Assembly (NCBI GenBank): GCA_016235495.1
Contig: JACRKH010000025.1
Location: 1 to 46,250, forward strand
Length of the DNA stretch: 46,250 bases
Reading direction: 5' to 3'
From: Candidatus Woesearchaeota archaeon
GTDB taxonomy: Archaea > Nanobdellota > Nanobdellia > SCGC-AAA011-G17 > GW2011-AR17
Shown: positions 1-46,250 of the stretch, one piece after another
How the letters are laid out: every line of letters starts with the position of its first letter
Position numbering within the stretch: position 1 is the stretch's first letter
Made by a program: the position numbers and the translations under genes
Notes under the pieces: generated by a model
The model's input: only the letters and a program-made list of their open reading frames with translations
The model's database searches: none
Told to the model about the DNA's origin: nothing

Positions 1-474
1 ATTATTAAAAAACATGCGGAACCTGGAGACCTTGTCTTTCACACAGACCTCGCTGGCTCACCTTTTTTTGTTATTAAAGCACAAGGCAAAATAATCACAC
101 AAAAAACAAAAGAAGAAACGGCACAGGCAACAGCATCATTTTCTCGAGCATGGAATCAAGGCTTGACAACAGCAGAGGTGTACGCAATTGCACCAAATCA
201 AGTGCAAAAAGAATTTGGCCTTCCCAAAGGCTCATTTATGATTCATGGAAAGCGTGAATATTTCACTCCAATAGTGAGGCTCTACATTGGTTTAAATAAA
301 GAAAAATATCTCGAATGCACTCCACTAAAAATGGAATTTCTCTTAAAGCAATCTGGAAAGAAAACAGACACAGCAAAAATAATTCAAAAACAATACATGG
401 AAAAACTAAACCTGAAACTTCCTTTGGATGATATCATTCAGGCTCTGCCAGGTGACTGCTCCTTAGAGGCATGA
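1..474 (+). CDS. C-terminal part of an NFACT/Rqc2 (FbpA-like) protein, DUF814 region; the 5' end lies outside the window
   Basis: Frame 1 is open from base 1 and continuous with listed ORF 163..474. HAEPGDLVFHTDLAGSPFFVIK ... SFSRAW ... NQVQK ... KGSFMIHGKREY fits the DUF814/NFACT-R pattern (H.D..GS..vvik, S.AW, QVsK, GSF.i.G). Confidence 0.65.
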   Translation: MIKKHAEPGDLVFHTDLAGSPFFVIKAQGKIITQKTKEETAQATASFSRAWNQGLTTAEVYAIAPNQVQKEFGLPKGSFMIHGKREYFTPIVRLYIGLNKEKYLECTPLKMEFLLKQSGKKTDTAKIIQKQYMEKLNLKLPLDDIIQALPGDCSLEA

Positions 475-483
475 TCAGTAAAA

Positions 484-1044
484 TTATCTTTTTTTAAGCT
501 GAACCTTAAAATTATCAGTATTTTCAACAAGAGAATAGCGGGCATAATCCTGCAGTCCTTCACCATAATCTACTCTGCTCAGAACACCCAATCGAGAAAG
601 ATTATCAAAAGCTCGTCTCATTTCACGTAAAGCAAAGCCATCTAAATCATCATCCCCATTCCATCCTGCAGAGTCACTAATATTTTCAAGCTTCCTTTCC
701 TGAGGGCAGCAGGAAAATAATACTTGCAAACCGCTATAACAATGCTGAGGTACACGAAAGATAGTCCCTGGTTCAATAACTCTTTCCATAAAATGATATC
801 CACGAAAAAACCCAAAGAGTGTATCAAAAAATCCCCTTCTCTCGACCTCTTCACGAGTGAGAGAAATATCACTGCTTCCTACAAGAGTGTTTAATTTATA
901 TAAATGAATATGACCATCAAGAGCAGTACTCGAAGAAAGACTTGTTCGTGCATCACTTCGTAATAATTTCCCAAAATCGGTATTTCTAAGAAAATCTCTC
1001 AAGGAATAAAAATTGCCCTCGTAATCCATAAAAAAAGAAATCAA
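484..1044 (-). CDS. hypothetical protein (186 aa, no recognisable motif); start could instead be the Met at 1029
   Basis: Long ORF 17 nt downstream of the DUF4145 gene on the same strand. Its R/G/D/S-rich composition differs from the K/E/I-rich neighbours. Confidence 0.5.
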   Translation of the reverse strand: MISFFMDYEGNFYSLRDFLRNTDFGKLLRSDARTSLSSSTALDGHIHLYKLNTLVGSSDISLTREEVERRGFFDTLFGFFRGYHFMERVIEPGTIFRVPQHCYSGLQVLFSCCPQERKLENISDSAGWNGDDDLDGFALREMRRAFDNLSRLGVLSRVDYGEGLQDYARYSLVENTDNFKVQLKKR

Positions 1045-1061
1045 ACCCTTATACTTAAAGC

Positions 1062-1766
1062 TTACGCATGGAAAAGCTTTTCCAGAGTATCAAGGGTAAA
1101 CAAAATAATTGCATGAGTTTGAGCCTGTGAAGGACTGAAAGCTTCCTTTTTCTTATGCACAGAAAAGATACGAACATTATTGATCAGATGAATCTGCTGA
1201 GTTAATCCTGGGTCAACAGTAATCCCTTTTTCAACCAGCTTTGCAACTAGATTTCCCAACCCAATCCCTGGGCTCTTCTCTAAAATGTCTATTTTTGTAG
1301 TGTCATAATATTTCCTATGCAAACCAATTTCAAGTAATCTTCCACAGAGAATAACACAGCTGCGATAACATTTTGCATCATAACAGCGTTGGAGTTCTTG
1401 AAGATCAGCAAACATCTCTGCTTTGATATCAGCAGGAAGTTTTCCCAAAGAAAATGTAAATCCTGCAGGATCTTTTACTTCACCGAGAAGGGCATCCATA
1501 CGGGAAAGAATCATTAGCATCATTCGGATGTCTGTAGACTTCTTCAAACCATCAAGAAGAACAAACAATTCCAACCTCTGCTCTTTTTTTTCAAGTGATC
1601 CAACCACTTTCCATAACGAATCCTCAATGCCGCTAAGAGTATTGGAAATAAGAGCATCATAATTTTTCCCGGCCAATCCTCGTGTGTCTTTATCGGCATA
1701 ATAAGATTTTTTAATAAGAGTATCCTGCAATCTTTGAAGTTTTTGTTTAAGTACACGAACATCCAT
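1062..1766 (-). CDS. DUF4145-like domain protein with an N-terminal coiled-coil region
   Basis: The C-terminal half (LQELQRCYDAKCYRSCVILCGRLLEIGL...GLGNLVAKLVEKG...IHLINNVRIFSVHKKK...SQAQTHAIILFTLDTLEKLF) fits the DUF4145 helical pattern. I chose the ATG at 1766 (MDVRVLKQ) over the listed 1826 because a TATA-like box at 1788-1798 sits about 27 nt upstream. Confidence 0.55.
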   Translation of the reverse strand: MDVRVLKQKLQRLQDTLIKKSYYADKDTRGLAGKNYDALISNTLSGIEDSLWKVVGSLEKKEQRLELFVLLDGLKKSTDIRMMLMILSRMDALLGEVKDPAGFTFSLGKLPADIKAEMFADLQELQRCYDAKCYRSCVILCGRLLEIGLHRKYYDTTKIDILEKSPGIGLGNLVAKLVEKGITVDPGLTQQIHLINNVRIFSVHKKKEAFSPSQAQTHAIILFTLDTLEKLFHA

Positions 1767-1787
1767 AGGAAACCAGAACACAAAAAT

Positions 1788-1798
1788 ACTTTTAAACC
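1788..1798. promoter_or_regulatory. single TATA-like box midway between two divergent start codons (1766 minus, 1820 plus)
   Basis: ACTTTTAAACC is centred about 27 nt from each ATG. Confidence 0.45.
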
Positions 1799-1819
1799 TT
1801 GTGTAAATATAGGATAACA

Positions 1820-2179
1820 ATGACAAAATACCGCATTATCATGCACAAAGGCAGAATCATTGCAAATCTTGCAAAATACTGCGATACTGCATTCACTCGA
1901 GCAATGGGCCTTATGTTTACACTCCCTCTCAAGAAAGAACAAGCTTGCATTCTCGTCGCCAATAATGAAAGTATAATGGAAACCAGCATTCACATGTTTT
2001 TTGTTTTTTATCCCATTGATGTACTCTGGTTAAACGAAAAAAAAGAAGTCGTAGATAAAAGAATCTCTGTTTGGCCATTCACCCCTTTACTCATACCAAA
2101 GCTTGCCGCAAAATATGTCATCGAACTTCCAAGAAAAAGAGCAGAAAACCTCGTCATAGGAACAAAACTAGATTTCTAA
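1820..2179 (+). CDS. DUF192 (COG1430) family protein
   Basis: AFTRAMGLMF...SIHMFFVFYPIDVLWLNEKKEVVD fits the DUF192 pattern (r..GLm.r ... Mk.t..plDi.fld..g.iv). The ATG at 1820 is preferred over the listed TTG at 1799. Confidence 0.6.
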   Translation: MTKYRIIMHKGRIIANLAKYCDTAFTRAMGLMFTLPLKKEQACILVANNESIMETSIHMFFVFYPIDVLWLNEKKEVVDKRISVWPFTPLLIPKLAAKYVIELPRKRAENLVIGTKLDF

Positions 2180-2197
2180 AGCACTCTTAAACAGATA

Positions 2198-2210
2198 CAT
2201 ATATAAATTA
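2198..2210 (+). promoter_or_regulatory. TATA-like box for the RNase J gene
   Basis: CATATATAAATTA lies about 26 nt upstream of ATG 2230. Confidence 0.5.
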
Positions 2211-2229
2211 ATTCTATTTGAAATAAATC

Positions 2230-3567
2230 ATGGCAATTGAGTTTTGCGCAATAGGTGGCTATTCTGAAGTAGGAATGAACATGTGCGCATTTAAAATAGG
2301 AAACGATGTAATTATCTGTGATATGGGCTTCTTTCTCCCAGATGTTATAAAACTCCAAGATGAAGAAGTAGTGAAAACAAGTTTAACAAGAGAAGAACTC
2401 ATTCATCTTCATGTTATTCCAAATGATGAAATAATTAAAGAGTGGAGGCCATTAGTGAAAGCAATCATTCTCCCTCACTGTCACTTAGATCATATTGGTG
2501 CAGTGCCATACCTTGCAGAGTTTTATGACTGCCCAATCTATGGTTCACCATACACTATAGAGATTCTCAAAAGCAATCTTCGTGATGAAGGATTAAAAAT
2601 CCCAAATAAATTCAAAGTAATACATGCGAAAGAAAAAGTAAAGCTTTCTAAGGATATAAACTTTGAATTTTCTGCTATACCTCACTCCACCCCTGACACC
2701 ATGCTTGCAATCTTTCACACGCCTGAAGGAGTTATCATCTATGGAAATGATTTCAAACTAGACAATAATCCAACATTAGGTTCAAAACCAGACTATAAAT
2801 TAATGAAAGAAATAGGAGAAGAAGGAGTAAAGTTGCTCATCGTGGATGCACTCTATTCCTATGAAGAAATAAAAACACCTTCAGAACTTGTTGCAAAAGA
2901 AATGCTTAAAGATGTGATGTTAGGCATTGAAAACAAAACAAACTTAGTAATTGTCACAACATTTGCTTCGCATATTGCACGTCTAAAATCTATTATAGAG
3001 TTCGGTAAAAAAATGGATAGAAAAATTGTTTTCTTGGGAAGATCAATGAACAAATACATCGGCGCTGCAGAGAATATTAAAATGGTCAACTTTACAAAAG
3101 ATGTAGAGATGATGCGCTATGGGGAGCAAGTGCGAAAAAAACTGCGAGAAATCCAAAAGAATCCTGGAAAATATCTTGTCATCTGTACTGGTCACCAAGG
3201 TGAACCGCGTTCCATCCTTACAAGAATGGTAACAAAGGATCTCCCCTATGAATTCAGCCCTGGAGATCAGGTTATCTTCGCATGTAAGACTATTCCAGCC
3301 CCAATCAATATAGCAAATCGGGCAGCATTGGAAATAAAATTAAAACAAAAAGGAATTCGCTTTTTCAAAGATATTCACACCTCAGGTCATCTTGCAAGAG
3401 AAGATCATCATGATCTCATTAAAATTCTAAAACCAAAACATATCATTCCAGCGCAGGGAGACATTACGAAGCTTCTCCCACTTGCAGACCTCGCAGAAGA
3501 AATGGGTTATGTGCGAGAAAAAGATGTTCATGTCCTGCATAATGGAGAAATTGCAATTTTAGACTAA
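2230..3567 (+). CDS. rnj: archaeal RNase J (metallo-beta-lactamase / beta-CASP ribonuclease)
   Basis: 445 aa. HCHLDHIGAVPYL is the HxHxDH motif. The C-terminal HTSGHLAREDH is beta-CASP motif C-like. Size matches the short archaeal RNase J. Confidence 0.85.
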   Translation: MAIEFCAIGGYSEVGMNMCAFKIGNDVIICDMGFFLPDVIKLQDEEVVKTSLTREELIHLHVIPNDEIIKEWRPLVKAIILPHCHLDHIGAVPYLAEFYDCPIYGSPYTIEILKSNLRDEGLKIPNKFKVIHAKEKVKLSKDINFEFSAIPHSTPDTMLAIFHTPEGVIIYGNDFKLDNNPTLGSKPDYKLMKEIGEEGVKLLIVDALYSYEEIKTPSELVAKEMLKDVMLGIENKTNLVIVTTFASHIARLKSIIEFGKKMDRKIVFLGRSMNKYIGAAENIKMVNFTKDVEMMRYGEQVRKKLREIQKNPGKYLVICTGHQGEPRSILTRMVTKDLPYEFSPGDQVIFACKTIPAPINIANRAALEIKLKQKGIRFFKDIHTSGHLAREDHHDLIKILKPKHIIPAQGDITKLLPLADLAEEMGYVREKDVHVLHNGEIAILD

Positions 3568-3603
3568 GACTAAAAAGAGGGAAAATAAGCCCAAAAAACA
3601 AAA

Positions 3604-3614
3604 GATTTATAAAG
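3604..3614 (+). promoter_or_regulatory. TATA-like box about 125 nt upstream of the tRNA-Asp/tRNA-Lys pair
   Basis: GATTTATAAAG matches the window's recurring promoter consensus. A 31-codon ORF (3637-3732) lies between it and tRNA-Asp. Confidence 0.4.
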
Positions 3615-3739
3615 TCTAGATTTTTCTGTCAACCCCATGAACATATCCTTCTATCCTCTCAAACATAAAAATGCTATAATGATAATTGCAAAACTATCAA
3701 ACCTAGCAGAAAATATCGAGGGTAGAAGCTAAATACACT

Positions 3740-3814
3740 GCCCTGATAGTGTAGTCCGGCCTATCATGTGGCCCTGTCGAGGCCACGACCCGGGTTCGAA
3801 TCCCGGTCAGGGCG
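3740..3814 (+). tRNA. tRNA-Asp (GUC)
   Basis: Acceptor GCCCTGA/TCAGGGC plus discriminator G. Anticodon arm TGGCC-CTGTCGA-GGCCA. T arm CCGGG-TTCGAAT-CCCGG. D arm GTGTAGTCCGGCCTATCAT is typical of archaeal tRNA-Asp. Confidence 0.9.
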
Positions 3815-3848
3815 TAGGGACCGGTAGCTCAGCTTGGTAGAGCACCTG

Positions 3849-3915
3849 TCAGGGGAGAACAATAATGTATGGGGAGCCTGAAAGGACTCATTATGCATGA
3901 TCAACCCTTGGTGAA
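3849..3915 (+). other. predicted tRNA intron 1 (67 nt, non-canonical position 30/31) with a bulge-helix-bulge junction
   Basis: Central helix CACC(3843-3846)/GGTG(3910-3913). Bulges TG|T (3847-3849) and AA|A (3914-3916). Flanking helices AGAG(3839-3842)/CTTT(3917-3920) and AGGGG(3851-3855)/CCCTT(3905-3909). Confidence 0.6.
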
Positions 3916-3922
3916 ACTTTTA

Positions 3923-3934
3923 TCAAGCAAGGAA
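3923..3934 (+). other. predicted tRNA intron 2 (12 nt, canonical position 37/38), relaxed bulge-helix-bulge
   Basis: Central helix CTTT(3917-3920)/AAGG(3929-3932, includes one G-U pair). Bulges TA|T (3921-3923) and AA|A (3933-3935). The anticodon stem is the inner helix. There is no outer helix, only the loop CAAGC. Confidence 0.5.
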
Positions 3935-4015
3935 ATCAGGTGGTCGCGGGTTCAAATCCCGTCCGGTCCATCATAATAAAAAGGGGTATAAAGGAGACAA
4001 GTGCCAGAGACAAAA

Positions 4016-4258
4016 ATGGATGCAAGCTTCGATGTAACGAAACATACCCTTGTACCTAAACATAGCAAGCTTACAGTAGAGCAGGTAACGAAATTAATAG
4101 GGGAGTATAATATTTCTATAGAACAGCTTCCAAGAATTCTTAAATCTGATCCAGCAATAAAAACTTTAGACCCTGAAGTAGGTGATGTCATAGAAATTGA
4201 AAGAAAAAGTCCTACTATAGGAAAAGCAAAATATTATAGGATGGTTATGAATGGCTAA
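4016..4258 (+). CDS. rpoH: DNA-directed RNA polymerase subunit H (Rpo5)
   Basis: HTLVPKHSKL...EQLPRILKSDPAIK...GDVIEIERKSPTIG..YYRMV is the RpoH signature. The ATG at 4016 is 28 nt from TATA-like GGTATAAAGG (3985-3994). An alternative GTG at 4001 is preceded by AGGAG. Confidence 0.85.
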   Translation: MDASFDVTKHTLVPKHSKLTVEQVTKLIGEYNISIEQLPRILKSDPAIKTLDPEVGDVIEIERKSPTIGKAKYYRMVMNG

Positions 4259-5741
4259 GAACAATCATCTTCTCATACAAAAATACTTTGAAGAACATTC
4301 CTTCATAGATTCAAGTATAGCCTCTTTTAACAAATTTGTCGATGTTGAATTGCAAAAAACAGTTGATGAAATAGGAGATATAATCCCAACTATTCTTCCT
4401 CCAGATGTTCAAGAATTTACTATAAAATTTAATAAAATATGGATAGAAAAACCACAAATTACTGAGGCTGATGGTTCAAAAAGAAATATTTATCCCATTG
4501 AAGCAAGGATTAGAAAACTAACATATGCTGCTCCAATTTTCTTAGAAGTTTCTGCATTTATTGATGGAATTCAAAGAGAATCTTTCACTGCACAGATAGG
4601 AAAAATTCCTATAATGTTGCGTTCAAAATATTGTCACTTGCATAAGCTTTCTGAAGATGAACTTATAGAACATGGAGAAGATCCTACTGACCCTGGTGGT
4701 TACTTCATTATCAATGGAAATGAAAGAGTTATAATTACTGTTGAAGACCTCTTACCTAACAAAGTATTCTTTCAACGCAACAAAATTGGTTCCAGCAAAT
4801 ATACTGCAAAGATATTTTCTCAAAGAGGGCCGTACAGCATTCCCCATGTAATAGAACAAATGAAAGATGGAATCTTCTACTTATCCTTCACTAAATTCAA
4901 AAGAATCCCTCTCGTAACAGTCATCAAATCTCTAGGGATGACCACAGATAAGGACATTATGGAAGCTATCTGCGACGAGAAAGAGTATGATGATGTTTAC
5001 ATAAATTTATACAATTCTGCAGAAGTGAAGAATGTTGATGATGCAATAGAATTTATTGCAAAGAAAATTGGTTTGACACAGCCTAAAGAAGTAAAGTTTG
5101 AAAAAACCACAGAACAATTGGATCACTATCTTCTTCCGCATATAGGTATTTCTTCCAAAGATCGTTTGCATAAAGCGCATCACTTGTGTAAACTCACAAA
5201 AAAATTCCTTCAAGTTGCTATTGATCAAAAAGGAAACACCGATAAAGATCACTATCAAAATAAAAAATTAAAACTTCCAGGGGATATGATAGCAGATTTA
5301 TTCAGAGTAAATATGAGAGTTTTAGTAAATGATATCCTGTACAATTTCCAAAGACTAGTGAAAAGAGGAAAATTCCAATCTGTAAAAATTATCATTAGAG
5401 ATAAGCTTCTTACTTCCAGACTCAAAAGTGCAATTGCAACAGGAGCATGGGTTGGTGGAAGACGAGGAATTAGCCAGAATATTGCAAGAGTAAATTATTT
5501 GGATACCATGTCTCACTTAGGAAGAATAGTATCACTTCTCTCTGCAACGCAAGAAAATTTCGAAGCAAGAGAAATTCACTCCACACATTGGGGGAGATTA
5601 TGCCCAATAGAGACGCCAGAAGGAACCCCTATCGGACTAAGAAAGAACCAAGCCCTTTTGTGCCAAGTAACCCAAGAAGAAATATCCGAAGAGAAATTAA
5701 AAAGAAACCTTGAAAACTTAGGAGTAAAGCTCATAAAATGA
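4251..5741 (+). CDS. rpoB2: DNA-directed RNA polymerase subunit B'' (N-terminal half of split RpoB)
   Basis: 496 aa with conserved RpoB N-terminal blocks (GYFIINGNERVII, LSATQENFEAREIHSTHWGRLCPIETPEG). Overlaps rpoH by 8 nt and rpoB' by 4 nt. Confidence 0.95.
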   Translation: MAKNNHLLIQKYFEEHSFIDSSIASFNKFVDVELQKTVDEIGDIIPTILPPDVQEFTIKFNKIWIEKPQITEADGSKRNIYPIEARIRKLTYAAPIFLEVSAFIDGIQRESFTAQIGKIPIMLRSKYCHLHKLSEDELIEHGEDPTDPGGYFIINGNERVIITVEDLLPNKVFFQRNKIGSSKYTAKIFSQRGPYSIPHVIEQMKDGIFYLSFTKFKRIPLVTVIKSLGMTTDKDIMEAICDEKEYDDVYINLYNSAEVKNVDDAIEFIAKKIGLTQPKEVKFEKTTEQLDHYLLPHIGISSKDRLHKAHHLCKLTKKFLQVAIDQKGNTDKDHYQNKKLKLPGDMIADLFRVNMRVLVNDILYNFQRLVKRGKFQSVKIIIRDKLLTSRLKSAIATGAWVGGRRGISQNIARVNYLDTMSHLGRIVSLLSATQENFEAREIHSTHWGRLCPIETPEGTPIGLRKNQALLCQVTQEEISEEKLKRNLENLGVKLIK

Positions 5742-7540
5742 CTGACATATACTTAGATGAAAAATTCATAGGAACTGTAGAGAGCCCAAAAGAGTTTGTA
5801 CACTCTGTCATAGATGAAAGAAGAAAACAAAAACTCAGTACAATGTTGAACATTAGTTACGATCCTGAATTTGATGAAGTATCCATCCACACAGCAACAG
5901 GAAGAGTAAGAAGACCATTGATTGTTGTAGAAAATGGAAAACCTTTGCTTACAGAAGAGCACATCAAGAAGTTAGAATCTTCTGATATACACTGGCATGA
6001 TCTTATCGAACAAGGAATTGTAGAATACCTTGATGCAAATGAAGAAGAAAATGCCTATGTTGCACTAACAGAAAAAGAGTTGACAAAAGAGCATACACAT
6101 GTAGAAATAGACCCCATTGCTATCCTTGGTTTAATCACTTCTTTAGTTCCTTATGCAAACTTTGGACAAAGTTCTCGTCTAAACAGAGGATCCAAGACTC
6201 AGAAACAAGCCTTAGGGTTGTATGCGAGTAATTACCTATTAAGAATGGATACAGATATTAGTTTGTTACAATACCCACAAATTCCGATAGTAAAATCTTT
6301 TATGCACGATATCTCCAAATATGAAAAACACCCTTGTGGGCAAAACATTACCATTGCTCTTCTCAGCTTTGATGGATATAATATGGAAGATGCATTGGTG
6401 GTAAACCAAGGGTCAATTGAAAGAGGACTCGCAAGATCATTCTACTTCAGACCTTACAATGCAGATGAACTTCGTTATCAAGGAGGGCTTATAGATGAAA
6501 TAGGGGTCCCAGATAAAGAAGTCAAAGCATACAGATCTGAAGAAGATTACAAATTCCTCGAAGATGATGGGATTATTTTCCCTGAAGCAAAAGTAAGAGA
6601 AGATGATGTACTCATAGGAAAAACATCTCCTCCAAGATTCCTCGGAGAAATGGAAGAGTTTAGTATCGCTGCAAACACTAGAAGAGAAAGTTCCATCGCT
6701 GTAAAGCATGGAGAGCATGGTGTAGTGGACATGGTTGTTCTTACAGAGAATGATGAAGGAAACAAGCTCATTCAAATTCGCTTAAGAAATGAAAGAATCC
6801 CAGAGCCTGGAGATAAATTCGCTTCTAGATACGGACAGAAAGGAGTCATTGGAAGAATTGTTCCTCAGGCAGACATGCCCTTCACAGCATCAGGGATTAC
6901 ACCAGATATTATTTTCTCTCCGCACTCCATACCTTCTCGTATGACTATCTCTCACTTAATTGAAGTAATTGGTGGAAAAGTAGGAGCACTTTCTGGAAGA
7001 CAGATTGATGGAACAACATTTTCCGCAGAGTCAGAAAAAGATTTACGATCAGAATTACTCGCTTTAGGTTTCAGAGAAAATGGAACAGAAAGAATGTACA
7101 ATGGAATTACAGGGGAAGCATACAATGCAACAATCTTCGTAGGAAACATGTACTATCTCAAACTCAAACATATGGTTGCAAACAAAATGCATGCTCGTGC
7201 ATCAGGAAAAATCCAACTCTTAACAAGACAGCCTATCGAAGGAAGAAGTGCAGGAGGAGGTCTGAGATTAGGAGAGATGGAGAAAGATTGCCTTGTAGCA
7301 CATGGAGCATCTTTGCTCTTAAAGGAAAGATTCGACTCTGATAAAACAGTAATACATATCTGTGAAAGTTGTGGTATGGTCGCAATCTACGATTGGTTGA
7401 AGAAGAGATCTTCATGTCCAAAATGTGGAGCAAATGCAGAAGTAAACGCAGTGGAAATGAGTTATGCATTCAAGCTCTTGTTAGACGAATTAAAATCACT
7501 AAACATCTATCCAAAGATGAATCTCAAAAACAAATACTAA
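5738..7540 (+). CDS. rpoB1: DNA-directed RNA polymerase subunit B' (C-terminal half of split RpoB)
   Basis: 600 aa with GDKFASRYGQKGV, MYYLKLKHMVANKMHARA, GGLRLGEMEKDCL and a C-terminal Cys4 zinc ribbon (CESCG...CPKCG). Confidence 0.95.
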   Translation: MTDIYLDEKFIGTVESPKEFVHSVIDERRKQKLSTMLNISYDPEFDEVSIHTATGRVRRPLIVVENGKPLLTEEHIKKLESSDIHWHDLIEQGIVEYLDANEEENAYVALTEKELTKEHTHVEIDPIAILGLITSLVPYANFGQSSRLNRGSKTQKQALGLYASNYLLRMDTDISLLQYPQIPIVKSFMHDISKYEKHPCGQNITIALLSFDGYNMEDALVVNQGSIERGLARSFYFRPYNADELRYQGGLIDEIGVPDKEVKAYRSEEDYKFLEDDGIIFPEAKVREDDVLIGKTSPPRFLGEMEEFSIAANTRRESSIAVKHGEHGVVDMVVLTENDEGNKLIQIRLRNERIPEPGDKFASRYGQKGVIGRIVPQADMPFTASGITPDIIFSPHSIPSRMTISHLIEVIGGKVGALSGRQIDGTTFSAESEKDLRSELLALGFRENGTERMYNGITGEAYNATIFVGNMYYLKLKHMVANKMHARASGKIQLLTRQPIEGRSAGGGLRLGEMEKDCLVAHGASLLLKERFDSDKTVIHICESCGMVAIYDWLKKRSSCPKCGANAEVNAVEMSYAFKLLLDELKSLNIYPKMNLKNKY

Positions 7541-7541
7541 A

Positions 7542-10094
7542 ATGGAAAACATATACAAAAAAATAGATAAGATTAGCTTTAGTCTGTTGTCACCGCAGCA
7601 GATTAAGAAAATGGCACATGTCAAAGTAGTCACGCCAGAACTCTATGATAAAGAGGGATACCCTGTAGAGGGTGGTCTAATGGATACTCGACTTGGAGTT
7701 ATCGATCCTGGTTTGCGATGCCGAACCTGTAATGGAAAATTAAAGGAATGCCCTGGTCACTTTGGATATATTGAACTTGGCCGTCCGGTATTGCATATCA
7801 GTTACATCAAAGCTATTTACACCTTTTTACAAACAACTTGTAAGGAATGTAGTCGCCTCCTTCTCGATGAGGAAAGCACACAGAAATATGCCGCAAAAAT
7901 TGACAAGCTAAAAACTTCAGGAAAGGAAGAACTCATTCCAAAAGTCTGTAAATTAGTGCGAGCAACTGCAAAGACTGTAAAAAAATGCCCTCATTGTAAA
8001 GCAAAACTTACTCCTGTAAAATTTGAAAAACCAAGTACCTTCATGGAAGAAACCAAACGTGTTACTCCTATAGAAATATTGGAACGCTTTGAAAAAATTT
8101 CTGATGCTGATGTCATGCTCATTGGTGTAGACCCAAGATTCGCAAGACCAGAATGGATGGTCATGGGAGTCTTCCCTATCCCTCCAGTAACTATGAGGCC
8201 TTCCATTACCTTAGAATCTGGAGAAAGAGCGGAGGATGATCTCACACACAAACTAAGTGATATAGTCAGAATCAATCAAAGATTATTCGAGAATATTAAT
8301 GCAGGAGCGCCAGAAATTATTGTAGAGGATCTTTGGGATCTTTTGCAGTATCACATTACCACTTTTTTCAACAATGACATAGCACAGGTGCCTCCAGCTC
8401 GTCACAGATCTGGACAGCCATTAAAGACTATTACAGAAAGAATCAAAAGTAAAGAAGGTCGTTTCCGTCATAATCTTGCAGGGAAGAGAGTAAATTATGC
8501 TGCACGTACAGTTATTTCTCCGGATCCAAAGATCGAATTGAATGAAGTAGGAGTGCCAGTCCTTATTGCAATGGAATTAACCGTTCCAGAAAGAGTCACA
8601 GAATGGAACATAGACTGGTTAAAAAAATTCATTAAAAATGGACCAAAGATATACCCTGGAGCAAACTATGTTCTTGATGGAACAAAAAAGAAAAAAATCA
8701 CCTTAGAAACACAAGAAGTTATCCTTGAAGAGCTTGCTCCTGGCCAAATAGTAGAAAGGCATTTACTGGATGGAGATATTTCTATATTTAACAGACAGCC
8801 TTCCCTGCACAGAATGTCTATCATGTGCCACAAAGTTCGCGTCCTTCCAGGAAAATCTTTCCGTCTCAACCCTTCAGTATGTAACCCTTACAATGCAGAT
8901 TTCGATGGGGATGAGATGAATCTCCACATTCCCCAGACTGAAGAAGCTCGTGCAGAAGCAGAAATACTCATGGAAGTAGAAACCCAAATCATGAGTCCAA
9001 AGCACGGTCTCAATGTCATTGGTTGCATTGATGATGCAGTCACAGGAAATTATATTTTAACCAAAGATGAAACTGAATTAACCAAAGAAGATGCAGTTCG
9101 TCTCCTCATTAGTGTTGGGGTAGAAGATTCTGAAACCTTAAATTCCTTAAAAAAGAAAATCTCAGGAAAACAAATTTTTTCTGCAATCCTTCCAAAAGAT
9201 TTCAATTTTGTTCATGATAAAGTTATCATCGAAAATGGGCAGTTAAAGACAGGCCAGATTGATCCAAAGACAATTGGAGAAGGAAACGGAACATTACTCA
9301 GAGATATTCACAGAAACTATTCTGAAGCAGAATGTGTTGACCTTTTTGGAAAAATTTTCAAGTTGGGAATAGCATACTTACAAATAAGAGGGTTTACTAT
9401 TACAACCTCTGATGCAGACATTCCAGAAGAAGTAAGAGAAAAAGCAAGAGCTGTTATTCAGGATGCAATGACTTCGGTAACAGACATCATTGCACAATAC
9501 AAACAAAATAGACTCAAAACATTCTCCGGAAAAACAATGGATGAGACTTTAGAACTCATGGTCATGCAAAAACTGAATGAAACACGTATTTCCATAGGAA
9601 AAATGGTAAGTAAATCAGTCTCAGAAGAGAACAATGCTATTATTATGTCCCGTGCAGGAAAAGGAAACATTATCAACTTAGCGCAAACCTCCATGATTGT
9701 TGGACAGCAAGCACTAAGAGGAAAAAGAATTGAGAGAGGATACAAAAATAGAACCTTATCCTTATTCAAAGAGCATGATAAAAGCCCAGAGGCAAAAGGT
9801 TTTGTTCGTCACAGTTACAAAAATGGGCTCAATCCAGTAGAGTTCTTCTTCCACGCAATGACTGGTCGAGACTCTCTGATGGATACAGCACTGAGAACAC
9901 CTAAATCTGGATACCTTTACAGAAGACTGGCAAATGCATTGCAAGATCTGAAAGTAGAATACGACGGAACAGTGAGAGACGCAAACAAAACTATTGTACA
10001 GTTTGCCTATGGAGACGATCACATTGATGTATCAAAGAGTGAGAATGGAACCATTGATATCAAAAAAATAATTGAGGAAGTAAGTAAGAAATAA
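7542..10094 (+). CDS. rpoA1: DNA-directed RNA polymerase subunit A'
   Basis: 850 aa with zinc motifs [16 protein letters not shown], the catalytic [12 protein letters not shown] motif and [11 protein letters not shown]. Confidence 0.95.
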
Positions 10095-10095
10095 A

Positions 10096-11250
10096 ATGTC
10101 AGAAGAAATCATCAAAAAATATGAAGGAAAGATACCTGCTCCAATGATGGAAGAGGTAAAACTAGCACTGAAAGAGAAAAAGCTGACAAAAACACAGCTT
10201 GAAACAGTCTTTACTCGCCTAGAAGAGAAATACAGAAATGCTCGTATACAGCCTGGTGAAGCTATTGGTATCATTACTGCAGAATCCTTCGGAGAGCCAG
10301 GAACACAAATGACTTTACGGACCTTCCACTTTGCAGGAGTTGCTGAAGTAAATGTTACATTAGGTCTTCCTCGTCTGATTGAAATCTTTGATGCAAGAAA
10401 AGAACCAAGTACGCCATTGATGATTATTCATTTAAACAAACCCTATAACAAAGAAGAAAAACATTTGGAAAAAATAATTGCACAGATTAAAGAAATTCGA
10501 GTGTATGAAATTCTGAATGAAGTATCCATCAATCTTCTCAGGCTTCAGGTGGAGTTTGTTTTGAACAAAAAACGAATGAAAGAACTTGGTATAGTTGAAG
10601 AAGAAACAGCAAAAATTATCAAAGACAGTCTCAAAACAGCAGAAATTACAGAGAAAGATGGAAGATATACTGCCTCTCCTAAAAATAAAGAAGCAGGTCT
10701 TCCAGGATTATACACACTAAAGGAAAAAATAAAAGAAGTAAAGATAAAAGGAATAGATGGCATTCAAGAAGTGATACCAAAGATGGACAACAATGAGATT
10801 CTTCTCTTAGCTTCTGGTTCAAACCTCAAGGAGGTATTCAAAATAGCAGAAGTCGATGCATCCAATACTATTACAAATAACATTTTTGAAGTGGCAAAAA
10901 ATTTAGGTATTGAAGCAGCACGAGAAACCATCATAGCTGAAGCATCCAAAGTGATTAGTGAACAAGGTCTCGATATAGATATCCGCCACATCATGTTCAT
11001 TGCTGACCTCATGACAGTAAGAGGAGAAATCAAAGGAGTAACAAGAAGTGGTATTACAGAAGAAAAAGAATCTGTCCTTGCAAGAGCATCCTTCGAAACG
11101 CCTATTAAGCACTTAATCAATGCAAGTCTTACTGGTGAAGTAGATTACCTCAACTCCGTCGTGGAAAATGTTATGATTAACCAGCCAATCCCTCTGGGAA
11201 CAGGACTTCCAAGTCTTATTACAAAACTGAGCAAGGAGAAGAAAAAATGA
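10096..11250 (+). CDS. rpoA2: DNA-directed RNA polymerase subunit A''
   Basis: 384 aa with [29 protein letters not shown] (trigger-loop region). Starts 1 nt after the rpoA' stop. Confidence 0.95.
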
Positions 11251-11501
11251 GTGTGGAAGATTTAAAGAAGGCAATCAAAGAAGAAAAATTAACCTTTGGT
11301 GCAGAAGAAACAATAAGAAAACTAAAACTAGGAAAAATTAAAACAGTCTTTATCGCAAAAGATTGCAAAGCTTCCTACAAAGACAGAATTCTTGACTACA
11401 AAAAGCAAGGAAATATAAAGGTGCTTGAATTAGATATCAGTGAAAGTGAAATAGGAACACTTTGTAAAAAGCAGTTTTCCATATCAATGCTTTCGTATTA
11501 A
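11247..11501 (+). CDS. rpl30e: ribosomal protein L30e (eL30)
   Basis: Conserved position after rpoA''. [23 protein letters not shown]...[11 protein letters not shown] fits the L30e/L7Ae fold family. Confidence 0.8.
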
Positions 11502-11503
11502 CA

Positions 11504-11908
11504 ATGATTCAATATGACATGCAGATAATTGGTCTCATTAATGTGTTTGAGAAGAATACTGGGGCCAAGGTAAAAGATTGCTTCAATGATGGTGATGTTC
11601 TCGTTTTCGTCGTCCAGCAGAAAGAATTAAAAAAAGCCTTGGAAAACAAAGGAGAGAAAGTACGAAGGCTCAGTGCAATAACAAAAAAAAGAATTCGTAT
11701 CATAGAGTTTAATGAAGATCCAGTCAAATTTGTTCTCAACCTCCTCTATCCTTTACGGCCAGAAGTAAGTTTAGAAGAAGATCATGTTCTTATTAAAGGA
11801 AAGGATGCAAGAGAAAAAGGCCAGATTTTCGGAAGAGAAAAGACAAATTTTAAGCACATCCAGAGCATAGTTCATAAATACTTTAAAATAGAGCTTAAGG
11901 TAGTATAA
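11504..11908 (+). CDS. nusA: archaeal NusA-like KH-domain transcription termination factor
   Basis: 134 aa in the conserved position after L30e, with a KH-like region (LINVFEKNTGAKVKDC ... GKDAREKGQIFGREKTNFKHIQSIV). Confidence 0.8.
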   Translation: MIQYDMQIIGLINVFEKNTGAKVKDCFNDGDVLVFVVQQKELKKALENKGEKVRRLSAITKKRIRIIEFNEDPVKFVLNLLYPLRPEVSLEEDHVLIKGKDAREKGQIFGREKTNFKHIQSIVHKYFKIELKVV

Positions 11909-11947
11909 TTCGCAAACTTTTTAAATAAACTTTTAAAAATAAAAGCC

Positions 11948-12373
11948 ATGCCAACAGAATTCAATGACGAAGCACTGGAGAGTTTTTTAGGAAAAGAAAC
12001 AAGACCATTAGATGAGGCTTCACACATATTTTTTCCACATGGGTATCTAGAGGGGCCATATCGATATAGATCTAGGGTCAATGTTGATGAAATTTGGACA
12101 GCAAAAACAAACCACCTTGGGATACTGACATTCTTTGAAGGAGGGATAGTAAATTACACAAGACATTTACCTATGGATGCACTGCACATAAAGATCCCTT
12201 CAAATACTTGGCGCATGCTCATAGTTCTAGACTACTTCTCTGGGATGGCAAACAGAATGACTGTAGGTTCATTCGAAGAAACAGACAGAGAATTTGCACC
12301 TTGGGCGCCAAAAGATAATTCCCCAGAAGTGCAAGAATACCTCGCACATTTGAAATCATTTTTCAGGCAGTAA
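11948..12373 (+). CDS. hypothetical protein (141 aa, W/F/H/P-rich), no recognisable motif
   Basis: Clean ORF with its own TATA-like box (11918-11930) about 25 nt upstream of the ATG. It sits between nusA and rps12. Confidence 0.5.
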   Translation: MPTEFNDEALESFLGKETRPLDEASHIFFPHGYLEGPYRYRSRVNVDEIWTAKTNHLGILTFFEGGIVNYTRHLPMDALHIKIPSNTWRMLIVLDYFSGMANRMTVGSFEETDREFAPWAPKDNSPEVQEYLAHLKSFFRQ

Positions 12374-12384
12374 ACAACAGAAAC

Positions 12385-12393
12385 CTTTAAAAA
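12385..12393 (+). promoter_or_regulatory. TATA-like box for rps12-rps7
   Basis: CTTTAAAAA lies about 29 nt upstream of ATG 12418. Confidence 0.5.
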
Positions 12394-12417
12394 GTCTCGA
12401 ATTTCTCTAACACAAAC

Positions 12418-12855
12418 ATGGGTAAGAAAAGTAATGGTTTAAACGCAGGAAATAAGCTCACCAAGCGAAGAAAAGTGAGTCGTATGCTCAACAAAGACTT
12501 CAAACAAAGATTATTCCACTTAAAAGAAAAATCAGATCCATTAAAAGGAGCGCATCAAGCAAAAGCTATTGTTCTCGAAAAAATTCAATTAGAAGCAAAG
12601 CAGCCAAATTCTGCAATGAGAAAAGCAGTAAGATGTCAGCTCATTAAGAATGGAAAGAAAATCACCGCATTTGTTCCAGGAATGAATGCAATCAAATTAG
12701 TTGATGAACACGATGAAATTATTATTGAGTGCATCGGTGGAAAGATGGGAAGAGCAAAAGGAGATATTCCCTGTGTCCGATGGCAGGTTATCAAAGTAAA
12801 TGATCAATCCCTGAATGCTTTAGTTCGTGGGAAAATAGAGAAAGGACGAAGATGA
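12418..12855 (+). CDS. rps12: ribosomal protein S12 (uS12)
   Basis: [28 protein letters not shown] is the uS12 signature. 145 aa. Confidence 0.95.
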
Positions 12856-13451
12856 GCGACATAAAAATATTCAACAGATGGGAAACAGGACACATTAAGA
12901 TAGATGATCCTGGTTTGCAAGGCTATATCAATGTTCGCCCTATCCTCGTGCCAAGAACTGGCGGAAGAAATGTGGGAACACAATTCTGGAAATCAAAATA
13001 CAACATAGTAGAAAGACTTATCAACAAAGTGATGATTCCAGGCCACAAAGGAAAGAAGCATAAAATTACTTCTGGGCATTGCGGAGGAAAAGCAACAACT
13101 GCCTACAATATTGTAGAAAAAACATTCCTTATCATTGAAAGAAAAACAAACAAAAACCCTGTCGAGGTATTTGTAAAAGCGCTGGAAAATGCTGCTCCTC
13201 GTGAAGAAATCACAACTATTGAGTATGGAGGAGCAAGATATCCTAAGTCTGTAGAATGCGCTCCACAGCGAAGAGTGGATTACGCATTGCGATTAATGAT
13301 CCAAGGCGCCTATGCAAACTCTTTCGGAAAGAAAAAGTCCATACAAGATGCTTTGGCTGATGAAATCATGAAAGCCTACAACATGGATCAAGGTTCTGCA
13401 GCATTGTCCAAGAAATTAGAGCTGGAAAGACAAGCTGATGCTTCTCGTTAA
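12852..13451 (+). CDS. rps7: ribosomal protein S7 (uS7)
   Basis: 199 aa. [46 protein letters not shown] is typical archaeal uS7. There is a 4-nt ATGA overlap with rps12. Confidence 0.95.
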
Positions 13452-13471
13452 ACTTTTTCAATTACCAAAAC

Positions 13472-13480
13472 CTTTATAAA
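13472..13480 (+). promoter_or_regulatory. TATA-like box for the 615-aa nucleotidyltransferase gene
   Basis: CTTTATAAA lies about 33 nt upstream of ATG 13509. Confidence 0.45.
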
Positions 13481-13508
13481 TTCCCTTTAAGACTATTTCA
13501 ATGCAAAA

Positions 13509-15356
13509 ATGACAAAGAATTCTCATCCTAAAAAGGAAGAGCCAGCACAGATAAAACCTGGTGTGGAGCTTCCAAAATTAACAAAAGAACAAGAAGAAAG
13601 AGTAAAAAAAGTAAAAGAAAAGCTCGATAAATTCAAAGAAAAATGCCTTGCAAAAATTGAAGATATTACAGGCATATCTATTCTTCCTCCCATGCCACAA
13701 CAAACGCTTCCTCCAGCTGTTGCAAGAACTGAAGGAGCACAGCCAAACCCTAATGAACTGCAAATTTTCATTCTCATTGACGATGCAAAGGTGGAAGGCC
13801 TTGCAAAAGGAAACCTCATCATAAAAACCACAGATGAAGCAACAAAGATTGCAAAAGAAATTGACGAGCTCTTCAAACCGCAGATTATGCTCATTTCAGA
13901 GCTCAAGGAAGCATGCTTAGATGCAAAGCATGACATTATCCAGATGGTTGCAAGCTCAGCATTAATCCACGACAAAGGACTGCTCTCCGCACTCAAAGTT
14001 GCTGAAGTGCACAAGAACATGTCCATTAAAAAATTCGAAAAATATGTGGTCAGCTACATTGCTGTAGGCTCTTTATTCAGAGGAGATGCAGCTCCCAATG
14101 ACATTGATGTTGCTATTGTGATTGATGATACAGATGTCAAAAAAATGTCCCGCTTTGAACTGAGAGATAAACTGCGCGCCATCATTATCAACATGGGCTA
14201 TGATGCATCAGAAATAACCGGAGTCAGAGCACAGTTCCACATTCAAACCTACATCCTTACAGACTTCTGGGAGAATGTTAAAGATGCAAACCCAGTTATA
14301 TTCACCATGCTCAGAGATGGCGTTCCTTTGTATGATAGAGGAGTCTTCATGCCATGGAAACTTCTCTTGCAGATGGGAAGAATCAAACCTTCACCTGAAG
14401 CAATTGATATGAACATGGAAGTGGGAGACAAACTCATTGATAGAACAAAACAAAAATTACTTTCCGTCGTAGGCGAAGATCTCTTCTACGCAGTCATGAA
14501 TCCTACACAGGCTGCGCTGATGTTGTACGGAATCCCTCCTCCAACTCCTAAAGAAGCAGTAAAGTTAATGGAAGAAATATATGTCAAGAAAGAAAAACTA
14601 TTGGAAAAAAAATATGTAGACATTCTTGAAAAAATTAGAAAAACATTCAAAGCTATTGAACATGGAGAGCTCAAAGAAGTTTCTGGAAAAGATATTGATA
14701 AATTATTGAGTGATTGTAAAGACTACTTGGAAAGAATTAAGAAGCTTTTCAGTGAAATAGAAGAAAGAAATGAAAAAGAAGCAATCCAAGAGATATACAG
14801 CACATCCATGAACCTGACAAGAGACCTTCTTTTGGATGCAGCATACAAAGAAGTAACGGCAAATAAGCTTCCAGAACTCTTTAAAAAATATAGCGAAAGT
14901 GAGAAAATCCCTTTAAAGTATCACAAAATACTGACAGAAATCATCAAAGCAAAGAAAGATTATGATTCTAAAAAAATTAGCAAACAGGAAATGAACAAAG
15001 TCCGCAGAGAAGCAAGAGAATTCATCAGAGCCATCTTGGATCAATTAGACTTCAGAAGAGCAAAGAAACTGGAAAGTGCAAAGCTCAGCTTCCGCTACGG
15101 CACAAAGATGGGCGAGCTGATCATGTTCAAAGAAATAGTTTTTGTCATCAAAGATACGCAGAAAAGAGACGAGCTTTGGACAGCAAACCTTGACAAAGAT
15201 GGCTCTCTTCAGAATCTTAAGAAATCTAACCTTGCCGAGTACGAAAAGTATATAAAGGGAGCAAAAATGCCTCATGATGGAATTATCAAATCCAGAACCT
15301 TGGAATCTCTAAGGCAAATCATGGGTGAGGATATAGACATACTATGGAAGGCATAA
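13509..15356 (+). CDS. Pol-beta-superfamily nucleotidyltransferase domain protein (615 aa) with a K/E-rich N-terminus and a long helical C-terminal region
   Basis: The central block GSLFRGDAAPNDIDVAIVIDD is the G[SG]-x9-13-DxD minimal NTase motif. The rest has no motif I can name. Confidence 0.65.
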   Translation: MTKNSHPKKEEPAQIKPGVELPKLTKEQEERVKKVKEKLDKFKEKCLAKIEDITGISILPPMPQQTLPPAVARTEGAQPNPNELQIFILIDDAKVEGLAKGNLIIKTTDEATKIAKEIDELFKPQIMLISELKEACLDAKHDIIQMVASSALIHDKGLLSALKVAEVHKNMSIKKFEKYVVSYIAVGSLFRGDAAPNDIDVAIVIDDTDVKKMSRFELRDKLRAIIINMGYDASEITGVRAQFHIQTYILTDFWENVKDANPVIFTMLRDGVPLYDRGVFMPWKLLLQMGRIKPSPEAIDMNMEVGDKLIDRTKQKLLSVVGEDLFYAVMNPTQAALMLYGIPPPTPKEAVKLMEEIYVKKEKLLEKKYVDILEKIRKTFKAIEHGELKEVSGKDIDKLLSDCKDYLERIKKLFSEIEERNEKEAIQEIYSTSMNLTRDLLLDAAYKEVTANKLPELFKKYSESEKIPLKYHKILTEIIKAKKDYDSKKISKQEMNKVRREAREFIRAILDQLDFRRAKKLESAKLSFRYGTKMGELIMFKEIVFVIKDTQKRDELWTANLDKDGSLQNLKKSNLAEYEKYIKGAKMPHDGIIKSRTLESLRQIMGEDIDILWKA

Positions 15357-15601
15357 TTAACAATTTTAGAAGAAGTAGAGCGCATCAGAATACCAAACAC
15401 ATAATCATATCTCTCCCTGGAGTAGATTCTAAAGAAAAAGCAAAGAAGCATGTGGGCAAAAAAGTTACTTTTACCACCCCTTCAGGAAAGGATATCACTG
15501 GTGAAATCAGAGCATCGCATGGAAACTCTGGAGCAGCTCGCGCTATCTTCGAAAGAAGTCTTCCAGGCCAGAGTTTAGGAAAAAAAGTAAAGGTGGCATA
15601 G
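15344..15601 (+). CDS. rpl35ae: ribosomal protein L35Ae (eL33)
   Basis: 85 aa. HIIISLPGVDSKEKAKKHVGKKV...GKDITGEIRASHGNSGAARAIF fits the L35Ae pattern. Confidence 0.75.
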   Translation: MEGIINNFRRSRAHQNTKHIIISLPGVDSKEKAKKHVGKKVTFTTPSGKDITGEIRASHGNSGAARAIFERSLPGQSLGKKVKVA

Positions 15602-16120
15602 ATGGTAGCAATAAGAAAATTCTCCTGTTATAGAAAGGTGAAACGGGCATATACAAGAAAATCCAGATACAAAGTAAAAGGATACATTAAAGCGGTTCCC
15701 ACAAACAAAGTGGTAAAATATAATTTCGGGGACAACAAAAGAACATTCCCCCATAAAGTATTTCTTGTTTCTAAAGAAAGAATTCAAGTGCGTCACAATG
15801 CCATTGAATCTGCAAGAACATCTGTCGTACGAAGGTTAACCAAGTTCTTGGGAAAAGAATATCATTTGCAGATTAGAAGCTACCCGCATCATGTTCTTCG
15901 TGAAAACAAAATGATTACAGGGGCTGGAGCAGATCGTATGCAGACAGGTATGCAGCGCGCATTTGGAAAGGCAACAGGCCTTGCTGCGCAGTTAAAAGTG
16001 GGAACACCTATCTTCTGTGTGTACTGTTCTAAAGAAGGCATTCCTAATGCAAGAAAAGCATTGCTTTCTGCAACACCAAAACTACCTGGTAGATGTGCTA
16101 TTGAAGTAGATACAAAATAG
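15602..16120 (+). CDS. rpl10e: ribosomal protein L10e (uL16)
   Basis: 172 aa. YTRKSRYKVKGYIKAVP ... LQIRSYPHHVLRENKMITGAGADRMQTGMQRAFGK is the L10e signature. Confidence 0.9.
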   Translation: MVAIRKFSCYRKVKRAYTRKSRYKVKGYIKAVPTNKVVKYNFGDNKRTFPHKVFLVSKERIQVRHNAIESARTSVVRRLTKFLGKEYHLQIRSYPHHVLRENKMITGAGADRMQTGMQRAFGKATGLAAQLKVGTPIFCVYCSKEGIPNARKALLSATPKLPGRCAIEVDTK

Positions 16121-16127
16121 AATTTTT

Positions 16128-16754
16128 ATGCACACTTCAGAACAGCAATCTTTTAAAATCCCTCTCTTTTTAAGGTCTAATATGAATACTTCAACTCTTG
16201 AGAACAGGAATAAATTTTTGAAGGAAGTATATCTCCAAACGGATGGTAATGAAAACAAACCAGTAAATATGTTTGAAATTGGAGAAAAAATAGATATATC
16301 TAGAATAGAAACAGAGAATATTTATAATTTTTTAAATGGAGAGAAATTCATAGAAGCTTTTGGTTTAGGCGGAGATATAAGAATTACTCATCTAGGAATA
16401 AAGCATTATGAAGGTTTGGATAGTTCTAAAATAAATACTATTTTACCATTTATGAGCCATATAGGGGATCACGCAAACATCCAAGTACAAATAGAAAGCC
16501 CAAATTCCTTTCAAGAACATTTAGAGAAGGAAAAAATAAAAGGTTCACAAGAAGAGTCATATACCCCTGGGATTATTTGTATATTTCTTGGAGGAATTTC
16601 GCTTCTGATAGGAATTAATGATACATGGAAAACATTAGGCGGTAAAATTTTTCTATTTATAGGAATATTCTTCATAATCTTGGGGCTTGTCTCCTTTAAA
16701 TATCCTAGGCTTGGTCCTTCAGTTCGAGAATTTTTAGTAAATCTTAAAAAATAA
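16128..16754 (+). CDS. hypothetical membrane-anchored protein; soluble N-terminal domain (possible winged-helix) and two C-terminal TM helices; start may be the Met at 16182
   Basis: The ORF has the hydrophobic C-terminal segments GIICIFLGGISLLIGI and IFLFIGIFFIILGLV. No catalytic motif seen. Confidence 0.45.
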   Translation: MHTSEQQSFKIPLFLRSNMNTSTLENRNKFLKEVYLQTDGNENKPVNMFEIGEKIDISRIETENIYNFLNGEKFIEAFGLGGDIRITHLGIKHYEGLDSSKINTILPFMSHIGDHANIQVQIESPNSFQEHLEKEKIKGSQEESYTPGIICIFLGGISLLIGINDTWKTLGGKIFLFIGIFFIILGLVSFKYPRLGPSVREFLVNLKK

Positions 16755-17148
16755 ATACTATTATTACCATAAATAACAATTATAACAAATAGAGGAAACA
16801 AAATCTGCCATAGCAAAAAAACAAAACTCATTATTTATATACTCTTCTCTTCATATCGCAATGGAAAAGCCTTCTAATACCTCCTCTAAAGCCAGTAAAC
16901 AACATTTCTCCACAAGAAAAGCCTCATTTTCACTATCAACCTATAAGTACAACAACACATATCTTTAAAAAGACTTTTTCTTTATAAAGAGCCATGCGTA
17001 AAAAGTTTCAAAGGTTCTTAGAGAACCTAGAACAGTTCGAAAAAGAAGAGTGTGATGAAGAAAATATTCCTGGTCCTTATGTAGCCATGTAGAATTTCTT
17101 TCACATATTTCAACATAACAATGCAATGTCCTTCTTCCCATGACAATA

Positions 17149-17161
17149 ATATTTATAAATC
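17149..17161 (+). promoter_or_regulatory. TATA-like box for ftsZ paralog 1 (leadered transcript with GGGAGG at 17195-17200)
   Basis: ATATTTATAAATC lies about 55 nt upstream of the ATG. The Shine-Dalgarno-like GGGAGG is 9 nt upstream of the ATG. Confidence 0.45.
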
Positions 17162-17209
17162 AGTGGAGCAATTGCAATAGAAAATTATCCAAAAGGGAGG
17201 AAATAAAAA

Positions 17210-18280
17210 ATGAACGTATTCGGCTCTTTGATTGAGAATGCATTGAAGAATGTAGAAACGCCTAGTCATCAAGATACCATTGGTCAGGCAAACATAAAAG
17301 TTATTGGCTGTGGTGGCGGTGGTACAAACGCAACAAACTGGCTCTTTAAAAAAGGAGTCCAAGGTGCAGAGATAGTAGGCATCAACACAGATAAGCAGCA
17401 CTTGGATCTTATTGAAGCAGATAAAAAAATTCTTATAGGAAGAGACTTGACAAGAGGCCTTGGCTGTGGCGGCTTCCCGGAAAAAGGGAGAGAAGCTGCA
17501 AAAGAACAGTTAGGTGAATTAAAAGAAGTCCTTCGTGGGACTGATATGGTATTCATCACTGCAGGTATGGGCGGTGGAACAGGTACAGGATGTGCTCCAG
17601 TGGTTGCACAACTGGCAAAAGAAGAAAAAGCAATTGTCATTGGTGCAGTCACCATGCCCTTTGAGATAGAAAGAGCTCGTATAGAAAAAGCAGAATATGG
17701 TCTGCAGCAATTAAGGGATGTCTGTGATACAGTGATTGTGATTGATAACAACAGACTGGTAAAGATTGCAGGAAATCTCCCCATTCAGCAGGCATTTGCT
17801 GTAGCAAACGAACTTATCTCAACAATGATTAAAGGGATTGTAGAAATTATTGCAGTGCCTTCCTTAGTCAACTTGGATTATGCAGACGTAAAAGCAATCA
17901 TGTCCAATGGAGATGTGTCTGTTATTGGCATTGGAGAATCTGATTCACAGAATAGAGTAGAGGAAGCAGTAAAGAGAGCATTATCCAACCCTCTTCTCGA
18001 AGTAAGCTACGAAGGTGCAACAGGAGCATTGATCCACGTTGCTGGCGGAGATGACCTTACTTTAGATGAAGTAAACAGAGTAGGGGATATGATCACGCAG
18101 GCTTTGGATGAAGATGCAAATGTTATCTGGGGTGCAAGAATCTCTGGAGACATGAAAGGCAAGCTTCGTGTCATGACCATTATCACTGGAGTAACCTCTC
18201 CATATGTGATGGGAAAAGGCAAAGCAAGAAAAGACAACTCCAAAGCTATGTCCAACAGCTTGGGCATTGACTTCTTCTAA
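17210..18280 (+). CDS. ftsZ: cell division GTPase FtsZ (paralog 1)
   Basis: GCGGGGTNATN and the tubulin signature GMGGGTGTGCAPVVA. C-terminal peptide LGIDFF. GGGAGG (17195-17200) lies 9 nt upstream of the ATG. Confidence 0.95.
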   Translation: MNVFGSLIENALKNVETPSHQDTIGQANIKVIGCGGGGTNATNWLFKKGVQGAEIVGINTDKQHLDLIEADKKILIGRDLTRGLGCGGFPEKGREAAKEQLGELKEVLRGTDMVFITAGMGGGTGTGCAPVVAQLAKEEKAIVIGAVTMPFEIERARIEKAEYGLQQLRDVCDTVIVIDNNRLVKIAGNLPIQQAFAVANELISTMIKGIVEIIAVPSLVNLDYADVKAIMSNGDVSVIGIGESDSQNRVEEAVKRALSNPLLEVSYEGATGALIHVAGGDDLTLDEVNRVGDMITQALDEDANVIWGARISGDMKGKLRVMTIITGVTSPYVMGKGKARKDNSKAMSNSLGIDFF

Positions 18281-18294
18281 TTTTTTTATTTTTT
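18281..18294 (+). terminator. oligo-T tract after ftsZ paralog 1
   Basis: TTTTTTTATTTTTT follows the stop codon directly. Oligo-T tracts are the usual archaeal termination signal. Confidence 0.45.
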
Positions 18295-18389
18295 CTTCAA
18301 ATTCTCTTTCCGTTTTAATACTCCTATAAGATTGTAATGCCACATATTGTTCACAAAAGACAAAATATTTAACCTACAGGGCTCTAGAG

Positions 18390-19289
18390 ATGAATAAAAT
18401 GGAAAAAACGAATGAAAATATTTTAACCATTGCTGTAATAATAGCAGTGACAATACTAACCATCTATATTCTATCCTCGATTCCAGGTTATTTAAGACTC
18501 CCAGAGTCTAATGATATTATTGGCTTTCAATTAATATTCATCCTAATATTCCTCATGTTCAATGCTATCACAATAGGTATTTCTGCATGGATTCACAGAA
18601 CGTATGTTAATGACTATGGTAAAATTAAAAATGTGTGGTTCTTTGCGTTGTTTGGAGGAATAACAGCTGCAATCCTGGGGGAAGTCCTTCTGACAATGAA
18701 TCCTGTTAGTTTTCTAATGATAATTCCCTATACCCTTCTCATGTTTATTTATGCTCAGTTCTACAAAAGATGTACTTGGTGGAAGGTTGCATTAACTGCC
18801 TATTTCGGAGGCATAGTTATTGAGAATGGTATAAATCGAGCACCGATACAAATGACCACTTTGATATGGATTGGATTCTTCATCTATCCTTATTTCGTGA
18901 CAAAAATATATGAGAACAGAAAAAAAACTAGTTTTCTTGCAATAATAAAGGATTTGAAGGGGACAATAGTGAGTTCAGTTCTATTGACAGCTTTAGTATT
19001 ATACATTATCAGTGGAGGTCCTTTAGCAGTTTTTGCTGCAGCACTGCCATTTTTAGTTACCATCTTGTTTAGGCATTTCAAAAAAATAAAGCCTTTTGAG
19101 AAGAAAGAAGAGATAAATGTTCTTGAAATAATAAAAGACTTGAGATGGGCCTTTCTTTCCTCTATTGTGCTAATACTTTTAGCAATATATATGAGTAGAA
19201 ATAATCTTTCCCCGCCTTTAATAATATTCGGAGCTCTCCTACCCTTCTTAATGAATATTTCATATACACTTATCAAGAAAAGAAAATGA
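18390..19289 (+). CDS. polytopic membrane protein of unknown function with a duplicated C-terminal module
   Basis: Multiple hydrophobic helices. Two similar modules occur in tandem: IIKDLKGTIVSSVLLTALVLY...ALPFLVTILFRHFKK and IIKDLRWAFLSSIVLILLAIY...ALLPFLMNISYTLIKK. Confidence 0.55.
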   Translation: MNKMEKTNENILTIAVIIAVTILTIYILSSIPGYLRLPESNDIIGFQLIFILIFLMFNAITIGISAWIHRTYVNDYGKIKNVWFFALFGGITAAILGEVLLTMNPVSFLMIIPYTLLMFIYAQFYKRCTWWKVALTAYFGGIVIENGINRAPIQMTTLIWIGFFIYPYFVTKIYENRKKTSFLAIIKDLKGTIVSSVLLTALVLYIISGGPLAVFAAALPFLVTILFRHFKKIKPFEKKEEINVLEIIKDLRWAFLSSIVLILLAIYMSRNNLSPPLIIFGALLPFLMNISYTLIKKRK

Positions 19290-19350
19290 GACTTTTGTCA
19301 GCAACAGCATATAAGAAAATCTTATATATGCTTTTACTATAAATAACACC

Positions 19351-19998
19351 ATGTTCAACCTTTCCGAAAAAGAATCTGAAATCTTAAAGAAACTCAACAC
19401 TCCTAAAAAAATACAGGACTTTCTTGACCTTATCCCTATCAACTTCGAACCGCAGGGAGACACCTGCCTCTCACCCAGAGAAGTGCTCAAACAGAACAGA
19501 GCGCACTGCATAGAAGGAGCACTCTTTGCAGCCCTTGCACTGCGCATACATGGCTGCCCTCCGCTCATTGTGGATCTCACCTCAGCGAAGGGTGACGAGG
19601 ACCATGTCATTGCAGTATTCAAACAGCATGGCCACTGGGGAGCAATATCAAAGACAAATCATGCAGTCTTACGATATAGAGAACCCATCTACAAAACAAT
19701 CAGAGAACTTGTGCTTTCTTATTTTCATGAATATTTTACAAATCATGACAGAAAAAAAACCTTAAGAACCTACACTTTACCTATTAACCTAAAACAATTT
19801 GATAAAAAAGCCTGGATGACTGCAGAACAAGACCTTTGGTACATTGTAGATAAAATATTTGAAACAAAACATTATCCTCTTCTCAATAAAAAACAAATAG
19901 CCACCTTAAGAAAAGCAGACCTCATTGAAGTAAAAAGCTCAGAGATTCTAGAATGGCAAAAAAGACTCTCAAAAAATCCATGGAAATCAAAGGTTTAA
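19351..19998 (+). CDS. transglutaminase-like / papain-fold Cys-His domain protein (tentative)
   Basis: NRAHCIEGALFAALAL (Cys at a helix N-terminus) followed by DEDHVIAVF and WGAISKTNH resembles the transglutaminase-core Cys/His/Asp arrangement. Confidence 0.45.
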   Translation: MFNLSEKESEILKKLNTPKKIQDFLDLIPINFEPQGDTCLSPREVLKQNRAHCIEGALFAALALRIHGCPPLIVDLTSAKGDEDHVIAVFKQHGHWGAISKTNHAVLRYREPIYKTIRELVLSYFHEYFTNHDRKKTLRTYTLPINLKQFDKKAWMTAEQDLWYIVDKIFETKHYPLLNKKQIATLRKADLIEVKSSEILEWQKRLSKNPWKSKV

Positions 19999-20439
19999 CA
20001 ATAGAGAAGAGTCCAAACTTGGCCCCTCAGAAAGATACTGATTTCTATTTGCAGTCTTTCTCCTATGCAGCTCTTCCATGCCTAAAATAATACTCCCATC
20101 ACCGCACATAACAACATGTGATTCAGTATCTAATTCTTCATTTCGAAACTGCCAGTGATGAACATCAGGATTCCCTCTATTCCATTGAACAATATCACTA
20201 TATCCAAAAATATCTGCAACACGCTGATTTCTGCGAGCATCTCCCCAAAGCAAAGCTATCATATATTGCAAATCATCATCTTGAAAAAAGGAGTTTTTTC
20301 CAACAATATCAAGAACAGAAGCCCTTGCCATTTGTTTGCTTTCAGCACGGCTGTGACCATACAATTCCTCACCATACCTATGCACATAAATTCTTCCCTG
20401 AGGAGCTCCATGTAAAGGTAATCTATAGACAAAAGCCAT
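19987..20439 (-). CDS. hypothetical protein (150 aa, H/R/Q/D/W-rich)
   Basis: ORF with a TATA-like box (GTTTTATAAAGG on the minus strand) about 25 nt upstream of the ATG. No motif recognised. 12-nt convergent overlap with the previous gene. Confidence 0.45.
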   Translation of the reverse strand: MAFVYRLPLHGAPQGRIYVHRYGEELYGHSRAESKQMARASVLDIVGKNSFFQDDDLQYMIALLWGDARRNQRVADIFGYSDIVQWNRGNPDVHHWQFRNEELDTESHVVMCGDGSIILGMEELHRRKTANRNQYLSEGPSLDSSLLLNL

Positions 20440-20486
20440 AAGAGAAATAAAAAGAAATCCTTTATAAAACTGCTGTTTAAGAAAAT

Positions 20487-20768
20487 TTAAACCTTAGCAT
20501 CTACAGCAAGCATTTTTTCTATTGCCCTTTTATAATTTGAATCACAATGTGCATCAACTTCATACCAGCTTTTATCCACTGCTTGTAAACGAGCATATGC
20601 AATAAAGGTATCTGCACCTATCTTTCTCTCCAAATCCCACAGCCTCGTGCTAGCTTCCTGTAACGCATCTTCTAAACTCTCTGCTTGCAAACAAAATCTA
20701 TTATCCCCAGCATCAAGAAGCTCTGAAGCAATATCTGCTTTAAAATACTGAACAAGGTATTCTGCCAC
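20487..20768 (-). CDS. hypothetical protein (93 aa, acidic)
   Basis: ORF directly downstream of asnS on the same strand, with a TATA-like CTTAAATAAGG upstream. No motif recognised. Confidence 0.45.
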   Translation of the reverse strand: MAEYLVQYFKADIASELLDAGDNRFCLQAESLEDALQEASTRLWDLERKIGADTFIAYARLQAVDKSWYEVDAHCDSNYKRAIEKMLAVDAKV

Positions 20769-20800
20769 AAAAGAAAAAATGAAATTTCCTTATTTAAGCT

Positions 20801-22099
20801 TTATGGCTTATACCTCAGCATAGTGCGAGGGAAAGGAATAGCATCCTTAATGCTCTCTAACCCGCAAATCCAAGAAACAATGCGCTCCACACCCATGCCA
20901 AAGCCCCCATGAGGCACGGAGCCATACCTTCTTGTATCTAAATAGAAATCATAATCCCTTGGATTCTCACCCTGCTTCCTTAAATTATCCTCAATCTTTT
21001 TAATATCCTCTTCTCTTTGCGAAGCCCCCACAATTTCTCCATAACGCTCTGGTGCAATAATATCAAAGCCAAGAACAACTTTAGAATTTTCTGGGTCTTC
21101 TTTCATGTAAAAAGCCTTCACTACTTTGGGATATCCTGTAATAATCACAGGGGTGTCATGCCATTCAGAAAGCTTGTCTTCTTCAACAGTACGCAAATCT
21201 TTACCCCACTCCACTTTCATCTTCGCTTTCTTCTCAAGCTCCTTCAAAATATCTGTATAAGTTGTTCGCGGAAAAGCTTTCTTCACTGTAGGCTCTAACT
21301 TCTTTGGATCCCTTTCTAGAATCTTCAACTCCTCTTTATTTGTTTCTAAGACTGCCTTCACACAAGCCTTAATCAGACCTTCAGCATGATCCTGAATATC
21401 TTCAAACCTTGACCAAGCCATCTCCATCTCTGCATGCCAGTACTCAGTAAGATGCCGTGAAGTTTTTGATTTTTCTGCTCGAAAAGAAGGAGCAAGCGTA
21501 TAAATTTTTTCTAAGGAAAAGATTGCAGGCTCTGCTTGCAGCTGCCAAGTCTGTGCTAGGAACACATGACCCCCAAAGTAAGGCACCTTAAAGACTTCAC
21601 TTCCCCCTTCTGCCTGTGTTGGCTGAAAAATAGGACTTTGATACTCATAGAAGCCATGAGCTCTAAAATACTGATGAATTGCGCCAAAGATAGTGCTTCG
21701 TATCTTCAAAATAGCAGTCATCCTTCGTGAGCGCAGCCATAAATGCCTGTTATCTGCTAAGAACTCCACACTCTGATCCTTTTGAATAGGAAAATTATCA
21801 CACGCACCAACAACATGCAAGTCTGAGACAACAACTTCATAGCCAGTAGGAGCACGTTCATCTTTTTTTATGTCTCCATGTAGTTCCAAAGAAGTTTCTA
21901 TTTTCACACTCTCTGCTTCTTTCCACACTTTCTCAGAAACCTTATCCTTCTCAAGAACACACTGAATAATATTGGAAGAATCCCTTAGTGTAATAAATCG
22001 TAATTTATTCGAACCTCTTTCTCGGTAGCACCAGCCATGCAAAGAGACTTTACCCTTTCCCTGTTTGATGGCATCCTGAATAGAAATGTATGCTGTCAT
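20801..22099 (-). CDS. asnS: asparaginyl-tRNA synthetase (class IIb)
   Basis: FRAEKSKTSRHLTEYWHAEMEMAW is AsnRS-type motif 2 (the Trp after the RHL.E block). The C-terminal GGFGMGVERIV is motif 3. The ATG at 22099 (MTAYISIQD) is preferred over the listed 22150 because a TATA-like TTATTTAAA lies about 25 nt upstream. Confidence 0.85.
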   Translation of the reverse strand: MTAYISIQDAIKQGKGKVSLHGWCYRERGSNKLRFITLRDSSNIIQCVLEKDKVSEKVWKEAESVKIETSLELHGDIKKDERAPTGYEVVVSDLHVVGACDNFPIQKDQSVEFLADNRHLWLRSRRMTAILKIRSTIFGAIHQYFRAHGFYEYQSPIFQPTQAEGGSEVFKVPYFGGHVFLAQTWQLQAEPAIFSLEKIYTLAPSFRAEKSKTSRHLTEYWHAEMEMAWSRFEDIQDHAEGLIKACVKAVLETNKEELKILERDPKKLEPTVKKAFPRTTYTDILKELEKKAKMKVEWGKDLRTVEEDKLSEWHDTPVIITGYPKVVKAFYMKEDPENSKVVLGFDIIAPERYGEIVGASQREEDIKKIEDNLRKQGENPRDYDFYLDTRRYGSVPHGGFGMGVERIVSWICGLESIKDAIPFPRTMLRYKP

Positions 22100-22185
22100 A
22101 GAAGAAATAATTTTCTCTGAATTTAAATAAGTAACGGTAAGAGACAACAAAAACCTTTTTAAACCTCTATAAAACCCAAAACACC

Positions 22186-23280
22186 ATGTTCAGTATTATA
22201 AAAGAACAAGGAAACGCAAGAGTAGGCATACTGCAGACAGTGCATGGAGAGGTAGAAACACCCTTCTTCATGCCCGTCGCCACAAGGGCAGTAGGCCGCT
22301 TTGTCTCTACAGAGGATTACATAGAAGCAGGAGCAAAAGTTCTCATAGCAAACGCCTTCCTTCTCTCTTTATCCCCTGGACTAGAAACTTTTGAAAAAAT
22401 GAAAGGCATTCACAATTTCATGCGCTACCCAGGAATTATTTTCACAGACTGTGGGGGCTTCCAAATGCTAAGAGAAAATCTTATGCAGGACACCACTACC
22501 AATGGCATCAAATTCAAAACCCCAGAGGGTCAGGAAGTTTTCATGCGCCCAGAAAAAGTCATGCACATAGGAGAAACTATTGGATCTGATGTAATCATGG
22601 CCTTAGATTGTGTCTTACCATATGGAAAAACAAAAGAAGAATATCTTGAAGCAATGGAAAAGTCACATCGCTGGACCAAGAAATGCAAAGAACTGCATAA
22701 AGGAAAACAATTATTATTTGGTATCACACAGGGAGGAACTTTCCCGGACTTAAGAGAACAAAGTGCAAGAATAATTAATGAGCTAGACTTTGACGGGAAT
22801 GCTATTGGAGGTATTGGCATTGGGGAGCCCACAGAAGTGCTCTACAAAGTAGTAGAAGCATCTATTCCTCATCTCAATAAAAACAAACCCAGATATGTCA
22901 TGGGGCTGGGAAAACCAGAACAAATCATTGAATGCGTAGAACGTGGTATTGACATTTTTGATAGCATCTACCCGCAAAAGAATGCACGGCATGGGATGTT
23001 ATTTACCTTCAATGGCATTCTCGACCTAGGAAAAGAAATATACAAATATGATGAAAGTCCTATAGAGAAAGATTGTAAATGTTTTTCATGTAAAACATTC
23101 TCTAAGGCATACCTCAGATATTTGTTAAAAAAAGAAGATCCTGTGGGAAAAAGATACTTGACTATTCACAATCTCTACTTCATGCAGGAATTCATGAAAA
23201 AAATAAGAGAAAGTATCAAAGAAGGAGCATTTCAGGAATTCAAAAAAGATTTTCTCAGCAAACATAAAAAGCTACAATAA
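22186..23280 (+). CDS. tgtA: archaeosine-type tRNA-guanine transglycosylase, catalytic domain only (364 aa, no C-terminal PUA region)
   Basis: TDCGGFQM, GGIGIGEP, YVMGLGKPEQI..GIDIFDS, and the zinc site CKCFSCK...IHNL. Confidence 0.85.
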   Translation: MFSIIKEQGNARVGILQTVHGEVETPFFMPVATRAVGRFVSTEDYIEAGAKVLIANAFLLSLSPGLETFEKMKGIHNFMRYPGIIFTDCGGFQMLRENLMQDTTTNGIKFKTPEGQEVFMRPEKVMHIGETIGSDVIMALDCVLPYGKTKEEYLEAMEKSHRWTKKCKELHKGKQLLFGITQGGTFPDLREQSARIINELDFDGNAIGGIGIGEPTEVLYKVVEASIPHLNKNKPRYVMGLGKPEQIIECVERGIDIFDSIYPQKNARHGMLFTFNGILDLGKEIYKYDESPIEKDCKCFSCKTFSKAYLRYLLKKEDPVGKRYLTIHNLYFMQEFMKKIRESIKEGAFQEFKKDFLSKHKKLQ

Positions 23281-23332
23281 AAGAAGAGAATTTTGAAGTC
23301 GCAATTTACGACCACAAGTCTATTGAAAAATA

Positions 23333-24655
23333 TTAAGGAGTGAGACGCTCTGGATCTCGTGGAAGCAAAATAGCCTCTCGAATATTCCCCAGCTGCAGCA
23401 TTTGTTCGGTAATCCTATCCAGCCCTAAACCCACACCGCCATGAGGAGGGCAGCCATATCTAAAAATATCTCTATAGAAAGGCATCAAGGTCAAATCAAT
23501 TCCTTTCTCCATTGCTTGTGCTTCAAGAACTTGTAGCCTATGCTCTCTTTGCGCGCCAGTAGCAATCTCCACGCCATTGTACACCAAATCAAAAGACTTC
23601 GTTACTTTCTTATCCTTCTCAGGCCTCATATGATAGAAGGGTCTTTTCTCCCAAGGATAATCAAGCATAAACACAAAATCACTCTGTAACTTTTCTTTGA
23701 TATAATGAGCAATCATTTTCTCCCCATCAGCATCAAGATCTTCATTCTCAGGAACAATCTTTCCTAATTTCTTCAATATATTCCTTGCTTCATGCATGGA
23801 GAGTTTTGGAATTGTTTTAGGAACATGCAAATCCACACCTAAACGAGCCAATTCTTCTCTGCAGGATTTTTTAATTTCTGTAATCAAATAAACAAAATAC
23901 TTTTCAACAATAGTCATGACATCATGCTCATCACGAATAAAGCCCATCTCAAAATCAACACCAGTAAATTCAGTAAGATGCCTTGTCGTGTGTGACTTCT
24001 CCGCTCGGAAAACAGTTCCAAGTTCATACACTTTCTCCAACCCAGAAACAACAAACATCTGCTTGTAAATCTGAGGACTCTGCGCAAGAGAAGCAGTCTT
24101 TCCAAAATAAGGAATTTTAAACTCTTCAGCGCCAGACTCGACACCAGAAGCAGTCAATTTAGGAGTTTGAATATTAATGAACCCCTCTTTCTCAAAAAAA
24201 GCAACAGTCGTGCTGTAAATTTTTGAACGCACCGTAAAAATATCAGTCACTCTTTGCCTTCGCACATCTAAAAACCTGTAATCCAACCTCTTATCCAAAC
24301 CAGTCGTAGTCTCCTCAGCAATTTCAATAGGCAGAGGAGTTTCAGCCATATTCAGAACTTCAACAGAAGCAGCAGCAACTTCAACTGCACCAGTCTTCAT
24401 TTCTTTTTTAACTTGATTCTCAGGCCTTTTATTAACAAGACCTTTGACAAGAACAACAGACTGTGGTTTGAGATACTGATTTGCTTCCGCTAATTTTTTA
24501 TCTAAGAATACTTGAACAATCCCACTTCTATCCCTAAGCAATAAGAATCCTATCTTCCCACTGATTCGTACAGTGTCCACCCATCCAGCAAGAACAACTT
24601 CTTTTCCTGAAACAGAAGCATTCAAGTCCCCGCAATGATGTGTTCGCATAGACAA
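23333..24655 (-). CDS. aspS: aspartyl-tRNA synthetase (archaeal/eukaryotic type)
   Basis: FRAEKSHTTRHLTEFTGVDFEMGF (motif 2), an N-terminal OB anticodon-binding domain, and GGVGLGLDRIT (motif 3). Confidence 0.9.
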   Translation of the reverse strand: MSMRTHHCGDLNASVSGKEVVLAGWVDTVRISGKIGFLLLRDRSGIVQVFLDKKLAEANQYLKPQSVVLVKGLVNKRPENQVKKEMKTGAVEVAAASVEVLNMAETPLPIEIAEETTTGLDKRLDYRFLDVRRQRVTDIFTVRSKIYSTTVAFFEKEGFINIQTPKLTASGVESGAEEFKIPYFGKTASLAQSPQIYKQMFVVSGLEKVYELGTVFRAEKSHTTRHLTEFTGVDFEMGFIRDEHDVMTIVEKYFVYLITEIKKSCREELARLGVDLHVPKTIPKLSMHEARNILKKLGKIVPENEDLDADGEKMIAHYIKEKLQSDFVFMLDYPWEKRPFYHMRPEKDKKVTKSFDLVYNGVEIATGAQREHRLQVLEAQAMEKGIDLTLMPFYRDIFRYGCPPHGGVGLGLDRITEQMLQLGNIREAILLPRDPERLTP

Positions 24656-24670
24656 TAGAAAATAATAAAG

Positions 24671-24680
24671 ATTTATAAGC
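24671..24680 (-). promoter_or_regulatory. TATA-like box for aspS
   Basis: GCTTATAAAT on the minus strand lies about 20 nt upstream of ATG 24655. Confidence 0.45.
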
Positions 24681-25028
24681 TTTGTTGTGAACTACCCCGG
24701 GCTAAAGCCCGTGGCATCATCACAAACTATCTAGCCATACTGCTATTGTAATTGAAAAGGGTTCTCTGCTGTTTGTCTTGTTTCTCCCAATGTTTTGCTT
24801 GTCCATCTTCTCATACTTTTTTACAGTTGTTGCGGTAACTGCACCATGGTTTGATAAAAATAACCTCCTCATTCGGAATGCAAGAACTCTTAAGCTCACA
24901 GAAGGATCATTAGATAATATTTTAATGGTGCCAAAAGAAGAAGACTAAAGCTTATTTTTAGCAAAAACAACATTCATTTAGAGAATAATTTCGAAGAATT
25001 TATAAGGTTGCAATCCTCTTACCATTTC

Positions 25029-25385
25029 ATGATTTCGTATCCAAGTGTCAATAAAATTATTGAGCTTAACTTCCTAGTTTTGAGTGTCATAGTTGTAAAG
25101 AAAGCTGATAGACCAGAAATTCTAAGTCATGTAAAGATCTCTAGTGCGCTGAAGCATTGTGAGAACTTTGAGGGAGATTTATACGATAAAGCAGCTACTT
25201 TAATGAAAGCCTTAATTAAAAATCATGCTTTTGCCAGTGGTAATAGAAGAACTGCTTTTATCGCTACAAAATATTTCCTCAAAATAAATAATGGAAAGTT
25301 TAAAATACCTAATGATCCTTTATCTGCAAAGGTTATGCAGGGCATCCGTGAAGAATATTATTCTCACGAAGAAATTAAAGAATAG
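25029..25385 (+). CDS. doc: Doc (death-on-curing) / Fic-fold family toxin
   Basis: KAATLMKALIKNHAFASGNRRTAFIATKYFLKINNGKF matches the Doc core H.F.(D/S)(A/G)N(K/R)R.A. The ATG at 25029 is about 25 nt downstream of TATA-like AATTTATAAGG (24997-25007). The listed ORF begins at TTG 25008. Confidence 0.7.
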   Translation: MISYPSVNKIIELNFLVLSVIVVKKADRPEILSHVKISSALKHCENFEGDLYDKAATLMKALIKNHAFASGNRRTAFIATKYFLKINNGKFKIPNDPLSAKVMQGIREEYYSHEEIKE

Positions 25386-25392
25386 ATTAAAA

Positions 25393-25512
25393 ATGGGAAA
25401 ATCAAAAAATTTACAAGATAGGAAAAGTAAAATCGTAATTGAGGAAATAAAGAAATTTAATGATTTAATCAAAGGCCATCAAAAGCTATTAAGAGAAATT
25501 GGTTCTCTTTAG
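25393..25512 (+). CDS. 39-aa basic helical mini-ORF 7 nt downstream of doc (speculative antitoxin or partner)
   Basis: MGKSKNLQDRKSKIVIEEIKKFNDLIKGHQKLLREIGSL, tightly spaced after the doc stop. There is no homology evidence. Confidence 0.25.
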   Translation: MGKSKNLQDRKSKIVIEEIKKFNDLIKGHQKLLREIGSL

Positions 25513-25517
25513 AACAA

Positions 25518-26057
25518 CTATTTCCCAGAAATATCCAGCAATAACTGCTCTAACTTCTGCAGATTCCACTTAATAGAATCAGACTTTTGCCGCAAAGTGC
25601 CATTGCGCAAATCAAGCAGTAAGAATTTTCCATAAATCTCTTCCACCAATGCAGTAATCTCCCTTGCACCACCATAATTCTTCTGTATAACATCTTTCAC
25701 AGCCTTCCTCAAAAGTTCTCCGGTCAGATCACAGAGTCCCATAAGATAATTCTCTGTATCAACTTTCAATTCTTCTTTGTTAGGAATTCTTTTCTCATGA
25801 ATAAAGTAATAAAAACAAGCAGCTTCAACATACTCTTGCACAGCAGTATTCTCAATGCCAGTAGCAGATTCTCTTTCCAACTGCTCTATCAAAGATTCAA
25901 TCTTCTCAAGGCTAGTCTTCTCCCCTCTTTGTAAAGAATAAATCACAACTTTAGACTCTCGAATAATATCTCGAGACAGCTGAATAAGCAATTCTCTTCG
26001 TTCATCTGCAGCATGCAGTTCTTCAATAATTCCATTGAAATCTTTATCTAAAATCAT
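25518..26057 (-). CDS. translin-family protein (tentative)
   Basis: An all-helical protein of about 179 aa. NYLMGLCDLTGELLRKAV resembles the translin/TRAX motif (Y..G..D..GEL.R). The start at 26057 (MILDKDF) is preferred, because the listed N-terminal extension is hydrophobic junk overlapping the divergent gene. Confidence 0.5.
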   Translation of the reverse strand: MILDKDFNGIIEELHAADERRELLIQLSRDIIRESKVVIYSLQRGEKTSLEKIESLIEQLERESATGIENTAVQEYVEAACFYYFIHEKRIPNKEELKVDTENYLMGLCDLTGELLRKAVKDVIQKNYGGAREITALVEEIYGKFLLLDLRNGTLRQKSDSIKWNLQKLEQLLLDISGK

Positions 26058-26204
26058 AGAAAAAATGAGTAAGAAGTCATTTATAAAGCTATGTACCTCC
26101 AAATTAAAGGAGACTTTCACCAAAGATATCTCCCAAGGCTCATAAAGAGAGAAATTTTTCAACAAAAGCATAAGGTATAAAAAGAAAAGGAATACAAAAC
26201 ACAC

Positions 26205-26735
26205 ATGGAACCATTTGTGCATGCATTAATACCATTAGCATTTCTTCTCGCACTCTTCCCAAATCTTGATAAAAAATATATCTTCTACCTTGTTCCCATC
26301 GTTTGGATAATTGATCTTGACACTTTTATAGGCCTTCACAGGTTCACTTTTCATAATCTGACATTCATCCTTGCTCTTGCAGGGATAGCATATATCATTT
26401 TCAGAAACAGAACTGCATTTTGGGTGGCATGCTACTATGGAATATCTCACCTCATCCTCGACTTAGCACTGCCAGGAGTAGCATTCTTCTACCCCTTCTA
26501 CCAGAAAACATTCTATCTTAATTTCAGCCTGACAAGAGTAACGCAGTGGATTGTTGATATCAGCGCAGGAACATTATCCCTAGACCAGTTCCAAGCATTG
26601 CTTCCAGGATGGACAGAAAAAACCTACATAGGCGAAGCATCAATTTTATTTATTATTCTTTTTGCAATAATTTTACTCGTTCGTTATAAAAAAGAAATAA
26701 AAGAAACCACACAAAAATGGATAAACATCAAATAA
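26205..26735 (+). CDS. DUF457 / YdjM-like membrane-bound metal-dependent hydrolase
   Basis: Multi-TM protein with IIDLDTFIGLHRFTFHNL, resembling the DUF457 motif (PD.D....HRg.tHs). Confidence 0.55.
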   Translation: MEPFVHALIPLAFLLALFPNLDKKYIFYLVPIVWIIDLDTFIGLHRFTFHNLTFILALAGIAYIIFRNRTAFWVACYYGISHLILDLALPGVAFFYPFYQKTFYLNFSLTRVTQWIVDISAGTLSLDQFQALLPGWTEKTYIGEASILFIILFAIILLVRYKKEIKETTQKWINIK

Positions 26736-27325
26736 AAAAACAGGAAGAAAATAAAAGATTTTTTGGAAATTGGGCAGCTACCTACGATTTTTCATTATTT
26801 CAGTGGTGGATGAGAGGATTCTGGAGGGAACTAAAAAAGAGCCTTATACTTTCGAAAGAAACAAAACTATTAGATATCAGCTGTGGAACAGGAGAGCTAT
26901 TAAAAGAGCTCCAAGGAAAAGCTCATCTCACAGGGCTTGATTTTTCAGAGGAAATGCTTGAAAAAGCAAGAAAAAAACTAGCAAAAGGTGTTGAACTAAA
27001 GCAAGCTGATGTACATGAACTTCCCTTCAAAGAAGACACATTTGATATAGTTATAAGCACAGAAGCCTTTCACCATTACTATGACCAGGAAAAAGCAATA
27101 AAAGAAATGATGAGGGTGACCAAAAAAGGAGGAAAAGTGATGATCTCAGATATTAATTTTTTCTCTAAAGCCCTTCACTATCTCTTTGAAAAACTTGAAC
27201 CAGGATGTGTAAAAGTAAATTCGAAAAAAGAAATGCACGGCCTTTTTAAGAAAGCAGGTTTAAAGAACATCACACAAAAAAGATCCTTCATTTTTGCAGT
27301 GCTCACCATTGGAGAAAAATCTTAG
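26717..27325 (+). CDS. class I SAM-dependent methyltransferase (Methyltransf_11-like)
   Basis: LLDISCGTGELL (motif I), TGLDFSEEML and FDIVISTEAFHH are typical UbiE/type-11 methyltransferase blocks. Confidence 0.8.
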   Translation: MDKHQIKKQEENKRFFGNWAATYDFSLFQWWMRGFWRELKKSLILSKETKLLDISCGTGELLKELQGKAHLTGLDFSEEMLEKARKKLAKGVELKQADVHELPFKEDTFDIVISTEAFHHYYDQEKAIKEMMRVTKKGGKVMISDINFFSKALHYLFEKLEPGCVKVNSKKEMHGLFKKAGLKNITQKRSFIFAVLTIGEKS

Positions 27326-27876
27326 CTATCTATTCGAAGCCGAGGCCATAATTTCTTCCATTTTTTCATCTTCATTCTTTCCTTATAGTCTGCAAGCGCT
27401 TCAGCTTGCTGAGAACTCGGACCTACATGAAAAGTAAATAAATCCTTCAAGCCATAAGGGGCGCAAATAGTCAAAGAATCATCCTTCTCTAATCGCACAC
27501 CGACACAGGTAGGCACTTCAATAAAACTTGCTATCCCCATGCAAGCACTTTGTATTCCTTTTTTTGCAGGATAATACTCATGAATAAATGCTTGATTCAC
27601 CACTTCAAAAGTCTGTGAAGGATGCAATGCATGTAATCTCTTTTCAACAGCTTTGTCATTAATTTTTTTCCTCGCATCAAAATACACAACATCAATATCA
27701 TTTAAAGGATGTCTTTGCTCATAACCAGAAAGCACATCCCACACAGTATTTCGAATCACCCCTGCAGCAAGATACCAGTCTGGTAAATCCAGTTCACGAA
27801 CAGAACGAAGAATATCTATAAGCCATTTTTCTTGAAGAATAATTTTCTTTAAAGCCTTGTTATAATCTTTCTCCAT
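27322..27876 (-). CDS. nucleotidyltransferase family protein (NTP_transf_6-like)
   Basis: WYLAAGVIRNTVWD ... NDIDVVYFD resembles PF06042-type nucleotidyltransferases. It abuts the gatE-like stop with no spacer. Confidence 0.55.
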   Translation of the reverse strand: MEKDYNKALKKIILQEKWLIDILRSVRELDLPDWYLAAGVIRNTVWDVLSGYEQRHPLNDIDVVYFDARKKINDKAVEKRLHALHPSQTFEVVNQAFIHEYYPAKKGIQSACMGIASFIEVPTCVGVRLEKDDSLTICAPYGLKDLFTFHVGPSSQQAEALADYKERMKMKKWKKLWPRLRIDS

Positions 27877-29289
27877 TTAACTCAGCTTCTTCAAAAGCTC
27901 CATAACCTTTTTTCCATCAACTTTCCCACGAAGCTGTTTCATTGCTTCTCCCATAAGAGCATTGAGAGGAGCGCCTTTATTTTCATGAATAATTTTTTTA
28001 ATAACTTTCTCAACTTCATCCTCATCAACAGGAGCATATTTCTGCAAATCAATCTTTTCTTTTTTCAATAAAGAAACGAGAATATCGAGGACAGCTTCCT
28101 TAGCAATTTTCTTCTCAGTTAAAAGCCCAAAAACCATATCAAAATCTTTTTCATGCAGCACACCTTCAAGACCAAATCTAGCCTGGATTTCTTTAGGCAT
28201 ACTTACGAGACACTGCACAATAAAAGAAGCATCCAGTAAAGGATATTTTCTTAAAAACAACTCAAATGCAACATCCTCTCGAACAAGCATTCTTGCAAGA
28301 TCACTATTCAGCCCATACTCTCTTTCAAAACGAAGAGCTTTTTCATCCAACAATTCAGGAAGGACTATACTTTGTACTAATTCTTTACTTAAAATAATCA
28401 AAGGGACATCTGTCTCAGGGTACATCCGTGCTGCACCAGGCATAGGTCGCAAATAATCAGAGCTTCCATCAGCATTCACCTTTCGTACATGTGCAATCCC
28501 TTTCTTGCCTTCACCCTGCTGTCTCTTCACTTCTTCATCAATAACTTTTGGCATGTATCGTAATTCTTGAAAGCCCTTCAGCTCCACACGAGGATGCCCA
28601 GTAATCGAAAGGTTCACATCCTGTCGAATTGTCCCTAATCCCCTCTTCACTTTCCCAGTGCTTCGTAGAATCATCCCTAAAAGAGCAGCAGTCTCCTTTG
28701 CATGCTCTGGGTCTTGAATACTCGCATCAGTCGCAATTTCAACAAGTGCAACACCAAGTCTATCTAATCGAAAACGAACACTATCTTCTTTTGCTTCAAT
28801 CTTTTTTGCAGCTTCTTCTTCCAGACACACACTAGAAACAGCAACTTTCCCTAGAGAAGTCTCTACATAGCCATCTACTGCAATTAACGCGGTTCGTTGA
28901 AAACCAGAAACATTGCTTCCATCAACCACAGTCTTTCGCATGAAATGCACTTCACTCACAGGCTTCGCATGCAAAAGCAAGGCAACCTCTAAAGCAATCT
29001 TCAATGCATCATGATTCACAGGATGTGGCGGCTCTTCATCAAACTCAACTAAACAAGAAGAACTCGGGCAGGCTTCATACTGAAAAGTTTTTCCTTTTTC
29101 CATCTCATAGGCAGCAGCTTTATCAACAACACCAGTCTCTCCTGCAGCAGCACGTAACTTTCTTTCAAAGAAAATTGTAGGCTCATGCTCATCATTCACT
29201 AAAGAAGGGCACTGGCAGAATAATTTATGGCTTTCTATCTGTTGGTGTGCCTCCAACCCACATTTAAAACCTAAGTCTTTGTAATTCAT
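27877..29289 (-). CDS. gatE: GatE-like Glu-tRNA(Gln) amidotransferase subunit (GatB/GatE family), short form of 470 aa
   Basis: GLEAHQQI..HKLFCQCP, CLVEFDEEPPH and MRKTVVDGSNVSGFQRT are GatE-like blocks. The C-terminal GatB/YqeY-type tail is LNALMGEAMKQLRGKVDGKKV. Confidence 0.75.
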   Translation of the reverse strand: MNYKDLGFKCGLEAHQQIESHKLFCQCPSLVNDEHEPTIFFERKLRAAAGETGVVDKAAAYEMEKGKTFQYEACPSSSCLVEFDEEPPHPVNHDALKIALEVALLLHAKPVSEVHFMRKTVVDGSNVSGFQRTALIAVDGYVETSLGKVAVSSVCLEEEAAKKIEAKEDSVRFRLDRLGVALVEIATDASIQDPEHAKETAALLGMILRSTGKVKRGLGTIRQDVNLSITGHPRVELKGFQELRYMPKVIDEEVKRQQGEGKKGIAHVRKVNADGSSDYLRPMPGAARMYPETDVPLIILSKELVQSIVLPELLDEKALRFEREYGLNSDLARMLVREDVAFELFLRKYPLLDASFIVQCLVSMPKEIQARFGLEGVLHEKDFDMVFGLLTEKKIAKEAVLDILVSLLKKEKIDLQKYAPVDEDEVEKVIKKIIHENKGAPLNALMGEAMKQLRGKVDGKKVMELLKKLS

Positions 29290-29328
29290 AAAGAAAAAGA
29301 AGAGGAATTGCTTTAAATATCTTATGCC

Positions 29329-30150
29329 TCACATCATCCATTTCTTACTATGTGCCTCTTTTCCAAGAAAAGAAAGAACATTTTCTTGATACAAAGCACG
29401 TGAAGGATATTTTTCAGCAAGAGCAAGATACTTTTTTTGTACTTGAGCAATATTTTCTAACTTTCCTCCCTTCAAAAACTGAAACACCGAAGGATTTCGA
29501 ATCGCTGCACGGCCGATCATAACTTCCTTCACACCTAAACTTTTAAAAAAAGCTAAATCTTCTTGAGTGTTGATATCACCATTAGGAATAATATGTTTTC
29601 CAGTATCTAAGCATGCTTCAAACACAGACCAATCTGCCTTCTCAGAAGACTTCTGTCGTGCATGTCGTGCATGAATAATAAAAGCATCCGCATCTACTTC
29701 TTTGAGGAGAGAAAGATACACTCTTTTTTCTTTTTCAAATTCATTCAATCCCAAACGAATCTTCACAGAAACAGGATAGCCTAATTTTTGCAGAATCTTC
29801 ACCAGCTCCTGTACACGAGCAGTTCTTTTCACAAGAGCAGCTCCACCACCCTGGACAATAACATCTGGACTAGGACAGCCTAAATTCAAATTAAAACAAA
29901 CAGGATCAATAGAATAAGAAGCAAATTTTTTCACAAACTCCTCTACTATTTTTGGTTTTACTGCAAGAAGCTGTATGCCAGTAGGAGTATTATTTTTCAA
30001 ATCTAACAAAGAAAGACTAGATTTATTTCCTTTAACCAAAGAATCAACTCGAATCATCTCAGTAAATGTCAAATCAGCACCATATTGATAACAAAGTGTA
30101 CGAAAAGCACAGTCACTCACTCCTTCCAATGGTGCAAGCCAGAGTTTCAT
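29329..30150 (-). CDS. dus: tRNA-dihydrouridine synthase (Dus family)
   Basis: LAPLEGVSDCAFRTLCYQYGADLTFTEMI and LNLGCP are Dus signatures. The ATG at 30150 is preferred over the listed TTG at 30162. Confidence 0.8.
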   Translation of the reverse strand: MKLWLAPLEGVSDCAFRTLCYQYGADLTFTEMIRVDSLVKGNKSSLSLLDLKNNTPTGIQLLAVKPKIVEEFVKKFASYSIDPVCFNLNLGCPSPDVIVQGGGAALVKRTARVQELVKILQKLGYPVSVKIRLGLNEFEKEKRVYLSLLKEVDADAFIIHARHARQKSSEKADWSVFEACLDTGKHIIPNGDINTQEDLAFFKSLGVKEVMIGRAAIRNPSVFQFLKGGKLENIAQVQKKYLALAEKYPSRALYQENVLSFLGKEAHSKKWMM

Positions 30151-30243
30151 ATTGAAAAACAAAGAAGGAGAGATTAAATACCTTACTGCTCTAATCTTTT
30201 AAAAAACAACAGCCTTATAAAGCACCTAAATCTCAAAAATTAG

Positions 30244-32001
30244 ATGGGAAAGAGCTTCCTCCCGACCTCGTGGAACGAAGGAGCAAAATACTACAGAAAT
30301 TTTTCTGGCTTCGACGTAGTTTTCATTAGTGGCGACCCCTATTATGATCATCCTTTGAATGGAACTGCAATCATCGCTCGTCTTCTCGATAGCAAAGGCT
30401 ACAGAGTTGCAATCATTCCTCAGCCAAGAGAAGACAAAGAATACCAATCATGTGGGAAGCCCAGATATTTCTTCTGCATTTCTTCTGGATTGCTTGATTC
30501 CATGCTTGCAAACTACACACCTATGCTGAGAAAAAGAGAAAATGTGCTTGTCCCAGAAAGAGCATTAATGGTCTACACCCAGAAAATAAAATCATTCTAC
30601 AAAGGAGCAATGACAGTGCTTGGAGGAGTCGAAGCAACATTACGCAGATTCACCCAGTTTGACTATAGAACCAATGAACTCAGACGAGGAATACTCAATG
30701 ACACAAAGGCAGATATTCTCATCTTTGGCAATGCTGACCGAGCAATTCTCACACTTCTTGAAAGGATGAAAAAAGCAGAAAGAAAAGAAAAAGGAACAGA
30801 CTTTGAAAAAGTAAAAGAAAATCTTAAGCTCAAAAGCATTGATGGCATTGCATTTCGAATAAGAAAAGAAGAAATTGATAAGAATATAAGACTGCTTCCA
30901 AGCTATGAAGACTGTATCAAGGATAAAAAGAATTTTTCATTATTAACGAGAATGCATTACCTCCTTCCAGATGCGGCTTTCATTGAGCCCTGCGGATTAG
31001 GTTTTATACAATACAACAGAGCAACGCATACTTTGCAAGAAAAAGAATTAGACTTTATCTATGAATTACCCTTTACAAGAGAACTCCATCCCAATACGAA
31101 GAACAAACTCTTCAACGAACAAATGCTTGCAAAGCTCGACACATCAGTCATTATAGGAAGAGGCTGCTGGGGTTCATGTACATTTTGTGTCATTCCTCTC
31201 GTTCAAGGCAAAGAAGTTGCAAAGAGAAGCAAGGAAAGCATTCTTCGTGAGATAGAAGCACTCTACGCACAGGGAAAGCAAAAAATTAACGACCTTACTT
31301 TACCAACTCTCAACATGTACGGCTCCTACTGTTCATTATACGACGAAGAAGAACAAATATACTCCCCAATTATTGAGAAAGAAATAACAGTAAAAAACAA
31401 AACAAAATATTGCAACCAGCAATGCGTAGGCTGCAAATACAGAAAAATCAGTAACGACCTTGTTCCTATCCTCGAAGGAGTAGAAAAACTGCAGAATAAA
31501 TACAAAAATACCAAGCTAGAATTAAGAAGTGCAATTCGTCATGATATTATTCTAGACCAAAAAGAAATGTTCAGAAAAATGATGAAATTCATAACCAGAC
31601 TAAAGATTGCTCCCGAGCATATCTCAACAAACATACTCAAGCAGATGAATAAATCCAATCCAGGAGCATTTCAAGAATTTTTAGCCTTCTACAAACAAGT
31701 GAGCAAAGAACAAAAAAGTAACAAACATCTTGTTCCCTATTTCATTGCAGCACATCCAGGAACAACAAAAGAGGATATGCAAGACTTAAAAGAATTCTGT
31801 AATGTAAATGATCTTTATGTGAATCTTACACAAGTTTTCACACCAACACCAGGAACAGCAGCAACAGCAATGTATTACACTGAAGAAAATCCTTTAACAA
31901 AAGAAAAAGTTTATGTGCCAAGAACATTCAGAGAAAAGAAAGATCAAAAGAATATACTTCTAGAAACAGAATCAGAAGATTTCAGCGACGAGAACGCATA
32001 G
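30244..32001 (+). CDS. YgiQ-family (UPF0313) radical SAM protein
   Basis: 585 aa. The N-terminal DVVFISGDPYYDHP is the YgiQ N-domain. The radical SAM cluster is GRGCWGSCTFC (CxxxCxxC). Confidence 0.8.
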   Translation: MGKSFLPTSWNEGAKYYRNFSGFDVVFISGDPYYDHPLNGTAIIARLLDSKGYRVAIIPQPREDKEYQSCGKPRYFFCISSGLLDSMLANYTPMLRKRENVLVPERALMVYTQKIKSFYKGAMTVLGGVEATLRRFTQFDYRTNELRRGILNDTKADILIFGNADRAILTLLERMKKAERKEKGTDFEKVKENLKLKSIDGIAFRIRKEEIDKNIRLLPSYEDCIKDKKNFSLLTRMHYLLPDAAFIEPCGLGFIQYNRATHTLQEKELDFIYELPFTRELHPNTKNKLFNEQMLAKLDTSVIIGRGCWGSCTFCVIPLVQGKEVAKRSKESILREIEALYAQGKQKINDLTLPTLNMYGSYCSLYDEEEQIYSPIIEKEITVKNKTKYCNQQCVGCKYRKISNDLVPILEGVEKLQNKYKNTKLELRSAIRHDIILDQKEMFRKMMKFITRLKIAPEHISTNILKQMNKSNPGAFQEFLAFYKQVSKEQKSNKHLVPYFIAAHPGTTKEDMQDLKEFCNVNDLYVNLTQVFTPTPGTAATAMYYTEENPLTKEKVYVPRTFREKKDQKNILLETESEDFSDENA

Positions 32002-32359
32002 TTCCAAAAATTCCTGCTTTTTCTCTCACATGCACCCTTTTTCCCAGATGCAAACCCCTCTCTGAAAGCTCATGCTCCACAGCAAGATACCGAAGATGAA
32101 CACTATTCTCCAGATTTTGAACTTGAAAAGCTTCTCTAAAATCACAATAATGATCCTCACTGGAGTAGCGAAGTTTTTTTCCACTTTCTGGATCTTGTAA
32201 ATAAACCCTTCTTCGCAAGGTAAAAAAAGGCGACTCAGGAAAATCATGAAAATAACTATCGACAACAAGAACATTTAGTCTAGGATCAGAAGCATCTCTA
32301 CCATTAATAAATTCATCCAAATTCCTAGGAATGCCAAAAAGCTTGTAAAGGAGAGTCAT
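31982..32359 (-). CDS. hypothetical protein (125 aa)
   Basis: ORF only, with no motif. 20-nt convergent overlap with the radical SAM gene. Confidence 0.35.
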   Translation of the reverse strand: MTLLYKLFGIPRNLDEFINGRDASDPRLNVLVVDSYFHDFPESPFFTLRRRVYLQDPESGKKLRYSSEDHYCDFREAFQVQNLENSVHLRYLAVEHELSERGLHLGKRVHVREKAGIFGTMRSRR

Positions 32360-32389
32360 AATGATAAGAAAAAATTTTATTTTAAATAC

Positions 32390-33118
32390 TTATCGAAACA
32401 AACGTTGATAGTTTGCAAATATAGAGTTTTCAACCTCTTTTTCATCCATCCCTTTTACTTCAGCAATTTTTTGAATAGTCAAAGGGATATACTTTGGTTC
32501 ATTTCTTTCTCCTTTTATCGGCGAAAGAAAAGGTGCATCGGTTTCAGTTAGCAATTTAGTAATAGAAGCTCTCTTCACCAGCTCCTGAAAATGCAGACTG
32601 TGCACAATAATACCAGGGATAGAAAAAAAATAACCAAGCTTCTCAGCCCTATCAACCAATTTTAATTTCCCAGAAAAACAATGTAAAATAACCTTCTTCG
32701 CATGCATGTCCTCAAGCACATCAAGGACTTCCTTCTCTGCTTTTCGTGAATGAACGATCATAGGTAAATCAAGTTCTAAAGCCAAAGAAATAAATTTCTT
32801 AAAGGCATCAATTTGCTTTTCAGGATGCGCATACAAAAAATCCAGTCCTATTTCGCCTATTGCAAAAGGCTTATGTTTTCGTATCCATGCTATTTCCTCA
32901 TCCACTTCTTTTACAGGCAAATTCCAAGTCTGATCAGGATGCAAGCCAAACGCTTTTTTCACCAAAGGATATTTTTTACTTAAATCAAGAGTCGCTCTGT
33001 TATCCGCAGCACTATAGCCATTGTTAATCAAAGCTATACAGCCAGATTCCAGAATAACTCTCTCTCTATCAGCATCAAATTCCTTTGCAGTCACATGGGT
33101 ATGTACATCGACAAACAT
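32390..33118 (-). CDS. tatD: TatD-family metal-dependent hydrolase/DNase
   Basis: MFVDVHTHV (the HxH at the N-terminus), IGEIGLDF, VHSRKA, ILHCFSG and ETDAPFL are TatD blocks. The start was moved to 33118 so the protein begins at the conserved DxHxH strand. Confidence 0.85.
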   Translation of the reverse strand: MFVDVHTHVTAKEFDADRERVILESGCIALINNGYSAADNRATLDLSKKYPLVKKAFGLHPDQTWNLPVKEVDEEIAWIRKHKPFAIGEIGLDFLYAHPEKQIDAFKKFISLALELDLPMIVHSRKAEKEVLDVLEDMHAKKVILHCFSGKLKLVDRAEKLGYFFSIPGIIVHSLHFQELVKRASITKLLTETDAPFLSPIKGERNEPKYIPLTIQKIAEVKGMDEKEVENSIFANYQRLFR

Positions 33119-33140
33119 AAGAAAAAGAAGAAAAGCAAGC

Positions 33141-33150
33141 CTTATAAATC
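33141..33150. promoter_or_regulatory. single TATA-like box midway between divergent tatD (ATG 33118) and the SPOUT methyltransferase (ATG 33171)
   Basis: CTTATAAATC is centred about 26-27 nt from both start codons. Confidence 0.45.
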
Positions 33151-33170
33151 TTTTCTCATACAATTTCAGC

Positions 33171-33839
33171 ATGGATATCATCGCACAGGAATTCAAGACT
33201 CCAGGAAATATAGGTGCCATAGCAAGAGCCATGAAAAACTTTGGCTTCACTCAATTAATACTCTTAAATCCAAAATGTGACCACCTCTGCAAAGAAGCGA
33301 GAGATCGTGCAAGTCATGCAGAAGATATCCTTAGAGATGCAAAAGTAGTTTCTGAACTAAAATATGATACCTTAATTGGCACCACAGCAATCTTAGGCAC
33401 AGACTACAACCTCAGAAGAAATCCTATCTTCCCAGAAACACTGGGAAAAATGCAAATCAAAGGAAAAGTTGGTCTCATCATAGGCAGAGAAAATGATGGG
33501 ATGCACAACGAAGAGCTGGAAGCCTGTGATATCCTTGTAACTATTCCCGTAACAAAGAAATATCCTACAATGAATGCCTCACACGCTGCAGCAGTCATCA
33601 TGTATGAAGTCTTCAAACATTCAAAAGAAGAAAAGATTGGAGAAAAAATAAAAGGAGCAACAAAAGAAGATAAAGAACGCCTGGAAAAACTCTTTGAAGA
33701 AAAAATGAACATTCTTCCCTTCAATACAGAACAAAAAAAACAAACACAGCGTTTGGTCTGGAAAAAATTAATAGGAAAAAGCCAGCTCACAAAAAGGGAG
33801 CTTATGGCCATTTATGGCTTTATGAAAAAAATAAAATGA
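33171..33839 (+). CDS. SPOUT-class RNA 2'-O-methyltransferase, TrmJ/TrmH-like
   Basis: PGNIGAIARAMKNFGF, LIIGRENDG and the C-terminal PTMNASHAAAVIMYE are SpoU/TrmJ motifs. The start was set to ATG 33171 (MDIIAQEF); the listed 33021 start overlaps tatD. Confidence 0.7.
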   Translation: MDIIAQEFKTPGNIGAIARAMKNFGFTQLILLNPKCDHLCKEARDRASHAEDILRDAKVVSELKYDTLIGTTAILGTDYNLRRNPIFPETLGKMQIKGKVGLIIGRENDGMHNEELEACDILVTIPVTKKYPTMNASHAAAVIMYEVFKHSKEEKIGEKIKGATKEDKERLEKLFEEKMNILPFNTEQKKQTQRLVWKKLIGKSQLTKRELMAIYGFMKKIK

Positions 33840-34807
33840 TCTACGAGCTTTCTGGAGATAACATTGACCTTGCAAAGGCAGAAGTGCTCGCATTAAACAA
33901 AGCAAAAAAATACAAAATCTACAAAAACATTCTCATTTGCAAAGGAAAATGTGATTACACACGTTTAGCATATACCAATTTAGTTCTAGAAGAGATATTC
34001 ATAGACACAAAGATACCAAATATCAACTGGGATAAATACTATAAAGATAATTTTTGCATACGATCAAACATCACTGCAAAGGAAAGAGAAATTGCTCCTA
34101 TCATCTGGAACGCACTAAAACACCCAAAGGTGCAGCTCAACCACTCCAGCACAGAACTCTGGTTTTATTTTATTGACAAAGACATTATCTGCGGAAAAAA
34201 AGTCTACCAAAGAGAAGAAAAATTCCAGAAGCGCCGGCCAGACATTCGGCCAGGATTTTTTCCCATATCTTTAAAGCCAAAACTTGCACGAGCATTAGTA
34301 AACCTTTCAGGTGTCAACAAAGGAACAATATGGGATCCATTTTGTGGGACTGGTGGCATTCTTCTAGAAGCATCTTTAATGGGTTTGAAAATCATAGGCA
34401 CAGATATTGATCCATTAATGATTCGTGCAGCCAAACAAAACTTTGAGCACTACAAAATCAAAGCAAAGGTCTACAAAGCAGATGCACGAGAAGAAATAAT
34501 AAAATGCAAAGCTATTGTCACTGATCCGCCGTATGGAAGAAGAGCATCCACAAATAAAGTAATTATTAAAAAGCTCTATGAAGAATTTCTTGCACATGTC
34601 TATCCTTTTGTCGATATAGTAGTGCTCATGTCACCAAATGATCTCAAAATAAAAACAAAATATAAACTGGTGCATATTACAGATGACTTCGTGCATGGAA
34701 GTCTCACCAGAAGAATTTATGTTCTAAAAAAGAAGGAGAATCCCATGCCCAATCCACAACAAGAACTTATACAACCAAGGAAGCATGTTAATCACAATCA
34801 ATGCTAA
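33836..34807 (+). CDS. THUMP-domain tRNA N2-guanine methyltransferase (Trm11 / Trm-G10-like)
   Basis: DPFCGTGGILLEA (SAM motif I) and TDPPYG (N-methyltransferase motif IV), preceded by a THUMP-sized N-terminal domain. Confidence 0.75.
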   Translation: MIYELSGDNIDLAKAEVLALNKAKKYKIYKNILICKGKCDYTRLAYTNLVLEEIFIDTKIPNINWDKYYKDNFCIRSNITAKEREIAPIIWNALKHPKVQLNHSSTELWFYFIDKDIICGKKVYQREEKFQKRRPDIRPGFFPISLKPKLARALVNLSGVNKGTIWDPFCGTGGILLEASLMGLKIIGTDIDPLMIRAAKQNFEHYKIKAKVYKADAREEIIKCKAIVTDPPYGRRASTNKVIIKKLYEEFLAHVYPFVDIVVLMSPNDLKIKTKYKLVHITDDFVHGSLTRRIYVLKKKENPMPNPQQELIQPRKHVNHNQC

Positions 34808-35908
34808 ACTAAAAGCACTAACTATATACAACGCTCTCTTCGCATAAGATTCATTCTTCAGCGTCACAAGCGCAAGCGTATAAAACATTCTTCCTCCATC
34901 CACAGGCCCTAAAGGCAAAAGATTAAACAACCCAATGCCCACATTAATGAGGAACAGCCATAACAGCAAAAGAGACAGCCAGTCAAACACACCTTTCAAA
35001 GAATCCCAGAATGCAGATCTCGCTTTCACTTTTTGTTCAAACCCACTCACCCCGATAAAAGCACGTGAAGCATCTTGAGGATTAACAGCAGAGACAACAG
35101 TATAACTTCCTTTATTCGTGCCTAAAGTAACAGTATCCCCAGGATGAATCCCTCCAATAGCACTATCAACAGCAGCAGCAGTCAAAGTTTCCTGCCCATT
35201 CACAGAAAGGATTGTAAAAGGAACTGCAATACCAGTAGCATTCATAGGATATCCATCAACAAGAGCATGTACGATAACACCATCACCTTGATACAAAGTT
35301 CCTACCAGAGGAGAGAAAACAAAAAGAGTAAAAAGCAAAATAACTGCTCCTAAAACCATATTAGAAAAAGGTCCGGCAGCAAAAACCGCAAGCTGTTCCG
35401 AAGCTTTTTTCTTCTCTGTTACCTTCTCATCAGGCTCAACAAAAGCAGCAAGCAATGGCCCAAAGAATGCAAAGCCAGAGCTCTTAATAGGAATCTTATG
35501 CAGGCGCGCAACAACACCATGAGAAAATTCGTGAATCACAGCAGCAGCAAAAATAGCAATCAGCCAATGCCAGAAAGTGAGTACAGGTGCTCCAGGAATC
35601 TGCACTCCAGGCAGCACAGGTGCTAATGCAGGTTCTGTTCCTGCAACAAAAATAAGTTTGATAGTTTCTTTCGTCAGAAAATAAAGAAGATAAGCCATAC
35701 CCCCGAAGCCCAAGTAGACTCCTAAGAGGGAAAAATAATGCAAAAATTGAGGAAAGGGTTTTGCCAGCCTGTCCATAAGCTTCAATCCCCATTTTGTTTT
35801 GTACATAACTAACAAACCTTGTGTTTCAAATCTTTTTTTATACAAAGAATAAACACTAAGAAGAATAAGATAAAAGAATACAATCGAGAGTATATCCCAG
35901 TTCACCAT
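34724..35908 (-). CDS. site-2 protease family (M50) membrane metalloprotease with an internal PDZ-like domain
   Basis: HEFSHG (HExxH), the downstream NLLPLGPVDGGR motif, and multiple TM helices. Confidence 0.8.
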   Translation of the reverse strand: MVNWDILSIVFFYLILLSVYSLYKKRFETQGLLVMYKTKWGLKLMDRLAKPFPQFLHYFSLLGVYLGFGGMAYLLYFLTKETIKLIFVAGTEPALAPVLPGVQIPGAPVLTFWHWLIAIFAAAVIHEFSHGVVARLHKIPIKSSGFAFFGPLLAAFVEPDEKVTEKKKASEQLAVFAAGPFSNMVLGAVILLFTLFVFSPLVGTLYQGDGVIVHALVDGYPMNATGIAVPFTILSVNGQETLTAAAVDSAIGGIHPGDTVTLGTNKGSYTVVSAVNPQDASRAFIGVSGFEQKVKARSAFWDSLKGVFDWLSLLLLWLFLINVGIGLFNLLPLGPVDGGRMFYTLALVTLKNESYAKRALYIVSAFSLALIVINMLPWLYKFLLWIGHGILLLF

Positions 35909-35930
35909 CTTTTCAATGAAAATAAACTAT

Positions 35931-36101
35931 TTAACCTTTGCTCTTGCTCTTAATGACACGGAAAGCCTTTCCATTGCACTTTCTGCACTTCACACTCCCG
36001 GCTATAACGCGGGAGATATCTGTTCGCACCTTCTGCTTGCACTTCTTGCAAACAAAGACCCTGCGGAACAATCGATTTATTGTTGCTTCAAATTTTGCCA
36101 T
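35931..36101 (-). CDS. rpl40e: ribosomal protein L40e (eL40), 56 aa; too short for the supplied ORF track
   Basis: My translation is MAKFEATINRLFRRVFVCKKCKQKVRTDISRVIAGSVKCRKCNGKAFRVIKSKSKG. It has a CxxC...CxxC zinc ribbon and a basic L40e-like layout. It starts 5 nt after the eIF5A stop. Confidence 0.7.
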   Translation of the reverse strand: MAKFEATINRLFRRVFVCKKCKQKVRTDISRVIAGSVKCRKCNGKAFRVIKSKSKG

Positions 36102-36106
36102 ATATT

Positions 36107-36505
36107 TTATCCTTTCACAATATCCTGTATGATTCTCTCATCAAGAACAACCCAATACATGACTTGGATTCCTTCAGAGACTTTCTCTTTCAATTCTTCA
36201 GGAATACTAATATCAAATGTTTCAAAGGACTCCATATCCATAACATTCGCTTTATTCCCAGTAATGGAAAGCACCTGTGCAGTCTTTTTTTCAATAACTG
36301 GAGACATGATCTTATCATGCCCAGGCATAATCTTGATTATTTTTTTATCGTCTTTAATGCCAATTGCTTCAATACGGCACTTTGCATGCCCATGCTTTCC
36401 AGGTCGTGAAATTTCTAAACTTTTCACAATGCAAGCATGTCCATCAAAGACAACATATCTACCTGGCTTTGCTTCGGTAGCATCGATAGGTTTTAATTCT
36501 CCCAT
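36107..36505 (-). CDS. eif5a: translation initiation factor 5A (aIF5A)
   Basis: SRPGKHGHAKCRIE contains the hypusine-site motif GKHGHAK. 132 aa. Confidence 0.9.
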   Translation of the reverse strand: MGELKPIDATEAKPGRYVVFDGHACIVKSLEISRPGKHGHAKCRIEAIGIKDDKKIIKIMPGHDKIMSPVIEKKTAQVLSITGNKANVMDMESFETFDISIPEELKEKVSEGIQVMYWVVLDERIIQDIVKG

Positions 36506-36572
36506 GGGATTCTAAGAAAAACTTAGGGTATATAAATCTTTTGGGGGTTTTTGTTTAAAAATAAAAGGAACA

Positions 36573-36842
36573 CTAAAGCTTCTCCATTGCCTTCTTTAAA
36601 CCTGAAGAACTCTTTTTCTTTTTATCAACACCTTTTAATTGCAATTCCAAAAAAGAAATTCTTCGTGCAAGAACTGCAAGTGCACACCATAACTGTGCAT
36701 TGCTTGCACTCTTCGCTTGCAAGTATGCATTCTTTTCCTTATGAACTGCTTGCAAAAGCACATCCAGCTCTTCTCTTACCTGCACATCCAGTTCATCTCT
36801 CCAATCCATCCCAAAAAGAACAGCATCAAAACTTATATACAT
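36573..36842 (-). CDS. hypothetical small helical protein (78-89 aa)
   Basis: ORF only. An alternative start at 36809 gives MDWRDELD. Confidence 0.35.
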   Translation of the reverse strand: MYISFDAVLFGMDWRDELDVQVREELDVLLQAVHKEKNAYLQAKSASNAQLWCALAVLARRISFLELQLKGVDKKKKSSSGLKKAMEKL

Positions 36843-36892
36843 TGTTGCTTTCTAACAATAATTTTATAAAGCTTTAATAATTCTCCACTGCT

Positions 36893-37540
36893 ATGAAAGC
36901 ACAGAAAGGCGACTTCGTAGAAATCACTTATGTAGGAAGATTAGAAGATAATTCCATATTTGACCTCAATGATAAAGAAGTAGCAAAGAAACTCGCAATA
37001 CAAGCACACATACACGATCGCACAGTCATCTGCCTTGGTGAACGAGATGTCGTTCCAGGCCTGGATGATTTTCTTATAGACAAAACTATTGGAGAAAGAT
37101 TGCACGTTGAAATTCCTTCAGAACAAGCTTTTGGAAAAAAAGATCCTAAAAAGTTTAGCTTGGTTCCACTCAACAAATTTAAAGAACAAAAAATTAACCC
37201 CATCCCAGGCCTGCGAGTAGAAGTAGAAGACTATACTGGGATAATAAAATCAGTTTCCGGTGGAAGAGTTCTCGTAGACTTCAACCATGCTCTTGCAGGA
37301 AGAAATCTTGTCTATGATATAATTATGAACAGAAAGATAGATTCTCTCAAAGACAAAGTTGCAGGTTTTTTAGAAATGAATTTTCACTTGCACCATGTAG
37401 ATGTAGAAGAAAAAGAAAATCATGCCACAATTAAAGCACCTTTCCCAAAGGAAATGAAAGACATGCTCGAAGCAGAACTCAAAAAAAGAATTCCTGAATT
37501 GAAAGGAATCACACTAGAACAGCCTCAGACTTCTAAATAG
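36893..37540 (+). CDS. FKBP-type peptidyl-prolyl cis-trans isomerase (SlyD-like, with insert-in-flap domain)
   Basis: KGDFVEITYVGRLEDNSIFD...VVPGLDDFLIDKTIGE...LAGRNLVYDI are FKBP blocks. Confidence 0.85.
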   Translation: MKAQKGDFVEITYVGRLEDNSIFDLNDKEVAKKLAIQAHIHDRTVICLGERDVVPGLDDFLIDKTIGERLHVEIPSEQAFGKKDPKKFSLVPLNKFKEQKINPIPGLRVEVEDYTGIIKSVSGGRVLVDFNHALAGRNLVYDIIMNRKIDSLKDKVAGFLEMNFHLHHVDVEEKENHATIKAPFPKEMKDMLEAELKKRIPELKGITLEQPQTSK

Positions 37541-37590
37541 TAACTAAACCACAACTATGCTTATAAATCTTATTTTATAGATGAGCATAA

Positions 37591-38694
37591 ATGGACAGCC
37601 TTTTCAAGCAAGCACTCGGAAGAACAGAGGAAGAGAAGCAGAGAAAAGTAAATGCTATTGATGCAGAACTCGAAGCAATCCTCGCGAGACAGCGTTCAAA
37701 GCTCAAAGTTGTAGGCTGTGGGGGTGGAGGAAACAATTCTATCAACAGAATGTCCGAAATAGGTATTGAAGGAACAGAAACTGTTGCAATTAACACAGAT
37801 GCGCAAGACCTGCTCTACACCAACGCAGACCACAAAATACTCATTGGCCGGGAGCTCACACAAGGTCTTGGTGCAGGAAGCATCCCGCAAGTAGGAGAAG
37901 AAGCTGCAAAAGAATCAGAAACAGAAATTAAACAAAAAATCGCAGGCTCAGACATGATTTTTATTACCTGTGGTCTTGGAGGAGGAACAGGAACAGGTTC
38001 CGCACCAATAGTCGCAGAGATTGCAAAAAAATCAGGAGCTCTCACTGTTGCCATTGTCACCATCCCTTTTGAGATGGAAGGAGCACGAAGATATGAAAAT
38101 GCAATGTACGGCCTTGAACGTCTGGAGAAACATGCAGACACTTTGATTGTTATTCCTAATGATAAACTCTTAGAACTCGCACCAGATTTGCCATTGCATA
38201 CTGCATTCAAGGTTGCAGATGAGATTCTTACCAATGCGGTCAAAGGAATAGCAGAACTGGTTACAAAAACAGGTCTTGTCAATTTAGACTTTGCAGACAT
38301 TAGAGCAGTAATGGGCAAAGGAGGAGTCTCTATGATTGGCATTGGAGAATCTGATGCAGATAATAGAGCTGTAGAAGCAGTGGAGAAAGCAATTAACAAT
38401 CCTCTTCTCGATGTGGATATTAGTGGTGCCTCAGGAGCCCTCATCAATGTCTGCGGTGGCTCTGACATGACCCTTGAAGAAGCCCGTCGTGTGGTGGAAA
38501 CAATTTCAAAGAGGCTCGATGAAGAAGCAAGAATTATCTGGGGAGCGCAAATCTCAGAAGATCTTGGTTCAGCAATCAAAGTCCTGCTCATTGTCACAGG
38601 AGTAAAAAGCCCGCAGATATTTGGAAGAAAAGGAAAATCTTCTGGACTGCCAAAAAAAGAAATTGAGCAGGAATTGGGTATAGAATTCTTTTAG
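37591..38694 (+). CDS. ftsZ: cell division GTPase FtsZ (paralog 2)
   Basis: GCGGGGNNSINRM and GLGGGTGTGSAPIVA. C-terminal peptide LGIEFF. TATA-like CTTATAAAT (37560-37568) lies about 27 nt upstream. Confidence 0.95.
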   Translation: MDSLFKQALGRTEEEKQRKVNAIDAELEAILARQRSKLKVVGCGGGGNNSINRMSEIGIEGTETVAINTDAQDLLYTNADHKILIGRELTQGLGAGSIPQVGEEAAKESETEIKQKIAGSDMIFITCGLGGGTGTGSAPIVAEIAKKSGALTVAIVTIPFEMEGARRYENAMYGLERLEKHADTLIVIPNDKLLELAPDLPLHTAFKVADEILTNAVKGIAELVTKTGLVNLDFADIRAVMGKGGVSMIGIGESDADNRAVEAVEKAINNPLLDVDISGASGALINVCGGSDMTLEEARRVVETISKRLDEEARIIWGAQISEDLGSAIKVLLIVTGVKSPQIFGRKGKSSGLPKKEIEQELGIEFF

Positions 38695-38762
38695 TATATA
38701 CAGGAGAACAACTATCTTTATATAAGATAAGTGGTCAAAGGCGTTTATATACCTAAATCATA

Positions 38763-39545
38763 ATGGCAGTGAGCAAAAGAATCTTGGGGCCTGTAGCCCT
38801 ACTCACCACGGGAGGATGTTACCACATTCTAAACCAAACCCTCCTCAAAGACAATACCCCACCATGCATAGAAATTAGCGCAGCAGAAGGCAGCATCAAC
38901 CTAAACATATCTGACATTGCAGAGACTTGCAAAACAGATAAAATAGAAGTTGACAGTGGAATAGTCATGGCGAATACAACCACAGAAAGCATACCCCGCC
39001 ATGGAAAATATTCGAACATAAGTGAAGTAGATATTTTCGTCGATGATGGAACAGTAAAAGTCATCCCTTTGGAAAATACTAGCTACAGCTTTGCAAGTAA
39101 TTTTCAAATAGCACTTCCCTATGGAAAACATGAAATAAAAGTAGAAGCATATGATAGCGAAAGGAACAAAGGAATAAATATTCTAAATGTTTTTGCATAT
39201 GAAGATGCATTGATCTCAGAAGCACAGCTGCATACAGACACAAAAGCCCCATCCTGGAAAAAAAGTTTCTATAGCTCAACAAAACCATTTACAGGCTTCC
39301 TTGAAGACTTTGACTCAGGGTTAAGAGAACTTGTCCTTCTCAAAGATCAACAAATAATTTTTAGAAGAAACTTGGACACATACAGCCCTAAAGTAGACCT
39401 TGCAGAACTCACAAAAGGAACACATACTGGAGCAAAGGGAAATTACACCCTTCGTGCGACAGACACTAATGGAAATACTCTGGAAGAAACATTAGATTGG
39501 AGTGGGGGATACAAAACAGGGAAAGGAGCAATGGGAGGCTGGTAA
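38763..39545 (+). CDS. secreted or lipid-anchored protein with an Ig-like beta-rich region, function unknown
   Basis: The N-terminal signal LGPVALLTTGGC is lipobox-like. N-x-S/T sequons are present, along with beta-rich repeats (HEIKVEAYDSERNKG). Confidence 0.5.
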   Translation: MAVSKRILGPVALLTTGGCYHILNQTLLKDNTPPCIEISAAEGSINLNISDIAETCKTDKIEVDSGIVMANTTTESIPRHGKYSNISEVDIFVDDGTVKVIPLENTSYSFASNFQIALPYGKHEIKVEAYDSERNKGINILNVFAYEDALISEAQLHTDTKAPSWKKSFYSSTKPFTGFLEDFDSGLRELVLLKDQQIIFRRNLDTYSPKVDLAELTKGTHTGAKGNYTLRATDTNGNTLEETLDWSGGYKTGKGAMGGW

Positions 39546-39591
39546 GCCCAACCCAAACCTTTAAATAGGAGCATTCTTCTTTTAGTGCTCA

Positions 39592-39786
39592 ATGAACCTC
39601 CGACTTAATGAGAAATGGGTTAAATTCAAGAGCTTCATGAAAGAGTGCCACAGGGTTTTACGCATTACAAAGAAACCTTCAACAGCAGAATACAAAAGCA
39701 TTGTCAAGATTACTGGCTTGGGTATACTGCTCATTGGCTTGCTTGGATTCATCATTTCTATCGGTGGAGCACTCTTAGGAATCTAA
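39592..39786 (+). CDS. secE: preprotein translocase subunit SecE (Sec61 gamma)
   Basis: 64 aa with a single C-terminal TM (ITGLGILLIGLLGFIISIGGALLGI), in the conserved position before spt5/nusG. Confidence 0.75.
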   Translation: MNLRLNEKWVKFKSFMKECHRVLRITKKPSTAEYKSIVKITGLGILLIGLLGFIISIGGALLGI

Positions 39787-39787
39787 T

Positions 39788-40261
39788 ATGGAAACACAAA
39801 TATTTGTATTGAGAACCACTGCAAACCGTGAAGATCAAGTAGTAGATTTTATTTCATCCAATGTTCAAAAGAAAAAGCTAGAAGTCTATGCAGTCATTCG
39901 CCCGCATGGGATGCGAGGCTACATATTCATCGAAGCACTAGACCGACAGGCAGCAGAAGAATGTTTTCAAGGCATTCCCTATGCAAAAGGTTTGCTTCCA
40001 AAGCCAGTTGATTACAAAGAAATTGAAGGCATGCTCGAACAAGTAAAAATCAAAGTAAATATTCAAAGAAATGATATTGTAGAAATCATTACTGGGCCAT
40101 TTAAACGAGAAAAAGCAAAAGTGGTTCGTATTGATCTGCAAAAAGAAGAAGTTGTTCTCGAGCTTTTAGAAACTGCTATTCCAATTCCATTGACCTTGAA
40201 ATTGGATGCAGTAAAAGTTATTAGAAGAGAGAATGCAACAGAAGAAGAGATTTCTCAATAA
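39788..40261 (+). CDS. spt5: transcription elongation factor Spt5 (archaeal NusG)
   Basis: NGN domain (IFVLRTTANREDQV...GYIFIEA) and KOW motif (DIVEIITGPFKREKAKVVRID). Confidence 0.85.
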   Translation: METQIFVLRTTANREDQVVDFISSNVQKKKLEVYAVIRPHGMRGYIFIEALDRQAAEECFQGIPYAKGLLPKPVDYKEIEGMLEQVKIKVNIQRNDIVEIITGPFKREKAKVVRIDLQKEEVVLELLETAIPIPLTLKLDAVKVIRRENATEEEISQ

Positions 40262-40266
40262 TTTTT

Positions 40267-40944
40267 TTATTTATTAAACCCAAAGAAATCATAATACACA
40301 TGATTAATAGGTGAAGTAATAGTGCTCTTCACTCTCTCATAAGAATGATCAGTACCCAAAAAAAGAAGACCTCTTTCATTATCACGAAGACTTTGCTCAA
40401 TGTTTCTTCCTATCCAAAGCTCTCTTGCAGCATGGAAATCAGCATACTCACATCCTAAAAAGAAATCATCAAACTTACCTAACAAAAGAGAAGAAAGCTC
40501 ACTATCATCAAAAAGGTCTTTTAAAGAAGCTCTAAACTTTTGCATAGAAAAATTCTTTATCCTAGCAATATATTCAAATGCTAATTTCCTTTCTTCAAAA
40601 CTAGCTTCATCATTGCAGCCTAAAAAGAAAGGAAGCAATAGACTTCCTTCATGCTCAGTAGGCATAAGTTCAACACCAAGGCTAATCAATCCCATAACAG
40701 GCACACCTGCTGCTGACTCAGAAGCAAACTTATAAAATGAAGTTGGTTTCAAACAACCATCAAGATAGATTCTCCTAAAAGGCTGTTTCCCATGCATCTC
40801 AAGAATCCTTTTAGTCAACAAATTAAAAGCAGGTCTAAGTTTTTGAGAAAAAAGAGCTGCTTGTTTTTTATTCTCTTCATCATTCTCATTAATACTAAAG
40901 GTAGGAATATCATGCACAATAGGAACATAAACAAGCTCTCTCAT
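40267..40944 (-). CDS. hypothetical protein; weak resemblance to the TraB/GumN/Tiki-type fold (tentative)
   Basis: The N-terminal VYVPIVHD and the C-terminal ARELWIGRNIEQSL...GLLFLGTDHS loosely resemble the paired G..H / RN motifs of that superfamily. This is a low-confidence assignment. Confidence 0.4.
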   Translation of the reverse strand: MRELVYVPIVHDIPTFSINENDEENKKQAALFSQKLRPAFNLLTKRILEMHGKQPFRRIYLDGCLKPTSFYKFASESAAGVPVMGLISLGVELMPTEHEGSLLLPFFLGCNDEASFEERKLAFEYIARIKNFSMQKFRASLKDLFDDSELSSLLLGKFDDFFLGCEYADFHAARELWIGRNIEQSLRDNERGLLFLGTDHSYERVKSTITSPINHVYYDFFGFNK

Positions 40945-40987
40945 AAAATTTCAGCAATGAAATTCCTATATAAAGCTTCCCTAAGTA

Positions 40988-41200
40988 CTATTTCACAAGA
41001 GCCATATCCTTCACATGTACTTCTTGCAAAGATTTCTTAGAAAAACGCTTGCTCGCATCTAAAAGTTCTATTCCCAAAAGATTCCCTTTAGAATCAAGAT
41101 CAAAAATAGTCAAATCATCAACAACCTTATTTTTTGCAAACTCACCTTTACGCAATCGTATGTACATTGCATCGACATCCGCATCATATTGAATTTCCAT
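40988..41200 (-). CDS. DUF2283 family protein (putative antitoxin partner of DUF4258)
   Basis: MEIQYDADVDAMYIRL....DLDSKGNLLGIELLDASK matches the DUF2283 pattern (YD.e.D.lyi ... G.lvGiEil.as). Confidence 0.7.
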   Translation of the reverse strand: MEIQYDADVDAMYIRLRKGEFAKNKVVDDLTIFDLDSKGNLLGIELLDASKRFSKKSLQEVHVKDMALVK

Positions 41201-41209
41201 CTTCTACTC

Positions 41210-41422
41210 CTATATCCAGTAAACAGTAATAACCTTTATATCTCTTTCTCTTAGTTCACAACAGACCTCAATCTTACCCCTTTGAAGTCTTTTTTGATAA
41301 AAATATTTCCCCTGTTTCTTAACAACTAAAAAAGGAAAGCGAATCGCCTCAATAACCTCTTCCTCAAGAATTTTTCTTAGATCTAATCTTTCTTTAACAT
41401 GAATGCCAAAAACAATCCTCAT
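41210..41422 (-). CDS. DUF4258 family protein (putative toxin)
   Basis: 70 aa. HVKERLDLRKILEEEVIEAI ... IKVITVYWI fits the DUF4258 layout. Its stop is 9 nt upstream of the DUF2283 start. Confidence 0.65.
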   Translation of the reverse strand: MRIVFGIHVKERLDLRKILEEEVIEAIRFPFLVVKKQGKYFYQKRLQRGKIEVCCELRERDIKVITVYWI

Positions 41423-41494
41423 AAATCAATTCTATAAATTCCCCTTCATAAAAGCTCACAAGAAAAAACTGAAAGATTTTCAGACCTGCCAAAA

Positions 41495-41506
41495 GCTTTA
41501 TAAAGC
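41495..41506 (+). promoter_or_regulatory. TATA-like box for rpl11
   Basis: GCTTTATAAAGC lies about 27 nt upstream of ATG 41528. Confidence 0.5.
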
Positions 41507-41527
41507 CCCAGTTTTTCTCACAAGCTC

Positions 41528-42238
41528 ATGGCAAAAGAAACTGTTGATGCATTGGTCGATGGTGGAAAAGCATCCGCTGCCCCCCCATTGGGTCCTGCAC
41601 TTGGTCCTTTGAAAATAAACATTGGTCAGGTAGTTGCAGAAATCAACAAAAAAACAGCAGCATTTGCCGGCATGAAAGTCCCTGTCAAAATTATTGTGGA
41701 CTCTGAAACCAAAGCATTCGAAATCACTGTGGGAACACCGCCAGTTTCTGGTCTTATTCAAAAAGAACTCAACATCAAAGGCGGTTCAGGCATTCCAAAT
41801 AAACTAAAAGTAGGAAACCTCGCAATGGAAGATGCAATCAAAATTGCACAGATGAAAATGGATTCTTTATCCGCAGGGAGCCTCAAGGCAGCAGTAAAAA
41901 CAGTTATTGGTTCCGCAAACGCAATGGGTGTGCTTGTGGAAGGAAAAACTGCAATGGAAATCAACCCTGAAGTAGACCAAGGAAAATATGATAAAGTAAT
42001 CCAAGCCGCAAAAACAGCAGTAGCAGCAGAAAAAAGAACTGAACTTGCAAATCAACTTTCCTTATATCAAAAGAAATTCGCTGGAGAACTCGCAAAAATG
42101 GATGCTGCAAAGAAAGAAAAAGCAGCAGCAGCAGCGGCAAAGAAAGAAGCGACCGCCGCAGCAGCCCCTGCAGCAGCAGCAGCTGCTCCAGCAGGAAAAG
42201 CAGCCCCTGCAGCAAAAGCGGCGCCAGCAAAAAAATAA
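41528..42238 (+). CDS. rpl11: ribosomal protein L11 (uL11) with a ~75-aa Ala/Lys/Pro-rich C-terminal extension
   Basis: The N-terminal ~160 aa are canonical uL11 (GGKASAAPPLGPALGPLKINIGQ...TVGTPPVS...IKIAQMK). Residues ~161-236 are extra and end AAAAPAAAAAAPAGKAAPAAKAAPAKK. Confidence 0.9.
   Translation: MAKETVDALVDGGKASAAPPLGPALGPLKINIGQVVAEINKKTAAFAGMKVPVKIIVDSETKAFEITVGTPPVSGLIQKELNIKGGSGIPNKLKVGNLAMEDAIKIAQMKMDSLSAGSLKAAVKTVIGSANAMGVLVEGKTAMEINPEVDQGKYDKVIQAAKTAVAAEKRTELANQLSLYQKKFAGELAKMDAAKKEKAAAAAAKKEATAAAAPAAAAAAPAGKAAPAAKAAPAKK
42121..42235 (+). repeat. GCA/GCC-rich low-complexity coding tract (poly-Ala/Lys/Pro tail of uL11)
   Basis: Runs of gcagcagcagcagcg...gcagcagcccctgcagcagcagcagctgctcca. 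This is a local GC spike in an AT-rich window. Confidence 0.8.
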
Positions 42239-42243
42239 AAATC

Positions 42244-42251
42244 TTTTTTTT
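42244..42251 (+). terminator. T8 tract between rpl11 and the SET-domain gene
   Basis: TTTTTTTT begins 5 nt after the rpl11 stop and ends 11 nt before the SET ATG. Confidence 0.4.
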
Positions 42252-42262
42252 CTCACTGAAAC

Positions 42263-42724
42263 ATGCACTTCTCCATCAAACAATGTCGCTTTGGTCGCGG
42301 TTTATTCGCGGCAAAAGACATTGCAAAAGGGGAGCATATTCTCACACTAACAGGGAAAGTTATTACACAAGAAGAAGTAGACAACAAGCCAGAAAAACAG
42401 CAGGCAAATGCATTGCAGATAGAGTACGATTTTTATATGGACTTAGAGGAGCCTGGGGTTTTAATCAACCATTCCTGCAATCCTAATACAGGCATTCAGA
42501 AAGATAAAGAAGTTATTGCAATCAGAGACATCAAAGCAGGCGAAGAAATGACATGGGATTACTCGACAAGTGTTGATGGAGGCTGGACCATGCCTTGTGG
42601 ATGTGCAGAAAAAAATTGCAGGAAGAAAGTAAAAGATTTCAAAGTACTTCCTAAAAAAGTCAAAGAATCCTATCTTCAGCAAAACATTGTGCTTAGTTTT
42701 ATTAAAGAAAAATATTTTCTATAA
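42263..42724 (+). CDS. SET-domain protein lysine methyltransferase (153 aa)
   Basis: GRGLFAAKDIAKGEHI, NHSCNPN, GEEMTWDY and the post-SET-like CGCAEKNC are canonical SET motifs. Confidence 0.85.
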   Translation: MHFSIKQCRFGRGLFAAKDIAKGEHILTLTGKVITQEEVDNKPEKQQANALQIEYDFYMDLEEPGVLINHSCNPNTGIQKDKEVIAIRDIKAGEEMTWDYSTSVDGGWTMPCGCAEKNCRKKVKDFKVLPKKVKESYLQQNIVLSFIKEKYFL

Positions 42725-42756
42725 GTCTCCGGACAGCTGGCACGCCCCCGCGCGGG

Positions 42757-42768
42757 ATTTATATAAAC
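42757..42768 (+). promoter_or_regulatory. TATA-like box for the LAGLIDADG gene, immediately downstream of a GC-rich palindrome
   Basis: GATTTATATAAA lies about 25 nt upstream of ATG 42787. Confidence 0.45.
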
Positions 42769-42786
42769 AAAAAAGAAGAAAAGAAT

Positions 42787-43584
42787 ATGAATACTATAGA
42801 AATTCTACAGCAGCAAGCAAAAAGACTAAGAAAATCCCCTGGTAGAAGAGACCTAACATTTGCAGTATACCAAAAATGTGTGGAAGAATTCGGATCCTTC
42901 AATAATGCAAAAGAAAAAGCAGAGCTAAAGTTACAAAGAAGAAGTCCATGCAAACCTTTAACAGAACAACAAAAAGAATATACTCAAACCCTAGCAAAAA
43001 TAGTAAGTTACCTTACATTTGATGGACACTTATGTAAAAACTTAAAAGGATTTTTTATATCTTCAAACAATATTGTAGACCTCTTGACATTTGAAGAATG
43101 GATTATTGAACAGTTTGCTATCAAGGCAAAAAAAATTGAACAAAACAAATATTGTCTAAGCAATAGAAATTACAAAATATGGTTCTTTAACACAGAAGTA
43201 TCCAGACATCTATATGAAATAGGAACTCCTAAAGGAAATAAAATACTTACAGAATTTAGAATTCCTGAATGGATTAGAGAAAATAAAGAATTTGCAAGAG
43301 CTTACATTGCTATTGCATATCTTTGTGAAGGAACAAATAAAGAAAAGAGGCCTAATCCTAGTATTAAAATTAACCAATATAAAAATAAAGAAATTATAAA
43401 ACAGGGTTTAGAATTCATGGAAGACCTAAAAAATATACTAAGCCAATTTAATATCCGAACAGGCAAAACCTCCATATGTAAAGGTAATCTTAGAAAAGAT
43501 GGAATAATCACCAAGGAACTAAAATTTAAAGTCTCAGCAAAAGACAATTCAAAATTCTATAGTGAAATTGGCTGGCTAAAATAA
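42787..43584 (+). CDS. free-standing double-motif LAGLIDADG-type homing endonuclease-like protein with an N-terminal homing-endonuclease-associated repeat
   Basis: Two LAGLIDADG-like motifs are present (LAKIVSYLTFDGHL and ARAYIAIAYLCEGTN). The N-terminal PGRRDLTFAVYQKCVEEFGSFNNAKEKAEL resembles the HE-associated repeat (..y...fGSwn.A...AGL). Confidence 0.7.
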   Translation: MNTIEILQQQAKRLRKSPGRRDLTFAVYQKCVEEFGSFNNAKEKAELKLQRRSPCKPLTEQQKEYTQTLAKIVSYLTFDGHLCKNLKGFFISSNNIVDLLTFEEWIIEQFAIKAKKIEQNKYCLSNRNYKIWFFNTEVSRHLYEIGTPKGNKILTEFRIPEWIRENKEFARAYIAIAYLCEGTNKEKRPNPSIKINQYKNKEIIKQGLEFMEDLKNILSQFNIRTGKTSICKGNLRKDGIITKELKFKVSAKDNSKFYSEIGWLK

Positions 43585-43621
43585 GCGATAGGTATTTAAA
43601 CATTTCAAATTTATTTTATAC

Positions 43622-43694
43622 GGGATTGTGGGCTAACTTGGTAGACTTTCGGGTTTGGGACCCGACGATCCCGGTTCAAATCCGGGCAATCTCA
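43622..43694 (+). tRNA. tRNA-Pro (UGG)
   Basis: Acceptor GGGATTG/CAATCTC (G2-U71 wobble) plus A73. Anticodon arm TCGGG-TTTGGGA-CCCGA. T arm CCCGG-TTCAAAT-CCGGG. TATA-like GTATTTAAAC lies about 25 nt upstream. Confidence 0.8.
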
Positions 43695-43770
43695 CCTTCC
43701 TAAAAATTTTTAAAGTCCAATAAAACAGCTTTCTCACCATAACAAAAATTCCAAAGGAAGCCCCGAAAGA

Positions 43771-43779
43771 CTTATAAAT
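43771..43779 (+). promoter_or_regulatory. TATA-like box for rpl37ae-rpoP-pfdB
   Basis: CTTATAAAT lies about 29 nt upstream of ATG 43804. Confidence 0.5.
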
Positions 43780-43803
43780 GCGTGAAAAACTTATTCAAAC
43801 AAA

Positions 43804-44016
43804 ATGGCGCGAAAAATTGGTTCAGTAGCACGATTTGGTGCAAGATATGGAAAAAGAACAAAGGCTAAAGTCCTCGCTGTAGAAAGGCTGCAAAAAGCAC
43901 CACAAACATGCCCATACTGTTCACGAGCTGTAGTAAAACGAGTAGCTGCAGGTATCTATGAATGTAAAAAATGCGAATCCAAGTTTACAGGAAGAGCATA
44001 TACAATAGGAGTCTAA
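43804..44016 (+). CDS. rpl37ae: ribosomal protein L37Ae (eL43)
   Basis: GARYGKRTKAKV...CPYCSR..VKRVAAGIYECKKCESKFTGRAY is the zinc-ribbon signature of L37Ae. Confidence 0.9.
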   Translation: MARKIGSVARFGARYGKRTKAKVLAVERLQKAPQTCPYCSRAVVKRVAAGIYECKKCESKFTGRAYTIGV

Positions 44017-44017
44017 G

Positions 44018-44155
44018 ATGGTTGAGTACAAATGTTTTTCATGCGAGAAAGCAGTAAAGAGCGACTATGTAAAAAAGAAAATTAGATGCCCATACTGTGG
44101 AAGCAAAATCCTCTACAAACAAAGAAGCGTCCCAACCAAATTAAAAGCTATCTAA
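44018..44155 (+). CDS. rpoP: RNA polymerase subunit P (Rpo12/RpoP), 45 aa; too short for the supplied ORF track
   Basis: My translation is MVEYKCFSCEKAVKSDYVKKKIRCPYCGSKILYKQRSVPTKLKAI. It has the CxxC-x14-CxxC zinc ribbon with the G.KILYK motif. It starts 1 nt after the L37Ae stop and ends 1 nt before the pfdB start. Confidence 0.75.
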   Translation: MVEYKCFSCEKAVKSDYVKKKIRCPYCGSKILYKQRSVPTKLKAI

Positions 44156-44156
44156 G

Positions 44157-44519
44157 ATGGATATTTCTAAAGAGACGCAGGAAAAGATTGCCCAGTTGCA
44201 GCTTTTCGAGCAGAACTTGCAGAGTTTTATGACGCAGAAGCGAAGCTTCCAATCACAGCTTTTAGAAATTGAAAATGCTTTAAAAGAAGTGGAAGGCTCC
44301 CAAGGAGCAGTCTATAAAATTGCAGGAGCAGTGATGTTCAGTGCAGAAAAAGAAACATTAAAAAAAGACTTGAAAGAAAGAAATGATGTCTTGCAGCTAA
44401 GAATAAAAAATATAGACCAGCAGGAAACTGCATTGCAGGAAAAAGCAAAAAAAATACAAGAAGAGGTCATGGCAGAAATAGACCAGCACATGAAGAAAGA
44501 CAATGAAAGAACTGATTGA
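44157..44519 (+). CDS. pfdB: prefoldin subunit beta
   Basis: 120 aa coiled-coil/beta-hairpin/coiled-coil layout (QLQLFEQNLQ...VYKIAGAVMFSAEKETLKKDL...). Confidence 0.8.
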   Translation: MDISKETQEKIAQLQLFEQNLQSFMTQKRSFQSQLLEIENALKEVEGSQGAVYKIAGAVMFSAEKETLKKDLKERNDVLQLRIKNIDQQETALQEKAKKIQEEVMAEIDQHMKKDNERTD

Positions 44520-44736
44520 AGAGCTAACAATGATATTGGAAGATGATGGCATCCCCAAGAATGTACGCATCAAACTTGATACTGCAATAGCAGTGCTGCA
44601 GGATAACGCCATAGAAATCAGCATTCGTGCAAATAAAGCCCTGCAGGAGCTTGATGAACTCTCTAATGACCCAAACATACCCTCCTACATCCGCCCGCAG
44701 CTCTGGAACATAGTCAGCCAGTTAGAATCATTTTAA
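44503..44736 (+). CDS. UPF0147 family small archaeal protein
   Basis: DDGIPKNVRIKLDTAIAVL...SIRANKALQELDELSNDPNIPSYIRPQLWNIVSQLE matches the UPF0147 pattern. Confidence 0.7.
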   Translation: MKELIEELTMILEDDGIPKNVRIKLDTAIAVLQDNAIEISIRANKALQELDELSNDPNIPSYIRPQLWNIVSQLESF

Positions 44737-44850
44737 TATCTATTTTAAAGAATATAACTAATCCTTCTCCTCGAATAGAGCTTCCATACCATAGAAATAT
44801 ATTTAAACCTAAATCAAATAGGAAAAAGAATTGGGAGGGTTCCAATCAAA

Positions 44851-45255
44851 ATGAAAGAAACTTTATTGCGAATCAAAGATAAAATCTTAGGAAACACACG
44901 GGAAGAAGACATTCCGGATGAATTTGGCGAAGACTATTTAGAAATAGATAGTGAAAATCAACCTGCAAGAAAATCCAAAGTTCTAGTAAAACCCTTCATG
45001 ATCAGAGAATTTCAAGATGTAAAATTAGTCTTAGATGCTCTTCGTGACGGATATACCATTGCCTTGGTAAACATCAAACCCTTGAAAGACAAAGACCTTA
45101 TTGAGTTAAAAAGGGTAGTAAACAAGTTAAAAAAGACTTGTGATGCTATTGATGGGGACATTGCAGGCTTTGGAGAAGACTGGCTCGTTGCAACACCAAA
45201 TTTTGCTTCTGTAGACAGAAATCAGCCAAAAGTCGCAACAACTATTGTTGAATAA
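44851..45255 (+). CDS. sepF: cell division protein SepF (archaeal FtsZ membrane anchor, DUF552)
   Basis: VLVKPFMIREFQDVKLVLDALRDGYTIALVNIKPL...LKRVVNKLKKTCDAIDGDIAG fits the SepF core. GGGAGGG (44833-44839) lies upstream. Confidence 0.8.
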   Translation: MKETLLRIKDKILGNTREEDIPDEFGEDYLEIDSENQPARKSKVLVKPFMIREFQDVKLVLDALRDGYTIALVNIKPLKDKDLIELKRVVNKLKKTCDAIDGDIAGFGEDWLVATPNFASVDRNQPKVATTIVE

Positions 45256-45256
45256 A

Positions 45257-45266
45257 TTTTTATTTT
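45257..45266 (+). terminator. oligo-T tract after sepF
   Basis: TTTTTATTTT lies right after the stop codon. Confidence 0.4.
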
Positions 45267-45333
45267 CCCTTTTGGAAATTCTTTTCATTTTTCATGAGTA
45301 AAGCTTTTAAACTCCTTTTTTCTCTTTCAGACC

Positions 45334-45873
45334 ATGGCTGACACAATAGAGAATGAAACCTGTCCATTCTGTATGAATAAAACATTAACATTAACAGAAG
45401 ATGAAATGGATATTCCCTTCTTTGGAAAAACCTTTATCTTTTCCATGCATTGTAAAAATTGTCAGTTTCAAAAGGCTGATGTAGAAGCAGCAGAACTCAA
45501 AGATCCTTGTAAGATCACCTTCACCATTGAAAAAGAAGAAGATATGAATGTTCGTGTGGTAAAATCCTCTGAGGCGACAGTAAAAATTCCGGGATTAAAA
45601 CTCTCAGTAACACCTGGACCAGCTTCTGATGGCTACATTTCTAACATAGAAGGAGTCATCACCCGCTTTGAGAAAGTAATTGAAGATGAGCGTGATAACA
45701 GCGAGGAAGAAGAAACAAAAAAAACAGCAAAGAACCTTCTCAAAAAAATAAGAAAAGTAAAGTGGGGGGAAATGCCTTTAAAAATTATTATTGAAGATCC
45801 CTCTGGAAACTCTGCAATTATTTCTGAACGAACAGTAATTGAAAAATTAAAAGCAGAAAAAAAGAAAAAGTAA
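45334..45873 (+). CDS. ZPR1-type zinc-finger protein
   Basis: CPFCMNKTLTL...DIPFFGKTFIFSMHCKNCQF is the ZPR1 zinc-ribbon module, followed by a beta-rich domain. Confidence 0.8.
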   Translation: MADTIENETCPFCMNKTLTLTEDEMDIPFFGKTFIFSMHCKNCQFQKADVEAAELKDPCKITFTIEKEEDMNVRVVKSSEATVKIPGLKLSVTPGPASDGYISNIEGVITRFEKVIEDERDNSEEEETKKTAKNLLKKIRKVKWGEMPLKIIIEDPSGNSAIISERTVIEKLKAEKKKK

Positions 45874-45889
45874 TCAATAAATAAAAAAA

Positions 45890-46006
45890 TTAAGAATCAT
45901 CTTCTTCTGTTTCTTCATCACCTGAAAAATCATCATCATAATCATCCAAAAAATCTTCGTTGCCTAAGTCATCGTCATCGTCATGCATTTCAAATTCATC
46001 TTCCAA
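45890..46006 (-). CDS. possible 32-38 aa extremely acidic mini-protein
   Basis: The minus-strand reading is (TTG)LEDEFEMHDDDDDLGNEDFLDDYDDDFSGDEETEEDDS*. AGGAGGG (46014-46020, minus strand) lies upstream. The start is ambiguous (TTG 46006 or ATG 45988). Confidence 0.25.
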   Translation of the reverse strand: MEDEFEMHDDDDDLGNEDFLDDYDDDFSGDEETEEDDS

Positions 46007-46250
46007 TAGCAATCCCTCCTAAAAATACAATTTTTATTTGGGAATCCAAGGGAGTATAAAAGCGTTTCTATACTCAAGCACAAACATCAAAAGAAAAAAA
46101 CACAGCTACGGCTCTGTAGAAAACTTCAATAAAACTCACTTAGGGGTCTTAAAATTGCTCCATTGCTTGTAGATAGAAGTTGTTTTGTAAAAAATAATTT
46201 TTATGCAGAAATATTTTCCCGATGATAAAAATGTTTTTTTGGGATTATTA

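Follow-up and report, generated by a model that had tools for sequence, protein, structure and literature searches.

A Woesearchaeota tRNA-Lys(UUU) gene with two short introns and mutually exclusive recognition folds

The tRNA-Lys(UUU) gene and its parts

The window, meaning here the whole stretch of 46,250 nt that was analysed from an uncultured Woesearchaeota (DPANN) archaeon of groundwater, holds a tRNA gene of 153 nt at positions 3818-3970 of the forward strand, as detected with the Rfam tRNA model. The match to RF00005 spanned exactly these positions, covering model positions 1-71 with a score of 49.9 bits (gathering score, 29), and the anticodon arm was broken by an interruption of 88 nt. 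When positions 3849-3915 and 3923-3934 were taken out, a tRNA-Lys(UUU) of 74 nt was obtained, whose anticodon arm (CCUGA/CUUUUAA/UCAGG) had a stem of 5 bp and a loop of 7 nt with U33, the anticodon UUU and A37. The original prediction had given the same exon and intron coordinates and sequences, with two introns of 67 and 12 nt, and these were recovered as stated. The spliced product was identified by ARAGORN as tRNA-Lys(ttt) in the window and in 15 orthologs, and the two-intron parse agreed with the predicted Lys(UUU) isotype in 16/16 orthologs. Furthermore, the Rfam tRNA model assigned no other layout. The CCA end was absent from the encoded exon 3. The placement of intron 2 was ambiguous by 1 nt in the window, A3922 and A3934 being equivalent, and its assignment to position 37/38 was fixed by the orthologs L005, L009 and L019. 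The gene sits between a tRNA-Asp gene and rpoH, and this order (tRNA-Asp / tRNA-Lys / rpoH) was conserved. Positions 3818-3970 are a real lysine tRNA gene with two short introns, and the recognition fold of one intron rules out that of the other. The parts are listed in Table 1.

Table 1. Coordinates of the tRNA-Lys(UUU) gene, its introns, its recognition folds and the upstream tRNA gene in the window
Feature	Positions	Strand	Description	Evidence
tRNA-Asp(GUC), intron-less neighbour	3739-3815	+	2-3 nt upstream of tRNA-Lys	
Exon 1	3818-3848	+	tRNA positions 1-30: acceptor 5' strand, D arm, position 26, anticodon-stem 27-30 CCUG	Rfam alignment, splice parse
Outer helix of intron-1 motif, 5' strand	3832-3842	+	D-loop GCUUGGU, A21, G22-G24; pairs with 3918-3928	MFE, covariation, RNAalifold, duplex energies
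Central 4-bp helix of intron-1 motif, 5' strand	3843-3846	+	C25 A26 C27 C28; pairs with 3910-3913 GGUG	MFE fold
Intron 1	3849-3915	+	67 nt, non-canonical position 30/31; 3' end GGUGAA	Presence/absence in syntenic genes
Internal hairpin of intron 1	3851-3908	+	Inner helix 3851-3854/3905-3908, more pairs up to 3879/3883	MFE fold
Central helix of intron-1 motif, 3' strand	3910-3913	+	GGUG, then unpaired AA|A(C) at 3914-3917 holding the 3' splice site	
Exon 2	3916-3922	+	7-nt micro-exon ACUUUUA, positions 31-37 including anticodon UUU	Invariant in 16/16 orthologs
Central helix of intron-2 motif, 5' strand	3917-3920	+	C32 U33 U34 U35; pairs with 3929-3932 AAGG; overlaps intron-1 outer helix	
Outer helix of intron-1 motif, 3' strand	3918-3928	+	U33-A37 of exon 2 and first 6 nt of intron 2 (UCAAGC)	
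Intron 2	3923-3934	+	12 nt, canonical position 37/38	
Central helix of intron-2 motif, 3' strand	3929-3932	+	AAGG, then bulge AA|A at 3933-3935	
Exon 3	3935-3970	+	Positions 38-73: anticodon-stem 3' strand, variable loop, T arm, acceptor 3' strand, discriminator A	
Anticodon-stem 3' strand	3936-3940	+	U39-G43; flanking helix of intron-2 motif; predicted to pair with 3845-3848 and 3916 only after intron-1 loss	

In ARAGORN, the spliced RNA was recognized as Lys(ttt), but the default mode missed the gene and the intron mode returned a tRNA-Phe(GAA). According to the latter, the gene would have another isotype and a single long intron (81 nt at position 33/34). However, the Phe(GAA) parse relied on a shifted anticodon stem, in which A26-U44 was used as a stem pair, and had a C instead of U33. 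Moreover, single-intron parsing in this mode assigned seven wrong isotypes to close orthologs (Leu, Ser, Val, Phe, Ile, Arg and Cys), while the two-intron parse was Lys(UUU) throughout, and the intronless orthologs at the same position were also Lys(UUU). A single long intron in a tRNA of another isotype is already refuted by these comparative data and was given a negligible probability. When only one of the two introns was removed, ARAGORN reported 'tRNA-???', Ser or Stop, so no acceptable tRNA resulted.

Distribution and divergence of the introns among orthologs

The comparison set comprised 80 Woesearchaeota/Pacearchaeota loci fetched via RpoB'', 33 of which were typed for introns in tRNA-Lys(UUU). 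No record identical to the RpoB'' protein of the window was retrieved in an exact-sequence search. Both introns were present in 16 genomes (the window and 15 others), with intron 1 always at position 30/31 and ranging in length from 12 to 108 nt. The syntenic tRNA-Lys(UUU) gene was intronless in L010-L012 and had intron 2 only in L014, L026, L040 and L041, intron 1 being exactly missing from all seven of these genes. A UUU gene with intron 1 but without intron 2 was found in 0/33 typed loci. The presence and absence of introns among syntenic relatives thus fixed the splice junctions, and this comparison with orthologous genes, which included intronless, one-intron and two-intron forms at the same position, supported both junctions predicted for the window. 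In particular, the predicted mature RNA was identical to the syntenic intronless genes of L010 and L011 at 65/74 and 68/74 positions, respectively. In a rough tree, nested losses were seen of either both introns or intron 1 alone, a pattern that bears on the gain and loss of tRNA introns.

Across the 16 genomes, the exons were invariant or compensatorily changed, while the introns had diverged past BLAST detection. A double change from G30-C40 to C30-G40 was observed in L001 and L005, reaching across both introns, and in a strain variant all the substitutions (8/8) fell inside intron 1 (P=2e-5). The swapped base pair and the confinement of the strain changes to intron 1 indicate, from sequence comparison, that the spliced RNA is under selection. 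These observations also bear on whether the gene is a decaying pseudogene, the work being done by an intact tRNA-Lys(UUU) elsewhere in the genome. A second copy could lie in the rest of the genome, outside the window, and the default mode of ARAGORN passed over the gene. Nevertheless, both the exon conservation alongside diverging introns and the placement of the strain changes argue against decay, as do the conserved and covarying helices of the splice motifs described below and the intronless tRNA-Lys(UUU) that occupies the same syntenic slot in relatives. A pseudogene was consequently regarded as very improbable.

An assembly or binning artefact, with a chimeric join within a tRNA, was also considered, given the metagenomic source and the fact that tRNA regions draw fragments from many organisms. 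However, the same architecture appeared in 15 other independently assembled genomes, and two contigs were colinear with the locus, namely X2, from a different run, over 3739-3982 and X3 over 3650-3886. An artefact of this kind is hardly conceivable. Most of the DNA-run sequences that matched the locus were pieces of tRNA genes from other organisms, and the informative ones were limited to the contigs X2 and X3.

With regard to the nature of the introns, intron 1 as a BLAST query matched nothing but itself in the window and the whole set of loci, so nothing pointed to a mobile or repeated intron. At permissive settings, Rfam detected no other RNA families in the introns within 3700-4000, and no credible C/D-box match was found. 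Furthermore, Rfam gave no group I intron match even at E<=1, and the introns have 67 and 12 nt compared with the hundreds expected for that class.

Recognition folds of the two introns

The fold of the precursor at intron 1 was the unconstrained MFE structure (z=-2.7) and was recovered unaided by RNAalifold. Among 14 distinct orthologs, 91.4% of its positions were paired, as against <=50.5% when the fold was slid. Six of its pairs were changed on both sides, and the covariation was reached by 0/500 shuffles, the covariation counts being raw, without phylogenetic correction. The original prediction had drawn a central helix CACC(3843-46)/GGTG(3910-13), which was found as drawn, and an outer helix AGAG/CTTT, which turned out to be shifted by one. 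In the MFE structure, the outer helix is a duplex of 11 bp (3832-3842/3918-3928). One side of it comes from the D-loop and the D-stem 3' strand, and the other runs from exon 2 into the 5' half of intron 2. This 11-bp helix is an addition to the earlier drawing, and it covaries. In the UUU genes, two G.U pairs make the AGAG/CUUU helix weaker.

The central helix of the intron-1 motif had 98% of its cells paired, with C-G, U-G and U-A variants, and it was complete in 15/16 orthologs. The duplex between the D-loop and intron 2 was significant in 13/14 distinct two-intron genes, when the energies of cognate and non-cognate duplexes were compared, while in the genes having intron 2 only it was clear in 1/7 and marginal in one more. 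L014 retains the D-loop complement though it lacks intron 1. Regarding the inner helix of intron 1, it occurred in the orthologs with longer introns, and there was none in the 12-nt introns of L006/L007. For the intron of L016 (18 nt), the constrained fold gave 2 bp only, and a 4-bp helix AGUU/AACU could be drawn by eye.

The 3' splice site of intron 1 lies in a conserved bulge of 3-4 nt. As to its 5' splice site, the window has a 4x1 internal loop there, with UG|UC facing U3909, and the orthologs show either a hairpin loop or a bulge or internal loop of variable size, of 6 nt at most. Intron 1 therefore departed from the strict hBHBh' form (two 3-nt bulges plus flanking helices), and its motif is of the relaxed BHB/BHL type. 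The four cuts had been predicted to fall after the second nucleotide of 3-nt bulges. Each of the four does lie precisely 2 nt beyond the 3' end of one strand of a 4-bp helix, a geometry with a chance of about (6/16)^4 = 0.02 per intron if a uniform base composition is assumed, but the 5' sites are not clean 3-nt bulges.

An independent set of genes came from a separate pattern scan of metagenomes, which gave 43 matches, 23 of them discarded as chance matches in non-tRNA DNA. The remaining 20 were tRNA-Lys(CUU) genes with the same intron at 30/31. In these genes, the pair formed by position 27 and its partner in the central helix of intron 1 was C-G in 14, U-A in 5, U-G in 1 and C-A in 0. The intron at 30/31 was present and intron 2 absent in 11 CUU genes.

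In intron 2, the two halves take part in different folds, with UCAAGC (5' half) base-paired to the D-loop and AAGG plus AA (3' half) making up the intron-2 motif. The predicted central helix CUUU(3917-20)/AAGG(3929-32) was present, with 95% of the ortholog cells paired and a partner strand that varied among AAGG, GAGG, GAAG, AGAG and AAAG, and the flanking anticodon stem was 100% paired across orthologs. Intron 2 had the features of a canonical intron as to its position (37/38), the pairing of C32-U35, the 3-nt bulge on the 3' side and the anticodon-stem flank. It lacks an intron-internal helix, as just 5 nt (CAAGC) separate the 5' bulge from the central helix, so that the 5' splice site lies in a hairpin loop of 8 nt and the motif is of the relaxed hBH/BHL form. 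The central helix was weak in the energy model even with intron 1 removed (P 0.00-0.47).

Pairing and covariation among the orthologs support each of the two recognition folds. As their motifs share nucleotides, they cannot coexist, and the claim of mutual exclusivity was borne out, in that the helix at 3917-3920 has nucleotides in common with the intron-1 outer helix. The further claim that exclusivity entails an obligatory order of splicing does not follow, because exclusivity alone does not imply order.

Predicted order of removal and relation to known systems

The folding model was used to compare the precursors with the two possible intermediates. The helix of intron 2 had P<=0.08 in 16/16 precursors, and forcing the cloverleaf with motif 2 on the precursor cost 7-9.5 kcal/mol. 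The anticodon stem rose in the window from P 0.23 in the precursor to 1.00 after intron-1 removal; it stayed at <=0.36 in 15/16 precursors and reached >=0.98 in 13/16 once intron 1 was out. When intron 2 was removed first, the probability of the intron-1 helix dropped to <=0.04 in 12/16. The intron-1 helix was itself of low probability (0.04-0.27) in the precursors of L002, L003, L004, L015 and L034. It has been noted that sequential removal may be needed for closely spaced archaeal tRNA introns (PMC8450103; PMC3978253). From these energies, intron 1 is predicted to be removed first and intron 2 afterwards.

According to the proposed mechanism, the precursor would keep the acceptor and T arms, with the D arm and the anticodon region folded as a rod. 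In the outer helix of the rod, exon 2 and the 5' half of intron 2 would be base-paired to the D-loop and to the D-stem 3' strand, and in the central 4-bp helix C25-C28 would pair with GGUG from the 3' end of intron 1. Both splice sites of intron 1 would then lie 2 nt 3' of the central helix, as a relaxed bulge-helix-bulge, so that EndA could cut intron 1 and tRNA ligase could join position 30 to 31. With intron 1 gone, the rod would lose its basis, and the anticodon stem (27-31/39-43) and the D stem could form. The pairing of C32-U35 with AAGG in intron 2 would then create the second motif (relaxed hBH/BHL), and intron 2 would be removed last. The exclusivity of the motifs would also block simultaneous cutting and the loss of the 7-nt exon. 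EndA cleavage, the order of removal and the protection of the micro-exon are what we infer from the folds. Overall, a functional Woesearchaeota tRNA-Lys(UUU) gene with two EndA-type introns and overlapping motifs, intron 1 being removed before intron 2, is considered a probable reading with good confidence.

No EndA gene was detected among the 50 ORFs of the window with a Pfam scan, nor in the fetched loci, and tblastn with an approximate M. jannaschii EndA query against the window and the fetched loci gave no match, so the specificity assumed for the enzyme comes from published work. Metatranscriptomes from the site of a Saanich Inlet relative contained no reads over the tRNA-Lys gene, and among the RNA runs searched for the window locus and for this relative, none was found to contain the window locus.

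Alternatively, both introns could be real and have no obligatory order, with EndA cutting whichever motif forms transiently and the complementarity between the D-loop and intron 2 being incidental or otherwise used. With intron 2 taken away, L005 and L016 still gave motif 1 in the model (P=0.60), and together with the 11 CUU genes that get by with intron 1 alone, this means that the reliance on intron 2 is not universal. The retained D-loop complement of L014 speaks for the same reading, the canonical intron is the first to be taken out in M. kandleri (PMC5829648), and neither tertiary contacts nor protein binding enter the energy model. Against it, the duplex between the D-loop and intron 2 covaries and tracks intron 1 (13/14 two-intron genes vs. 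one clear and one marginal case among 7 with intron 2 only), no typed UUU locus has intron 1 without intron 2, and the anticodon stem required by motif 2 is of low probability in nearly all the precursors. Removal without a fixed order was judged rather unlikely.

Beyond the removal of intron 1 before intron 2, the two introns may form a reciprocally dependent pair. In such a pair, intron 2 would be more than a passenger, its 5' half having evolved to partner the D-loop and so to build the outer helix by which EndA recognizes intron 1 in the UUU genes with their weakened AGAG/CUUU helix, while intron 1 would block the anticodon stem needed by intron 2, and the switch would enforce the order and protect the 7-nt micro-exon, being conserved in the tRNA-Lys family of Woesearchaeota and related DPANN. 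This is put forward tentatively from the modelled folds, with slightly more doubt than confidence. If true, an intron sequence would act as a cis structural cofactor for the removal of another intron, for which no earlier description was found for archaeal tRNA introns.

The family also matters for annotation. For the BHB models in tRNAscan-SE 2.0, training was limited to Cren-, Eury- and Thaumarchaeota (PMC8450103), and Kaneta et al. (PMC5829648) report incomplete tRNA sets in DPANN genomes and urge manual curation. A conserved tRNA-Lys family with an intron at 30/31 helps to explain the seemingly missing tRNA-Lys in DPANN bins and supplies training examples. Moreover, its 36 natural variants (16 UUU and 20 CUU), with an intron 1 of 12-108 nt, with or without intron 2 and with covarying helices, are suited to tests of how DPANN EndA recognizes relaxed motifs and of fold-encoded splicing order.

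Among the known systems, disrupted tRNA genes occur in DPANN with a loop-bearing EndA, which is epsilon2 in ARMAN-2 and alpha4 with an L3 loop elsewhere (PMC3488258 and PMC5829648), and in DPANN an EndA with the L3 loop goes together with a larger number of disrupted tRNA genes (PMC5829648). According to Kaneta et al. (PMC5829648), non-canonical and multiple introns are more numerous where EndA has an extra loop, in a survey that included one Woesearchaeota genome. The present gene belongs to the same superphylum, and the available survey text gives proportions, with no gene-level description. In the literature searched, the tRNA-Lys 30/31 intron family and its precursor fold were not previously described in this lineage. 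Compared with the canonical archaeal 37/38 hBH intron, intron 2 shares the 4-bp helix of C32-U35 with the intron, the 3' bulge AA|A and the anticodon-stem flank, and differs in its 12 nt, the lack of an internal helix and the complementarity of its 5' half to the D-loop.

Methanopyrus kandleri pre-tRNA-Glu(UUC) has one canonical and one non-canonical (D-loop) intron, and their sequential removal has been observed (Kaneta et al. 2018; PMC5829648). Both precursors combine a canonical 37/38 intron with a relaxed non-canonical one. In M. kandleri, however, the canonical intron leaves first and the motifs are separate, while here the non-canonical intron is predicted to leave first and the motifs overlap. 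Several introns per tRNA gene are known from Crenarchaeota/Thermoproteales through the work of Sugahara et al. (2007, 2008) and Tocchini-Valentini et al. (2009), cited in PMC3978253, PMC4033280 and PMC8450103. The likeness lies in at least two EndA-type introns per tRNA gene, one of them non-canonical, and in strict or relaxed BHB motifs. In those genes the last motif can form only after the removal of an earlier intron, as is also predicted here from the modelled folds. Those introns are described as nested (PMC3978253), whereas the introns here are adjacent with a 7-nt exon between them, and the dependence here appears reciprocal, the first motif borrowing sequence from the second intron. 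Furthermore, those cases belong to TACK and the present lineage to DPANN (Woesearchaeota). Ordered removal has already been described for archaeal tRNAs with several introns, and this gene is probably another case of that type.

The tRNA-Lys(UUU) gene and its surroundings

The gene was spanned end to end by the Rfam tRNA covariance model (49.9 bits; gathering score 29), with every arm intact and an insert of 88 nt placed within the anticodon arm; default ARAGORN left it unreported. Excision of both introns resulted in a 74-nt RNA that ARAGORN classified as tRNA-Lys(UUU), presenting the anticodon arm CCUGA/CUUUUAA/UCAGG, and no valid tRNA was obtained when just one of them was excised. The single-intron mode of ARAGORN returned Phe(GAA) with an 81-nt intron, a reading that was discarded for its shifted anticodon stem and absent U33. 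Moreover, all four proposed cuts fall exactly 2 nt 3' of a 4-bp helix strand (3843-46/3910-13 and 3917-20/3929-32), a spacing that is a hallmark of archaeal splicing endonuclease substrates. The sequence, isotype and layout of the original prediction were thus reproduced.

The G+C content of the window is ~37%, and the gene order past tRNA-Lys is rpoH, split rpoB''/rpoB', rpoA'', L30e, NusA, S12 and S7. Its RpoB'' is 80-91% identical to that of genomes carrying a Candidatus Woesearchaeota or Nanoarchaeota label, and the tRNA-Lys locus is present in groundwater metagenomes. No tRNA-splicing endonuclease gene was found among the 50 window ORFs scanned. The gene that usually follows S12/S7 in archaeal operons is EF-2; the ORF found there and further neighbours are listed below.

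Features of the window and elements of the minimum free energy (MFE) precursor fold (caret, proposed cut)
Feature	Position	Strand	Remarks
RNase J-like beta-CASP metallo-beta-lactamase nuclease	2230-3567	+	~170 nt upstream of the tRNA-Asp/tRNA-Lys pair
tRNA-Asp(GUC)	3739-3815		intron-less; ends 2-3 nt upstream of tRNA-Lys
tRNA-Lys(UUU)	3818-3970	+	
Intron 1	3849-3915		67 nt; position 30/31
Intron 2	3923-3934		12 nt; position 37/38
Outer helix	3832-3842 with 3918-3928		11 bp
Central helix	3843-3846 with 3910-3913		
Unpaired UG^UC	3847-3850		opposite U3909
Inner helix	3851-3854 with 3905-3908		continues into the intron hairpin
Unpaired AA^AC	3914-3917		
rpoH	ATG at 4016		downstream of tRNA-Lys
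Candidate rpoA'	7542-10094		850 aa; identity expected from gene order
615-aa ORF	13509-15356	+	directly after S12 and S7; zero Pfam matches
Two FtsZ paralogues and SepF homologue	17210-18280, 37591-38694, 44851-45255		within 28 kb
Run of tRNA-related genes	20801-30162		includes the next four rows
Two class II Asp/Lys/Asn-type aminoacyl-tRNA synthetases	20801-22150, 23333-24655	-	
tRNA-guanine transglycosylase	22186-23280		
GatB/GatE-like protein	27877-29289		
Dihydrouridine synthase	29329-30162		
ORF with weak homing-endonuclease-associated HNH repeat match	42787-43584		below Pfam cut-off
tRNA-Pro(UGG)	43622-43696		intron-less; starts 38 nt after the preceding ORF

Distribution of the introns among tRNA-Lys genes

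A total of 80 loci retrieved via RpoB'' were compared, many of which had a tRNA-Lys(UUU) at the same site upstream of rpoH, with variable intron state. The gene was intronless in L010, L011, L012 and a number of less closely related genomes, had the 37/38 intron only in L014, L026, L040, L041 and others, and carried two introns in 16 cases (window, L001-L009, L013, L015, L016, L019, L034 and L047). Intron 1 of every two-intron gene is located at 30/31 (12-108 nt, with the 3' end GGUGAA, GAUGAA or AGUGAA) and intron 2 at 37/38 (12-18 nt), as proposed for the window, and all 16 sequences, once spliced, are called tRNA-Lys(ttt); the single-intron mode of ARAGORN named Leu, Ser, Val, Phe, Ile, Arg or Cys. 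Furthermore, the mature window sequence matches the intronless genes at 68 (L011) and 65 (L010) of 74 positions. In a rough RpoB'' neighbour-joining tree, L010-L012 and L014 nest inside a clade otherwise all two-intron, which implies secondary and precise intron losses, and another clade, farther away in the tree, has two-intron genes as well.

In L001 and L005, C-G replaces G-C at pair 30:40, whose partners are separated by both introns. Moreover, a strain variant from another groundwater run (X2), whose contig spans 3739-3982, presents 8 substitutions, mostly A/G transitions, all of them in intron 1 (3859-3903; chance of 8/8 ~2e-5), with zero changes in exons, intron 2 or tRNA-Asp. Both observations are evidence for selection that would act on the spliced RNA. 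On these signs of selection and the comparative junctions, the readings of the locus as a pseudogene, an artefact or a single-intron gene were rejected.

Other tRNA genes of these relatives are interrupted too. The neighbouring tRNA-Asp carries an intron in L015 (283-388), L021-L023 and L045, the one in L015 being at a non-canonical position 3' of an intact anticodon arm, and nearby tRNA-Tyr genes have ~50-nt introns (L030, L033, L044-L046 and L051). Gene disruption appears to be frequent among the tRNAs of this lineage.

A stray metagenome contig suggested a tRNA-Lys(CUU) with a 12-nt intron at 30/31. Metagenome contigs were scanned for GAGCAYCTS-N(6-36)-RRTGAAACTCTTA, recovering 43 stretches, of which 20 were non-redundant tRNA genes (L083, L088-L090, L092, L094, L102, L103, L108, L109, L113-L115 and L117-L123) and 23 were chance matches. 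Seventeen of the 20 were called tRNA-Lys(ctt) once spliced in silico. ARAGORN failed on L102, L115 and L123 even with two introns excised; these apparently carry a T-arm intron as a third one, beside those at 30/31 and 37/38. The intron of the CUU set lies exactly at 30/31 (12-38 nt, 3' end GGUGAA or GAUGAA). The pattern left helix pair 27:partner free to take any of its four combinations, and the counts were C-G 14, U-A 5, U-G 1 and C-A 0 (Fisher 4e-4, kinship ignored). These 20 genes thus point to the 30/31 intron as a family feature of tRNA-Lys, not one of a single gene.

Predicted splicing motifs and the D-loop:intron-2 duplex

In the unconstrained MFE fold of the 153-nt precursor (-53.9 kcal/mol, z=-2.7), the acceptor and T arms are preserved and the remainder forms a rod, in whose outer helix the D-loop, A21 and G22-G24 pair with U33-A37 and the six 5'-terminal bases of intron 2. 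The central helix CACC/GGTG originally drawn for intron 1 was retained, while the outer AGAG/CUUU gave way to a much longer helix one register off. The 3-nt bulge claimed at the 5' site was not recovered in the window (UG^UC opposite U3909), and orthologs mostly showed a 2-6-nt bulge, with some having a small internal loop instead and the 12-nt introns of L006 and L007 a simple hairpin loop. The 3' site is invariably a 3-4-nt bulge, AA^A(C). Because the 5'-site geometry varies among orthologs, the motif of intron 1 (motif 1) is predicted to be a relaxed BHB/BHL rather than the strict form.

In alignment A1 (fixed-length junction constructs of 14 distinct orthologs), the rod was 91.4% paired vs. 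at most 50.5% with partners slid; six pairs were altered on both sides, and the observed covariation score was attained by 0 of 500 shuffles (kinship ignored). RNAalifold recovered this fold unprompted. In L013, L015, L016 and L034, D-loop sequence and length differ and the start of intron 2 is altered to match. Cognate D-loop:intron-2 duplexes reached -9 to -12 kcal/mol vs. about -4 to -6 for non-cognate ones. Of the 14 distinct two-intron genes, 13 have significant complementarity; of the 7 intron-2-only genes, L014 shows it clearly and L041 marginally. In these two genes (L014:3644-3733, L041:216-304), the intron starts with a nearly perfect complement of their own D-loop, and the MFE fold of L014 is the alternative rod, not the cloverleaf. 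The complement may be what is left of a lost intron 1, as it was read in L014, or it may have its own function.

Eleven of the 20 CUU genes have the 30/31 intron only. Their precursors form the same rod (central-helix probability 0.8-0.99), with a 3-nt AA^A bulge, a fully Watson-Crick outer helix AGAG/CUCU and the 3' strand of the anticodon stem as D-loop partner, a role taken over by the intron-2 5' end in CUU genes with intron 2 (e.g. L092, L120). In UUU genes, two G.U pairs occur in the corresponding outer helix, and every intron 1 observed was accompanied by intron 2, which fits compensation for a weak outer helix by the 5' half of intron 2.

Regarding the motif of intron 2 (motif 2), C32-U35 pair with the four intron-2 bases preceding the last two (AAGG, GAGG, GAAG, AGAG or AAAG), with 95% of cells paired across orthologs. 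The anticodon stem is 100% paired, and stem and helix jointly 97.6% vs. at most 57% slid. The proposed central helix CUUU/AAGG and its anticodon-stem flank therefore stand and covary, but not the 5' bulge, as this site lies within an 8-nt loop, the intron being too short for an internal helix.

Order of intron removal and known systems

Formation of motif 2 depends on 3917-3920 together with the anticodon stem, in which 3845-3848 and 3916 pair with 3936-3940, while motif 1 occupies 3918-3920 and 3843-3846. Because these nucleotides are shared, the two motifs are predicted to be unable to coexist, as claimed; however, exclusivity by itself sets no order, so the obligatory order drawn from it does not follow. 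Both removal orders were tested in silico, using an energy model that ignores tertiary structure and protein binding. Pairing probabilities in the window precursor were 0.56 for the motif-1 central helix, 0.67 for the D-loop:intron-2 pair, 0.23 for the anticodon stem and 0.007 for the motif-2 helix, and forcing it into the cloverleaf with motif 2 cost 7-9.5 kcal/mol. With intron 1 removed, the anticodon stem rose to 1.00 and the D-loop:intron-2 pairing fell to 0.002, while removing intron 2 first lowered the motif-1 helix to 0.02. Across the 16 orthologs, the motif-2 helix was at most 0.08 in the precursor, the anticodon stem reached at least 0.98 in 13 with intron 1 removed, and the motif-1 helix was at most 0.04 in 12 with intron 2 removed first (exceptions: L005 and L016, 0.60; L034, 0.19; L019, 0.09). 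The motif-2 helix was still weak after intron-1 removal (0.00-0.47), and motif-1 probability was low in some ortholog precursors. Overall, the modelling favours removal of intron 1 before intron 2. Cutting all four sites at once would free the 7-nt exon, which mutually exclusive folds would thereby protect.

It is already established that archaeal tRNAs can contain several introns, that introns can lie at non-canonical positions or have relaxed hBH/HBh'/BHL motifs, and that their removal can be sequential (PMC4033280, PMC3978253, PMC6379350, PMC8450103). PMC5829648 describes the opposite order in M. kandleri (canonical intron first), cleavage of relaxed motifs by (alpha-beta)2 and epsilon2 EndAs (splicing endonucleases), and alpha4-type EndAs with an L3 loop in DPANN, associated with more disrupted tRNA genes, in a survey that took in one Woesearchaeota genome. 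Woesearchaeota and tRNA introns were found treated together in only two papers, and a gene-level description of the tRNA-Lys 30/31 family was not found. The introns of known ordered-removal tRNAs are described as nested (PMC3978253), whereas those of the window gene are adjacent and, according to the predicted folds, their dependence seems to run both ways. Thus, multi-intron archaeal tRNAs are known, and what is new here is possibly a variant of the ordering mechanism.
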